A stretch of 64,000 nucleotides of DNA from positions 117,614,001 to 117,678,000 of the forward strand of contig OZ024745.1 of NCBI GenBank assembly GCA_964016885.1, in the 5' to 3' direction. This DNA comes from Eledone cirrhosa. Its lineage: Eukaryota. How positions within the stretch are numbered: position 1 is the stretch's first letter; each line of letters starts with the position of its first letter. Below the pieces are notes generated by a model. That model saw nothing but the letters and a program-made list of their open reading frames with translations. It did no database searches and had not been told where the DNA came from. Positions 1 through 64,000 of the stretch are shown here, in pieces. The translations under genes were made by a program, and so were the position numbers.

Positions 1-3000
1 TAACTTGGCTGACAGTCTACAGTCTATATAACTTGGCTGACAGTCTACAATCTATATAACTTGGCTGACAATCTACAGTCTATATAACTTGGCTGACAGT
101 CTACAATCTATATAACTTGGCTGACAGTCTACAATATATATAACTTGGCTGACAATCTACAATCTATATAACTTGGCTGACAATCTACAATCTATATAAC
201 TTGGCTGACAATCTACAATCTATATAACTTGGCTGACAATCTACAGTCTATATAACTTGGCTGACAATCTACAATCTATATAACTTGGCTGACAATCTAC
301 AGTCTATATAACTTGGCTGACAGTCTACAATCTATATAACTTGGCTGACAGTCTACAATCTATATAACTTGGCTGACAATCTACAGTCTATATAACTTGG
401 CTGACAATCTACAATCTATATAACTTGGCTGACAATCTACAATCTATATAACTTGGCTGACAATCTACAATCTATATAACTTGGCTGACAATCTACAATC
501 TATATAACTTGGCTGACAATCTACAGTCTATATTACTTGGCTGACAGTCTACAATCTATATAACTTGGCTGACAGTCTACAATCTATATAACTTGGCTGA
601 CAATCTACAGTCTATATAACTTGGCTGACAATCTACAATCTATATAACTTGGCTGACAGTCTACAATCTATATAACTTGGCTGACAGTCTACAATCTATA
701 TAACTTGGCTGACAGTCTACAATCTATATAACTTGGCTGACAGTCTACAATCTATATAACTTGGCTGACAATCTACAATCTATATAACTTGGCTGACAAT
801 CTACAGTCTATATAACTTGGCTGACAGTCTACAATCTATATAACTTGGCTGACAATCTACAATATATATAACTTGGCTGACAGTCTACAGTCTATATAAC
901 TTGGCTGACAATCTACAATATATATAACTTGGCTGACAGTCTACAGTCTATATAACTTGGCTGACAGTCTACAATCTATATAACTTGGCTGACAGTCTAC
1001 AATATATATAACTTGGCTGACAGTCTACAATCTATATAACTTGGCTGACAGTCTACAATATATATAACTTGGCTGACAGTCTACAATCTATATAACTTGG
1101 CTGACAATCTACAATCTATATAACTTGGCTGACAGTCTACAATATATATAACTTGGCTGACAATCTACAATATATATAACTTGGCTGACAATCTACAATA
1201 TATATAACTTGGCTGACAGTCTACAATCTATATAACTTGGCTGACAGTCTACAATATATATAACTTGGCTGACAATCTACAATCTATATAACTTGGCTGA
1301 CAATCTACAATATATATAACTTGGCTGACAGTCTACAATCTATATAACTTGGCTGACAATCTACAATATATATAACTTGGCTGACAGTCTACAATGTATA
1401 TAACTTGGCTGACAATCTACAATATATATAACTTGGCTGACAGTCTACAATCTATATAACTTGGCTGACAGTCTACAATATATATAACTTGGCTGACAAT
1501 CTACAATCTATATAACTTGGCTGACAATCTACAATATATATAACTTGGCTGACAATCTACAATCTATATAACTTGGCTGACAATCTACAATATATATAAC
1601 TTGGCTGACAATCTACAATCTATATAACTTGGCTGACAATCTACAATCTATATAACTTGGCTGACAGTCTACAATCTTTATAACTTGGCTGACAATCTAC
1701 AGTCTATATAACTTGGCTGACAATCTACAATATATATAACTTGGCTGACAGTCTACAATCTATATAACTTGGCTGACAGTCTACAATATATATAACTTGG
1801 CTGACAATCTACAATCTATATAACTTGGCTGACAATCTACAATCTATATAACTTGGCTGACAATCTACAATCTATATAACTTGGCTGACAATCTACAATA
1901 TATATAACTTGGCTGACAGTCTACAATCTATATAACTTGGCTGACAATCTACAATATATATAACTTGGCTGACAGTCTACAATGTATATAACTTGGCTGA
2001 CAATCTACAATATATATAACTTGGCTGACAGTCTACAATCTATATAACTTGGCTGACAGTCTACAGTCTATATAACTTGGCTGACAGTCTACAATCTATA
2101 TAACTTGGCTGACAATCTACAATCTATATAACTTGGCTGACAGTCTACAATCTATATAACTTGGCTGACAGTCTACAATATATATAACTTGGCTGACAAT
2201 CTACAATCTATATAACTTGGCTGACAGTCTACAATATATATAACTTGGCTGACAATCTACAATCTATATAACTTGGCTGACAGTCTACAATCTATATAAC
2301 TTGGCTGACAGTCTACAATATATATAACTTGGCTGACAGTCTACAATCTATATAACTTGGCTGACAGTCTACAATATATATAACTTGGCTGACAGTCTAC
2401 AATCTATATAACTTGGCTGACAATCTACAATCTATATAACTTGGCTGACAATCTACAGTCTATATAACTTGGCTGACAGTCTACAGTCTATATAACTTGG
2501 CTGACAGTCTACAATCTATATGACTTGGCTGACAGTCTACAATCTATATAACTTGGCTGACAGTCTACAATCTATATGACTTGGCTGACAGTCTACAATC
2601 TATATAACTTGGCTGACAATCTACAATCTATATAACTTGGCTGACAGTCTACAATATATATAACTTGGCTGACAGTCTACAATCTATATAACTTGGCTGA
2701 CAGTCTACAATCTATATAACTTGGCTGACAGTCTACAATCTATATAACTTGGCTGACAGTCTACAATCTATATAACTTGGCTGACAATCTACAATCATTA
2801 TAACTTGGCTGACAATCTACAATCTATATAACTTGGCTGACAATCTACAATCTATATAACTTGGCTGACAGTCTACAGTCTATATAACTTGGCTGACAAT
2901 CTACAATATATATAACTTGGCTGACAATCTACAATCTATATAACTTGGCTGACAGTCTACAATCTATATAACTTGGCTGACAGTCTACAATCTATATAAC

Positions 3001-6000
3001 TTGGCTGACAGTCTACAATCTATATAACTTGGCTGACAATCTACAATATATATAACTTGGCTGACAATCTACAATCTATATAACTTGGCTGACAGTCTAC
3101 AATCTATATAACTTGGCTGACAGTCTACAATCTATATAACTTGGCTGACAGTCTACAATCTATATAACTTGGCTGACAATCTACAATCTATATAACTTGG
3201 CTGACAATCTACAATCTATATAACTTGGCTGACAGTCTACAATCTATATAACTTGGCTGACAGTCTACAATCTATATAACTTGGCTGACAGTCTACAATC
3301 TATATAACTTGGCTGACAATCTACAGTCTATATAACTTGGCTGACAGTCTACAATCTATATAACTTGGCTGACAATCTACAATCTATATAACTTGGCTGA
3401 CAGTCTACAATCTATATAACTTGGCTGACAGTCTACAATCTATATAACTTGGCTGACAGTCTACAATCAATATAACTTGGCTGACAATCTACAATCTATA
3501 TAACTTGGCTGACAGTCTACAATCTATATAACTTGGCTGACAGTCTACAATCTATATAACTTGGCTGACAGTCTACAATCTATATAACTTGGCTGACAAT
3601 CTACAGTCTATATAACTTGGCTGACAGTCTACAATCTATATAACTTGGCTGACAATCTACAATCTATATAACTTGGCTGACAGTCTACAATCTATATAAC
3701 TTGGCTGACAGTCTACAATCTATATAACTTGGCTGACAGTCTACAATATATATAACTTGGCTGACAGTCTACAATCTATATAACTTGGCTGACAGTCTAC
3801 AATCTATATAACTTGGCTGACAGTCTACAATCTATATAACTTGGCTGACAGTCTACAATCTATATAACTTGGCTGACAGTCTACAATCTATATAACTTGG
3901 CTGACAGTCTACAATCTATATAACTTGGCTGACAATCTACAGTCTATATAACTTGGCTGACAGTCTACAATCTATATAACTTGGCTGACAGTCTACAATC
4001 TATATAACTTGGCTGACAATCTACAGTCTATATAACTTGGCTGACAGTCTACAATCTATATAACTTGGCTGACAGTCTACAATCTATATAACTTGGCTGA
4101 CAGTCTACAATCTATATAACTTGGCTGACAGTCTGCAATCTATATAACTTGGCTGACAATCTACAGTCTATATAACTTGGCTGACAGTCTACAATCTATA
4201 TAACTTGGCTGACAGTCTACAATCTATATAACTTGGCTGACAGTCTACAATCTATATAACTTGGCTGACAGTCTACAATCTATATAACTTGGCTGACAAT
4301 CTACAGTCTATATAACTTGGCTGACAGTCTACAATCTATATAACTTGGCTGACAATCTACAATCTATATAACTTGGCTGACAGTCTACAATCTATATAAC
4401 TTGGCTGACAGTCTACAATCTATATAACTTGGCTGACAGTCTACAATATATATAACTTGGCTGACAATCTACAGTCTATATAACTTGGCTGACAGTCTAC
4501 AATCTATATAACTTGGCTGACAATCTACAATCTATATAACTTGGCTGACAGTCTACAATCTATATAACTTGGCTGACAGTCTACAATCTATATAACTTGG
4601 CTGACAGTCTACAATCTATATAACTTGGCTGACAGTCTACAATCTATATAACTTGGCTGACAGTCTACAATCTATATAACTTGGCTGACAATCTACAATC
4701 TATATAACTTGGCTGACAGTCTACAATCTATATAACTTGGCTGACAATCTACAATCTATATAACTTGGCTGACAGTCTACAATCTATATAACTTGGCTGA
4801 CAATCTACAGTCTATATAACTTGGCTGACAGTCTACAATCTATATAACTTGGCTGACAATCTACAATCTATATAACTTGGCTGACAGTCTACAATCTATA
4901 TAACTTGGCTGACAGTCTACAATCTATATAACTTGGCTGACAGTCTACAATATATATAACTTGGCTGACAGTCTACAATCTATATAACTTGGCTGACAGT
5001 CTACAATCTATATAACTTGGCTGACAGTCTACAGTCTATATAACTTGGCTGACAGTCTACAATCTATATAACTTGGCTGACAGTCTACAATATATATAAC
5101 TTGGCTGACAATCTACAGTCTATATAACTTGGCTGACAATCTACAATCTATATAACTTGGCTGACAATCTACAGTCTATATAACTTGGCTGACAGTCTAC
5201 AATCTATATAACTTGGCTGACAGTCTACAGTCTATATAACTTGGCTGACAGTCTACAATCTATATAACTTGGCTGACAATCTACAGTCTATATAACTTGG
5301 CTGACAGTCTACAATATATATAACTTGGCTGACAGTCTACAATATATATAACTTGGCTGACAGTCTACAATATATATAACTTGGCTGACAATCTACAGTC
5401 TATATAACTTGGCTGACAATCTACAATCTATATAACTTGGCTGACAGTCTACAATATATATAACTTGGCTGACAATCTACAATCTATATAACTTGGCTGA
5501 CAGTCTACAATCTATATAACTTGGCTGACAATCTACAATCTATATAACTTGGCTGACAATCTACAATCTATATAACTTGGCTGACAATCTACAATCATTA
5601 TAACTTGGCTGACAATCTACAATCTATATAACTTGGCTGACAGTCTACAGTCTATATAACTTGGCTGACAATCTACAGTCTATATAACTTGGCTGACAAT
5701 CTACAATCATTATAACTTGGCTGACAGTCTACAATCTATATAACTTGGCTGACAGTCTACAATCTATATAACTTGGCTGACAATCTACAATCTATATAAC
5801 TTGGCTGACAGTCTACAATCTTTATAACTTGGCTGACAATCTACAATCATTATAACTTGGCTGACAGTCTACAATCTATATAACTTGGCTGACAGTCTAC
5901 AATCTATATAACTTGGCTGACAATCTACAATCTATATAACTTGGCTGACAGTCTACAATCTATATAACTTGGCTGACAGTCTACAATCTATATAACTTGG

Positions 6001-7868
6001 CTGACAGTCTACAATCTATATAACTTGGCTGACAGTCTACAATATATATAACTTGGCTGACAATCTACAATATATATAACTTGGCTGACAGTCTACAATC
6101 TATATAACTTGGCTGACAGTCTACAATCTATATAACTTGGCTGACAGTCTACAATCTATATAACTTGGCTGACAGTCTACAATCTATATAACTTGGCTGA
6201 CAGTCTACAATCTATATAACTTGGCTGACAGTCTACAATCTATATAACTTGGCTGACAATCTACAATCTATATAACTTGGCTGACAATCTACAATCTATA
6301 TAACTTGGCTGACAGTCTACAATATATATAACTTGGCTGACAATCTACAATCTATATAACTTGGCTGACAGTCTACAATATATATAACTTGGCTGACAGT
6401 CTACAATATATATAACTTGGCTGACAATCTACAATATATATAACTTGGCTGACAATCTACAATCTATATAACTTGGCTGACAGTCTACAATATATATAAC
6501 TTGGCTGACAGTCTACAATCTATATAACTTGGCTGACAGTCTACAATCTATATAACTTGGCTGACAGTCTACAATCTATATAACTTGGCTGACAGTCTAC
6601 AATCTATATAACTTGGCTGACAGTCTACAATCTATATAACTTGGCTGACAATCTACAATCTATATAACTTGGCTGACAATCTACAATCTATATAACTTGG
6701 CTGACAGTCTACAATATATATAACTTGGCTGACAATCTACAATCTATATAACTTGGCTGACAGTCTACAATATATATAACTTGGCTGACAGTCTACAATC
6801 TATATAACTTGGCTGACAGTCTACAATCTATATAACTTGGCTGACAGTCTACAATATATATAACTTGGCTGACAATCTACAATATATATAACTTGGCTGA
6901 CAATCTACAATCTATATAACTTGGCTGACAATCTACAATCTATATAACTTGGCTGACAGTCTACAATATATATAACTTGGCTGACAATCTACAATATATA
7001 TAACTTGGCTGACAATCTACAATCTATATAACTTGGCTGACAGTCTACAATATATATAACTTGGCTGACAATCTACAATCTATATAACTTGGCTGACAGT
7101 CTACAATATATATAACTTGGCTGACAATCTACAATCTATATAACTTGGCTGACAGTCTACAATCTATATAACTTGGCTGACAGTCTACAATCTATATAAC
7201 TTGGCTGACAGTCTACAATCTATATAACTTGGCTGACAGTCTACAATATATATAACTTGGCTGACAGTCTACAATATATATAACTTGGCTGACAGTCTAC
7301 AATCTATATAACTTGGCTGACAGTCTACAATATATATAACTTGGCTGACAATCTACAATCTATATAACTTGGCTGACAGTCTACAATCTATATAACTTGG
7401 CTGACAGTCTACAATCTATATAACTTGGCTGACAGTCTACAATCTATATAACTTGGCTGACAATCTACAATATATATAACTTGGCTGACAGTCTACAATC
7501 TATATAACTTGGCTGACAGTCTACAGTCTATATAACTTGGCTGACAGTCTACAATCTATATAACTTGGCTGACAATCTACAATCTATATAACTTGGCTGA
7601 CAATCTACAATCTATATAACTTGGCTGACAGTCTACAATCTATATAACTTGGCTGACAATCTACAATCTATATAACTTGGCTGACAGTCTACAGTCTATA
7701 TAACTTGGCTGACAGTCTACAATCTATATAACTTGGCTGACAGTCTACAATCTATATAACTTGGCTGACAGTCTACAATCTATATAACTTGGCTGACAGT
7801 CTACAATCTATATAACTTGGCTGACAATCTACAATCTATATAACTTGGCTGACAGCCTGCAATCTTTA
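1..7868. repeat. 28-bp tandem satellite, ~280 copies, truncated by window start; consensus TAACTTGGCTGACA(G/A)TCTACA(A/G)T(C/A)TATA
   Basis: Unit restarts every 28 nt and keeps phase over the whole array (TAACTTGGCT at 1, 421, 841 ... 7561); degenerate last unit at 7841-7868. Confidence 0.99.
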
Positions 7869-8614
7869 GTGAGATAGAAATTAAAACTAATGTGAAACAA
7901 CAAGAATTTAGAGGAGAGATCATAATTTTCTTGTTTCTTAGATGGGTTATGTCCCTTAGATTGTATTCAATGAGAAAAGTGTAACATACTAGTGAATAAG
8001 TGTTGCTTATGAAATGCACCACCTGATATTAAAGATATGTTAAATTGTGTATTGGGACAGAGTAGTGAAAACATTAGATTAAACGCCTCTCTACTCTAAG
8101 TTCAAATTTCACCCAAGTCAACTTTGCTTTTAAGGTTGATAGATAATGTACCATTTCAGGGGGATGTGGATTGACAAAATCAGATTCGAATGGGAGGCTT
8201 TGAAATATCTGTTTCAGCTCTCTACATTTTGAGTTCAAATCCCACCTGTTATGATCAGTAGATAACATACACCTTCCCTAGCAAGCTGGCTTCTTGTGTG
8301 AAGGAATTAGCCTTAAAAAGTATTGAAATCTGCTCTTAATGTTCCATACTCTGCTGTGAATGGAAAAAACGATTTGAAGAAATAATTGTATAAGAAGGGT
8401 TCTAGTGTAATGTGCTGTATATAAGATTGAGAATTTTGTATAAGCTTATTGCATGTAATGAGTTTTTGTTATAAGGTTGGTATAGAGGTGGTATTTTTGT
8501 AATAGTATGTGTCATGCATTTGTCCATGTAAGGTGGTGCATTTGGGAGCGTTTACTATCATAAGTTGTGAAGTTTGTGGAGGCCTGTGAAATGAGGCAAG
8601 CATGCTCTGCTGAA

Positions 8615-8905
8615 TGTGCATGAACTGAGAGTATATCTGGTTATAAGGGGAATCAGATATATTTTGCCATTGAGAAGACTAAACATGTGGTCCATATGAC
8701 ATAACAGTTAGGTAAAGAAGTACCAAGTGATTCATTTGGGGGAAAGACAATATGAGATGAGGAGGAGTGGTGAAAGTTGATCTCAGGAGGCTAAACCTTA
8801 TGGAGATGATAAAGGACTGCAACAAATGGCAAGACACTATGCTGGTGAAGACCTGTCAAACCCACACAAGCATAGAAAATTTGGGATAAAATGATGAGGA
8901 TGATG
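8615..8905 (+). mobile_element. Decayed RTE-clade LINE 3' remnant
   Basis: Similar to RTE 3' ends at 46335-46660 and 20562-20898; ends in degenerate (GAT)n tail. Confidence 0.6.
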
Positions 8906-8952
8906 TTATGTATAAACCAAACTCATTTTTATACAATATGTACTATAGTCAA

Positions 8953-9285
8953 GGTGGCAAATTAGCAGAGTCATTAGTACAAAGGATAGTGTGCTTTGTT
9001 GTATTCAGTCCAGATCTCTGAGTTCAAATCCTGCTGAGGTCAACTTTGCCTTTCATCCTTTTGGGGTTGATAAAAAGAAGTACCAGTCTTGTACAGGAGT
9101 AGATTCTTCCTCTATATCTCTTTCTCACTCTCCATCCTTATCTGGAAGAAATCTGCTGTACTCAGGCCTGGAGAGAGTTGGGTTCTACCAGATTTAAAAT
9201 GCCCTAGAAATGCTGTATGCCAATACAGCACCCCTATGACTCCATCAGGAGTTACAGGAACATACTATGGTTGCTTTTTATCATG
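8953..9285 (+). mobile_element. tRNA-derived SINE (long form)
   Basis: A-box-like TAGCAGAGTCATTAG, B-box GAGTTCAAATCC, shared core GAGGTCAACTTTGCCTTTCATCC...GATAAA...GTACCAGT. Confidence 0.85.
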
Positions 9286-9508
9286 ATAATCTATTTTGTT
9301 GCCTTGGCATTATTTAAAAATTGGGACCAATAGATTTCAATATTTAAAATAAGCCAATTTTTTTAAATATCAGTGAAGTTATCTTGTTCATTTTAATTCT
9401 TGTCATAATAGAGTTGGTGTGTTATATTAATATTTAAATGTTCTTGTTTTTTGTATGTTTCAAATCTACTATTTTTAGTTTTAAATAATTGAAAAACTAT
9501 ATTTTCAG

Positions 9509-9701
9509 AACACTGTTTGCCGAAGTGATTACGGAATTTCAGAATGATATCACTTCCATCTGGAAAGGGTTAACTCCTTTCACTCAGTATACATCAATAA
9601 TTATTTTTGTGGCACTTGCACTTGTGGCCATCTTTGTCCCTATGTTTAGACATCTGAATATTGAAGTCGATGAAAAGTACTACAGCATGCCTCCATTTTA
9701 G
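9509..9701 (+). CDS. Terminal coding exon of a C-terminally membrane-anchored protein (TM + ~20-aa tail ending SMPPF*); possible KASH-domain protein
   Basis: Acceptor TATATTTTCAG at 9498-9508, open frame TLFAEVITEFQNDITSIWKGLTPFTQYTSIIIFVALALVAIFVPMFRHLNIEVDEKYYSMPPF, TAG at 9699-9701, non-repetitive, followed by AT-rich 3' UTR-like sequence with AATAAA near 10289. Confidence 0.7.
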
Positions 9702-11214
9702 TATATATATCTTCAAACTGTTATCTATCTTGTTGCCAAAAAGTTAACCAGCAGTATGAAAATATATTTGGCAAGCTCAGGGGATAGCACTAAATTGTGC
9801 TTAATATTTTTTTTTCTGTTAATATTGATTATATTATATTAAAGTGATATATGAACAATTCTATTCATGATACCTTCGTGACTCTTACCTTTCTCAAAAA
9901 GGATTTTATTGGATTCAGAAGTTTATTTTTAAAAAAGACTCAAAGTAAAGATAATCTTTACCACCTTGTTACTATTACAGATATTTCAGTAATATTAATC
10001 ACATATTTCAGAAAGTGACTTGTAAAAAAAACATCTTATTTTTCTTTTGTTTTGTAGATAATTCAATTTTAATAATAATTCTTAAAGAAAAAATTAGTAT
10101 TTTTTTTTTATCATATTAAATAGATATTTAGTATAAATGAAAACATTTTCTCATGTAACGAAAATCTTTATATAAAAAATGGTTTCATGATAAAAGCTCA
10201 TCACATGATTTTTCTTCATAGTCCCTGATTAAACCTTCATGAGAAAAATATTTTTGTTAAATCATCATTTTACTAAATCATTTCTACCAATAAAAATTAT
10301 TGCAAAGCATTTTCCCACAATTTGTTCTTATTTGTCTGAATATCTATGATAAAAAGAAACTTGTAAAATAGTAACTCCTGGTTCTTTAATTTAATCTATA
10401 ATAAAATTTAATTTATTCAATATCTTGTTTTCTTGTCTTTTTTTTTATACTGATTTGTCCTGAGACCTGAGTATTATGTGTCATCATCCATGTTTCCATG
10501 CTAGCATGGGTTAAACGAGTTGTCCCATTGTAAGACAAGTCAGATCAGGTGACCATGTCTTGCTCATACAGAACTGGTTCTGACTTTTAAAACTATTGGA
10601 AATTATTTCTTTTTTAGTTAACCATACCACATGAGAAATATCAAAAGATTGGGGCAAGGGCTTTCTTTTATCTTCAGCTTCTCCCCCTCTCTTTCTTTAT
10701 GTCTCTTCACCTTTCTATTACTCTTCAACCTCTCTCCACCAAACATGAGAAGTGGAGACGAAAAATAAAATTAGTTTTATGATGACCACTTTTTTACCCT
10801 TCACCCTCATTAGGCTGCTGTTTCTACATGTGTAAAGACCACTTCGAGAACCACATTTTGACACTTCACTCTGAATTTGGCAGCTATTTCTAGCACGTAT
10901 AAAGACCACATCCTACCATCTTTAACAACAAGGAAAGATTTCACATTGAATAATATAGTCCTAGATAGCCATAAACAGAATGGTCACAGCTGTAATGTTT
11001 TTGTCATAAGTTTATTTGATCAGAGCTAACTTGTAAAAAAACATCAACTTTAAACATATATTGACTTAATCATCATCATCATCAGTGTTGATATAATTAT
11101 GTAAATAGATATCAATGACCTGAGCCTCTACCTTATTGTTATGGTTCACACCTGCATAGGCTTAGCTGGTCTCGTATCTTGTGGTATCCATAGATGCATT
11201 AACCTTTTTCGTTT

Positions 11215-12790
11215 TCTTCTCCCACTTATTCCTGAGAGGGCCGTGGGGGCAGAGTCCTCAAACACTCCTTCCAGCAGGTCCTGTTAGAAGCAACGGTCTC
11301 CAACTGTTCCGACTGGATCCCCAAGCAAGACCAGCCAAACTTATGGATGTTGTCCATACTCCTGGGTCTCCTGCTGGTTGGTTTTGCCCGTAAAATCTGT
11401 CCAGTGATTCTTTCTTGAGACATTCTAACCACATGCCCATAGTATCGGAGCTGTGATTTCTCAATTCAGACAAGTAGCAGCTCTACCTGGAGTGACTCTC
11501 TGATCTTCAAGCTACGCACTCTATCGAGAAATGTTATCCCAAAGACCCTTCGGAGGAACCCCATTTCTGTTGCTTGTATTCACAGTCATATTCTTTCAGT
11601 CATTACCTAAATTTCACGACCATATGTAAGGGTTGGCACGAATACCGAATTGAAGATAGTGAGTTTGGTTTTTATGCCTACCTCCCTTCTTCTGATTACT
11701 GAATGCTGAAGCTGGTGCATTGCACCAACTCCTCCAATTCTTGAACTTAATTCAACCTCCTGCCTTCCATCACTTGTGAACACAAGATACTTAAACTTCT
11801 CTACCTGCTTCAGTGGAACTCCATTCACATGTAGAGTGCATTGCACAGGCTTCCTTGAAAGGACTAGTGTCTCAGTTTTCACAGCATTGATTTTCTTTTC
11901 AGCCATGCAGCACTCGGCATCAAACCTATTGAGTGCAAGTTGGAGATCACCTTCTGTCAAGTTAAGTAATATCATATCATCTGCAAATACCAACCGACTA
12001 ATTTTACACTCGCCAATCATGATACCACTTCCAACCCGGCTGTGCATGTAAATAATGAACAGAAGAAGTGATAGAACACACCCTTGGCAGAGTCCGACTC
12101 CCTCATTGAATTGTTTTGATTTAGCACCATTTATCCGAACACAAATACTCGGACATTCATATAGAGACATCGGAGCAGCAAGGAACTAACCATCAATCCC
12201 ATACTCATTGCCCAGCCTTCTACAGCAGGGCCTAAGGAATGTGGTTGTATGCTTTTTCAAGGTAGACAAAACAAGAATATACATCTTGGCCATACTCTCA
12301 CAATTTCTCGAATACTTGCCGCAGTGTAAATATTTGGTCGGCTGTGCTGTGTCGGGTAAAAACAAAACCACACTGTTCATCAACTAGCTTGGACTCGACA
12401 ATCTCCCTGCATCTCTTTTCCAGACACTTAACATAGACTTTACCGGAGAGACTTAACAAGAAGATCCCTCTGTAATTGGGACAATCTCTCTTGTCTCCCT
12501 TTTTGAAAATTGGGCTTATCACTCCCGATTGTCATTGCCTAGGTCCCTTTCCAGAGACAATAACAAAATTATAGACCTCTGTCTCTGATTCCCCTTATAC
12601 CATGTATATTTATGGATGTCTCTGGGCTGTAAAAAGGTGTTCATAATAGAGAGTTCATTGCTAGAACAGAAGTCCAGCAAGGCCTCTCCGTTCGTATTTA
12701 GACCGGGGTCGCCATTCTTTCCAGTCACTCCTTTCCATGTCAGGTGGTCAGTGCCAACTTGTACATTGAAGTCTCCCATCAGGATATATG
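11215..12790 (-). mobile_element. Decayed RTE-clade LINE (APE endonuclease + RT fragments, internal deletion, frameshifts)
   Basis: ORF pieces ILMGDFNVQVG..NGEALLDFC..KYTW (endonuclease); PIFKKGDKRDCPNYRGI, QGCVLSLLLF, FADD, VEKFKYL (RT). Confidence 0.92.
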
Positions 12791-12791
12791 A

Positions 12792-12937
12792 CTCTCCAAC
12801 TACTCTCCAACCATCCTCCAACTACCCTCCAACTACTCTCCAACTACCCTCCAACTATCCTCCAACCACCCTCCAACTACCCTCCAATACCCTCCAACCA
12901 CCCTCCAACCACCCTCCAACTATCCTCCAACTACCCT
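12792..12937. repeat. 11-bp tandem repeat (CCCTCCAACTA)n, ~13 copies
   Basis: Direct reading; sits at the 5' breakpoint of the RTE fragment. Confidence 0.9.
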
Positions 12938-13042
12938 CGTCTTATCATACACAACTCCTCATTTTTAAATATATCTATATTAAAATTTTCCATGGAAAAT
13001 GTTTAAAAGAAATATTTCTTAAATAACGTTCCAAACATTAGC

Positions 13043-13427
13043 TTAACCCTTTAGCATTTACATTACCTTATATTTACTATTGTATTTTCACTGTAAAGAC
13101 TTTACCTTATATTTACTATTGTATTTTCACTGTCAAGGCTTTACCTTATATTTACTATTGTATTTTCACTGTCAAGGCTTTACCTTATATTTACTATTGT
13201 ATTTTCACTGTCAAGGCTTTACCTTATATTTACTATTGTATTTTCATGGTAAAAGCTTTACCTTACATAATTATCTCACATAATATCGAATCTATGAGAT
13301 TTTGATATTATTTATTTTGAGAACAATACCTTAACATCAGTATGAGTGGCCATTTACAGCTGGTTTAAACAGAAAAAGGTGAGAGGATTCTGGTTGGATA
13401 TGGCTAGTTTAAATGCTAAAGGGTTAA
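13043..13427. mobile_element. piggyBac-type MITE family 1 (TTAA-CCCTTTAGCATTTA...TAAATGCTAAAGGG-TTAA) with internal 39-bp tandem expansion (~13066-13267, ~5 copies)
   Basis: TTAA at both ends, CCC/GGG termini, 14-bp TIR; internal sequence shared with six other copies in the window. Confidence 0.88.
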
Positions 13428-13429
13428 TT

Positions 13430-13625
13430 ATCGTTTCTGATTTTGGCACAAGGCTAACGATTTTGGAGAAAGGGAAAGTTGATTACTGGTACTTTTTTTC
13501 ATCGACTCCATGTGGATAAAAGGCAAAGTTAACCTCGGCAGAATTTGAGTTCAGAGTGTATAGGGCTGTAACTATATGCTGCACAGTATGTTGTCCAACA
13601 CTCTACCAATACTGCCAATCACTGC
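13430..13625 (-). mobile_element. tRNA-derived SINE (short form)
   Basis: Reverse complement of SINE core (AAAGGCAAAGTTAACCTCGGC..ATTTGAGTTCAGA). Confidence 0.8.
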
Positions 13626-13932
13626 CCTTTTGTCCCAGAAATATATAATGAGAATAGTAAGCTCTAAATGGATAAGCAGATCATTAATACTTTAAACAAG
13701 CAGTCATTGTAACTTGTTAGTCTTCATTGTGTCGGCCACCGATAATTGTTTGTACTTGATTTCTAACCTCTTTTTATTGTTGTTTTGAACAAGCTTTCAG
13801 TAGTTCCAGTTGTTCCAAACAGTTGTGCTAAAGGTGTTATCAGATTGCAGTTAATTTTAAGAGTAAGAGGAGGAAATCATTATTATCATCATCATCACTA
13901 TTTGATGCAACACTATTTAATCACTAACAATA

Positions 13933-14340
13933 CAACAGCAAACGAAATTTACCCTTACTTCTTCTTCGGCCGAGTTTACACTCGCAAAGATTCCACATGC
14001 TTTCTCCAATTGTCCCAGTCGAGCATGACATTTCTCAGTTCATCGATGTTATCAATGTTGGCATCTCTCAGCAGGGTATCAATGAATGAGACGGCCTGTC
14101 TTCCCACACTTCTTCGTCCAACTGCCAATTTCCAGAGCACAAGTTGTGATGCTATCTCTTCTAGATGACAGATGCAGAGCCCAGCCAGTTTCATTTGTCT
14201 GCAGGCAACTTTTTTTGAGACTGGTGGTAGTGATCTGTAAAATTATTCGGATTAAGATATGAACTCCGACGTATTCTTGTTTCTGAGTATTCCTTCAGAG
14301 GAATAATTATTCCAGTAATGGTAAATTTCATTTGCTGTTG
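13933..14340. mobile_element. Small TA-flanked TIR element (Tc1/mariner-like MITE) interrupted by an RTE fragment
   Basis: TA-CAACAGCAAACGAAATTTACCCTTAC ... GTAATGGTAAATTTCATTTGCTGTTG-TA, 26-bp inverted repeat with 2 mismatches. Confidence 0.55.
13958..14250 (-). mobile_element. RTE-like LINE 3' fragment
   Basis: ORF LAGLC..GRRSVGRQ..FIDTLLRD..MLDWDNWR is a typical RTE C-terminus; (GAA)n tail. Confidence 0.8.
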
Positions 14341-15149
14341 TATAGATTAGACTACCTTCCAACAACATCATTAAAGACAATAATGTTTCTTCTCTGAAGA
14401 TTCTAAGAACATATTCTTTAAAATAATATATATGCATACACACACATATATAGAGAGCTGTTATATTGATATTATGCCTTAGATGAAACACTGTAAGGAG
14501 TAAATTTTATTTTTAAATATATTGCCTTCTCCTCCATTTATTTTTGCTTACACCTGCTCTGCTTACCTTCTGCACTTAACTCATTAAATATTAACCTTAC
14601 TAATATTGTTCCTCTAAGCATAGAGCACACTTCGCTTCGCTGAAATTATACACTCACAAAAACTAATGTATATAAACAGAAGTATTATTATATAATGCTA
14701 TATACATCCCTTTATGTTCTGAGTTCTCAGTAATTGAAAGTACCAGTATTGCACTGGCGTCGAATTAATTGTTGGTCTTGTGTCTAAATCAGAAACCATT
14801 ATATACTATTCCTCTTCTAGGTTAATTTACACACAAAATGTTATGTAATTTATACAAAAGAACATTAAAATATATTTTTCTATGACGCACATGAGGACTT
14901 CCTAACGAGGAACTTAAAAATTCTATAATTGGGGTGAAACATAACAAGAGATAGGACTATCATTATAATTAGATTTGTGAAATGAAGCTGTTTTATCAGG
15001 GAATGAATGTTAAAGTGGGCCTCATTAGTTGAAACCTAATAATTACAACACTAAGGCCAGCATGACAACAAAATATTTTATAATGTTTCAAATATTTTCA
15101 AAAATAATTAACTAACCTTTTTCATTATTAACCAGCTATGGTTAATAAT

Positions 15150-17946
15150 TCTATGAAATAAAATCACCCATTTTAAAGGTTTCCAATTTAAATTAAAATC
15201 TCTCAATGTAATTTTATATAGGAACTTTACATTAAGTTTCTATCAACAACTGACAATAAAAAAACTGAAAAAACTCTGGGAAACTAAATCAGAACAACCT
15301 GCCATCCCCTGCATATAATCAAAGACTGGAATCAAGGTACAAATTGTTGTCCTTGAATGCACGTAGTCTATGCAATAAGATTCATCTTTTTGACTCCTAC
15401 GTCAAAAGTATCAACCGTGACTTCATTACAGTCACGGAAACTTGGGCACATTCCTTACTCTGTGATGGGGTTTTCAGCATAACTGGCTACAACTTGTTTC
15501 GAAAAGACTGCATTAATCGTCGTGGTGGTGCTGTAATGGTCTACGTTCGGTCAAATTTGTCGGCAAATCCTTGTGTTGATTTGAACCAATCGCAGCAAGA
15601 AGTATTTTTTCTGCGATATACGTATGACCATGTCAACACTGCTACTTGGAGTTGTTTACCATCCCCCAAATTACCATCAGGACACTCAACTTTGTGATAT
15701 CTTTGCTGCCAGGAAAACAGCCACTTATGTTTTTATTGCAGGGGACTTCAATCACCCTGAGATTGACTGGGAAACCTTTTGTTGGCCGCCAAGTGCAGAT
15801 GACTTCCTTGAGCTAGTGATGGACTCGAATTGGTCCCAAGCAGTCACCTCCCCAACAAGAGGTGACAACACTTTGGACCTACTCTTCACCACTACTCCTG
15901 AAACGGTCATTAGTGTTACTGCTGAGGAACCTTTAGGTGACTCTGATCATGCTATGATCATTGCCAATCTATCCCTCAAGGGCAGTAACAAAAACCACAA
16001 CCATCTCCAAACTGCTCACTTTGACTGAAATAAAGCAGACTGGAACTGTTACTGCACCGAGTTGCAGCGTCCAAACTGGCTTGAGTTCTACAACTCTGGA
16101 GATGTCAATACTGTATTCCAGAACATCCTGAGCTCAATATAGACAGCATGTGCAGCATCGGTGCCACGTAAGCAGAAAAAACATCCCAAAAGTGCAATTG
16201 GGGAGACTGCAGCAGTCCGTCTTGCCAGAAAAGAACGTCGCAATGCTGAACGTGAGTACAAACTGCATAAATCAGATATCAATAGGAAGAGGCAAAATAA
16301 ATCATCCAACCATCTCAAACAGGTCACAAAAAAGGCAGTACTTCAATTTGAGTAGCGCATAGCAACCAGCCCTGACAGTAAGGTGTTCTGGAGGTATGTT
16401 CACTCAAAGCAGAGGCCTCACTCTCCAGTTGGTCCTCTTCGCAATCCCAACACAAGCCAGGTTACTGATGACCCCAAGGAATATGCAGAGCTCATTGCTG
16501 AATGCTATGCAGGCATTTTCACTATTGAAGGCCAGAGTGTACCGTCTCCACCACCTATGAGACTGGATTCTATTACAACTATGGAATTTACACCTGCAAT
16601 GCTGCGACATCACCTTAAAAATAAATGCAACCATGACTTTGCTAAAGCTTTCAATTCTGTGCCACACAAAAGGCTTATGGCAAAACTCTCTGCAATGGGT
16701 GTGAAGGATGATCTTTTTAACTGGTTGAAGTCCTTCATGCTCAATCGAAGAGAGGTAGTCATGGTTCTAGGACAGCATTCCTCACCATATGAGATGTCAT
16801 CTGGTGTACCACAGGGATCTGTTCTTGGCCCCCTTTTGTTTGTGGCATATATTAATGACATAGATGCCAACTTAAAGAATGCCACAGTACTGAAATATGC
16901 AGATGACATCAAGCTGTACCTTGAGATAAAAAGGACAGATCCTGAACACTATAGATCTTGCCTGCAATCTGACCTGGACACAATGCAACAATGGATCACA
17001 GACTGGCAACTCAAGCTGGCTGTGGACAAGTACACCACCATGCATTTTGGGAGTAAAACCCCAGCGTCCACATACTCCCTCCACAACACTAATATCAAGA
17101 AGTCTTCTTGTGAACGTGACCTGGGTATTATGGTCAGCAGCGATTTGCGTTGGATGAAACACGTCTCTAAAATTGTCAAGAAGGCCGAGGGTGTCTTAGC
17201 ATCACTCAGCAAGACCTTTGTCAGCCGCTCTCCAGCTATCTATTTAAATCTGTATATAGCTATGGTGCGGCCACACTTATAATTTGCATCACCAGTCTGG
17301 AACCCCTATCTTGCTCAGAATATTGACCACCTGGAAACTGTTCAGAGACGTGCAACCAAGCGAATACCCTCCATCAGGCATCTACCATACTCTGAGCGCC
17401 TTGCTTCCGTGGGCATGGATACATTGAAGCTCCGACGCCTGGCAACTGACTTGGTAAACACCCACAAAATTATTAACCATCTTACCAACAACAACCCTGA
17501 GTACCTTTTTGACTTCCATGTGTCTACAAAGTCAGGAAACAGCACAGCTCCCATGACTTTCAGAAACATTTTTTCACGCTCAGAGTTGCTGAAGCATGGA
17601 ACAAACTACCTGCATCAGTTATTAGCTGTTTAGACACTGCATCCTTTAAAACCTCCATGCTTCCTGAGATTCGCCAACACTACACCTAATGTTCCCCCTC
17701 CTTACACATACACACATGTATATCATGACTCATACACTATTCACTTCCCTGACATTTGTATATTATTCTATGTACTATACATGCACCTTTGACAAGTTGT
17801 AGTGCACCTGAGCACTTTACACAATAATTTCTTTATTATTATTATTATCTCAGTAATGAAATAATTAATAATTTTAGTAAATCCCTCAAAATTCTTCATT
17901 AATTAATTTGTATATTTCATTAGAAATACAGTGATGAGAGGGTTAA
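15150..17946 (-). mobile_element. piggyBac-type MITE family 2, split in two by a CR1 insertion (arms ~15150-15244 and ~17849-17946)
   Basis: The two arms joined match the reverse complement of the intact copy at 58165-58410; ends GAGAGGG-TTAA at 17946. Confidence 0.75.
15245..17848 (+). mobile_element. Decayed CR1-clade LINE (APE endonuclease + RT, internal deletion, (ATT)n tail)
   Basis: LNARSL..TETW..GYNLFRKD..GG; GDFNHPEIDW; PTRGDNTLDL..SDH; DFAKAFNSVPH, SGVPQGSVLGPLLF, YADD, RPHL; tail TTATTATTATTAT at ~17834-17848. Confidence 0.95.
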
Positions 17947-18510
17947 GTTAGGGCAATGGCAAATACTACAAATCATTAGAGGATTGTTGTCCAACCCTCT
18001 AATGATTTGTAGTATTTGTTCAGTTTTGATAATTCAAATGTTTATAGTATCTTTACTAGTGGGACAGATTGTTTTGAACATTTTTTCCATGCTTGCATGG
18101 GTTAGCCAGGCTGTCACACTATGAAGCCAGACAGGTCAGGGGACCATGACTCATACATTCTGGTTTCCATGAAACATTCTTGTATAACAACCACCAATTA
18201 TCTTTTCTGTTTTTTTCTTTTTGCTATGTTCCACATTTCTGATCCATACAAGAAAACAGACACCAATGTTGCAATAAAAAGCATTTATTCTGGATGTCCT
18301 CTCTTAATGCCAATCACTTCACAACATGTACTGGCAGCATTTCTCATAGCACCAGGTTACATATTTTCTTGGCACCAGTTTGACCACCTTACAGGATGGA
18401 CTTTGTATTTCTCAAATCAGTCTTAATGTCAAATCTTTATTTTAATATTTGAATTTAGAACAATGTATGCTTTACTCATTAACCTTTCTGTTCCTACCAA
18501 AGTACAACCA

Positions 18511-18648
<138 letters not shown>

Positions 18649-19014
18649 ATGTATCAAACATTAAATTCAACCAGTGAACATGCTGCAATCAGCATCATGA
18701 CCCTTGCAAAATTATTTATACAGAAGAAATAAAAAAGTGTTATTAAGTTGATGTTTTGTGTTCCTGGTGAGTGATAGGGTGCTGGAAAAAAAGAAATACC
18801 CCAAATGAGAAAAAAACAGTTGTATTCCAACATTAGTCATAGAATTTGTACCAGAATAATGCACTGTTTGATTGTAGTTATGTAAGAAAGTGTGACTCAG
18901 ACTACTTCGTAAACAAAACATCCTTGTAAAGGTCATTATTGAGGCCACAGTTTCAATATGGTAAACAAGAATTTTAGAAAAATATCTATTTTTTTTTCTT
19001 TAGATTCAAATAGT

Positions 19015-19355
19015 TACTACGTTCTATGTATGGACCTGTAACCCCTGGAGTCATACGGGCACCTTTATAACATATGGTGTTTTGGGGTCATTTTAAACCT
19101 GGTGGAGCCCATTCTTCTCCTGGGTCTTAACACTACCAATTTCTTACTGAGAAGGAGAGAGAATGATAGAAGGGAAGTGAGAGAGATATAGAGGAAGAAT
19201 CGACCCCAGTACTAGACTGGTACTTTTTTATTGACTTTGAAAAGATGAAAGGTAAAGTTGATCATGGCAGTATTTGAACTTTGAGAGCAGGGAGCTGGAA
19301 TGAATACTGCAAAGCATTCTATCCAATGTTCTAATGACTTTACCATTTCACTACC
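19015..19355 (-). mobile_element. tRNA-derived SINE (long form)
   Basis: Reverse-complement homology to 8953-9285 and similarity to 45160-45553. Confidence 0.8.
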
Positions 19356-19375
19356 AGTTATTACTACTTTACTGG

Positions 19376-19560
19376 GCGGTGGATTGGCAGTATCAGTAGA
19401 GGGTCGGACGCCATGCTTTCCAGCATAGTTACGTCCCTTTACGGTCTGAGTTCAAATCCCGCCAAGGTTAACTTTGCCTTTCATCCTTACGGGGTCGATA
19501 AAATAAAGTACCAGTAATGTACTGGGTAATTGCTGGCCTTGTGCCTAAAGTAGAAACAGT
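19376..19560 (+). mobile_element. Young tRNA-derived SINE (short form) with ~20-bp TSD
   Basis: GGTGGATTGGCAGTATC..GAGTTCAAATCCCGCC..GTAGAAAC; flanking direct repeat CAGTTATTACTACTTTACTGGG. Confidence 0.92.
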
Positions 19561-19719
19561 TATTACTACTTTACTGGGGGATAAATCTTATAGAGGATTT
19601 CACACTGGTTTAGTTGACCCCAAAACTTTGCTGGCTACCATGACTAGTGAGTAGCAATAAAAATATGAAATATCTCACAGCAAATCTCACACAATATGTA
19701 TCCCTTCTGATACCTACCA

Positions 19720-19908
19720 ACACATTTTAAAGGATTCCTGCTTAAATTAAAACCTTCCAACATAATTTTACAAAAGAACCTTTTGTTATTAACTTAGGTA
19801 ATAAATACCATTTTAATCATGAAATAATTAATAATTTACATAAAACTCCCTCAATATTTTTCAATAATTAATTTTAATACATTATAAATATGGCAATGAA
19901 AAGGTTAA
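19720..19908 (-). mobile_element. piggyBac-type MITE family 2, partial
   Basis: Homology to 17849-17946; ends GAAAAGG-TTAA. Confidence 0.6.
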
Positions 19909-20120
19909 CCCTTTAACATTTAAACCGGCCATATCTGGCCAGAATTCTCTCACCTCTTTCTCTTCATACTGGCCGTAACTTGTCACTCATGCTGATGTAA
20001 AGGTATTGTTCTCAAAATAAATAATATCAAAATCTCATAGATTCAATATTATGTGAGATAAAGCCTTTATCATGAAAATATGATAGTAAATATAGAGTAA
20101 TGTAAATGGTAAAGGGTTAA
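19905..20120. mobile_element. piggyBac-type MITE family 1
   Basis: TTAA-CCCTTTAACATTTA...TAAATGGTAAAGGG-TTAA. Confidence 0.88.
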
Positions 20121-20542
20121 TACAGGAAATGTTACAGTACAATTGAAAGTATGATGAAGAAAGCTTTTAGCTTCCACTTAGTACATAGCTATAGAAAATA
20201 CTTGTCAGTCAGTGTCTAGTTGTAATTTAGCCTCATATCTACCCTGATCACACAGACATGATTAAAGGCATCTCAGCATTCAGGCAGATGTCATCTAGGA
20301 TTGTATTATCCAATATATTCTTCCAATTTCGAGATTATAAAAAGTAATTAAAGTGGGATTGGGCCACTATTTCTAGCAAATCCAATAACTACATGGAGGC
20401 CCCTTTGTTGTTTAGTCTTAAGTCAGCCCTGTTTGAGAAGATCTTTGATCAAAATATTCCAATCACATCTTATTTTTAGATATAATATACCTTTGACTAC
20501 ATTATTCAATGTCCCTTTTTTTTAAAGACAGTAAGGTGTGGT

Positions 20543-20991
20543 TTAACCCTTTCATGACTGCATCATCATCATCATCATCATCATCATCATTTTACGTCCG
20601 CTTTTCCCTGCTTGCAAGGGTGGGACGGGACCTATTCAGCACAGCATCTCTCCATTTGTCACGGCCCTTCGTCATCTCCACCGTGAGCTTCAGCGATCTG
20701 AGGTCTGCTCTCACCAGCTCCGCCCATGTTTTTCGTGGTTTTCCTCTACTACGTCTTCCTTCAACTGGCATTTCTTAGCACTTCTTCACCCATCGGTCAT
20801 CCTCCATGCGCATCACATGTCCATACCATCGCAGTCTCCTCTCCTGCACACAACAATTTATCCCTCTCTCAATACATCCATGCTCGGCCGTTCACGCATA
20901 TCTAATGAAATACAATCTATGTCAATTAATTCATGAAAAAGTTTGAGGGATTTACTAAAATTATTAATTATTTTGTTACTAAGATAGTAAC
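20543..20991 (+). mobile_element. piggyBac-type MITE family 2, 5' part, interrupted by RTE fragment
   Basis: TTAACCCTTTCATGACTGCA, then resumes at ~20899 with TATCTAATGAAATACA..GAGGGATTTACTAAAATTATTAATT, matching 58165-58280. Confidence 0.7.
20562..20898 (-). mobile_element. RTE LINE 3' end with (GAT)n tail
   Basis: (CAT)n on + strand, then reverse-coded RTE C-terminus (LRWYGHVMRM..GKPRKTW); near-identical to 57525-57760. Confidence 0.88.
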
Positions 20992-21224
20992 CATCGCCGC
21001 CATCCGTGGTAATGATGCGAGCATATTGGCTTGCCTCAAAGTGGTCAACCCTTATGATGTGATGTGCGACCAATTGTCACACTTGGTGGTGAATTGATAT
21101 ATTTTGGTGTATATATATATGATGTATATATATAGATCATGTGTGTATATATGTATATATATATACACTGTATGTGTATGTGTGTATATATATATACATA
21201 TATATGTATATTTGTGTGTGTATG

Positions 21225-21469
21225 TTATGTTGGTACCACAAAACTTCCACTGTAAAGTGGTCGTGTAGGTGTCATGACAAAAAGCACCCAGCACACACTG
21301 TAAATGTGGTTGGTGCTAGGAAGGGCATCCAGCCGTAGAAAACCAGCCAGAAACAGTCCTATATGAGCGAGACACGGTCAACTGATGCAACTTGCCTCTA
21401 AATGGGACAAACCCGTCTAACCCATGCTAGTGTGGAAGATAGACGTTAAACGATGATGATGATGATGAT
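21225..21469 (+). mobile_element. SINE 3' part with RTE-derived tail and (GAT)n
   Basis: GGAAGGGCATCCAGCCGTAGAAA..CCCGTCTAACCCATGCTAG..GACGTTAAACGATGATG. Confidence 0.85.
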
Positions 21470-21757
21470 GTGTTGTATTTGTGAGGTTACTAGCAATAAT
21501 TAATTGTATTTGTTATATTTGTGTTTATATTTTCATTCTAAAGGAATTACGAGGAATGTGTAATATTATTTATGTATATATTTAAAATAAATAAATTCTA
21601 TATAAAGTATATGTTATTTTATGCCTGAGAAATGGGCAAAAAATCGAAACCCTGTATATAAGTTGGGGCAGTTAATCAACACATTATGTTTTGATGGTAT
21701 GGCTTTGAAATTCTCAAGAGTGGAGAATATATTTATGAAGTTTTAATATTTTCATGT

Positions 21758-21981
21758 TTAACCAGCATTTAAACCGGCCACATCCCGCCAGAATTCTCTC
21801 ATTTCTTTCTGTTCAAACCAGTTGTAACCGGCCACTCATACTGATGTTAAGGTATTGTTGACAAAATAAATAATATCAAAATCTTATAGATTCGATATTA
21901 TGTGAGATATTATGTAAGATAAAACCTTTGCCACAAAAATACATTAGTATATATAGAATAACGTAAATACTAAAGGGTTAA
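21758..21981. mobile_element. piggyBac-type MITE family 1
   Basis: Internal homology; right end TAAATACTAAAGGG-TTAA; left TIR has a small deletion. Confidence 0.82.
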
Positions 21982-22274
21982 AATGTTTTAAGCGTCATTT
22001 AGAGTATAGTTTTTGTTTCACAACTCCATTATGTAATGAGTTTATATTAAGTTTCAACAAGTTTCTCGAGTGTTTGTTTACCTCCGGACACTCAGATGCT
22101 AGGAGTACTTTGAGAGAGAAATGTCAAATAAGAGAACTTTCAACAGCAGGAGTTTTATTATTCAGAATTATAAATAACATTACAAATTGTTTATAATTCT
22201 TACAGAGTAAAAATAAAAACACGTATAAAATACAATTTCCAATCACAGTAGTTTTACAATATATATACACAGAG

Positions 22275-23015
22275 GGCATACGCCAAAACGGCCGGTCGCA
22301 AAAGTGAAACTAATTTTTGACAGTTACGTACGTTATTACTTTCAATTTGGATTGTGAATTTGTTTGTTTTTTACAACAGGTCTCAATAAACAATTTCAAA
22401 ATATCCAAAATATCTTCAACTAAGGTAACGCGACCATACACTCGTCCAGCCATATTTGATGTGACACTGTATTACAATCCAGCCCTTCGGTGCTTCGTTT
22501 AAAAAAAAAAAAAAAAAAAATTCCCAGCCCTTTTGACGCCAATCTGCCTTTCTGACCCCAGCTGCTCCTCTGACCCAAATCCCTTATCATTCTCTGTCCT
22601 TCTTATGACCCTACCTTAATTTCTTTGGCGACAGAGAGTTGGTGCCAACAAGTTTGGCGAGATGATCAACTGTATTTTAGCTATTTATAGGGTGTAATAA
22701 GGGTTTTCAATATTTATTTATTTCAACACACAATGTCATTATTTAAATAAGGGTTTTCAATATTTATTTATTTCAACACACAATGTCATTATTTAAAAAA
22801 AAAATTTCCGTACACACAATACACAAAAAAAGAATTAAAAAAAATTATCACGTACACGCAATACTAATTAACACCATCAACAAAATTCACTTTCACTATT
22901 GAGACCTGTTGTAAAAAAAACAAACAAATTCACAATCCAAATTGAAAGTAATGACGTACGTAATTGTCGTCAAAAATTAGTTTCACTTTTGCGACCGGCC
23001 GTTTTGACGTATGCC
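22275..23015. mobile_element. Non-autonomous Mutator-like (MULE) DNA transposon, ~115-bp TIRs, 9-bp TSD TACACAGAG
   Basis: GGCATACGCCAAAACGGCCGGTCGCAAAAGTG... and ...CACTTTTGCGACCGGCCGTTTTGACGTATGCC; TACACAGAG at 22266-22274 and 23016-23024. Confidence 0.92.
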
Positions 23016-23024
23016 TACACAGAG

Positions 23025-24780
23025 TATATATAAAAGAATATTAAAAAAAGATTACAAATGAAAAAGAAATTATACAAGGATGGAAATATGCAAAATAAAG
23101 ATAAAAACAAAATTAAGTAATGAAAAGATGGGGGTGGGTAAAGAAGGGCAGATCTGGCTGTATGGGAAAGTAGAGGAAAGGACAATAAATGCCATAAATG
23201 AGAAGAAAAGGAGGGAAAAAGCAAGGACTCTTGGGCCACAGAAGAGAGGGTGGGGAAGGAGAAAGGATTATGGGCTCTGTGCCTAGGGCAGGGCTGTGTT
23301 TGGGCTGTGCCCCACGGACAAAACGGCAAAGGCATTTCTGTGGACAATGACCAGTGACACCTGCTGCAACAGCCACCCCACTTTATGTTCTTCAGATGGG
23401 CTGTTGACGTTCCAATTTTGTGGAGGAACTGAGCAGTACGGGGTCTCAAGACATCTGAGGTCTCGACGATGGCCAGTACGAAGAGGAAGCGACCAGACAA
23501 GCCCTGGTATTTGTTGGTCTCCCTTTCTTCTGCATTGTGGGATGCAATACTGGGGTTTGTGGTCGAAGCAACTAAGATGGAGGCAGAGAACTTGTGACGT
23601 CCCAGATGAGGGATCTACCTCGTTTGAAAGGGAAGATGGTAATTCTATCAAGGCGTTTACCGTCTCTGTGGTCAAGGCCTGCAGTTGTGATGGGAAGCCA
23701 GCTGCGTCCAGGCTCCTTGCCATTATGTCGTTGAGAACGGCATGACAGGGGAACCAGCCGAATGACAAGATAGTGGGTGCAGGCTCCACAACATAATTTG
23801 CGAGTGCACTTGTCAACAAGAAGGGTACCGGTTAATGAAGAGGGCACTGAATTGAACCACGCACCACTGTTTGGCTGTGAAACGGATCGGAGGCATGTGA
23901 AGCAGTATTGGTCGAAGCCAGATTCAGTCTGCCTGAAGGTAGACCTGCACTTGATGTTCCAGTTTTGTTGGACATTTATATACTGGGGCTGGAGAGGCCT
24001 TCGCCTGTCCAGTCGGCCAGAGCCTGTCTAGTTCTTGAGCCATGCTAGGTTCTGCGGTATTGCTGAGAACCTCACTGATGAAGTAGGCCGGTAGTGCCAG
24101 ATCTGAAGCAGATCGGCGGTTGTGGCCACTGAACCTCACTGGGAGCTTCTCTGGTTGCCAGCCAGCACAATCGAAATTAACATTGCAAATGAGTTCCTCA
24201 CAGCATCGGATGGTGGCGTTGAGTTCACTGAGGTGATCTGCGTGGGGATGACAAGATACACCGTGCAGTGTGAACAAGAATTTGGGGAGGGCGAAGCAGT
24301 TCCTCAAAAGTAAAAATGCCAAGTGAACGTCAATGAGAGGCAGCCTCTCTGCCATTCACGACAGGTCTGCATGTTTGGTATCCAGATTCTCTCTTGTGGC
24401 TTTCGAGAGAATTGGAGAGCCAAGAGTGCAGGTGGCATCCTTGGGTGTTAGCTGAGCACTGGACAAGGTAGGATGGATGCTGAATACGGCATTGTGGAAT
24501 TTGGCCTCTCCGTACCTAATGTTTATCATCTTGAACTTGGATGGGTTGATCTCGAGTCTGAGGAGCTTTAGAGCTGGGATGATTAGCCAAAAGTACTGAA
24601 CTACTGTCTCATCCAAGCCACCCAGGGTCGTGTCGTCTAGGTACCAATTGTTGAAGGGCGACTGGACAGAGCAGGCAACGTTGTCAACTGTCAGCGCAAA
24701 GAGGAGTAAGCTAAGTGGGCCTCCTTGCTGAACACCTGTAGCGGAAGTGACCTTGTTGTCAGGGGCATTCATAGAGTAGA
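23025..24780 (-). mobile_element. Decayed CRE-clade non-LTR retrotransposon (RT + restriction-like endonuclease), 5'-truncated
   Basis: SATGVQQGGPLS, WYLDD, ALPK, LPVRFSG..SASDLALPAYF, HAVLNDIMARSL, DGKRLD.ITIFPFKRGRSLIWDVT, FV.AIVETS. Confidence 0.85.
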
Positions 24781-24834
24781 AGGGGGAGACAGCCAGTGAG
24801 AGTGAGGGGAGGCAGAACAAGAAAAAGAGAGTCC

Positions 24835-25025
24835 TGTGCATCTTTATGCAGCCCTTATCCTTCATACACTTCACATGTCCATACCACTGCAATCTCCTTC
24901 CTTGTACACTGCATCTGATCGCTCTTATACCCAGTTTCTCTCTCACTTTCTTGACACTTCACCAATCATCTATATTAACTATTGCACATCCATTGAAGCA
25001 TACAAGCTTCATTTCTTTCCACGTT
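24835..25025 (-). mobile_element. RTE LINE fragment
   Basis: REKLGIRAIRCSVQGRRLQWYGHV. Confidence 0.8.
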
Positions 25026-25043
25026 CCCAGGTCTCACATTCAT

Positions 25044-25122
25044 GCAGCAACAGCAGCAGTAATAGTAGTTGCAGCAGCAGCAGCAGCAGTAGTAGCGGCG
25101 GCGGCGGCGGCAGCAGCAGCAG
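25044..25122. repeat. Imperfect trinucleotide repeat (CAG/TAG/CGG)n
   Basis: Direct reading. Confidence 0.9.
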
Positions 25123-25274
25123 CTATTGTGATAGACTATGAATTAATACATTTTCGCGGTTCTGTTGTTTGATTGGTCCATCAGGACAGAGTGGTTAAGA
25201 GGAGAGGGAGGTAAATAAGAGGCGACCAGACCTCAGTCCTACAGATGTACTATTGTAAATTAGACTGGGAAACG

Positions 25275-25412
25275 TATTTATAAACAAATGAAGCGAAGCA
25301 GAAGTCCTGCTACAAAAGAGGTCAGAAAATTTGTTTATAAACAAATGAAGCGAAGCAGAAGTCCTTCTTCAAAAGAGGTTAGAAAATTTATTTATAAACA
25401 AAGGAAGTAATG
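25275..25412. repeat. 57-bp tandem repeat, ~2.4 copies
   Basis: TTTATAAACAAATGAAGCGAAGCAGAAGTCC at ~25277 and ~25334, partial at ~25392. Confidence 0.85.
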
Positions 25413-25649
25413 CAGGAAGATAGGGAGAAAATACTAAGGCAGGTAGAGAGAAAGAAAGAGTGACCACATGTGCTATATCGTTATGAATTGGCGATTTATA
25501 TGTATATAATGTTTTAAACAGTGTAGAATTACAAAAAGTTGGAATAGAAGACTCTTACATTGTTGAATATGTCTAACACAACAAACAAATATTAATGAAG
25601 TTGAAAACAAGTGAGAAAAAACGAGTATCAACAAAGAGCTTATAAAACA

Positions 25650-26130
25650 CGTGGACTGAGGCGGCGGGAGGAGGATAGAAAGCTAACGGTTAGACAGAAG
25701 TCGTTCGCTGGGAAATTGTTCTTCTAGATTTTTTCGTATGTTTCCAGCAAATCTGACCTCCAAATCAGTCGGAAACCTCTCGTATTTTTGTTTTCATGGA
25801 AAACCGGGGCGGGGTGTCTCAGAGTTTCTCACCCTCGGAGGTTTCGTTGGTGGAAATTTTCTTTTGTTTTTTTTTTCGTGTTTTCATCGAATCTGAAAAT
25901 CCTTCCAAATCCGTCAGAAAGTAAGAATAAAATGCGACTATCTCTCAGTTTGCCGAACACTCACGCATTTATATATATTTGTGTACATGTAGTCGTATGT
26001 GTATCTCTGGTGTTTTGAAAATGAAATTGTTGTTCCTTCGTCTTAAGTCGGAAACGACTCGAATTTTTTTAAACGGGGATGGGCTGCCTTCGGAGTTGTC
26101 TTTAAAATTAATTTTTCACCCCGTTTCTTT
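25650..26130 (+). promoter_or_regulatory. CpG-enriched, non-repetitive region: probable promoter/first exon of the C10orf143-like gene
   Basis: Locally many CpG, GC box GGGGCGGGG at ~25806, donor sites GAG|GTTTCG (25840) and AAA|GTAAGA (25920). Confidence 0.5.
25796..25840 (+). CDS. Candidate first coding exon (MENRGGVSQSFSPSE) of C10orf143-like gene
   Basis: ATG at 25796 and phase-0 GT donor at 25841 match the phase-0 acceptor at 26333; donor is weak, and the exon could instead be non-coding and end at 25920. Confidence 0.4.
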
Positions 26131-26332
26131 TTTTTATGTTTTCAACGAATCTAACTTTTAAAACTTGGAAATTCTTTTTTTTTTTTTTTTTTCAGTTAAC
26201 CTAATGTGGGGTTGTGGTTAGGGTTTGTGTGTGTGTGTATATATATATATATATCATACAATGGGAGGGAAAATATCTACTTGATCTTTTTATTGTTGAA
26301 TAATGTAATTATCTGACTTTCTTTCTCTGTAG

Positions 26333-26482
26333 TTTAACACAAATATCTCCTTCGTATCTTCAAATCTTCCACCTCAACCAGAAGCCAATGACGACAGTAT
26401 GGATGTTTCATCTTCTCCATATTCACACACTGTCATATATTCCCAGCCCCGATCATGCATTAAGTGTGCTGCGGGAGACTCT
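26333..26482 (+). CDS. C10orf143: Internal exon of C10orf143-like small protein (FNTNISFVSSNLPPQPEANDDSMDVSSSPYSHTVIYSQPRSCIKCAAGDS)
   Basis: Acceptor CTTTCTTTCTCTGTAG, donor TCT|GTAAGT, 150 nt, open phase 0; CxxCxAGxS continues into GHINH in the next exon, resembling the recalled C10orf143 C-terminus (CPRCIAGESGH). Confidence 0.75.
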
Positions 26483-26574
26483 GTAAGTATTATAACTGTT
26501 TAATGACTGCATTAGCTTAATTCTTCATTTGCTTCATGTCTATGAAGTAATTTTCCTTTCATATATATCCAAGT

Positions 26575-26815
26575 AGGCAGAGTCGTTAGAACATTGGATA
26601 GAATGCTTTGTAAAGTACTAGTCCAGTGCTGGGGTCGATTCTTCCGCCATAATTCTTTTTCACTTCCTCTATATTACTTTCTCTTCTTTTTCTGGAAGAA
26701 ATCGTCTGTGTTCAAACCTGGAGAAGGGATGAGCTCCTAGGTTCTGAAATACCCAAGACTGTCACTACAGCACCACTACAAATCCATTTGGAGTTTCAAG
26801 CCCATACATACAATT
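26575..26815 (+). mobile_element. tRNA-derived SINE (long form, internally deleted)
   Basis: GGCAGAGTCGTTAGAACATTGGATAG head and 3' part homologous to 8953-9285. Confidence 0.7.
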
Positions 26816-27071
26816 AACCAAGTAATGGGATAGTATCCATAGCTTCTACAAAAATTTGCCTTCAAGGGTGTTCTCTGGGATGGGATGCTAGGTAACTAGT
26901 TAAGCTTCAGCACCATGAAGCTAAAATTGTAAATGATACACAAAACTGTTTATAGTAAACTTTTAAAAAAATAGTTTTTGTGATGAAAGATTTACTCTAA
27001 ACATGATTATCCTTATCCGGGTTATCTCCCTTAACATATTCAAGTGTACAATTATATCATTGTATTATTTG

Positions 27072-27256
27072 TGGGTGGATTGGCAGTATCAGTAGAGGGT
27101 CGGACGCCATGCTTTCCAGCATAGTTACGTCCCTTTACGATCTGAGTTCAAATCCCGCCGAGGTTGACTTTGCCTTTCATCCTTACGGGGTCGATAAAAT
27201 AAAGTACCAGTAATGTACTGGGTAATTGCTGGTCTTGTGCTTAAAGTAGAAACAAT
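27072..27256 (+). mobile_element. Young tRNA-derived SINE (short form), TSD ATTATTTGTGG
   Basis: Near-identical to 19376-19560. Confidence 0.92.
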
Positions 27257-27369
27257 TATTTGTGGACGAGTCTTTCACGGGCTTTCAGGACTCGAAAGCC
27301 ACTTATGTCTGTTCCTTCCTGGCTTTTGAGTCCTGAAAGCCTGTGAAACGCTCGTCCATAAATAATACA

Positions 27370-27720
27370 ATGATGTCTCGTTTCGTTCTTATTTCCACTT
27401 TGGGTTAACTTATTGTATATGTTCAGATGTCGCTTCAATCCACCACCTGACAAACATGACATTGCAACAAAGTTTGAATAGTCTACTTGAACTTTACCAT
27501 CATGTGTTCATTGGTGTTACTTCAAGTCAGCATTCGAAGGGAACACATTAGGGCATGCAGGGCTTTTGAAAACCAACGCTGGATAAGATTCATCGTTATT
27601 ATTGTTGGTCTCTGTTCCAAATGGCATTTCTCCAGGCTTTTCTATCTGCTGCACATGATTAAAGATTTTTTATAATATGTTAAGGCATTTTAAGTTCGCT
27701 TTTAGGGTCTCCGTATCTCC
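27370..27720 (-). mobile_element. Decayed RTE/BovB-like LINE 3' end with zinc-finger remnant
   Basis: Reverse-coded AADRKAWRNAI and CLSGGGLKRHLNI. Confidence 0.6.
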
Positions 27721-27744
27721 TCCTTTGCTTACTATTTAACCTTT

Positions 27745-28640
27745 TGTTAGAGGTGCCTACTGACTAGGTTTCGCTTTGTACTTAGGCAAGGCGGGTCTTC
27801 TGTATTACTGCATAGCACCAAAGATCTCGGTCCAGTGACATTGTCTTGGAGAGGTGTAAGTGTGTGAGGTCGGAATTTATCAAGTCGTCCCAGGTTTTTC
27901 TGGGTCTGCCTACTCCGTGGCTACCGTCTATTTTTATCGCCCTGCACTTTTTTATACGGCTGTCGTCTTTCATGCGCATGATATGACCGTACCAACGTAG
28001 TCTTCTCTCGGGTAAACAACATCTTATTCCTAATTTCTCACTTAGTTCGTTTATGCTTTGCTGTTCACGTATATTACTATTACACATCCAGCGGAGCATG
28101 CAAGCTTTGTTTCTCTCCAGTCTGCGTATATCCTCTGCACACAATGCCCAGGTCTCACTGCCATGTAACATTGCTGTTCGTATGCAGGCATCATACAGCC
28201 TGCCTTTCATTTTTAGAGAGAACAGTTTAGCGGCCAATAGTGGTATAAGCTCTCTGAACTTTTTCCATCCCATTCTGACTCTAGCTACTGTACTTTCAGA
28301 GCACTCTCCCCCACTGCTGATTTTGTCACCCAGGTAACGGAAGGTGTTCACTATTTATATAGAACCATCTGTGCAATGGAATGAGCTAGTATTCTGTGGG
28401 CACTTGCTGCTACTTATTGCACCAGAGCACAGGCCACATATAAAATCTATATTCTTAGTTAGCTTACCTGTGATCCCACTACATCTTTTATGCACCCATA
28501 CTTTGCATTTGGGACATAAAATGGAGTTTCTGCCTACTCCTTTCCTACACACTGAGCATGGCCATTTCCCAGATGGGACCGGTGCCCTATTTTCCTTCCT
28601 ACAAACTAGAACTTTAGTCTTAATTTTCAAAATTTTGAAT
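27745..28640 (-). mobile_element. RTE LINE 3' part with PHD-like Cys cluster after the RT
   Basis: KTKVL..WPCSVCRKGVGRNSILCPKCKVWVHKRCSG..CGLC; FRYLG..WKKFREL..GSETW..LRWYGH..GRPRKTW. Confidence 0.92.
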
Positions 28641-29924
28641 TTCAAATGGGTTGAAAAAATTGTAACTCTTTTGATACCAAACCGCCTGAGACCACCTGGT
28701 TTTATGATACAAAATTCCTCATTTCAAAATGTTTATATTAAAACCTATTATAATTTTGAGAAATTTTTGTTAAGCAATAGGTTACAAGCATCAGCTTACT
28801 AATGAAAAGGTTAGTTATCTTGTTAAATTCTTCAACATTTTTATAATAAATTGATACATATAGGCAGTATATTTCATTAAAATATTGTAATAAAAAGATT
28901 AAATAAAAACAGTGAAGGACCACTGGCCAAGAAATCATTAGTTGATATCCTGACACGCTACAGCGGTGTTGTCCAACATAACCCTCAACTAGTTGAAAAT
29001 TGCTGGTCAATAGCTGGAGAAATACTGTTAAATTAATAAAGGTTTCATTATATTCCTGGTGCAGCTTAAGATTACACTCCACCTGGTCTACTAGAGATAT
29101 GTTTCACCAGCTATAATGAAGCAGGTGACAACTCGCAACTGGGTGAGCGGACAGCAGAAGGATCTTCTGAGGAAGGACACCCACCAAGCAAATATTTTGG
29201 CCCTTGAATTCTCCTGACACTCTAATGGAGCCAGGCCCACCTAAGTCATGACTTCCAGGTGTCTTCCTGGTACTTTTTTGGTGGTCTTGCTTCCCATTCT
29301 TATGGTTTACACTACTCAACCACAAAGATCATCAGTAGGACTAACACTTCACATCTATTTATACCTGAGTTTTATTAAACAATCTATTTTAGCAGCTTGA
29401 TGTATTCTATTTTAACTCCAGTTGCCATTCTTCTTTTACCGTAACTACATTGAGCTATTCTCAGCTGTCTCTGACATGCTTTGATTGTTGTTGTTCTGTT
29501 GATTTGCTGCTGCTGTCTCAGATTGTTGTTGTTCACTTGATTTGGATCAGAGATCAGTGATCAATTGCTATGGCCCACCACAGGTATAAGCTGATGCAAT
29601 GCAGTCATGCACCATTGGGGACAACATCCATTGCCAGAGAAAACTGCTGAACATTACTAAGTGCCTGGATCTCCACCCACCTGAGAATATTGACCCCCCC
29701 TACTGTGAGTTGGTCACAATGCCTGTGGAACATCACATAATTGCAGCTGTCTCATATGTTCTTTTCCAACCTTTGTTTCTGAATTGATCTAGTAGATGGC
29801 ACATGTAAGCTTTGACAAATCCTAGTGTGCCCATTCCCTTTCTAGTCTAAGGAGGTTCTATTCAAGCACAACCTCATCTGACTGGTATACTTGAAGTAAG
29901 TTTTCAGTGTGGGCCTCTATGAGA

Positions 29925-30195
29925 CTCACCATCCTTGTACTATAATTGTCATAGGACCCCTTTGGTCATGATTGACCATGGTTTTGTAATTGGAAAGTTC
30001 TCCTCCAAGGCACAAGCCTGGGCAAAGTGTGTTTGTAGTTGGCCATACATACCAGTCTCCACACCACTGATCTTGTCGTAGGGAAAGGCAATGGCTAATA
30101 CAGCTTGGCACCAGTGACGTCGCAACTTATTTCTACAGCTGAGTAAACTGGAGCAACGTGAAATAAAGTATCTTGCTCAAGGACAGAATGCATTG
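29925..30195 (-). mobile_element. SINE (second family, partial)
   Basis: Homology to 33475-33750 (GACCATGGGATT..GAGGCACAAGTC..GGAGCAACGTGAAATAAAGT.TCTTGCTCAA). Confidence 0.75.
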
Positions 30196-31079
30196 ACATC
30201 ACTACTTCAGTGGTATTTTATTTTATCAACCACAGAACGATGAAAAATAAATGACTGCTGTGTATTTCTATGAGACATTAGTAATGAGTCATGGTACATT
30301 AAATGTGGAATCCTACAAAAACTGAAGTTGTTTATTATCCAATGAATGTGTAATATTAACATGTGCATTCTGAGCTTAAGAATAGGTGCAGTGTATGTCG
30401 TAAGATGCAGTTAAAAAGATTGGCATCTGGAAGGGCATCTAGCTATAAAACAGTTTTAGAAATGTCCATCCAACCCAAGGAAAAGATGTAAAAGCAATGA
30501 TGGATGAAGGTTAGAGGTCATGTGCACTAATAAAGTGGCTGGAGAGTAAAAAGTTTCTGCCAGTATATGCAGGGGAGATAATTGTGCTGGTGTTGCACAT
30601 GTATTGAATGCACTTTATCTTCGGTCAACAGTGACAAAGCAAACCATCTCGTCCATTTTTTTTTTATAGGAAAGAATGTGATTTGAGGACGGCTTGACTG
30701 CTATTTCTAACGAATTGAGTGACTGCGTTAAAACACATTACATTAATTACTGGAAAATTTAAGACATTCTTAATGTATTCTATAATCTCAAGCTGTGGTA
30801 TCTCCTAAATAGAGAGCTAATCATAGCTATCAGAAATATGTACATGGACACCAGGTCCGATCACAAAAGAACCAAACTACCACTGTCTCTCCTGTTCTTC
30901 CCATCTCTCACTATTATGAACAAATGGGGCCCACATGCTGGCTGACCGGTGGAAAGAATGGACATTGCTGATGTTAATTGTAATTAGTGTTTAATTAATT
31001 TTTTTTTTTTTTTTTCTCTTTTATAATTATCAATTTGTATGTGCAAATAGATTCAATTTATTTATTTTTTTTCTTTCAG

Positions 31080-31106
31080 GGTCATATAAACCATATATTG
31101 AGATGA
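31080..31106 (+). CDS. C10orf143: Terminal coding exon (GHINHILR*) of C10orf143-like gene
   Basis: Strong acceptor TTTTTTTTCTTTCAG (AG at 31078-31079), phase 0, completes the CxxCxAGDSGHxxH motif, TGA at 31104-31106. Confidence 0.75.
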   Translation, partial: GHINHILR

Positions 31107-31284
31107 TGTGTTCTGATTATTTGAAGATCTGTAAAAATGCTGACTACAATAACTTTTACTATAAAGGGCTGGTCCTTTGATTGTTTTTAATATTTTATAT
31201 TTTTTTAACTTTTTCATAATTGAATCCTGGAGACAAAATAATTACTGCCGAGCTGTTCTAGTTTCTCTTGCTCTCTCTGATTCC

Positions 31285-31580
31285 CTATCCCACCGAGGTT
31301 AACTTTGCCTTTCATCCTTTCGGGGTCGATAAAATAAAGTACCAGTAATGCTCTGGGATAATTGCTGGCCTTGTGCCAAAAGTAGAAACAATTATTTGAT
31401 TCCCTTTTATTGCCCTCTCCATCTCTCTCTTCCTTCTTAACTGGTCTTTATTGTTTTATATATAGAGCGGTGACTTGGCAGAATTGTTAGAACGTTGGAT
31501 GGAAAGATTTGTCATATTTGTTTTGGTTCTCTGCACACTGGGAGTTCAAATCCTGCCAAGGTCAACTTTGCTCTTCATTC
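31285..31580 (+). mobile_element. Two partial tRNA-derived SINE copies
   Basis: SINE 3' half at 31285-31395 and 5' half at 31467-31580. Confidence 0.8.
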
Positions 31581-32684
31581 TTTATAATGGTTTTCCAGAA
31601 AGAAACCTCAGTTAAATAAAGTACTCAATACATTAGTAGAGAAGCATATTTATTTTATATAGAAATGATTTCTACAGGACTAGAACTGTTTCATTTGTAT
31701 GAAACCATCAGTAATATTTACTCTCATGTTCCAAATAATGGGGGGAGGGTCAGTAATTTTTCTAGGTTGTCTCTTGATTTAAAAAAAAAAAAAAAAATTA
31801 GTCATTTAGTTTACATATTGAGACCCCCAACCGATCTTATTTATTTTATAACATGTGAGATTTCTTATGTTTTTAATGTCTAAAGAAAATTGTCACAGGA
31901 ATGCTACCACTTAAAATAAAATTTCGCCGTAGCAAAATTGAAGAAGCAGGGTTTGCAAAAAGCCTGAAAATTTAATGGGGGGAGGCGTATCCAAGACCCG
32001 AATGTACCCAACTTACATCATTTATCATATTGTAAATATATCTCAATTGTTTGTTTTTTTTTTCTTCATTTTTAGTTTAGTTACAAATGCCATGGCTACA
32101 GTGTTTGGTTCTTATCAAAAACCAAGTTCAAACTTTCGTTGATGTCCTTAACTTTCTGGAATCTCCAGGCATAATAAGTCGCTGATAGTATAACCTCCCC
32201 TTAATACATAATACAGTGTCAAGGGAAGTAATTCATTTCTAGTATGCTGAAGGTTAATTTACTTGGGGAAACAAGAACCACATTTCATTACATCTCCTCT
32301 ATAAATCTGGGAGTTCGTATATGAAAGACCCATTTTATCATTTATTCAAATTAATGGAAGACTTGTGGCTTTTGTCTATTTTTTATTTATTTTATTTTTG
32401 TATTTGTTTTTTTTTTTTTGGAATCAAAATGAAATATACAAATTTTTTACATTTTTATAATAAATTTTACTAGTTGATGCCTATCTTTGAATATTCCAGT
32501 ACTTTCTTATTTACATGCAAAGTGAGAAATATTGTTGTTGATGTTGACCTGTTTATATCAATATACCATAGCAGAGTTTGTTTTGTTTTTCACTTGCTAA
32601 TTAAATAATTTCTAATGGAGGGTGGGGATTCATGTAGGCTAGAGTGGTTTCCCATCGCCTAAATAATACCAGAACTAAAGTATC

Positions 32685-32902
32685 TTTACCATTTACATTA
32701 CTCTATATTTACTATTATATTTTCACAGAAAGGCTTTATCTAAAATAATTATCATACATAATATCAAATCTACAAGATTTTTATATTAATTTTGAGAACA
32801 ATACCTTAACATCAGTATGAGTGGCCGGTTGCGACCAGTTTGAACAGAAAGAGGTGAGAGAGTTCTGGACGGATACGGCCAGTTTAAATGCTAAAGGGTT
32901 AA
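32685..32902. mobile_element. piggyBac-type MITE family 1 (left end damaged)
   Basis: Internal homology; TAAATGCTAAAGGG-TTAA right end. Confidence 0.82.
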
Positions 32903-33045
32903 ATTAACAGTTCTTAATTATGTACTGTTCTGCTGCTCGTTACTTTGATTTGCACTCTATTCCCAACTGGGTGGACTGAGTTAATGTGAGATACTATAAT
33001 AGTAACTACATCAGTCCTATATTTATATATATATATATATAAATG

Positions 33046-33468
33046 TGAAGGCGCATGGCTAGGTGGTTAGAACATTGGGCTTGCAATCGAAAGGTTGCGA
33101 GTTCAATTCTTGGACCGAGTGATGTGTTATTTCCTTGAGCAAGACCCTTTATTTCACATTACTCCAGTTTACTCAGCTGTAGAAATATGATGGGACTGGA
33201 GTCCCTATCATTCCACTGTAAAGTGGTCGTGGAGGTGCCAAGCAAAAAAGCCCCCAGCCCACACTGTAAACTGGACATGTAGGCGCCACTTAAAAAAAGG
33301 AACCAGCACTCACTGTAAATGAGATTGGTGTTAGGAAGGGCATCCAGCTGTAGAAATTGAGCCAGAATCGGTTCCCGTATGAGCAAGACAAGGTCAGCTG
33401 ACCAGACACTGCCCACAACAGGACAACCTGTCTAACCCATGCTAGAGTGGAAGAATGGTGATGATGAT
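33046..33468 (+). mobile_element. Near full-length tRNA-headed SINE with RTE-type tail
   Basis: A box TGGCTAGGTGG, B box GAGTTCAATTC, central CCTTGAGCAAGAC, tail TCTAACCCATGCTAG..GATGATGAT. Confidence 0.85.
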
Positions 33469-33474
33469 ATAGGG

Positions 33475-33750
33475 TAAAAGCCCCCCTTCAATCACCAATG
33501 ACCATGGGATTTGCACCTAAAAAGTTCTCTGAGGCACAAGTCTTGGCACGGTTGTTTATGGAAGACCAGCAGTCACCCATACATACCAGCCACCCCTCTC
33601 CATGCCACCAAGGGAAAGGGAAATACAACTCATTGCTACTGTAAACAGGAGCAACATGAAATAAAATCTTTTGTTCAAAGACAAAATGCATCAACCGGTC
33701 TAAGAATCGAACTCACAACCTCATGATTGCAAGCCCAACACTATACATGC
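33475..33750 (-). mobile_element. tRNA-headed SINE (second family)
   Basis: Reverse B box GAATCGAACTC; homology to 29925-30195. Confidence 0.8.
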
Positions 33751-33911
33751 TTCATATGTATACAGTGTTTGCTTTTTATTCGAAGATGCGTTTAACATGG
33801 TGCGTAATTCAAGTCACATATCTGATGAATAAAAAAAAAATGAAAAACCACACGTATTATTCACACTGAATATTTGATATTTTTTCAAGAGGCGTTAAAG
33901 CGAACAGACTA

Positions 33912-34745
33912 TAATAATAATAATAATGAAATTATTGTGTACAGTGCTCAGGTGCACTACAACTCATCAAAGGTGCATGTATAGTACATAGAATAATGTA
34001 CAAATGTCAGGAAAATAAACAGTGTATGAGTCATGATATAATAACAATAACGAAATATTGTGCACAGTGCCCAGGTGCACCACAACTCATCAAAAAAGTG
34101 CATGTACAGTACATAGGGCAATGCACAAACATCAGTAAAATGAACAGTGCACGAGTCATGATACACACGTGTGCATGTGTATGGAAGGGGTACATCAGGT
34201 GTAGTTTTGGCGTATTTTGGGAAGCATGAGTGTCTTAAAGGATGCAGTGTCTCGGCAGCTAACAATTGACGCAGGCAGTTTGTTCCATGCTTCAGCAACT
34301 CTGAGCGTGAAAAAATGTCTGCGAAAGTCATGGGAGCTGTGCTGTTTTCTTATCTTGTAGGCATGTCCACGTGTGTTAGACACATGGAGATCAAAGAGGC
34401 GCTCAGGGTTGCAGTTGGCGAGATGGTTAAAAACTTTGTGGGTATTCACCAAGTCCATTGCCAGACGTCGGAGCTTCAATGAATCCATGCCCAGGGAAGC
34501 AAGGCGTTCAGAGTATGGTAGGTGTCTGATGGAGGGTATGCGCTTGGTTGCACGTCTCTGAACAGTTTCCAGGAGGTCAATGTTCCGAGCAAAATAGGGG
34601 TTCCAGACTGATGATGCGAATTCCAAGTGTGGTCGCACCAAAGCTGTATACAGTTTTAAATAGATGGCTGGAGAGCGGCTAACAAAGGTCTTGCTGAGTG
34701 ATGCCAAGACACCCTCGGCCTTCTTGACAATCTTAGAGACATGCT
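33912..34745 (-). mobile_element. CR1 LINE 3' fragment (same family as 15245-17848) with duplicated 3' UTR
   Basis: KHVSKIVKKAEG..RPHLEFASSVWNPY..QRRATK..TRGH..RRHFF..WNKLP; (TAA)n on + strand at ~33912-33927. Confidence 0.93.
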
Positions 34746-35209
34746 TACATATATACACACACACATGAAAAGGACTGATGCTAGTGCTGTGAAATCTTGC
34801 GTCCATTAATTTCAACTTTTTATTAATAGCTGCATTGTTTTTTTCCAGGGAACATGTTGAAAAATAAACCTCATTTGGTCATTCCATAAGAGTATCTTGG
34901 TCTGCCTATGAACTGATCAGCCAAACCCCATATATATATATAATGTGTGTATTTTGTTTGTAATCAACAAAAAAAGCAGTCTCGTAGCTATTTTACTTTT
35001 ATTCTTTTAATGCTAAGATTTTGTGGCTAAATAAAATATCAAATATTTTCCTCTCTTGAAAATATTTGAAAACCTATAATACCAAACCATCTGAAACCAC
35101 CCTGGTTTTATGATACAAAACTGATCATTTTAAAGTGTTTATCCTTATACTAAAACATTCCATCATAATTTTATTCCAGAAATTCTTGTTAAATAACATT
35201 CTAAATAAG

Positions 35210-35470
35210 GCAACTAATTGTCAGAGTAATTAGAACATTGGATAGAATGCTTTGTGAGTTCAAATCCCACCAAGGTTAACTTTGACTTTCTTCCTTTCAA
35301 GGTTGATGAAAAAATGTACCAGTCTAGTACTGGGGTTGATTCTACCTCTATATCAGATCTGGAGAGGGATGGGTTCTGCCAGGTTTTAAGTGCTCAGGAA
35401 ATACTGTATGCCTCTACAGCACCCCTACAACTCTATCAGGAGTTATGGAACCATACTACCAACGTTCTAA
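35210..35470 (+). mobile_element. Decayed tRNA-derived SINE (long form)
   Basis: GAGTTCAAATCCCACCAAGGTTAACTTTG core. Confidence 0.75.
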
Positions 35471-35694
35471 ATATCAGCTAACTAATGAAAAACTGAGTTA
35501 TTTCATTAAATTCCTCCAAATGTTGGGTTATTTTCAAAATGAATTCAAGCATATGGATAATGAAAGTGTTAAACCATTGGTGAAACTATGCCAGTCAATC
35601 AAATGTTACATCCTGTGGACATTTAGTAGTTTCATTGACTCCTTCCAATTCATCCAGGATATTTTATTTACATTTGTTAATGTTGATGATCTAC

Positions 35695-36118
35695 AAACTA
35701 TCTTCAATTTGGTGTTAGTGCCAGTCCTTACCTATTGTCATGAATCTTGGGTAATGACTGAAAGAATATGATCGCGAATAAAATAGGTTTCCTTGGAAAG
35801 GTCGTTGGAGTAACATTACTTGATAGAGTGCTTAGCTCGGAGGTCGGTGAGTCACTCTTGGTAGAACTGTGATCTCCAAATTGAGAGATCACAGTTCCAG
35901 TACTATGGGCATGTCAGAATGTCTTGGGGAAAGAATTGTTGGACAGATTTTACAGGCAAAACCAAATGGCAGGAGAGCCAGGCATAGACCCTGAGCAAGA
36001 TGGTTTGATAACATCCATGAGTTTGGTTGGTCCCCTTTGAACTACAATCTGATCAATTAGCGACAGTTGCTTTGGCGAAGCATGCTTGAAGACTTCCAGG
36101 AATATGTGGGTGAAGAAG
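35695..36118 (+). mobile_element. RTE LINE 3' fragment (same family as 11215-12790)
   Basis: TIFNLVLVPVLTYCHESWVMTER; 3' end homologous to 11215-11450. Confidence 0.8.
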
Positions 36119-36119
36119 A

Positions 36120-36325
36120 TTAACCCTTTAGCATTTACATTACTCTATATATACTATTATGTTTTCATGGTAAAGGCTTTACCTCACATAATATCGAATC
36201 TATGAGATTTTGATATTACTTATTTTGAGAACCATACCTTAACATCAGTATGAGTGGCTGGTTACAGCCAGTTTGAACAGAAAGAGTTGAGAGAATTCTG
36301 GCCAGTTTAAATGCTAGAGGGTTAA
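36120..36325. mobile_element. piggyBac-type MITE family 1
   Basis: TTAA-CCCTTTAGCATTTA...TAAATGCTAGAGGG-TTAA. Confidence 0.9.
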
Positions 36326-36770
36326 CATATCTTACACTCTGCCAATCTCAATAATAAAAGTAGCCATTATTACTTGCTTAATATTTACATATGAAAAGGA
36401 AAAAGATTAAATGGCAAATGTAGGGGAAAGTTATAGGATGAAAGAAACAATCGAGATGAAGAATGGTAAAGCCTGGGGACTGTCACAGATAGTCACTGAA
36501 ATACTAAAAGTATTGGGAGAATGGGAGCAGAATTAGTTAACCAGGTAATACCCAATGATTAGTGCACTCTCATTAACTGGTTTCTTGAAGACAGATATTC
36601 CATATTTTTCTGATGAATGAAGACACATAAATATGTCTTCAAGAAACTACTGGTAAATGAAATAATTATCTTATGTTGTTTATTACATAACTAAAAAGCT
36701 CTGTAGCCTACATAGAACACTCTCTTTTCCTTTACCTTTCCTACGGAAATACTTTATTTATATATATATA

Positions 36771-37192
36771 TATAGTGACCCACATTCCGAGGGCTCATGG
36801 ATACATTCTCCGTGCATTGTTTGGCTCAGTTCAGCCAATTGCTGCCAGCGTAGGAGAATGTATCTCAACTTCCGCCCCAGAGGGAAAAATTCCCCGCAGC
36901 AATTCATAAATCTCTCTCTTGCTGCTTGGACTCTGAAAGGTCAACACACACTCATGTAACGGTGAGAATTTCACTTTGGCCTATCGGCCTCCTTAGGCCT
37001 TAGCACAATGCCACATTCACTTCTCAACTCTTAACAATGTTTGTTCCTTACTTTGACATGTCCACTCAACTTAACTCTTTGTAATTAGTTGTAAATAAAA
37101 CATATAAAAATGTTAACAAAGACTTTACGACTAATTCCACAAGCTTTCACTAATCTCACGTTCAACAAAACCACACCTTTCCTGTTACTACA
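36771..37192 (+). mobile_element. Solo LTR
   Basis: T(A/G)TAGTGAC...GTTACTACA inverted termini, AATAAA near 37094; 5' 130 nt homologous to 47860, 48293 and (reverse) 60609. Confidence 0.7.
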
Positions 37193-37217
37193 AATACACA
37201 TCATTATAATTCTTCTT

Positions 37218-37402
37218 GGTGGATTGGCAGAATCGGTAGAGGGTTGGACGCCATGCTTTGACGCATAGAGTTACGGCCCTTGTCATTCTGAGTTCAAATC
37301 CCGCCGAGGTTAACTTTGCCTTTCATCCTGACGGGGTCGATAAAATAAAGTACCAGTAATACACTGGGATAATTGCTGGCCTTGTGCCAAAAGTAGAAAC
37401 AA
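37218..37402 (+). mobile_element. Young tRNA-derived SINE (short form) with long TSD
   Basis: ATTATAATTCTTCTTGGTG at 37203-37221 and 37402-37420. Confidence 0.92.
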
Positions 37403-37699
37403 TTATAATTCTTCTTGGTGATATTATTAGTTTTCTGCTAAATATATATATATATTAGTTTTGCGAGGTTTTTGATATGATATGAAACCGTGTGTCGAAA
37501 CAAATATTGTTATACTTGGGGAGGGTCATATTGTTGTAATAATATTGCCAGAATTAATAACAGAACACACTCATTGTTTGGTTGGTTTTCGTTTCTGTAT
37601 CTTTTATATCAGTTAATTTAATTTATTCGGTCCTCAATGTTACCATTGACTGACCAACGGTCAAAAATACAGATACAATATAGACACAAACACATATAT

Positions 37700-37752
37700 A
37701 TAGTCTAACAAAGTTCTTTCGTTGCACATCTGCAACATCGTCAGTGGTGCTA
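37700..37752 (-). ncRNA. Hammerhead-ribozyme-like motif (type I, minimal)
   Basis: Minus strand ACCA-CUGACGA-U-GUUGCA-gaug-UGCAAC-GAAA-GAACUU-UG. Confidence 0.55.
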
Positions 37753-38240
37753 TTATGTTTCCTCCTGTTGTATTGTATGCCTACGCCATCTTTATTTATT
37801 TATATTGTTTTCTCTGCGCATGCGTTTGCGTGTGTGTTCGTGTTTGGGTGACTGTGTATTGGTTTTTGTATTCTATTTTAGTTTACTAGTGTGTGTTTAT
37901 ATGTGTTTGTTGTTATTGTGCTTGTGTATGTATTTATTTATTTATTTATACTTCTCTTGGGTCAGTATTGTTTGTTTGGGTGTTGTTGCATATATATATA
38001 TTTGTTTTGTGATGTTTTTAATATGAAATCGTGTGTCGAAACAAATATTGTTATACTTGGGGAGGGTCATATTGTTGTAATAATATTGCCAGAAATAATA
38101 ACAGAACACACTCACTGTTTGGTTGGTTTTCGTTTCTGTATCTTCTATATCTCCACAGTTAATTCACTCAGTCCTCAATGTTTACCATTGACTGACCAAC
38201 GGTCAAAAATACAGATATAAACACATATATAACATATATA

Positions 38241-38288
38241 TAGTCTCACAAAGTTCTTTCGTTGCACATCTGCAACATCATCAGTGGT
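38241..38288 (-). ncRNA. Hammerhead-ribozyme-like motif (type I, minimal)
   Basis: Minus strand ACCA-CUGAUGA-U-GUUGCA-gaug-UGCAAC-GAAA-GAACUU-UG. Confidence 0.55.
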
Positions 38289-39129
38289 ATATATATATAT
38301 ATATATATAGCAGGGGTTCCCAACTTTTTTTCTATAGTAAATATTCAGAAGCATACCACAAAGTTTGTTACTGGTTCGTAAACTGACATTTTATGATGTA
38401 GCAAAAAAAAACACAACTAAAGGGAGGTAACAAATAACTGACTTATGCGGTGGTTGCTGATTACTTTTCAAAAGATCACACACACAATTCCTCCCTTTTT
38501 TTTTCCTTTCTTTCCCTACCCTTTTCTCTTTTCATCCGCATGTCCAAACCTCAACCTCGCACACGGCCCACCTATATCTTCGCTCACACCGTTAGCTGCC
38601 CGATGTACTGGTCGGATTATTACTGGTGGTTGTAAATAAATAGAGATGCCACCATTTTAGGTGGTGGTGGCATGCACCTAAGAGACCTGCGTGTTGGGAC
38701 GACTTTGTGACAACAGGTCAACCTTCGACCTCTCGTTCTCCACCAACTTTGGCCTACACAAGGGGAGTTAACTTCCATCTCCTATCGCCCCCCACCGTTG
38801 GATTCGAACAGAACTAATCCTGATCACTTCACCACTCCTACAATAGTTAGCCCACTCTCAGCACTACTCCAAATCCCAAAGTTAGAGATAATGTTTACCC
38901 TGCCTCTATTGGTACCCCCCCCCCCCCCCACACACACACACTACCTCACCCGAATTCCAATGTTGGCCCTCTAACATCGGTTGCTACCAGTTCACCACAT
39001 GTTTATGTTCTCTGTATCCACACAAGTCAGTACCTGAAGACAATTAAATGTCACCTGTATTGCTAAAGCTACCACTTTAACTCCGACATACTTTATATGG
39101 AAGTCCTATGCTTCGACAACCAGCTTTCT

Positions 39130-40490
39130 ACTGAAGACTTTGCTGCAGCCCTCCATCATTCATCAACTGAATCCCAAAGGGGGCTCCGAGTAGTTTTGCA
39201 CATGCTCTCTCTAAACTGTTGAAAAACGTTTGTTTATCCAACAATACATCTGATTGGCAGAAACTGATTTTGTTCCCTCTCATCTCTCCACGTGCACAAT
39301 GTGAATTCCGGTTCCCTCACATCTCTCAAGCAACAGTTTCACCTCAGCTTGGAATCGGGCTGTGTCTACCAACAGGCCACCGACAAACTTACAAAATGCT
39401 GTTAATGCCAAATTTAGCGAATTTGACATTAAAGGAGCTGCCGTCTCCTCTCTTGCACAGTGTAACTCAGATTCTCTTGAGTGACTGAAAGAGAAGCACC
39501 CATCAGTCCCTCTGGATGACCAATTATACTGTCCTGAACCACCAGAATACTCAACACCGGTCTACATCACTGATAACATCAGGAAGGTGATTGCATCCTA
39601 TCCCATTGGTTCTCGTGTGGGGATTGACGGTCTACGACCTCAGCACCTCAAGAATAGTAACTCCTTATCAGCCAGTGATGCCAGACTTGAGCTCTTGGAA
39701 AGTCTGAGTCTGACTCAGTTTGTGAATCAATTCTCTTCAGAGAACGTTCTCTCCTATATCCGTCGATTATTCTTTGGTGCAAAACTATTCGGACTCACAA
39801 AGCTGAATGGAGACCTATTGCGGTTGGCTGCACCCTTCGTCGTCTTACTGCAAAGGTATGTTTGTTATTGGTCTCTGATTCACTGTCGGTGGATTTTCTC
39901 CCCATCTAGTTAGCGGTGGGTACCAGCGATTTGCCCAAGCAATTTGGAGGCCTTGGCCTACGTAAATGTTCGTCCCTCTCGCTCCTTTGTTTCAATTCCT
40001 CCACCCTAGTGGGTAACATCCTCTTCTTTCCAGCATGGACTAGTTCCAACAGGGAGATGGATGAAGTTCTTCTACGATGGAGAGAGCTAGGTTTGTCTGT
40101 TCCTGACACAATAGAGGACCAACAGGCAGAGTTTGAGACAACATATATTCGAAGGCCACCTTTAACTCTCTCTTCTACTAGTCAGATCAGTCCTCAAGGT
40201 GCCACCTACTGTCTGCTAGGTGACTGGGTTGATGCCCTACACATGGTCAACATCAGTGGTCTACTCAGTTTGGACGAGCTTTGAGTCTCCATTGCCCTCA
40301 GAGTGGGAGCCGATGTCTGTATGGGACTGAAATTTCAGTGTGGTAGGCTCATCGACTCCAGACACTCACGGTCTATCTTGCTGTCTAAATGCCAGTTGCT
40401 TCGCACGTCACACTGAGCTAAACCCCATCAAGAGGGCTTTGGCTCGGGCCAATATCCCCTCAATTTTGAAACCGTTTGGGTTTAAAGAAG
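39130..40490 (+). mobile_element. Heavily decayed CRE-clade retrotransposon with RT core deleted
   Basis: GIDGLRPQHLK, FFGAKLFGLTK.NG, LPKQFGGLGLR, GDWVDAL, then SIALRVG and RHTELN..IKRALARA. Confidence 0.75.
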
Positions 40491-40695
40491 GCGACAACCA
40501 TTTCTTGATTTGTAACTAAACAATGCTCATATTTCCTCCAGATTTATTCAGACTTCTTAGGCTCTTTGCGAAACGAATTTTAGAAATATTTTGTAATAGT
40601 TTTAAATTGTTACGGCTTTTAATACATTAACAATTTACTCAGGGTAATGTTTTTTTATGCGCGGAAGACGTAAATAGAAGGAAAAAGGAAAGAAA

Positions 40696-42245
40696 TCTGT
40701 AATCTATAATATAAAGCTGACGGCCGTATGTATGTAACAAACTTTTCGCCAAACGGCTAGACCAAACAGCACCAAATTTGCACCATAGATGTAACCTTTT
40801 CCAAGTAAAAAAGTGAGGGTATTTTTGTCTACTGAATTTTGTTAAAAGATTAAAGACATTATTTAAATATTCACTTCTTTAAAATTTCAAATGTAAACAC
40901 TTCCGGTTATGCGACATTCCTCACTCTTTCTTAGTTTGTCTGTTTAGATCAGAGATTCTCAAACTTTTGGGGCCACCGCCCCCCTCACGGCCTCGTAATA
41001 CCCTCAGCGCCCCCAACCATCAGTCTGTGATGACACATCCAAACCTTACCAGCAGAGAAAGTGGACATTAAACAATGATGGTGATGATGTTAGTTTATCA
41101 TTAGTAACAGAGATGTAAAAAGAATGTGATTTTGCCAATAAGAATAAAGACATCTATGAGATTGTGTAGAATCTACACAATCTCATACATATCTATATAA
41201 ATGCTTAATATACATATGCAATATATTTGTAAAAAATATAGTTGTTTAAAATTTAAACAATAAATAGCTTTTTTTTTTTTTTTTTTAATACTACACTGTC
41301 TCCCCCCGATATCAAAGCACCGCCCCCAGGGTGGCGGTACTGCCCACTTTGGGAAACAATGGTTTAGATAGATACATAGCTATGACGTCGCGCCCTTATA
41401 ATATGTCTCTGTATGTCTGGCTGTCTGCATTAGATACATAGCTATGACGTCGCACAACATTCCTCTCTTTTTCTTAGTCTGTCTTTTTAGATAGATACAT
41501 GGCTATAACGTCGCGCCCTTATAATATGTCTCCATATGTCTGGCTGTCTGCATTAGATAACGTTTTTCGTAATAATTACTTCTACGTTCACAGATTGATT
41601 TTTTCTAGTTTCAGAAGATCCCGTTAAGGGTGAAAGCAGCGATTCTTTGCTTAAACTTTAATCTGTTATTTTAATATATATATTCGTGTATAGATATGTT
41701 TGCATACACAAAAACAAAATATAAACAGACCTATTTATTTCACGAAAGCACAGACGGCTTATCGTCATTGTTACTGCCGATATGCCACCTAAAAAGTCCC
41801 ATCCTGGCCGCAAGATCAGATTTTCCAGAAGAAAAAATGTTACTAGAGCATGAGAGTCTGAAGATGATCATGAACGTCGCCTTCAACAGATGAGGACTCA
41901 AGCGAGAGCCATTCGATCAGCCCAGTCTCAAGAGCAGCGCCAGTCTCGCCTTCAGCAACTGAGGTCCCGTGCAGAAGGCAGGAGAGCAACACAGACAGAA
42001 CAAGCCAGATTGGAGCAGGTGAGTTCACAAGCTGATTGCATCCACATTGCATTACAGCATCAGTGTGCCATACAGGTCCTTGCATAACAGTCCGATTTTT
42101 AACTATTCAAACCCAACATCAGAGCACGTTAATCCCCCCCCCCTCTCGCTGACTTGAGAGGGAGTGCGGTATCTTTGCACTGGAGTGGAGGGAGGATTCC
42201 TGAAAAGATAAAATGCCGGTATACCTAGCCGGACGGGACAGGTAG
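40696..42245 (+). mobile_element. Non-autonomous Helitron with a RepHel N-terminal STPR-like repeat remnant (41781-42020)
   Basis: A|TC..TCTATAATATAAA 5' end; MPPKK..ESEDDHERRLQQMR..QSQEQRQSRLQQLR (23-aa periodicity, in-frame stop); 3' CCGG..CCGG hairpin then GTAG|T (degenerate CTAG). Confidence 0.7.
40950..41361. mobile_element. hAT (Charlie-like) MITE with 8-bp TSD GTTTAGAT, inside the Helitron
   Basis: CAGAGATTCTCAAA...TTTGGGAAACAATG; GTTTAGAT at 40942-40949 and 41362-41369. Confidence 0.85.
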
Positions 42246-42419
42246 TAACTGATATTTTTGCTGGGAAAAGTTGTATGTTGTGGTATTTATGCTAACTATA
42301 TATTACTAATTGATAAAAAGACTTGTTTTATTAGGAATTGATATTTGCCTTTTTGTCCGTGAAATATTCGGGCAAATTCTATTTCTTGTTTTATTTACTG
42401 TTGTATAAAAAGAGATATA

Positions 42420-42605
42420 ATAATTGTTTCTACTTTTGGCACAAGGCCAGCAAATACCCAGTGCATTACTGGTATTTTATTTTATCGACCCCGTAAGGAT
42501 GAAAGGTTAACCTCGGCGGGATTTGAACTCAGATCATAAAGGGCCGTAATTCTATGCTAAAAAGCATGGTGTCCGACTGACTCTCTACCGATACTGCCAA
42601 TCCAA
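42420..42605 (-). mobile_element. tRNA-derived SINE (short form)
   Basis: Reverse complement of the 19376-19560 family. Confidence 0.9.
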
Positions 42606-43460
42606 TAATACAATGCTTACAGAACGAAAGCACAAACAAATATAATATAAAGGAAAAGGAAAACAGAACAAAAAAACAAACAAAAAAACACATATGGGTC
42701 CACATACAACAAAAGGGAGGCGAAAGTGGTGGACAACCGAGCCGCTACCAGAGTAAAAGATAACAATATCGCGAAGGAACACTGGGAAACCTCTCTAATA
42801 ATTTTTGAGGCAAGCCAAGCACGCTCGCAGCGTTACCCCTAGGTGATGCGCTAGAACAGCCAAGCGCCCTCACGAGCATCACCAGTTACCTCTGTTAGGC
42901 GAGTCACTAGTGAAGATAGGAATCTCGCAGTCAGGAGCTCGATTCCCCTAAATGTCTCGAACGCTACAGGCTGGAAAATGTAGTTGGCCGACAGATCACG
43001 GTATTTTAGTATTTTGTTCCGTTCGGCTGCGGAAGCTGTGTTTGTTCCGCTTAATCAAAGAATCCCATACACCTATGCCAATTATGTCAGAAGCAATAAC
43101 TTTTTACAAGTACACGTCTCGGGTTCAGATAGGAACCTGTTGGAAATATCTCGTTTTTCAGTTATCTGCAGCCGGAGGCATTCGGACTTATCTTGCGACT
43201 TCGAATGATTTTGGGCAAAGTCGTTCCACCGTCCGCCTGCGGTACATCCAACTCAGTCTGCATCCACACAATGTCTGCACACCACACGAACTGCTAGCAC
43301 AAGGGGACCAGAGAGTAGCCCCTGAACCCTCTTGTGACGTCACTTATCCTCACGCTTCCAGTCAGGTGTCCCCCATCTTTCGGCAATCTCCCCTCATGGC
43401 AGCCCCACATTATCGGAAGAAGAAAGGGAGCGATCCTCGGAATTTCCCACTCGCAGAGAT
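42606..43460 (-). mobile_element. Internally deleted CRE-clade element: endonuclease C-terminus (~42790-43050) plus 3' UTR, fused to a GC-rich 5' segment
   Basis: Minus frame SAAERNKILKYRDLSANYIFQPVAFETF..EVTGDAREGAWLF..GNAASVLG, typical of the CRE restriction-like endonuclease end. Confidence 0.75.
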
Positions 43461-43729
43461 TTAAATACAATTACACCTGTCTCTATTTGAAGTGAAACAT
43501 TTTGTCTTAGTTTTATTTGTGTGTTAGAGTTAGGCTACTCGCCCCCATGTAACTAAAACGAATAATTTCCGACGGTTTAGAAGGTCAGATTCGTTAAAAA
43601 CACACAAATGAAAAAATAAAATTTCTACCTGAACCCGAAGCGAAAAATAATAGAGATAATAAAATAAATGAGAGTATAAAAAGGAGAGCAAGAGGCGGTG
43701 TCTCGGTTCATAATGTATACACATTCATA

Positions 43730-43908
43730 TTTGTTTCTACTTTAGGCACAAGGCCAGCAATAACCCAGTGCATTACTGGTATTTTATTTTATCGACCCCG
43801 TAAGGATGAAAGGCAAAGTCAACCTCGGCGGGATTTGAACTCAGATCGTAAAGGGACGTAACTATGCTGGAAAGCATGGCGTCCGACCCTCTACCGATAC
43901 TGCCAATC
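43730..43908 (-). mobile_element. Young tRNA-derived SINE (short form), TSD CATTCATATT
   Basis: Near-identical reverse complement of 27072-27256. Confidence 0.92.
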
Positions 43909-44222
43909 ATTCATATTAATTGGCAGAAAGTGACTGATGTGTACACGAGGGTGTCCAATTCAAAAGTATTGTCACTGCTACGAGGATACTTTCGTGGTAA
44001 GTTATTATTGTTATCTGCCCCAACACAGTGAAAATAACAGCTATAGAACAATCTTCACACAAGTTGCTATTATGTTTGTATAAGTTTATTTAAAGAGATA
44101 TTTCATCTTTCATATTTGGTTCATTTTTTCGTGTTCATACTTTTTTTTAAATTATTTCTTTCATACCAATAATAATTGTTAAAGTTCGTCACAGGTATGA
44201 AAATACACTCTTGACAGGTGCA

Positions 44223-44307
44223 ATGTGTCCGAACGCGGAAGAGCCGAGCTCCTACCGTCATCGCCCCATCTCTCTCTATTCATACTTATTCCTATTGCTT
44301 TGCTCAG
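44223..44307 (+). CDS. Candidate exon 1 of the SDR gene (MCPNAEEPSSYRHRPISLYSYLFLLLCS), possibly an N-terminal extension or 5' UTR
   Basis: ATG at 44223, CpG-rich, phase-1 donor CAG|GT at 44307 compatible with the 50674 acceptor; frame stays open into the SDR. Confidence 0.5.
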
Positions 44308-45159
44308 GTGTTTATAATAGTTTCAAGTTTGGGTGGCTCTCCTGATACGAGAACTGTCATCTGCAAATCGAAAATGCGTAAAATATTTGCTGTCAATTTT
44401 AACATGCTTTTCGTTTCCTCTTCCCCAAGGCAGTTTTCAAAACATTTCTAAATATTTAAAGCGAAATATAATCTCCGTCTTTTGCCTCCCATCCCCTATC
44501 TTTTTTTATAGAAATTTATTTGAATCTTCGTATATGCCAGTCCATCGCATATACTGGAGCGACGGGAAATGAAGTGTTTTGCTCAAGAGCACAACACACA
44601 ATCAAGACTAGGAATCGAACCCACAACATTACGATCGTAAATCCAACACCTTTACCTACGTGCCTCCCTTTGATCATTGTTTTAATGTTTGGTTTTCTAT
44701 TATTGTGAGTTATGTTAACTAATACTAAGTATATTTATGTAGAATTGTAACAATCTCAGTATTAGTTTCTAGTTAAGTGGTGTGAGCCAACAAATAAGTG
44801 CCACAACCTTGAACACAGCAAAGAATTGACAGCTCGTTAGGTTACTGTCCCAATAATTAGTGATTCTCTATGTTTGTGTCTATGAATACATAATATGTAT
44901 TAACTTGACTTAATTATTTATCATCAAAGTGGCTTGATAACTTTATGTGTGTCATCTGGGGCTACATAACATATTCTATCATGTAATTTGGGGGTGTCTT
45001 TCCACAAGTGTTATCATTACAATTTCGTTGTTGTCAAACCCCAGGTTAGGCCTAATCAAGTAGATATATGATCAAAGGCGTTCCAGCCATACCATCTTGT
45101 CATTTATTAAAACACTGTGTATTTAAGACCAATTTATCCATACATTTGTAAAAACTCTT

Positions 45160-45553
45160 AACGTCCTGGACCCCATAAAACCACATTAACAAGAAATTCT
45201 TGTAAAGTAGACATCACTATGCATGGGCCCATAATTCCTGAGGGAGTTGTGGGTGCGCCAAATTGCCATACAGCGTTTCTAGGGCATTTATTACACCTGG
45301 CAGGGTCCATTCCTCTCCAGGTTTTAATACAGATTTCTTCCAGAGAAGTATAGAGAGAAAGTGAGAGAATCGAAGAGAGAAAAAGATTTAGAGGAAGAAT
45401 CAACCCCAGTACTTGACTGGTACATTTTATCGACCTTGAATGGATGAAAGGCAAAATTGACTTTGGCAGGATTTGAACTCAGAGAGCAGAAAGCCAAAAC
45501 GAATACCGCAAAGCATTCTACCCAACATTCTAACGACTGCCAATTCGCTACCT
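45160..45553 (-). mobile_element. tRNA-derived SINE (long form)
   Basis: GGATGAAAGGCAAAATTGACTTTGGCAGGATTTGAACTC core. Confidence 0.85.
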
Positions 45554-46026
45554 TAACACCACTATAAAGTCACCAATACTGCAAATTTTCACAAAGATCT
45601 ATCCACTAGTAGAGCTACTACAAACATTTGAATTAATAAATTTGTTTTTAGATATTTTCTACTATTTATATTAAGAGTGATACCAATCTGTCTTAGACTG
45701 CTCTGGATTTATGATATAATACTGTTCATTTTAAAATGTTTATCCTTATATTAAAACCTCCCCATGTGAGACCAGTCAAGCTCATGCATGTTATACAACT
45801 GTCTTACTTGGAAAATCTACCTCTGGGTCTCCTACCTGTTCCACAAAATATGATATTGACCATATGTATTTCCCAATATCACAAGTCAGAAACATTGTAT
45901 TTATGATAACACATCAGCACCAAATTCCACTACATAAAGCTTTGTAATAAATTTCAATAATTTCTTATAAATTCTAATTTCAACTTCCGAGTTGTTTCCT
46001 CAACCTCGCTTATTCACAATTAATCA

Positions 46027-46302
46027 TTAACCCTTTAACATTTAAACCGGCCGAATCCGGCCAGAATTCTCTAATCTCTTCCTGTTCTAATTGGCCATAA
46101 CCAGCTGCTCATACTTATGTTAAGGTATTGTACTTAAAATAAATAATATCAAATTCTCATAGATTCGATAAAGCCTTTACTGTGAAAATACAATAGTAAA
46201 TATAGAGTAATGTAAATGTTATGTGAGATATTATGTGAAGTAAAGTGTTTACTGTGAAAATACAATAGTAAATATAGAGTAATGTAAATACTAAAATGTT
46301 AA
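46027..46302. mobile_element. piggyBac-type MITE family 1 with internal duplication
   Basis: TTAA-CCCTTTAACATTTA left end; duplicated TTTACTGTGAAAATACAATAGTAAATATAGAGTAATGTAAAT. Confidence 0.82.
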
Positions 46303-46334
46303 GTTAATGTTTCTCCTACTCAATGGATTCAATT

Positions 46335-46660
46335 GCAAAGCATAAACGAACTAAGGAAAAATTTAGAAATAAGAGGGATCAGATGTTGTTTACTCGAGAG
46401 AAGGCTACGTTGGTATGGTCACATGATGCGCATGAAGGACGATAGCTGTATAACAAAGTGCAGGGCAATAAAGATAGACGGTAGCCACGGAATAGGCAGA
46501 CCCAGAAAAACCTGGGACGAGCTGATAAATTTCGACCTCACACACTTACACCTCACCAAGACAATGTCACTGGACCGAGACCTTTGGCGGTACTCAGTAA
46601 TAGAGAAGACCCGCCTTACCTAAATACAAAGTAAAACCTACTACAGTCAGTAGGCATCTC
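46335..46660 (+). mobile_element. RTE LINE 3' fragment (same subfamily as 27745-28640)
   Basis: ERRLRWYGHMMRM..GRPRKTWDE..DRDLWR. Confidence 0.9.
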
Positions 46661-46724
46661 TAACAAAATACACCCCCGTCCCACCACCCCCACCCCATCC
46701 ACACCGCCCCTTTCAATGTAAAGT

Positions 46725-47013
46725 TATGTTGGTGCCACAACATCCAGGCCGAAACAAATGAGATCGTGTAGGTGTCACGTAAAAAAAACACACAGTTCAC
46801 GCTGTAATGTGGCGGTGTAGGCAACACGGTAAAAACCTCCCAGCCCCACACTGTAAATGTGGTTGGTGTTAGGGAGAGCATCCAGCTGTAGAAAACCCGC
46901 CAGATAGTCCTATGCGAGCAAGATAATCACTCTTGCCTCAAGTGGCAAAACCCCCGTCCAAACCCATGCAAGCGTGGAACACGGACGTTAAACGTTGATG
47001 ATGATGATGATGA
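46725..47013 (+). mobile_element. SINE 3' part with RTE-type tail and (GAT)n
   Basis: Homology to 21225-21469. Confidence 0.8.
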
Positions 47014-47269
47014 TATTGTGTTTTTCTCTACATTTGTTTGCAGAAGTCCCCCATAGGAAATTGATACAATTTACATAATCTTAAATATAAAAAATTATAA
47101 TCATATTAAGATATAATAGGGATTTAAATGTTTCAATTTTTTTAATTTTTTATCTTATTCAAGTTGCAGATTTACGCAATGAAACCCAATATGGATATAA
47201 ACATAACACATTCCTCTCATAGTAGCTACTTGACTGAGATCAATTATATGTGTGTGTGTGTGTGTGTGT

Positions 47270-49440
47270 GTAGAAATTGTGGCCTTGGTTGAGAGGAGAC
47301 AAGTGGATGTATGTTGTGTTGAAGAGGTGAGATGGATGGGTGCCTCAGCAATACTATTCACCAGAAAACAATATAGATACAAGCTATTCTGGATAGGAAA
47401 TGATAATTGGGTATGTGGGGTAAGCAGCTGAATTGTAGATACATAAGGTATTGTAGTAGGAGTAAGTGACAGAATTATCAAGCTCAGAATAATCATAGGC
47501 AATAGGATGACAACAATTATCTCTACCTATGCACGAAAAGCAGGACTGAGTAAAGAACATAAGGACCGTTTCTATGTGGAACTCTTACAGACAACTTCAG
47601 TTGCAGATGATAGAGGCCTCATCATCTTGGCAGGCGACTTCGATGGACATGTTGTGCAGCACCTGGCTACACTGGGGTACATGGTGGCTATGGATACGGC
47701 TCAAGAAATGAAGAGAGAGAGAGTGAGGCTCCTGGAATTCTGTGATGCTAATGAACTAACCATTTGCAACATTAATTTCAGGAAACTGGCCAGCCATCTG
47801 ATCACCTACCAATCTGGCAAACACACAAACCAGATTGACTTCTTGTTAGAAAACAGGATTGTAATGACCTACATTCTGAAGGCTCTTGAATACATTCTCC
47901 ATATGTTGTTTAGCTCAGTTCAGCCAGTCGCTACCAGCGCAGGGAGATGCATTTTAACTTCCGCCCCAAGGGAAAAATTTTCGAATTAAATGTTCCATAA
48001 AAACAAAAAATTAGAAGTGGTATTTTTAAAAAGAGAACACACAAGCTTTCTTGTATTGTATCAGCACCATGTAAAAACCTTTTTGTTGATAACAGCACAA
48101 CACAGTTTTCTGTCACGTTTAAATAGCCAAACAGCTAGTCATTTGACACAACGGCTCAACACGGCCCTTAGCGCCTCATTTTTCTTCTTGCATGAATTCT
48201 TTTGTTCAATTTTGTCATTGATGTGCTCTCTTTCAGCGTTTTTCCTGCTAATTCAATCTTATTTATTGCCTTCTAGGCTAAATAGGGGGTATTGTAGTGA
48301 CCTACATTCTGAGGGCTCTTGAATACATTCTCCATACGTTGTTTGGCTCAGTTCAGCCAATCACTACCAGCGTATGGAGATGCATTTCGACTTCCGCCCT
48401 AAGGGAAAAATTCCCGCTTCTTTCAAAAAACTATCTCTCTTTGCATCTCGGCACCGGAAGGTAAACATCTCTTGACTTTGCTCCTCAAATATTTCAAAAT
48501 GTAACTACTGGAATTCTTCGCACAGTGGCTTCTAACTTCAGCCATCGGTCTGCGTATTCTTTTACAGCATCTTAATTTGTTTTGTTTCCTTTCTTATGAC
48601 ATGTCCTCACTGCTAACTCAACTTCTCATCTTTGTAAATAAATTATATATATAAAAACATTGTAATGCTCTATGATGATATTTGCCACAAAATTCCCTTG
48701 GACTGTTTCGGTTACTCTCTGTGATACAATACGCAAACAAATATTAACATTCATAACACAACCTATGTCCATATATCTCTCTCCTATTAACTCTCAACTA
48801 AATAACTTCTTCTAAAGGATAAACAAATGGTTATAAATGTTAAGTCCTTCCCTAAGGAGGAAAGTATGAAAGCTCAAGGTCGTTTCAGTTAAGTATAGGT
48901 TTAGAAAGACTCTACAGGATGCATATGATGAGAAGGAAGATGAGTTAGATACATATAGGAGGACATTTGGAAGTTCTTACGTTATAACCTATTATAGACT
49001 ACTGATGAGATTTGTGGCTTGAGCAAAGTACTGGCTAGTCAGATGGTGACCTGGTGATGAAACAACACAGTGGATAAAGCCATTAAGGATAAGAGACAGG
49101 TGTAGAAAGAATGAAAAAATGGGGGTAATAGAAACCAGTACAAGGTAGCCAAGAGAGGAGCTGGATGTCATGTATATATAGTACACCAAGAGGCTGAAAG
49201 AAAGAGGCTTGCCAATGTCTTATGGCATGAAGATAAAAGATGAAAAATGTTCCACATTGCAAGGCAGTGTGTAAGTGTGAATCAAAATATTATTGAGGAA
49301 AAGTGTGATTGAAATGATGCTGGTACATTTAGAATCACTCATAAGAACGAGGCCTGGAATTGCCACTATGAAAGGTTGATGAATGTGGAGAATGAGGGTG
49401 AGGAAGGGAGACAAACCCCAACAGAAGGACCAGCAATCTT
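47270..49440 (+). mobile_element. Decayed RTE LINE endonuclease/linker region, interrupted by an LTR insertion at 47860-48815
   Basis: VDVCCVEEVRW, ISTYA, ILAGDFDGHV, LLEFCDANEL, ITYQSG..QIDF; resumes after 48820. Confidence 0.82.
47860..48815 (+). mobile_element. LTR-derived insertion with 5-bp TSD AGGAT, containing a second LTR start at 48293
   Basis: TGTAATGACCTACATTC at 47860 and TGTAGTGACCTACATTC at 48293; AGGAT at 47855-47859 and 48816-48820. Confidence 0.7.
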
Positions 49441-49444
49441 TCAT

Positions 49445-50310
49445 ATTCATCTCATGTCCATACCTGCACACTGCATCTGATCTCTCTTATGCTCAGTCTC
49501 TCTCTCATTTCATTTATGCTTTGCTGGCAGTGATAATAGCTCCCTGAACTTTTTCCATCCTATTCTCACTCTGGCTTCTGTACTTTCAGAATACTCCCCT
49601 CCACTGCTGATTTGGTCACTCGGGTAGCAGAAGCTGTCTACTGCTTCTACGGAACCTTCCAAGAATTTGTTAGAGCTTGTTTCCTGTGTGCTTTTGCTGC
49701 CTATTGCTCCTGTGCAACTGCCACATGTAAAACCTACATTCTTAGCTAACCTACCTGAGATCTCACTTGTGTACCCATAGTTGGCATTTGGGACTGAGGA
49801 TGGAATTGTTACCTATGCCTTTCCTATACACTGAACAAGACCATTTCTCTGAGGGGATCAGGGTCCTGTTTTCTTTTCTACTTACTAAGACCTTAGTCTT
49901 TGTCAGATTGACTTTAAGACCCTTTGATTCAAGGCCAAGTTTCCAGATTTGGAATTTCTTCTCTAATTCTGCCATAGATTCAGCTATAAGTGTTAGATTA
50001 TCTGCTTACAGGTGTTCCTATAGGCAGCCAGTCTTAAACTCCTCTGTTATAGCCTGCAGAAGAGGGCTAAGAACAGAGTCCTGGCAGACACCCACCTGCA
50101 CGCTAAATTTTTCACTATAGTCTAACCCATGCTAGCGCGGAAGATGGACGTTAAACGAAGATGATGATGATGATGATGAGTCATTGTTAATTCTAACTTT
50201 GCTGGCTGCTCTTCTATACATGGCTTGTACAGCCTTCACAAGCCACTCATCTACTCCTAGTTTTCTTAGAGTCCACCAAAGTATGGCACAGGGGACCCTA
50301 TCAAAAGCTT
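49445..50310 (-). mobile_element. Decayed RTE LINE RT/PHD region, with a short SINE/RTE tail inserted at ~50118-50180
   Basis: KAFDRVP, GLESKGLKVNLTKTKVL..WSCSV.RKGIG.NSI..KCQLWVHK. Confidence 0.85.
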
Positions 50311-50673
50311 TATATATATATGTGAGTGTATTTTACTCACATACCCAACACATAGCACACAAGACAAAGTAAAAATTAAACACATCTTTCAAAACCATAC
50401 ACCAAACCTCCCACCAAAACAACAACCACCCTCCACCTATTACTGTTATGGGGACAACAGTTGTCATCAGGCTGCAGCTGTCTTATTACATAGTTTCTAA
50501 TACTTCTTTCTATACAATGTAAACTCTTTTTTCACTGAATATTCTTTATATTTTGTAAAGTAAAGAAACTTTACTGGAAATGTTATGTACTTTTCTCTCT
50601 TTCTATAAAATAATCTTTTATCACTATTCCATTTTCTGTATCTATGATTTTAATAAATTAATTTTTATTTCAG

Positions 50674-50745
50674 CATTTATCTTCCAGAAATTCCCATCGT
50701 TCTGTCAAGTTCAAAGCATCATGACTGCCATCAGTACAATAAAAG
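50674..50745 (+). CDS. Exon 2 of the SDR gene (AFIFQKFPSFCQVQSIMTAISTIK; alternative start ATG at 50721)
   Basis: Acceptor TTTTTATTTCAG, donor AAG|GTAGGT, 72 nt phase 1-1, in frame with the SDR exon. Confidence 0.75.
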
Positions 50746-50820
50746 GTAGGTAGTATGAAGGGATTTTAGAAATGCTGAAATTATGGTCATTGGTTATGTA
50801 TTTTGTGTCAGAGATTAGCT

Positions 50821-50890
50821 CAGAGTTTCTCAAACATTTTGGGCCACCGTCCCCCTTGTGGCCAGGTAATACGCTCAGCGCCCCCACTCC
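50821..50890 (+). mobile_element. hAT MITE left-end fragment (same family as 40950-41361)
   Basis: CAGAGTTTCTCAAAC.TTTTGGGCCACCG.CCCC..GTAATAC.CTCAGCGCCCCCA. Confidence 0.7.
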
Positions 50891-51114
50891 TATTTCCAGA
50901 AAGACCTGCCTACACGCAAATTGTTAAAAAAATATATAATAAATAAAATCGTTAATTTATATATAATAATTTATATAATATATACTATGTATAAATAAAT
51001 ATTATATATATTTTATTTTACTATATCTAAACTATAATAAAGGAAGGTCTGCGGGACTGCGTACGGTTTTTTTTTATCCCGTTAGTAAAATAAGTTGGAT
51101 TACTTTAAATAAAT

Positions 51115-51290
51115 AATTGTTTCTACTTTTGGCACAAAGCCAGCAATTAACCAGTACATTACTGGTACTTTATTTTATCGACCTGGTATGGATGAAAGGC
51201 AAAGTTAACCTCGGCGGGATTTGAAATCAGATCATAAAGGGACATAACTATGCTGGAAAGCATGTCCGAGCCTCTACCGATACTGCCAAT
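51115..51290 (-). mobile_element. tRNA-derived SINE (short form), TSD AATAAATAAT
   Basis: Reverse complement of the short SINE family. Confidence 0.9.
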
Positions 51291-51828
51291 GAATAAATAA
51301 TGAATGAATATTACATAATTTATCTACTAAATTTCGTAAACAACAATAATTTCGTAAAAATAAATAATTTAAAATTGACTTCTTTTCAAAGATGCACTTC
51401 CGGTATATCGTTGCCCCCACCATCACTTCAACTACCATATATATAGAAAGAGAGAGTGTGTGATATCAACACTTCCGGTGGCGGTCACTTAAATAAACAT
51501 ACTAATTTTCTCCTAATGCAGTTTATATATAATATCGTCTTTTTTTAATGTATCATGGATTACGTTACTGATTACATAAGAGATGTAACAGTCTTCATTC
51601 AATTTCTGTTTATATTGTCAATTACGATTTTAGTTGATGTATCATATCTACATGTATATATACTTGCATATAATATCAATATACACACTACACACGATAG
51701 CAGAAAACCACCTGAAGGGTGGTGTTCTGCTAGTTTATATAAATGTATATCATTTGATAATTTAGCTGGCAATCAATGTTTATCCTTTATTGATCAACAG
51801 TTAAAAATATAAATATAGATATAGTTTT

Positions 51829-51871
51829 TCAAAGTTCTTTCATCACACATATCTGTGACATCCTCAGTGAT
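51829..51871 (-). ncRNA. Hammerhead-ribozyme-like motif in a diverged copy of the 37.5-38.3 kb repeat
   Basis: Minus strand AUCA-CUGAGGA-U-GUCACA-gauaug-UGUGAU-GAAA-GAACUU-UGA; compensatory stem-II changes relative to the other two copies. Confidence 0.55.
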
Positions 51872-52039
51872 TATCATGCGTCCATGTTTCCTCCTGTTTT
51901 GTTCCTGTTGCCACTACTTGAATTGTTGTTGTCGTCATTGATGATGATGATTATAGTATATTACGCTATTACATGTTCCAGCTGAGGTCTGTTGATATTA
52001 TTAAAAATAATTTTATAATTACAATGCTTAAAGATTATA

Positions 52040-52227
52040 ATTGTTTCTACTTTTGGCATAATGCCAGCAATTACCCCAGTGTATTACTGGAACTTTATTT
52101 TATCGACCCCATAAGGATGAAAGACAAAGTTAACCTCAACGAGATTTCAACTCAGATCATAAAGGGCCGTAACTCTGTGCTGCAAAGCATGCTGTCCGAC
52201 TCTGTACAGATACTGCCAATCCACCGC
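52040..52227 (-). mobile_element. tRNA-derived SINE (short form), TSD CTTAAAGATTATAAT
   Basis: Direct repeat at ~52027 and ~52228 flanking the SINE. Confidence 0.9.
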
Positions 52228-52339
52228 TCTTAAAGATTATAATGAAGGAGAAATGGAATTCTGTAACATTTATTTCGTTTCCAAAACATTATCACCATTA
52301 AAGAATTGATTTTATAAGAGAATCCAAAATGATTTGTGA

Positions 52340-52928
52340 ATTTTCTCACTCAGATTCTAACATCTTTCCCTACAGGATTCACATATTTTCTCACTCAGAT
52401 TCTCACTTCTTTCCCTACAGGATTCACATATTTTCTCACTCAGATTCTCACTTCTTTCCCTACAGGATTCCCATATTTTCTCACTCAGATTCTAACATCT
52501 TTCCCTACAGGATTCCCATATTTTCTCACTCAGATTCTCACTTCTTTCCCTACAGGATTCACATATTTTCTCACTCAGATTCTAACATCTTTCCCTACAG
52601 GATTCACATATTTTCTCACTCAGATTCTCACTTCTTTCCCTACAGGATTCCCATATTTTCTCACTCAGATTCTCACTTCTTTCCCTACAGGATTCCCATA
52701 TTTTCTCACTCAGATTCTCACTTCTTTCCCTACAGGATTCCCATATTTTCTCACTCAGATTCTCACTTCTTTCCCTACAGGATTCACATATTTTCTCACT
52801 CAGATTCTAACATCTTTCCCTACAGGATTCCCATATTTTCTCACTCAGATTCTCACTTCTTTCCCTACAGGATTCACATATTTTCTCACTCAGATTCTAA
52901 CTCCTCTCCCTAGAGGACTCACATATTT
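52340..52928. repeat. 45-bp minisatellite, ~13 copies, intronic
   Basis: TTTTCTCACTCAGATTCT(AACA/CACT)TCTTTCCCTACAGGATTC(A/C)CATA. Confidence 0.97.
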
Positions 52929-52939
52929 CAACATTTACT

Positions 52940-53290
52940 TTAACCTTTTCATGACTATTTCTAATGAAATACACTCTATTTTAATTCATTAATGAAGAAA
53001 TTTGAGTGATTTACTAAAATTATTAATTTTTTCATTATTAGGATAGTAACTTAATGAAAAGTTCTTCTATCAATGATAGGTTCTTATTATGTTGGACAAT
53101 TTTAATATAAATTATTTGTACACTATTCTATGTACTATACATGCACCTTTGATGAGTTGTAGTGCACCTGAACACTGTACACAATAATTTCATTATTATT
53201 TTCATTATTAAATTGGAAACCTTTAAAATGGGTGGTTTTATTTTATAGAACCAGGGCCAGTTTTGGCCGGATTGGTAACTAAAGGGTTAA
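52940..53290 (+). mobile_element. piggyBac-type MITE family 2 carrying a CR1 3'-UTR fragment (~53113-53210)
   Basis: TTAA-CCTTTTCATGAC...GTAACTAAAGGG-TTAA; insert matches CR1 3' end at 17754-17845. Confidence 0.8.
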
Positions 53291-53764
53291 TTTAACAGAT
53301 CATAAATGTTGTAGGTGGGGAAAATGTGAACTTGTGATGTTCAAGCTTTTTCAAGTCTAGAAATACTGTCCATATATCTGGCACAAAACTTTCCCTTACT
53401 GATATACATTTTGAACTTCTCTCAACAGGAAGGTCATCCTTCTGGTAAACAGAATTCACTTACTAGTACACTTCACCACTTGCTTATAGTCTCTCTCACA
53501 CACAGTACCCTTCCATATATGCACATACACACAAATAGAGGGTGTGTCACCCCTCTCCTCTTACTCATCACCCTGTCAAATCTAACCATACATGTCATTC
53601 ATCCCTAATATTACACTTAACTTCCTTCTCTCTACCCCTTCCATAGAATAAATAGGGCTGTCAGTTGAGTCAATGACCCAACAACGTTTTTAGTGCTGGT
53701 ACCACAGTTGTTGGTAATAGGAAGGGCATTCCACTCTAGAAACCATGCCAAAAAAGGCTAATTC

Positions 53765-54200
53765 CTTCTTACGCTAAACTCTGCCAGTTGCAGACTGCAC
53801 ATTAACATGTGATATCTCTCTCCACAAAGTTCGATCACCAACAGCAGAGTTCAAAAAGCACAGATCAAGTCCAGTCCATAAGTTGACATTGTCAAGCCAT
53901 CGTTTTGGCTGCCGACCTCTGCTTCTCTTACCAGCCAACCTTCCTTCACACCACGAGTTGATCTTTTTTATGTGACCGTATAGTTTGAGTACACTTGACT
54001 TGACAATTGATGTAATTAGTCTAAGTTTGGTAATGTTGAGCAGCTCACTGATACAGATACAGTTGCTGAGCCACTTGCCAGTCATAAGTCTCATGATATG
54101 GTTCTGGAATGTAGAGGGCTTCGGAAGTGACCTTGTCGTCCAATTAACACAGTCTGGTAGCATGTAAGTATCAAAAAGGCTAATAGAACTCTTTGTGTCA
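53765..54200 (-). mobile_element. RTE-like LINE 3' fragment
   Basis: LKLYGHIK..EGRLAGKRSRGRQPKRWLDNV..DRTLWR. Confidence 0.8.
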
Positions 54201-54666
54201 ATGCATGACAACCTCCCTAATATTGGTGATCTACACAATAAATGCACCCAGTAAACACTGTAAAGTGTTTGGTGATATGAAGGGCATCTAGCTATGGAAA
54301 GGTTGCCAAACAAAGAGTCAGGAGGACTCTTCAGCTGTTTCAAAAACATGTTAGTGCCGGAGTTATGATGTACTTGGTAGAGTGTCAAAACTTATGTAAT
54401 TGAGGTGCAGACCCCAGCCCATCCTAGAGACTAGTAACTCCACTTGAGAACTGATTCAGTCTGTGAAAATCTATTCCACCCTTCATATCAGGGAAGATGA
54501 TGATAGATCCAGGGTGTCTTTCCTTGGTAGGAGGGATTTGAGGGAGATTTGGCTGCTATTTTTAGGTGAATGAGTGATTGTATAGAGGCTCTTTCTTTGG
54601 CTTATGTGTTTGGAAGTAAAATCCACTGCCATTGGCTTACTGTATGTTGAGGTAATATATGCATTG

Positions 54667-54859
54667 TTAACCCTTTAGTATTTACATTATTCTATACAAA
54701 TTGTATTTTTGCGGTAAAGGGTTTCTCACATAATATCGAATCTTTATTTTGAGAACAATACCTTAACATCAGTATGAATAGCCAGTTACAGCCAGATTGA
54801 ACAGAAAGAGGTGAGAGAATTCTGGCCAGATACAGCTGGTTTAAATGCTAAAGGGTTAA
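54667..54859. mobile_element. piggyBac-type MITE family 1
   Basis: TTAA-CCCTTTAGTATTTA...TAAATGCTAAAGGG-TTAA. Confidence 0.88.
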
Positions 54860-54952
54860 ACTAGTTCAACCTTACAATATAATCAAAGGTGTCATTAAAC
54901 ATAATTAATAGTTGGTACAATGTGAGCAAGTCTTTTCCACATTGAGCATATG

Positions 54953-55195
54953 AAAGGACATAGCTTAGTGATTAGGGTGTTTAGATCACAATCTTAAGGT
55001 TGTGAGTTAGATTTCCTGGACAGAGTGGCTTATTGTATCCTTGAGCAAAACACTTTATTTCATGTTGTCCCAGTCCACACAGCTGGCAAAGATGTATCTA
55101 TGGAATGCTCAGGAACATACATGTTAACTTCACAAGCAGGCTGCTCTGTTGATTGAGTCAAGTGGAGCACTCATATCCAGAAATGACAGAAGTCC
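54953..55195 (+). mobile_element. Decayed tRNA-headed SINE
   Basis: TAGCTTAGTGATTAG head and CCTTGAGCAAAACACTTTATTTCA core, as at 33046. Confidence 0.7.
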
Positions 55196-55370
55196 AACAC
55201 ACATTAAACATATCAAATACTGGTCATGAAGGATTTTTACCAAGAGAGAGAGTGTGTGTGTGGAAATAAAATATTGCATACAAATATTTAAACTTTTGTA
55301 TTTGTAAATATATATATAGTTATAAAGTGTGAAATTAACATATTTTTGTCTTTATAATTATGCATTTTAG

Positions 55371-56161
55371 GTGAACATGTTGAAGAAAGACAAAAGATTG
55401 CTATAGTTACAGGAGGAACTGGTGGCATAGGTTTTGCCACCTCCAGAGCTCTTGCTGCTCAAGGTTATAATTTAATTCTAGGTTACCTTTCTGACAGTGA
55501 AAACGCTAAGAAATGTGCACTGGAATTGAAGACAGATTTCAACATTGAGGTTCAGACAATTGGCAGAGATGTTAATGAAGAAGACACTATAAATTCCTAC
55601 TTTGAATATTTAGATAAATTGAATGGCAAACTTACAGCTATAATTCATACTTGTGGACTTTACTTACCTGATTCCATTTCCAAAAACCCTGATACCCATT
55701 TCACTACATTTGAAACATATGATTATTACCAGGATATTTATCCTAAATGTTTCATACGTTTAGTAGAAACTGGTATAAAATATATGGAAGATGGCAATGG
55801 TTATATAGTTTGTTTATCAAGCCCTGGCTGTAACCTTAACGACCATGTTAGACTAGGTTATATGATGCCAGGTACAGGAAAGTGTGTACTTGAGTATTTG
55901 TCTCGTCATTATGCCAAAATGTTAGCAAAGAGGAGAATAACTTGTAATTGTATAATTCCTGGCTACATACACACAAAACCTTGGAAACAGTTGGAGGAAA
56001 AGGTCGGCCGTGATATTGGTTGCATAAGAACTCCGATGGGTCGATGGGGTAAACCTGAAGAGATAGGAGATTTTATTTCATATTTATGTTCGTCTAAAGC
56101 AAGCTTTATAACCGGTGCTATTATCCCTATTGATGGAGGTTTGAGTCTCGGCTCACAATAA
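55371..56161 (+). CDS. Short-chain dehydrogenase/reductase, enoyl-ACP reductase (FabL/FabI)-like; complete catalytic domain in the terminal exon
   Basis: Acceptor TGCATTTTAG; IAIVTGGTGGIG Rossmann motif, IVCLSS, Y-x6-K (YMMPGTGK), NCIIPGYIHT, TPMGRWGKPEEIG..FITGAIIPIDGG; TAA at 56159-56161; AATAAA twice at ~56177-56189. Confidence 0.93.
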
Positions 56162-56252
56162 CATTTCAGAGGAAAAAATAAACAATAAATTTATAGAAAC
56201 CATGTATGAAGCCAAATCTTTAGCTTTTAAGCACTGAGAATATATATATATA

Positions 56253-57168
56253 CTAGCTGAATTACCTGGCATTGCCCGGGTTACTGCTGTTCTTATTCAT
56301 TATTAAACAATAAATATGAAGATATGTTTTTTTCTTTCTCATAATTATTTCAAAAAAAGTATCAAAATTGTAATGAAAATAGAATTTAGAAATGAAAATC
56401 AGTCAATCTTGAAGCACCTTAGGGTAAACAATATTCATTGTGTAATTTTTAGTTGGTGTCCAAATTAATAAATTGTTGCAACACACTCACACACATACTC
56501 TCGCATACATATACTAAGACAGACACACATTGACATACATTCACACAGACACACACATAGCTGTTCACATCTTTTTTTTTTGTCAGTTGCTACATATGTA
56601 CATGTATGTGTAGATGTGTGTATGTATTTAATAACTACCTAATGATGAGACATAGACATATTCATATACAAAATGTGATGTGTTTTCTATTGTTTTAATC
56701 CAAATGAAAATAAAAATGATCACACATACTCTGACACACACATACACTCACACACATACACTCTCACATACTCACACACACTCTCACATACATATACTAA
56801 GACAGACACATACACATACAAAATGTGATGTCTACACTCATATACACTCACACACATTATGTAGATGTATGTGTGTGTTTAATTCTCTGAGGCCTAATGT
56901 ACATAACGAATGCACAAACACAAACACTCACAGACACATACACACACGTATACAAAATGTGACGTTATCATTGTGGTGGTGGTGGTTTACTTTAGTTGAC
57001 TATAAAAATATTATTTTATATAAAATGTTATATTGTTTTAATCCAAATGAAAATAAAAATTACATGTTGACACTCCCGGAGTCTAATACCTTGTAAAATT
57101 TGATTTGATTTAGTCCAACCGTTAGAGAATGCATAGGAACAGACAGACAGAGTGAAGTATAAATTAGA
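56253..57168 (-). mobile_element. Non-autonomous Helitron
   Basis: Minus strand A|TCTAATTTATAC 5' end with (CTGT)n; 3' hairpin ACCCGGGCAATGCCAGGT, then CTAG|T. Confidence 0.82.
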
Positions 57169-57524
57169 TATATACATGTATATATATGCATATTGTTATA
57201 CGTTGGGAGGGTCATGTTGCCAATAAAAACACATGCACCTGTTAGTTTTCACTTCAATTTATTATAAATTTCCAGTTGGTTGGTTCAATAACCAGAAGGT
57301 TGTTTATATATTGTCAAAGCTTAATGGTTAAAGCATCTAGCCGGTATCTGGAAAATATGAGGTTCACTTCTTCATAGCGGTTGTTGGCAACTTCTTTTTA
57401 CATCTTTTAAGAGTCTTCACCCTATTTTAAAAACTATCTTTATAGAATTTCTGTGCTTGAGTATTTTCGTTATACTTACATGCACAAACACACACTAACA
57501 CTAACACATATATATATATATATC

Positions 57525-57760
57525 TCATCATCATCATCATCATTTTACGTCCGCTTTTCCCTGATTGCAAGGGTTGGACAGGTCCTATTCAGCACAACAT
57601 CTCTCCACTTGTTACGGTCCTTTGTCATCTCCTCCGTGAGTTTCAGCGATCTTAGGTCTGCTCTCACCACCTCCGCCCATGTTTCTACCTCTACTGCGTC
57701 TTCCTTCTACTGGGATTTCTTGGCACTTCTTTACCCAGCAGTCATCCTCCATGCACATCA
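57525..57760 (-). mobile_element. RTE LINE 3' end with (GAT)n tail
   Basis: Homologous to 20562-20820. Confidence 0.88.
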
Positions 57761-58164
57761 CATATATATATAGGAGAAAAGTCAGGACCCTGACGGCTGA
57801 GCTCCAGTCGTTTTGACAGCTAGATCCGTTATATATACATATATATATAAATAATTTTTTTTTTGTGTGTGTATTTCATTAAAAAAAAATCTTTTGCTGT
57901 TTCAGCATTATTTAATAAATAATTAATTTTTCAGTCAACCAATGGCCTTTTCTTAATGAGTTATTCAATTGGGTAGAGGACAGTACTTATAACACTTGCT
58001 TCTCCAACTATATATACAATATTATTATGGAAGAAGATTATAATCTTAAACCCTTTACATCCATTTTTGTGAGTTGTCAATATCTCTTTGGAAGATTTAG
58101 TTCTTTCTAGGATACAAGACATGCCCTTGGCCTTTGGACTCACTGCTTTCATTAAGCTGCACAC

Positions 58165-58410
58165 TTAACCCTTTCATTACCATATTTCTAATGAAATACA
58201 CTCTATTTTAATTAATTAATGAAGAATTTTGAGGGATTTACTAAAATTATTAATTATTTTATTACTAGAATAGTTTCTTAATGTAAGGTTCTTATATAAA
58301 ATTATTTTGAAAGAATTTCATTTAAATTAGAAACTTTTAAAATGGGTGGATTTATTTCATAGAACCAGAGGTGGTTTTGGCCAGGCCGGGTTTGTAACTA
58401 AAGGGTTTAA
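58165..58410 (+). mobile_element. piggyBac-type MITE family 2, uninterrupted copy
   Basis: TTAA-CCCTTTCATTAC...GTAACTAAAGGG(T)-TTAA. Confidence 0.8.
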
Positions 58411-60429
58411 GGTTCACATATTAAGAAATTTTCAAAATAGAGTGTAAATCTATGAAGTGGCTGTTTGTGAAATTCTTCTTGATATCAAAGTAATGCTCAG
58501 GTAATTGAATAAGGAAAACTTCGAATTAGTGTAAAAATCTGTGAAGCAACTGTCAGATTATTTTTATGGTTGATTAAATTTCATTAACATATTTTTAATG
58601 AAATATGTACATTATGTTTTTCAGTTATTTTTGTAAATAACCACTCATTTGAAGGAATTTAGAAACTAACTGACCATATTAAGTTGGAATTTAATAGAGA
58701 GCTTAACAAACATATTATGTTCTTCCATGACATTTTTTTAATTTAAATATAAATACTTTAAAACGAGGTTTAAAAAACCGGTGCTAAATATCGGTCGGTA
58801 TTTGTTTATAGTCGCCTGTCGTTGCCTGAGAGAAGGAGTTTTTGTTTATTAATTACAAGGATAATCCAAGTGAATCGAAGTTTTTCAACGCTATGTATTA
58901 CATGAGAATTTCTGTATAAAAAGAAAACCCGAGTTATTCCCCTTGCACCAACAACGTGATTCTTTTTTTCCGTTTGCATAAGATTGAATTATCTCCCTTC
59001 TCCATCGGTACGCTGCAGTTAAAAAGGCTAAACAGCGCTATGCACATAAAAAAAAAAGTTAAATTCGAGTTAATATATTTAGTGCAGAGAACATTAAACA
59101 TCCGATGACTGAAACCAATAAAAGAATATTCACACACACACATAGTCTTAAAACGAAACATTAGAGTGACACTGATTAACAGAATGTTGAAGACCAGGGT
59201 CGTGTTTTGACTGGCTCAGCTAAGGTGTGTTCCATTTTCCTTTCAATGTTGTACAGCAGTTACTTCAGAATATTGTGACTTTTTTTTTAGCTGTTTATTT
59301 ATTTTTTGTCTTTATCCGGCCAAACGTCTCACTGAGTATTACCCAAATGCTAATATGGTCAGCGTGTCTCTGTATAGAGTTTTAGCAGTTAGGATAATTT
59401 ATAGTTAGTAGCGCCACGAGTAATTAGTTTGGTAGAAAGATGTGGTAAGAACATCGACAACGACTTGGGCTTGTTTTACATTATTTATTAACAAGGTTGA
59501 GCTGTGTAGAGCAGGCATGCCAGGAGAAATAAAACAAACGAATTAAGAATTTCAGAAGGCACTATAACAAAATACTGGTGTCTATGAATATAACAAGACA
59601 CTAGGTTGTGTATATAAAGTTTAATCAACAAGTTGCAGTTATGTAGAACAGAATAGTTGACAAGTCAATGAAAGAATGAAGTAAAGTTATTTGTTACCGT
59701 TTTGAAGTTAGCTCGCAAGAGGCCATGTTAGGGTCGCCAGACGAACGCGCCTGTCCGAAGGGCCAGGCAGGTTAGAAGGCCAGGAAACGAAAGGCAAATG
59801 AGAGTGAGATCGCTCTGAGTATCCCATTTATAGGGTCCAAGACGGAAGTGACCAAAAAGGGTTCTGCCACCCCAACGGGAAGTAACTCCAGCTACTTCCT
59901 GTCTAGAGAGCGGTGATGTGATTGTCACAACAAAGGAGGCAACTCTTGCTATATTACCTCTCGCCAGATTTTTAAAACATAAAAATCGAATGAAACATGT
60001 ATGGAGTAAGATGGCGAGCATGTAACAGGCATGAAAATTACGAAAAAAATAATGCTTGCAATAAAAGGAAAACAGCAAAATATATGCATGCAAAAATCAA
60101 TGATAGATTACAAGGTAGCCAACCGCTCTTGGCCAGAGAACGACTGGACATCTATCTATCCGTCACTCAAAGATACAATGTAATCAAAGTAAAAGAAAAG
60201 GTCAAAGTTCAAATGTTCAAAATACAGTTCACATGTGTGCAATCACATGACAGCAGGAAAGAAAGTGTGTTCCAGAGAATGAATGCAGGTGGTTTCTGGT
60301 CTGTGGTATAACGTGAAATGATCACTTCAGCCAGTGGACCGTGCTACAGCACGGTCCACTGGCTGAAGTGTTGTCAGGCCGTGGTTAAGTTGTTGTGTTA
60401 CATATTGGCTAGTGATTTCACAACGAAAG

Positions 60430-60609
60430 AAAGTTAGTTGTTTACCTTTTCACAGTCAGGATGCAAGAGCGAGATTTCTCGAATCGACGCGGGAATTTTT
60501 CCCTCAGGGCGCATAGAGATACATTCTTCTCCGCTGGCGGTCAAGGGTTGGGCTGAGCCAAATAACACACGGAGAATGTATGTGAGCCCGCGGAATGTAG
60601 GTCACTATA
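60430..60609 (-). mobile_element. LTR 5' part (same family as 36771); the element may extend left to ~59380
   Basis: Reverse complement TATAGTGACCTACATTCCGCGGGCTC..TACATTCTCCG..GAGGGAAAAATTCCCG. Confidence 0.65.
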
Positions 60610-60759
60610 GAGTCTTGTATCCAGCACCACCTTATCACCATAGAAATTCTCAGATGAGACCCTGCTGTCTAGTGTGTCCATATGAAAAGTGACTCATTTT
60701 GTCCCAGGATTTTTGTAAACATGTTCCTTTTGACCCAGTATAAGCCTCCTTAATCGATA

Positions 60760-61165
60760 ATCATCATCATGATCGTTTAATGTTTATTTTTTCATGCTAG
60801 TGTGGGTTAGACGAGTTGTCCCGTTGTGAGACAAGTCAGGTCAGATGACCAGTCTTACTTATCAGAACTGTTTCTGGCTTGATTTCTACGGCTGGATGCC
60901 CCTCCTAGCGCCAACCACATTTACAGTATGTACTGGGTGATTTTGGTCATGACACCTACACAACCACTTTACACTGTGTACTGGGTACTTTTTGTTGTGA
61001 CACTTCTACGACCACTTTACAGTGTGTACTGGGTACTTTTTGTTGTGACACCTCCACGACCACTTTACAGTGTGAACTGGGTACTTTTTGTTGTGACACC
61101 TCCACGACCACTTTACAGCGAGGACTGGGCGCTTTTTATCGTGATACCAACACAACCACTTTACA
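60760..61165 (-). mobile_element. SINE with RTE-type tail and internal 48-bp tandem expansion (~60914-61165, ~5 copies)
   Basis: (CAT)n, CATGCTAGTGTGGGTTAGACG tail; repeat ACCACTTTACAGTGTGTACTGGGTACTTTTTGTTGTGACACCTCCACG. Confidence 0.85.
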
Positions 61166-61764
61166 TTTAAATGCCAAAATTTATTCCGTTTTGTTGTTTT
61201 CTATTATCTATTTTCAACCTTAATACCCAAAGCTCTCTTGCATGTGTTTGTGTGTGTAGAGAAAAAGAGAGAAAGAGATTGAAAAGTGACTGACAAGACT
61301 AGTTCTGTTTCCTTTGTAAAGAATATTTATCTTCCTTACACAAATTTACATTGTTAATATATTATGTTTACAGTATATTCTATTCCATAAATTTATGCAT
61401 TTTTTTTCTCCAACACAAACACACAATTTTCTACATTTGTAAGAACCTATTTGTTTATCAAATAACTATAGATATTACACAAATGTCCATTTCTAGTAAC
61501 TTTTGCTAAGAATTTAATTATGTACATACTTTATTCAATAAGACCAGTATCCTTTCGTTGTTTACATGGCACCTTATATAAACTAAAAGAGGGGTTCTTA
61601 CTTAAAGCCCACGTTAGTGATATCTCACATAAACACTTCAGAGAACAAAGTGGCATTGTGACATAAACATTTGGTAAACACCAAGTATATAGCTAACATA
61701 CTCCTCATAATGGATAGCATATCAATAAATTTTACTGTAAAAAAAAGCAAGTGTCTTCTGTGGT

Positions 61765-62035
61765 TATGAAAATGGAAAAGGAAAAGCAAGGGCTCTAGTC
61801 ACAGAAGGATGGGAGGGGGAGGGTGATAGGGCCTAGGGCGTGGCAGTATTGGACAAGGCAGCAAAAGCCTTCCTGCGGACAATCTTGTGGAGGAGCTTGG
61901 CAGTACTGGATCCAAGTATGCCTGAGGTCTTGACAGCGACTGGTGCAAAGAGGAAGCGGCTGGGCAATCCCTAGTATTTGTTTATCTTCCTTTTCTCTGT
62001 ATTGTGGGAAAACGTCTAGGAAACAACAGCCAGAG
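61765..62035 (-). mobile_element. CRE-clade 3' fragment (same family as 23025-24780)
   Basis: Homologous to 23210-23545. Confidence 0.75.
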
Positions 62036-62088
62036 CAGTACAAATAAAACTTCTAGTTATACATTGGCTCCAAGACAAACATTGAAAC

Positions 62089-62376
62089 CAGTAGTTCCCA
62101 AACTTTTGTGCACCATGCCAAAACATCTAAAAAATTGTTATGCCCCCTTGACATGAAAACAACAATGATCAACTGCCAAGTGTAAACAAATTGGTGTAGG
62201 TGGTGTCAGGTACACAATGTGTGGAGGAGGAAGTGAGACAGGAGTTTCTAACAGTAATGTGTAGCAAAGCTGCCTTGGTGTAAAAGTAATAAGCTAAAAT
62301 ATGTAGTGTGTTCTTATTAATATCATTTTCAAATTGCCCCTCATCTGAGACAAGCACCTCACATTGGGAACCACTG
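62089..62376. mobile_element. hAT (Charlie-like) MITE
   Basis: CAGTAGTTCCCAA...TTGGGAACCACTG TIR; imperfect 8-bp TSD ATTGAAAC / ATTTAAAT. Confidence 0.75.
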
Positions 62377-62427
62377 ATTTAAATAGAAAATAAGAGATAC
62401 ACCACGTCTGTTTATACAAATAAATAT

Positions 62428-62550
62428 GAAGGCGTGCGGATGATTGGTTAGAGAACTAGATTCACAATCCTGAGGTTGTGAGTTTGATTCCTAGACTGGG
62501 CGATGCATTATGTCCTTGAGCAAGACACTTTATTTCACGTTGCTCCTTCT
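62428..62550 (+). mobile_element. tRNA-headed SINE 5' fragment
   Basis: Homologous to 33046-33165. Confidence 0.75.
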
Positions 62551-62969
62551 ACCTGGAGTTGCGACTGATAGATAATATTAGCAATCGGAAAGACCAACGG
62601 AAACCTTGTTTCCTCGGTCCGATTTGACAAAAGTCAATCGACTGTCAATTCATATGGAAACTGTGACTGTCCCTGCATAGAAGAGCAAACAAAACACAAG
62701 ATAAAAAACACCCACTGAATAAAAGAAACACTAATCAACAAGAGGTATTTTAACAAACTATTAAAGCAAGTTATAGAACTACAAAGGAATACACTGCAAC
62801 AAACACAACAGATACTACAACTGTCAAAAATAAACAAACTGTTTAATGAATCAAATGCATGTTGCTATAGAATTGGTGAACACAGTATAAAAAATCATGT
62901 AAAAACAGAACACAAAATACCTAACCCACTAAATAACACTAGAGTAAAGATGCCAAACTTAATATATGT

Positions 62970-63240
62970 ATCATCATCATCATCATCATCATTTAATGTC
63001 CATTTTTCCATGTTTGCATAGGTTAGACAGGCTGACACATGAGACAAATCGGTCTGGAGACCAACATGCTCATATGGATCTGTATTTTGGTTTGGTTTCT
63101 ATGGCTAGAAACACTTCCTAACACCAACCATGTTAAACTGGGTGGTTTTTTTTTTTATCATGGCACTGAAATGACCACTTAAACAGGGTGGTCTGGGTGC
63201 TTTTTGTCATATGACCAACAGAACCAATATACAGGGTGGA
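62970..63240 (-). mobile_element. Decayed SINE with RTE-type tail
   Basis: (CAT)n followed by tail homologous to 60770-60920. Confidence 0.75.
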
Positions 63241-63805
63241 CTGGAAACTCAGACTCAAAACAATATTTACTATTCACTCCCTTCTACCCTAAACATAGAC
63301 AAATAGATATTTCTTTTACATTGGTGAAACAAATATGCACAATTGTTTCCAATCCCTCAATATGAGATCAAAGGCTGGTAGAACTACAAAATTGCTTACA
63401 GTCAGTAAAAGGTAAATCAAAAGTAACCCCACTTCCATTTATATCAACATACAACCAGAGGAACATTAAAATCCATAATCACATTCATAGGAGCCTACCC
63501 ATTTTGTATAATGACCAAAAAAAAAAATGAAAAATATCTTGGAACTCATAATCTTGTCTCTGTTTTAATATGCTGAGAATTCCCTCCATGCACATGGTTT
63601 TTCCTGCAGCTTAAGTGGAACTTAAATGGCAACAATTTTACTAGGCCCTGCAAAGTCCATCAGCACTACTAACCTAACTAAATAAATATTATCATAATTT
63701 TACATCCGTTTTTCCATAGTGTCATGGATTGTATGTCTTCTGGAAGTAAAATTTCCAAACAACTCATGCTTTATACACTGGATACAATGGCATTATTACT
63801 AAGGG

Positions 63806-63995
63806 CAGTGGATTGGCAGTATCAGTAGAGGGTCGGACACCATGCTTTTCTGCATAAAGTTACGTCCCTTTACAGTCTGAGTTCACATCCTGCCGAGGTT
63901 AACTTTGCCTTTCATCCTTATGGGGTCAATAAAATAAAGCACCAGTAATGTACTGAGATAATTGCTGGCCTTGTGCCTAAAGTAGAAATAATTAT
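63806..63995 (+). mobile_element. tRNA-derived SINE (short form), TSD ATTATTAC
   Basis: Homologous to 19376-19560. Confidence 0.9.
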
Positions 63996-64000
63996 TACAA

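Follow-up and report, generated by a model that had tools for sequence, protein, structure and literature searches.

Paired hammerhead motifs at an Eledone cirrhosa locus are the tail ends of two truncated Penelope-like elements

The stretch of DNA analysed here (the window) comprises 64,000 nt of the Eledone cirrhosa genome (GenBank assembly GCA_964016885.1, contig OZ024745.1, positions 117,614,001 to 117,678,000). Two direct repeats of ~290 nt each, copy A (38288-38001) and copy B (37748-37455), lie on its minus strand and share 91.3% identity over 286 ungapped columns. Read on that strand, both repeats open with the hammerhead motif CUGA(U/C)GA-U-GUUGCA-gaug-UGCAAC-GAAA-GAACUU, with cores at 38284-38251 and 37744-37711 spaced exactly 540 nt apart, and the ~70 nt at the far end of each encode the beginning of a Penelope-like element (PLE) ORF (ATG at 38070 and 37529; MTLPKY...). 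TA runs are found upstream of copy A, between copy A and the spacer, and downstream of copy B. About 290 nt of a subfamily-A element and about 535 nt of a subfamily-B element are kept in the window. The original prediction had described direct repeats of ~285 bp, each with both core boxes around a perfect 6-bp stem II and with the cores 540 nt apart, all of which was borne out. Two points were not borne out. The spacer, which it called non-coding, opens with the end of the PLE ORF, 13 codons and a stop (37987-37946), and the repeats are not two copies of one unit but belong to different subfamilies. The parts of the locus are as follows.

38289 to 38310, no strand: (TA)n tract bordering copy A on its 5' side (upstream on the minus strand) and probably belonging to the insertion target; read from the sequence, with TA runs ending most related copies.
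38001 to 38288, minus strand: copy A, the 3' end (pLTR) left of a 5'-truncated Penelope-like element of subfamily A, with the truncation point 4 nt upstream of the hammerhead core; 15 of 15 A diagnostic states and 92-95% identity to 29 other loci.
38246 to 38288, minus strand: minimal type I hammerhead A, core 38284-38251, with a 6-bp stem II, a helix I of 2 contiguous pairs and a cut predicted from the motif at 38251/38250.
38001 to 38070, minus strand: first codons of the PLE ORF within copy A, ATG at 38070, MTLPKYNNICFDTRFHIKN..., stopping at one of the family's fixed 3' ends; the same frame opens the intact ORFs of loci L189-L191.
37989 to 38000, no strand: short TA run from the 3' end of copy A to the start of the truncated copy B element; the junction is unique in the genome.
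37946 to 37987, minus strand: end of the PLE ORF, 13 codons and the stop (NNTQTNNTDPREV*), beyond the GIY-YIG domain on its C-terminal side; the translation matches the ORF end ...EIELRRPRLNRKNEWNNNNTQTNNTDLREV of longer copies.
37749 to 37945, minus strand: 3' UTR of the subfamily-B element, rich in A and C; it aligns colinearly with 29 other loci (query 313-859) at 85-92% identity.
37455 to 37748, minus strand: copy B pLTR, the 3' end of a subfamily-B Penelope-like element, with the ORF start ATG at 37529; 11 of 15 B states, 3 A-type, and 7 of 288 columns differing from the most frequent letters in subfamily B.
37706 to 37748, minus strand: minimal type I hammerhead B, core 37744-37711, with a cut predicted from the motif at 37711/37710.
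37443 to 37454, no strand: (TA)n tract bordering copy B on its 3' side.

Position 38247 in hammerhead A is G, where most copies have U. At the 29 loci resembling copy A, the sequence upstream runs on into the 3' UTR. No target-site duplication could be read at the locus, where the flanks are TA tract, and Tandem Repeats Finder reported no array there among its 28 rows (longest period 500). A tblastn search of the window with three pieces of the ORF detected no PLE body. At the outer edges of the stack (37435-37455 and 38293-38313) the flanks form a short inverted repeat, with CTGCTA adjoining each TA run, and the pre-insertion site may therefore have been a small palindrome.

A loose hammerhead pattern matched the window four times at three sites against 0.98 expected, and 3 of 100 shuffles scored as high, which is weak evidence alone. 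When a tighter pattern was run against the whole 3.0-Gb genome, 7,909 exact matches were found against 7 for the reversed control; the motif therefore belongs to a large repeat family, and a chance motif is ruled out. The window copies have the features of the type (CUGANGA and GAAA boxes, a UH site, G10.1-C11.1 and an extra base after A9). An Rfam scan of positions 34000-42000 gave 8 matches at E<=5, with no hammerhead family among them, so the hammerhead call rests on motif, copy number and covariation. A pattern for a sister family, E, matched the genome 16,791 times (control, 1), and a young subfamily, Y, gave 5,530 exact 31-mer hammerhead matches; the three patterns do not overlap and together make 30,230 hammerhead matches in the genome.

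Relative to window copy B, 23 copies of family C keep an identity of 0.97 in the core and 0.95 in GAAA, against 0.64 for the stem II letters and 0.60-0.77 for the flanks. The corresponding values for 24 copies of family E, chosen by their downstream flank alone, are 0.93, 0.92, 0.65 and 0.49-0.72. Across families the core boxes thus stand at 0.92-0.97 and the flanks at 0.49-0.77, the conservation above background on which the original prediction depended. Among 11 hand-picked representatives, helix II is 98.5% paired and includes two double-sided changes (UUGC/GCAA to UCAC/GUGA), and helix I is 70.9% paired, with its first two pairs invariant and the third mismatched in A/B (5 of 11). Of the checks proposed at the outset, the Rfam search came back without a hammerhead family and the covariation held: none of 500 shuffles reached the covariation score, although the underlying changes may be few evolutionary events. 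Because the core is kept across families and stem II covaries, the comparison indicates that the motif has been under selection in the active lineages. In family E, helix I comprises 4-5 contiguous pairs and position 17 is U or A; this sets the predicted cut in the register first proposed, after CUU. The weak stem I (CCA/UGU) and the extra U after A9, both given as caveats in the original prediction, are present and prove to be family traits, not decay.

A third hammerhead in the window (51867-51831, in a minus-strand copy at 51755-51910) belongs to the older family C and shows compensatory stem II changes and a helix I of 3 bp; this copy breaks off ~110 nt past the core. Family E (L127-L167) has G, not U, after A9, and an ORF about 45-65% identical to the A/B protein. 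At least three further recurring hammerhead-like motifs with other stems, CTGATGAAGGACTAGCGTC..., CTGAAGATTGCGAAAGCAT... and CTGACGATAGCTAATAAGCTT..., were seen (L008, L013, L015, L017, L023, L030, L036) and probably belong to other PLE families.

The element to which these ends belong was recovered from other loci. A DNA search was made with the whole region as query, and the best 40 of 6,051 candidates were scored, yielding 53 matches. All of these except the window itself start at query position 313 or later, which is the start of the spacer or beyond, and none of the others spans both repeats. Upstream of query position 313, 26 of the 29 other loci (a count made by eye, with one place represented twice among the 29) run into a common sequence, for more than 1,500 nt in some, and this sequence is an ORF ending ...RQIREASEIELRRPRLNRKNEWNNNNTQTNNTDLREV*. 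In a protein search, in which the best 150 of 37,116 candidates were scored, 9 of the 150 matches lie in open frames of 1,118-1,218 aa. All six loci that were fetched have a frame of 1,150-1,218 aa followed by the 3' UTR and hammerhead. Three of the six (L189-L191) are arranged pLTR-ORF-pLTR, with an upstream hammerhead 4,122-4,136 nt away and pLTR pairs that are 98.7-99.8% identical; the same arrangement occurs at L034 and L037. The parent element thus consists of a pLTR, one ORF of ~1,200 codons (telomerase-like reverse transcriptase (RT), CX4CX2C linker, C-terminal GIY-YIG) and a second pLTR, with its hammerheads ~4.1 kb apart. Both hammerhead motifs in the window are the tail ends of two broken Penelope-like copies, and the Penelope-type terminus, which had been offered as one of two alternatives, is the correct one: the spacer is the ORF end and 3' UTR of a PLE.

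The ORF contains DKSG and the RT motifs SMDVVSLYP, GAAIGVSIAG and YVDD, a linker HCTNRKCIICK (CX4CX2C, which fits CX2-5CxxC) at aa 1076 of L189 with its Cys conserved in homologs, and a C-terminal VYSIRC...C...YIGET...R...H...H...RQIREASEI, a GIY-YIG with CCHH that is also conserved in homologs. A structure model of the last 800 residues (RT-EN) has a pLDDT of 80; its top two fold matches are telomerase RTs (E 2.9e-7 and 8.3e-7, TM about 0.3), and no GIY-YIG structure is among its best 50. The C-terminal part matched Atlas clusters with a score of 0.97, with GIY-YIG on 13-18% of cluster members. Pfam gave nothing significant on four ORF pieces or on the intact ORF; across 13 alignment members it gave weak RVT_1 in two and GIY-YIG in one. 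Sequence searches of the PDB gave weak RT matches (best E 0.009). An Octopus vulgaris protein, 69% identical, is the sole named relative among 32 homologs, and a metagenome scan for loci encoding relatives confirmed none of 35 pattern matches. The ORF also carries an Asn-rich low-complexity insert of ~170 aa (aa about 240-405, before the RT; L189:1031-4657), far longer than in homologs.

Family copies share two or three fixed end points, which lie about 20, 70 and 85 nt inside the ORF and give way to TA runs; these end classes were read by inspection, an automatic tally having left 37 unparsed and 14 half-parsed of 101 copies. The 5' ends vary widely among copies. Subfamily Y (L188-L193; G000 C22, C2, C28, C1, C3, C9) has frames of 1,150-1,218 aa in copies that are 97-99% identical, and may still be active. 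One Y array (G000:C1:14381865-14395593) has four hammerheads head-to-tail with a period of 4,145-4,147 nt.

By its architecture, the parent groups with canonical EN+ PLEs of the Neptune/Nematis type. As described in excerpts of PMC8557442, these share with it one ORF with a telomerase-like RT and then a C-terminal GIY-YIG, a DKG-like motif (DKSG here), the CX4CX2C linker and two Cys inside the GIY-YIG core, as well as pLTRs with a hammerhead, 5' truncation, inverted 5' pieces and TA-microsatellite targets. The family differs from them in its N-terminal Asn-rich insert, and the window holds truncated ends only. Two other assignments were rejected: Naiad, whose EN is N-terminal and which is without canonical hammerheads (same excerpts), and an LTR retrotransposon or plant-type LTR retrozyme, since the hammerhead is type I, not type III, and the parent encodes RT-GIY-YIG.

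Metazoan PLE hammerheads have the consensus CUGANGAH-G..C-GAAAN-palindrome-NUH (Cervera and de la Pena 2014, PMC4209133, in excerpt). It includes an extra base after A9, and the extra U found here is therefore expected. Also shared with these minimal hammerheads are G10.1-C11.1, a 6-bp helix II and a rudimentary helix III, and the Drosophila virilis Penelope hammerhead likewise has a 2-bp helix I; by contrast, AGAACU here is not self-complementary and helix I is shorter than the consensus 3 bp. Molluscan minimal hammerheads are given for Lottia and Crassostrea in the same excerpt. Octopus Penelope expansions are on record, with ribozymes unmentioned in the part of that paper available (PMC8967140). 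Our literature search turned up no account of this PLE family's hammerhead in a cephalopod; Repbase or Dfam may already catalogue the family. PAc (Poseidon, Anolis carolinensis; PMC11167929) is alike in its fixed insertion 3' ends just inside the ORF 5' end with an optional short tail, and its endonuclease prefers AT-rich DNA; the targets here are also AT-rich. The PAc ORF starts at hammerhead stem II, whereas the ATG here is ~215 nt downstream of the core, and PAc cleavage has been shown to need the protein; here cleavage is predicted from the sequence.

The two repeats were typed in a 77-row alignment, in which 15 columns separate two sets; copy A is A-type in all 15, and copy B is B-type in 11 and A-type in 3, with the diagnostic columns defined on sets retrieved with the window copies as queries. 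A 38-row clade contains copy A without copy B (support 99/92, the bootstrap not settled). Identity by itself does not discriminate, as two same-subfamily pairs stand at 0.906 and 0.909 against 0.913 for the window pair. With copy A alone as query, 7 of 30 loci carry pieces of the same PLE ORF. A pattern for the junction A-TA-B has one match in the genome, which is the window locus. Among the first 100 matches listed for each of two hammerhead patterns, all on contig C1, none of 198 adjacent pairs are same-strand neighbours within 1.5 kb; opposite-strand neighbours within 6 kb number 7 and 17 among the 99 and 99 adjacent pairs. A second same-strand hammerhead within 1.5 kb was found at 2 of 30 sampled loci, the second hammerhead being of a different family, E, in both cases, and at 0 of 16 family-E loci. 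Since these two loci show mixed-family stacks, stacking of different PLE ends recurs, and a review states as much for PLEs in general (PMC6765202, in excerpt).

Taken together, the locus very probably consists of the 5'-truncated 3' ends of two PLEs of sister subfamilies that are likely to have inserted separately into the same (TA)n microsatellite. Truncation at the 5' end, partial tandems, tails and a microsatellite bias are all described for PLEs in the available parts of PMC8557442, PMC11167929 and PMC6765202. As in published PLE work, the GIY-YIG endonuclease would nick AT-rich DNA, and reverse transcription would start at fixed sites just inside the ORF 5' end, giving fixed 3' ends, and would stop early, giving random 5' ends. 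The spacing of 540 nt would then be the sum of two truncation lengths and without function.

A single event might also have produced the pair, if the RT, having copied a subfamily-B RNA, continued on a subfamily-A RNA by switching or re-priming; the result would still be a dead PLE relic and not a retrozyme. PLEs do form partial tandems, with a truncated copy in front of another one (PMC8557442, in excerpt), and exchange between subfamilies happens, since copy B has its 3 A-type states near the 3' end and L023 is a mosaic of A and B states (five of each). The two copies are of broadly similar age, with 13 of 285 (A) and 7 of 288 (B) differences from the commonest letters of their own subfamilies, where the medians are 2.4%. 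In true partial tandems, however, the upstream pLTR enters the ORF directly without a TA run, and here a TA run separates the pieces and copy A stops at a normal insertion end. Moreover, none of 16 loci with two pLTR pieces mixes A with B (at L004 the second piece is of subfamily Y). We consider such a chimera unlikely.

An assembly join between two unlinked PLE ends is extremely improbable. The junction does sit in a TA run between high-copy repeats and is bridged by no public contig, the contigs from four public runs being too fragmented to bridge it, but the run there is just ~12 nt long, the window lies deep within a very large contig, and comparable stacks occur at other loci.

The original prediction had favoured a retrozyme. 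On this reading, two cuts would free a non-autonomous unit of ~540 nt, which would circularise and be put back into the genome in tandem by PLE proteins. Two intact cores in one orientation 540 nt apart and a low G+C content (33%) would suit it, and a preprint traces animal retrozymes back to PLE pLTRs (10.64898/2026.07.22.740005, in excerpt). Animal retrozymes form families of tandem units with canonical type I hammerheads and highly self-paired circles of 170-400 nt (PMC7229834, in excerpt). From the parts of these two sources available, the locus shares with such non-LTR retrozymes tandem type I hammerheads a few hundred bases apart, low G+C and kinship with PLE pLTRs, but differs in having no family of repeated units, mixed subfamilies, an ORF remnant, a minimal hammerhead, no self-paired fold and a spacing of 540 nt. 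The junction occurs once in the genome, none of the 53 matches from the best 40 of 6,051 candidates spans both repeats apart from the window itself, the listed matches include no short tandem units with a hammerhead (0 of 198 adjacent pairs), and the family unit is ~4.1 kb. The repeats are of different subfamilies, and the 540-nt unit holds remnants of both the start and the end of the ORF. The 540-nt piece (44% A) folds no better than its shuffles (z -0.07 linear, with 49 of 100 shuffles as good, and -0.17 circular), its helix I is 2 bp long, and the core is sequestered in predicted folds. A retrozyme here is thus very unlikely; the piece is not a member of a retrozyme family and would be retrozyme-like only if both sites were cut in a read-through RNA. 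The locus is an ordinary feature and not a dedicated 540-base circular-RNA element.

Cleavage of the window copies themselves is predicted only and is doubtful. A helix I of 2 contiguous pairs is common to A, B and the young intact subfamily Y. In a dimer, the helix III formed by AGAACU has 4 of 6 pairs and two A-A mismatches (duplex +1.4 kcal/mol), and that formed by AGAUUU of subfamily Y has 6 of 6 pairs, G-U included (0.0 kcal/mol). In predicted folds the CUGANGA box pairs with the 3' strand and the core is sequestered, and the probability of local stem II in a 610-nt precursor is about 0.01. Published minimal PLE hammerheads cut weakly even as dimers (PMC4209133, in excerpt), and that of PAc cuts with its protein only and is dispensable for insertion in vitro (PMC11167929). 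Transcripts spanning both hammerheads would probably depend on read-through from the host, because copy A extends just 4 nt upstream of its core. The parent element's hammerhead would act on tandem read-through RNA and cut it after U17/A17, probably aided by a partner copy or by the element's protein.

A further reading takes the locus for a retrozyme before its amplification, and such stacks for the way in which retrozymes are born. PLEs inserting into each other's TA tails would give read-through RNA with the hammerheads of two subfamilies; hetero-dimer cutting could free an RNA of 540 nt containing the start of the ORF, the region in which PLEs initiate reverse transcription, and the young intact subfamily might mobilise this RNA, in a genome with ~30,000 hammerheads of this clan and a recently expanded autonomous helper. 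We give this little credence, and favour two stacked PLE ends.

Under that preferred reading, the window locus is one among thousands of dead PLE ends and matters little in itself. It does carry a warning that two hammerheads separated by a few hundred bases may reflect stacked insertions and not a retrozyme. The PLE clan offers a natural series, with helix I of 2 to 5 bp, helix III from mismatched to self-complementary, and a young subfamily with intact ORFs and near-identical pLTRs. This series suits the open question of whether PLE hammerheads must cleave, and whether a partner or the element's protein is needed, and the young intact subfamily Y is a better lead than the window locus.

Elsewhere in the window, a short interspersed repeat at 37222-37401, which we take to be SINE-like, is flanked by a 19-nt direct repeat (37203-37221 and 37402-37420), and more copies of it lie near 35252, 42410-42604, 51150 and 52100. 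Positions 1-7865 are a satellite array of 281 copies of a 28-nt unit with 96% matches. Fragments of LINE-like ORFs occur at 16356-17282, 24356-24958, 34195-34878, 11607-12185, 27782-28354, 47447-47989 and 53774-54391; RVT_1 was matched by the first (E 1.7e-24) and weakly by the second, and the others were judged by eye. An uninterrupted frame of 267 codons on the plus strand (55358-56161) encodes a short-chain dehydrogenase/reductase (Pfam adh_short_C2, E 1.6e-38) and is the sole host-like gene among window frames of at least 150 aa. A minisatellite at 52340-52928 has 13 copies of a 45-nt unit, and its long plus-strand open frames encode a repeated peptide.

Follow-up and report, generated by a model that had tools for sequence, protein, structure and literature searches.

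The hammerhead-like motif at 51829-51870 on the minus strand of the 64-kb window (the whole stretch of Eledone cirrhosa DNA analysed) very probably belongs to a truncated, likely inactive copy of the pLTR of a Penelope-like element (PLE), with a minimal type-I hammerhead that appears to be under selection in the source elements and decays in the copies after insertion. The window holds three homologous copies, which are samples of two subfamilies of one transposon and for that reason are not independent evidence of function.

Genomic setting of the fragment

Alignment ends in blastn searches against fetched genomic copies cluster at 51757-58 and extend to 51906, delimiting a fragment of ~150 nt (Table 1) in which the final ~110 nt of the pLTR and the whole ORF are missing; tblastn gave no match to an ORF remnant nearby. 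Among other genomic copies, the best 39 share 86-93% identity with it (DNA search, 40 scored of 1504 candidates). The homology between 51760-51900 and 37635-37770 on which the original prediction was built was recovered by nhmmer (37606-37774, E 2.7e-11), as was a second homologue at 38154-38288 (E 2.1e-9). These two relatives, copies 1 and 2, lie 540 nt apart as a partial tandem and share the stem II GUUGCA/UGCAAC. Copy 1 comprises a 3′ UTR remnant, a hammerhead at 37747-37708 and the first ORF codons, the last identified by tblastn to the ORF N-terminus. Stem-II states are written throughout as the 5′ arm/3′ arm dinucleotides at the two variable pairs.

Table 1 Features of the window, with positions counted from its first nucleotide
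Feature	Position	Strand	Basis or remark
Type-I minimal hammerhead motif	51829..51870	-	Pattern scan and alignment; cleavage predicted from hammerhead numbering
Truncated PLE pLTR, of the subclass in which a CA/UG stem goes with a 6-nt loop II	51757..51906	-	blastn ends
Copy 1, pLTR of the younger UG/CA subfamily	37504..37988	-	77-82% to the ORF-bearing 4147-bp unit
Copy 2, partial tandem pLTR, hammerhead 38287-38248	38045..38296	-	Starts in a (TA)n run
Different repeat abutting the 3′ end of the fragment	51290..51745	.	~90% to L017 and L022; partial in L081 and L145
Predicted start of the SDR coding sequence, from the ATG to a GT donor	50721..50745	+	In-frame join
Main SDR exon	55371..56161	+	Pfam PF13561 (adh_short_C2) E 1.5e-38, PF00106 E 1.2e-23

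The two SDR exon parts join in frame to a predicted ORF of 271 aa and flank the fragment, which agrees with the antisense, intronic position given originally; its designation as intron 2 presupposes an upstream non-coding exon. No link of the fragment to the SDR gene was found, and the SDR pre-mRNA carries the reverse complement of the motif. The abutting repeat contains an internal hairpin near 51698-51730 with inverted CCGGAAGTG words and adjoins pLTR pieces in L017, L022, L081 and L145. Elsewhere, the window contains an array of 28-bp tandem repeats, at least 276 in number and ~96% alike (1-8000), another tandem repeat with long repetitive open frames (52302-52913), a degenerate stretch beside copies 1 and 2 that by eye resembles a non-LTR retroelement remnant (38880-40500) and a weak tRNA match that is possibly a SINE head (57310-57382; 29.7 bits, gathering 29).

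Structure of the window motif

On the minus strand the motif reads UCA CUGAGGA U GUCACA GAUAUG UGUGAU GAAA GAAC U U UGA and has the CUGANGA core, GAAA and UH in type-I order. Stem I has 3 bp (UCA 51870-68 / UGA 51831-29), as first described, and 2 bp in copies 1 and 2. The core CUGAGGA (51867-61) is followed by a bulged U (51860), the unpaired base between positions 9 and 10.1 that is G or A in a sister family. Stem II has 6 bp (GUCACA 51859-54 / UGUGAU 51847-42) and a 6-nt loop, GAUAUG. GAAA (51841-38) leads into stem III, which consists of an A-U and a G-C pair with a 2-nt loop (GAAC, then U16.1 at 51833) and is followed by U17 (51832). By hammerhead numbering, cleavage is predicted between 51832 and 51831, and the 3′ product would start at 51831, the position named by the original prediction.

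The comparison of the three window copies also stands as first drawn: the double substitutions GUUGCA/UGCAAC to GUCACA/UGUGAU are present on the minus strand and keep stem II paired, loop II measures 4, 4 and 6 nt, core position 7 is C, U and G, and CUGA.GA and GAAA are common to all three. A third stem-II change had gone unmentioned, namely G-C to G·U at the stem base, where the window copy has G·U and not G10.1-C11.1; position 11.1 lies at a CpG site and is U in 18/32 and C in 14/32 of the window copy's class. Loop III of the window copy is a non-palindromic AA, such that in a dimer G15.2-C16.2 pairs and A·A mismatches; in ORF-bearing units loop III is AU with G·U.

A core-plus-stem-II scan of the window returned 4 matches, the three homologous copies and one at 49002 with a 3-bp stem, likely a chance match. 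An Rfam scan found no hammerhead family here, only repeat-driven miRNA matches and weak hits, and minimum-energy folds were no more stable than those of shuffled sequences (z -0.58 to -1.75), an uninformative comparison. Folded as a monomer, the window motif has a stem-II pair probability of ~0.44 and a stem III of ~0, in a program (ViennaRNA) that cannot score a 2-nt loop III. Two-strand folding gave an intermolecular stem-II duplex and no dimeric hammerhead, a form that the program cannot model. The nearest same-strand motif is 13.6 kb off.

The host element

Exact motif cores number >30,000 in the 3.0-Gb genome. In one array (L061/L062), four UG/CA motifs are spaced 4145-4147 bp and followed by an inverted, truncated one. 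Within these 4147-bp tandem units, two of which are 99.95% identical, the UG/CA motif sits 289 nt after the stop of an ORF that encodes RT motifs and ends in an endonuclease-like region, and the ORF starts ~180-210 nt downstream of the hammerhead, placing the motif in the pLTR of an RT-endonuclease element. The RVT_1 match of the ORF (Pfam, E 1.1e-4) is below the cut-off, and Pfam returned nothing for the C-terminus, with GIY-YIG undetected; GIY-YIG is an atlas lead only for this region. The ORF contains a VVY...YIGET motif, which we take to be a GIY-YIG-type endonuclease motif. Tandem units with a pLTR, the inverted truncated copy, (TA)n microsatellite flanks at insertions and a CX3CXXC linker before the endonuclease-like region fit an EN+ Penelope-like element, as judged from sequence. 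The ORF in the L061 and L062 units lies in two overlapping frames (559 + 675 codons), alike in every unit seen, and holds a long Asn-rich stretch.

Remnants of the same ORF also accompany the window copy's own group: among the 30 best loci they lie upstream or downstream of 7/29 motifs, with endonuclease-region remnants (57-73% aa) ≤700 nt upstream of 4/29 and an ORF start downstream of 4/29. The motif has the sequence and position of a minimal PLE hammerhead, for which catalysis is predicted. Several unrelated hammerhead-like cores were seen in the fetched loci, at L062:6710-7313, L051:406-875, L034:193, L031:440 and L040:927-945, some of them in tandem ~470-520 nt apart (retrozyme-like).

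Stem-II states across source lineages

Five paired stem states occur: CA/UG, CG/UG, CG/CG, UG/CG and UG/CA. Exact cores number 20,564 for CA/UG, mostly from the sister family, in which the bulge is a purine and the loop has 5 nt, and at least 10,234 for UG/CA; exact copies number 36 for CG/CG, 86 for UG/CG, 253 for CG/UG plus UG/UG and 189 for the mismatch classes CA/CA, CA/CG and CG/CA. Reversed-pattern controls for these counts were all 0. Wobble and mismatch states were further compared by hand counts over equal genomic spans. Among the matches listed, wobble CG/UG outnumbered mismatch CA/CG by 44 to 5 in the U7, U-bulge, 4-nt-loop background, and wobble UG/CG outnumbered mismatch CG/CA by 47 to 7; the sister-family control gave 39 vs 52 (P = 0.21), again among the matches listed. 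The two arms are reverse complements of each other, and mutation that acts symmetrically on the strands after insertion would therefore yield equal wobble and mismatch counts.

Linked flank alleles differ between stem classes in 9 Fisher tests (P 2e-6 to 0.045) on columns hand-picked after the alignment was viewed, for example 11/15 vs 0/21, 2/19 vs 14/19 and 13/23 vs 1/24. Given the skewed counts and distinct linked flank alleles, each stem state is probably its own source element. In 11/11 hand-picked class representatives all 6/6 stem-II pairs are paired, and 2 pairs are changed on both sides; the covariation score is 0.236 (0/500 shuffles, which for 11 chosen representatives is not a probability). 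Core columns are invariant across classes at 11/11 vs 80/172 flank columns, a comparison with some circularity, most classes having been retrieved by patterns that include the core. No third covarying pair was found; the two-sided variant of pair 10.2/11.2 gave 20 matches vs 12 in the control. Each of the two double changes consists of transitions at CpG-type sites and passes through the CG/CG stem; the chance of four transitions all keeping pairing is ~1/16, and two of the steps are plain CpG decay.

Flank divergence of 4.0-6.4% across classes does not separate their relative ages, and a per-copy flank tree (168/234 motifs kept; the window copy left out, its flank being too short) intermingles CG/CG, CG/UG and UG/CG copies. 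The class tree has the ladder order with bootstrap values of 27-74, and the outgroup agrees with derived classes at 5/8 columns, leaving the direction insecure. A flank-anchored check of the two large families was biased, as it mostly re-found pattern-selected copies. CA/UG is taken as the ancestor by parsimony, being present in the sister family and in the window copy's group.

Three candidate origins of these patterns were rejected. Hairpin inversion cannot swap UG/CA and CA/UG, as both arms stay the same when the interior is inverted; a CG/CG source whose copies each lost CpGs after insertion does not, as the sole cause, fit the 44:5 and 47:7 skews; and a simple recombinant origin of CG/UG does not fit its 3′ flank, which is of CG/CG type (alignment columns 210, 255 and 280). 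Stem-II covariation is a property of the source lineages and suggests selection on pairing in transposing elements, over four steps only. We lean, by a narrow margin over even odds, towards a complete fossil path in which the five states stand one change apart via G·U, each was amplified and mismatches never were.

Decay of dispersed copies

A core-blind sample was drawn with a 27-nt flank word outside the ribozyme (474 occurrences in the genome; 90 loci fetched, 93 copies), and the 37/93 copies that also match upstream of the core were kept for the decay test. In these 37 copies, departures from the majority base are as frequent in the core (23/370, 6.2%) as in the flanks (167/2387, 7.0%; P = 0.66) with polymorphic columns set aside; with those columns left in, the counts are 31/407 and 289/2784. 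Stem II departs from the majority at 25/407 positions, and 17/22 departures in its pairs 2-6 break the pair. As core, stem II and flanks depart alike and most stem-II changes break pairs, the dispersed copies decay neutrally. The core is kept in 17/37 copies, stem II is paired in 24/37 and both hold in 12/37, so that an intact appearance like that of the window copy is nothing unusual among comparable copies. The original prediction had read the window copy as showing the pattern of a structure-constrained catalytic RNA, which is not borne out, since in dispersed copies of its group core positions mutate as freely as the flanks. The alignment and covariation check that it proposed divides accordingly by level: stem-II pairing is maintained in the lineage representatives, and the core is as free as the flanks among the dispersed copies, the outcome that it had named as refuting. 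The window copy is probably under no constraint and most likely silent.

All four bases are found at position N7; at N17, U, C and A occur, and G in 1/37. N7 is unusually mixed in the window copy's own class, CA/UG with a 6-nt loop (L001-L030 and related loci; A12, U10, G5 and C1 of 28), the flanks of which differ by ~5%, and fixed in each of the six other classes; the mixture may reflect either sub-lineages or a site-specific hot-spot.

Proposed mechanism and alternatives

Cleavage by the motif is predicted to require a partner, either a second motif in a dimer or a protein. By analogy with published systems, read-through RNA from tandem active elements would contain two motifs that pair their two-base stems III and cut after N17, releasing unit-length RNA for reverse transcription and (TA)n insertion. 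The core and stem II were apparently kept by selection in source elements, and stem II probably changed at two adjacent pairs, one running from A-U via G·U to G-C and the other from C-G via U·G to U-A, in a direction set by parsimony. Each stem state along this route would have been amplified, and inserted copies, the window copy among them, would then decay neutrally.

That the window copy has been exapted as an active antisense ribozyme regulating the SDR gene is highly improbable. Its core is intact, its stem II fully paired and its position intronic, but a third of comparable copies look equally intact by chance. The motif is antisense to the SDR pre-mRNA, G·U replaces the conserved G10.1-C11.1, and the monomer, whose 2-nt loop III the folding program cannot score, is predicted to form stem II less than half of the time and stem III hardly at all, with the closest potential same-strand partner more than 13 kb distant. 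A more serious, though still unlikely, alternative is that the stem-II covariation is a mutational by-product of CpG decay, A-to-I editing or drift among few sources, with pairing unselected. Four of four steps are transitions at CpG-type dinucleotides, there are four events only, and CpGs in the flanks decay too. Against it, symmetric mutation does not produce the wobble excess seen among the matches listed, the sister family lacks a sense A>G bias at the pair by the same kind of count, and two steps gain a CpG if CA/UG is ancestral.

It is more doubtful again that the fold is selected in source elements as an RT/endonuclease binding or folding signal and not as a cutter. Published data lend this reading some weight: core mutants of the anole PLE insert undiminished in vitro, its cutting needed protein and no RNA-seq reads end at its cut site (PMC11167929), and minimal PLE hammerheads cut poorly in vitro (PMC4209133). 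The invariance of the catalytic bases alongside variation at N7, N17 and the bulge is, by contrast, the pattern expected of catalysis.

Relation to known systems

Low activity in vitro is reported for the minimal type-I hammerheads of metazoan PLEs (Cervera and De la Peña 2014, PMC4209133). On its own, a motif of this kind is unable to close stem III; its cutting is weak and takes a dimer or the protein of the element, and it may free unit-length RNA from read-through transcripts of tandem copies (PMC4209133, PMC6765202, PMC11167929); their function in PLEs has been called unclear (PMC8557442). The E. cirrhosa motifs resemble those of PMC4209133 in their location in the pLTR of an element with RT and C-terminal endonuclease, in a 6-bp stem II with an unpaired base between 9 and 10.1 and very short stems I and III, and in occurring as thousands of dispersed single copies in families with compensatory changes. 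The window copy differs from them in its AA loop III and its 10.1/11.1 G·U; with a stem II of 6 bp, a short stem I and a loop III of 2 nt it is closer to the Drosophila virilis variant than to the loopless motif. A further difference is that intermediate stem states are resolved in the E. cirrhosa family.

The anole Poseidon PAc (PMC11167929) is likewise a PLE with a pLTR hammerhead and has an identical core, but its ORF starts within stem II, unlike that of the E. cirrhosa family. Cutting by the PAc ribozyme has been assayed and is protein-assisted, whereas the E. cirrhosa motif is known from sequence alone. Metazoan non-LTR retrozymes (bioRxiv 10.64898/2026.07.22.740005) share the type-I hammerhead and PLE pLTR derivation, and copies 1 and 2 form a comparable partial tandem; the window copy differs from them as a single truncated 150-nt pLTR of an autonomous family, without tandem non-coding units. 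Compared without a clade tree, the element resembles Neptune/Nematis-type EN+ PLEs, as outlined by Craig et al. 2021 (PMC8557442), in its C-terminal endonuclease, the CX3CXXC before it and microsatellite insertion. Full-text searches, mostly of open-access papers, turned up no description of this family or of a comparable wobble ladder; the supplements of PMC4209133 and PMC8557442 may list cephalopod motifs.

The window copy itself is ordinary transposon debris, and the interest lies in the wobble ladder. The importance of the family is modest: the role of PLE hammerheads is unsettled, and the core mutants reported in PMC11167929 were harmless to in vitro insertion. With >30,000 copies and resolvable source lineages, the family separates selection before insertion from decay after insertion. 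If the fossil path is real, it would be in vivo evidence that the Penelope hammerhead fold is needed for transposition, a point that the in vitro work in PMC11167929 left open, and the stem states would be natural variants for a direct test.
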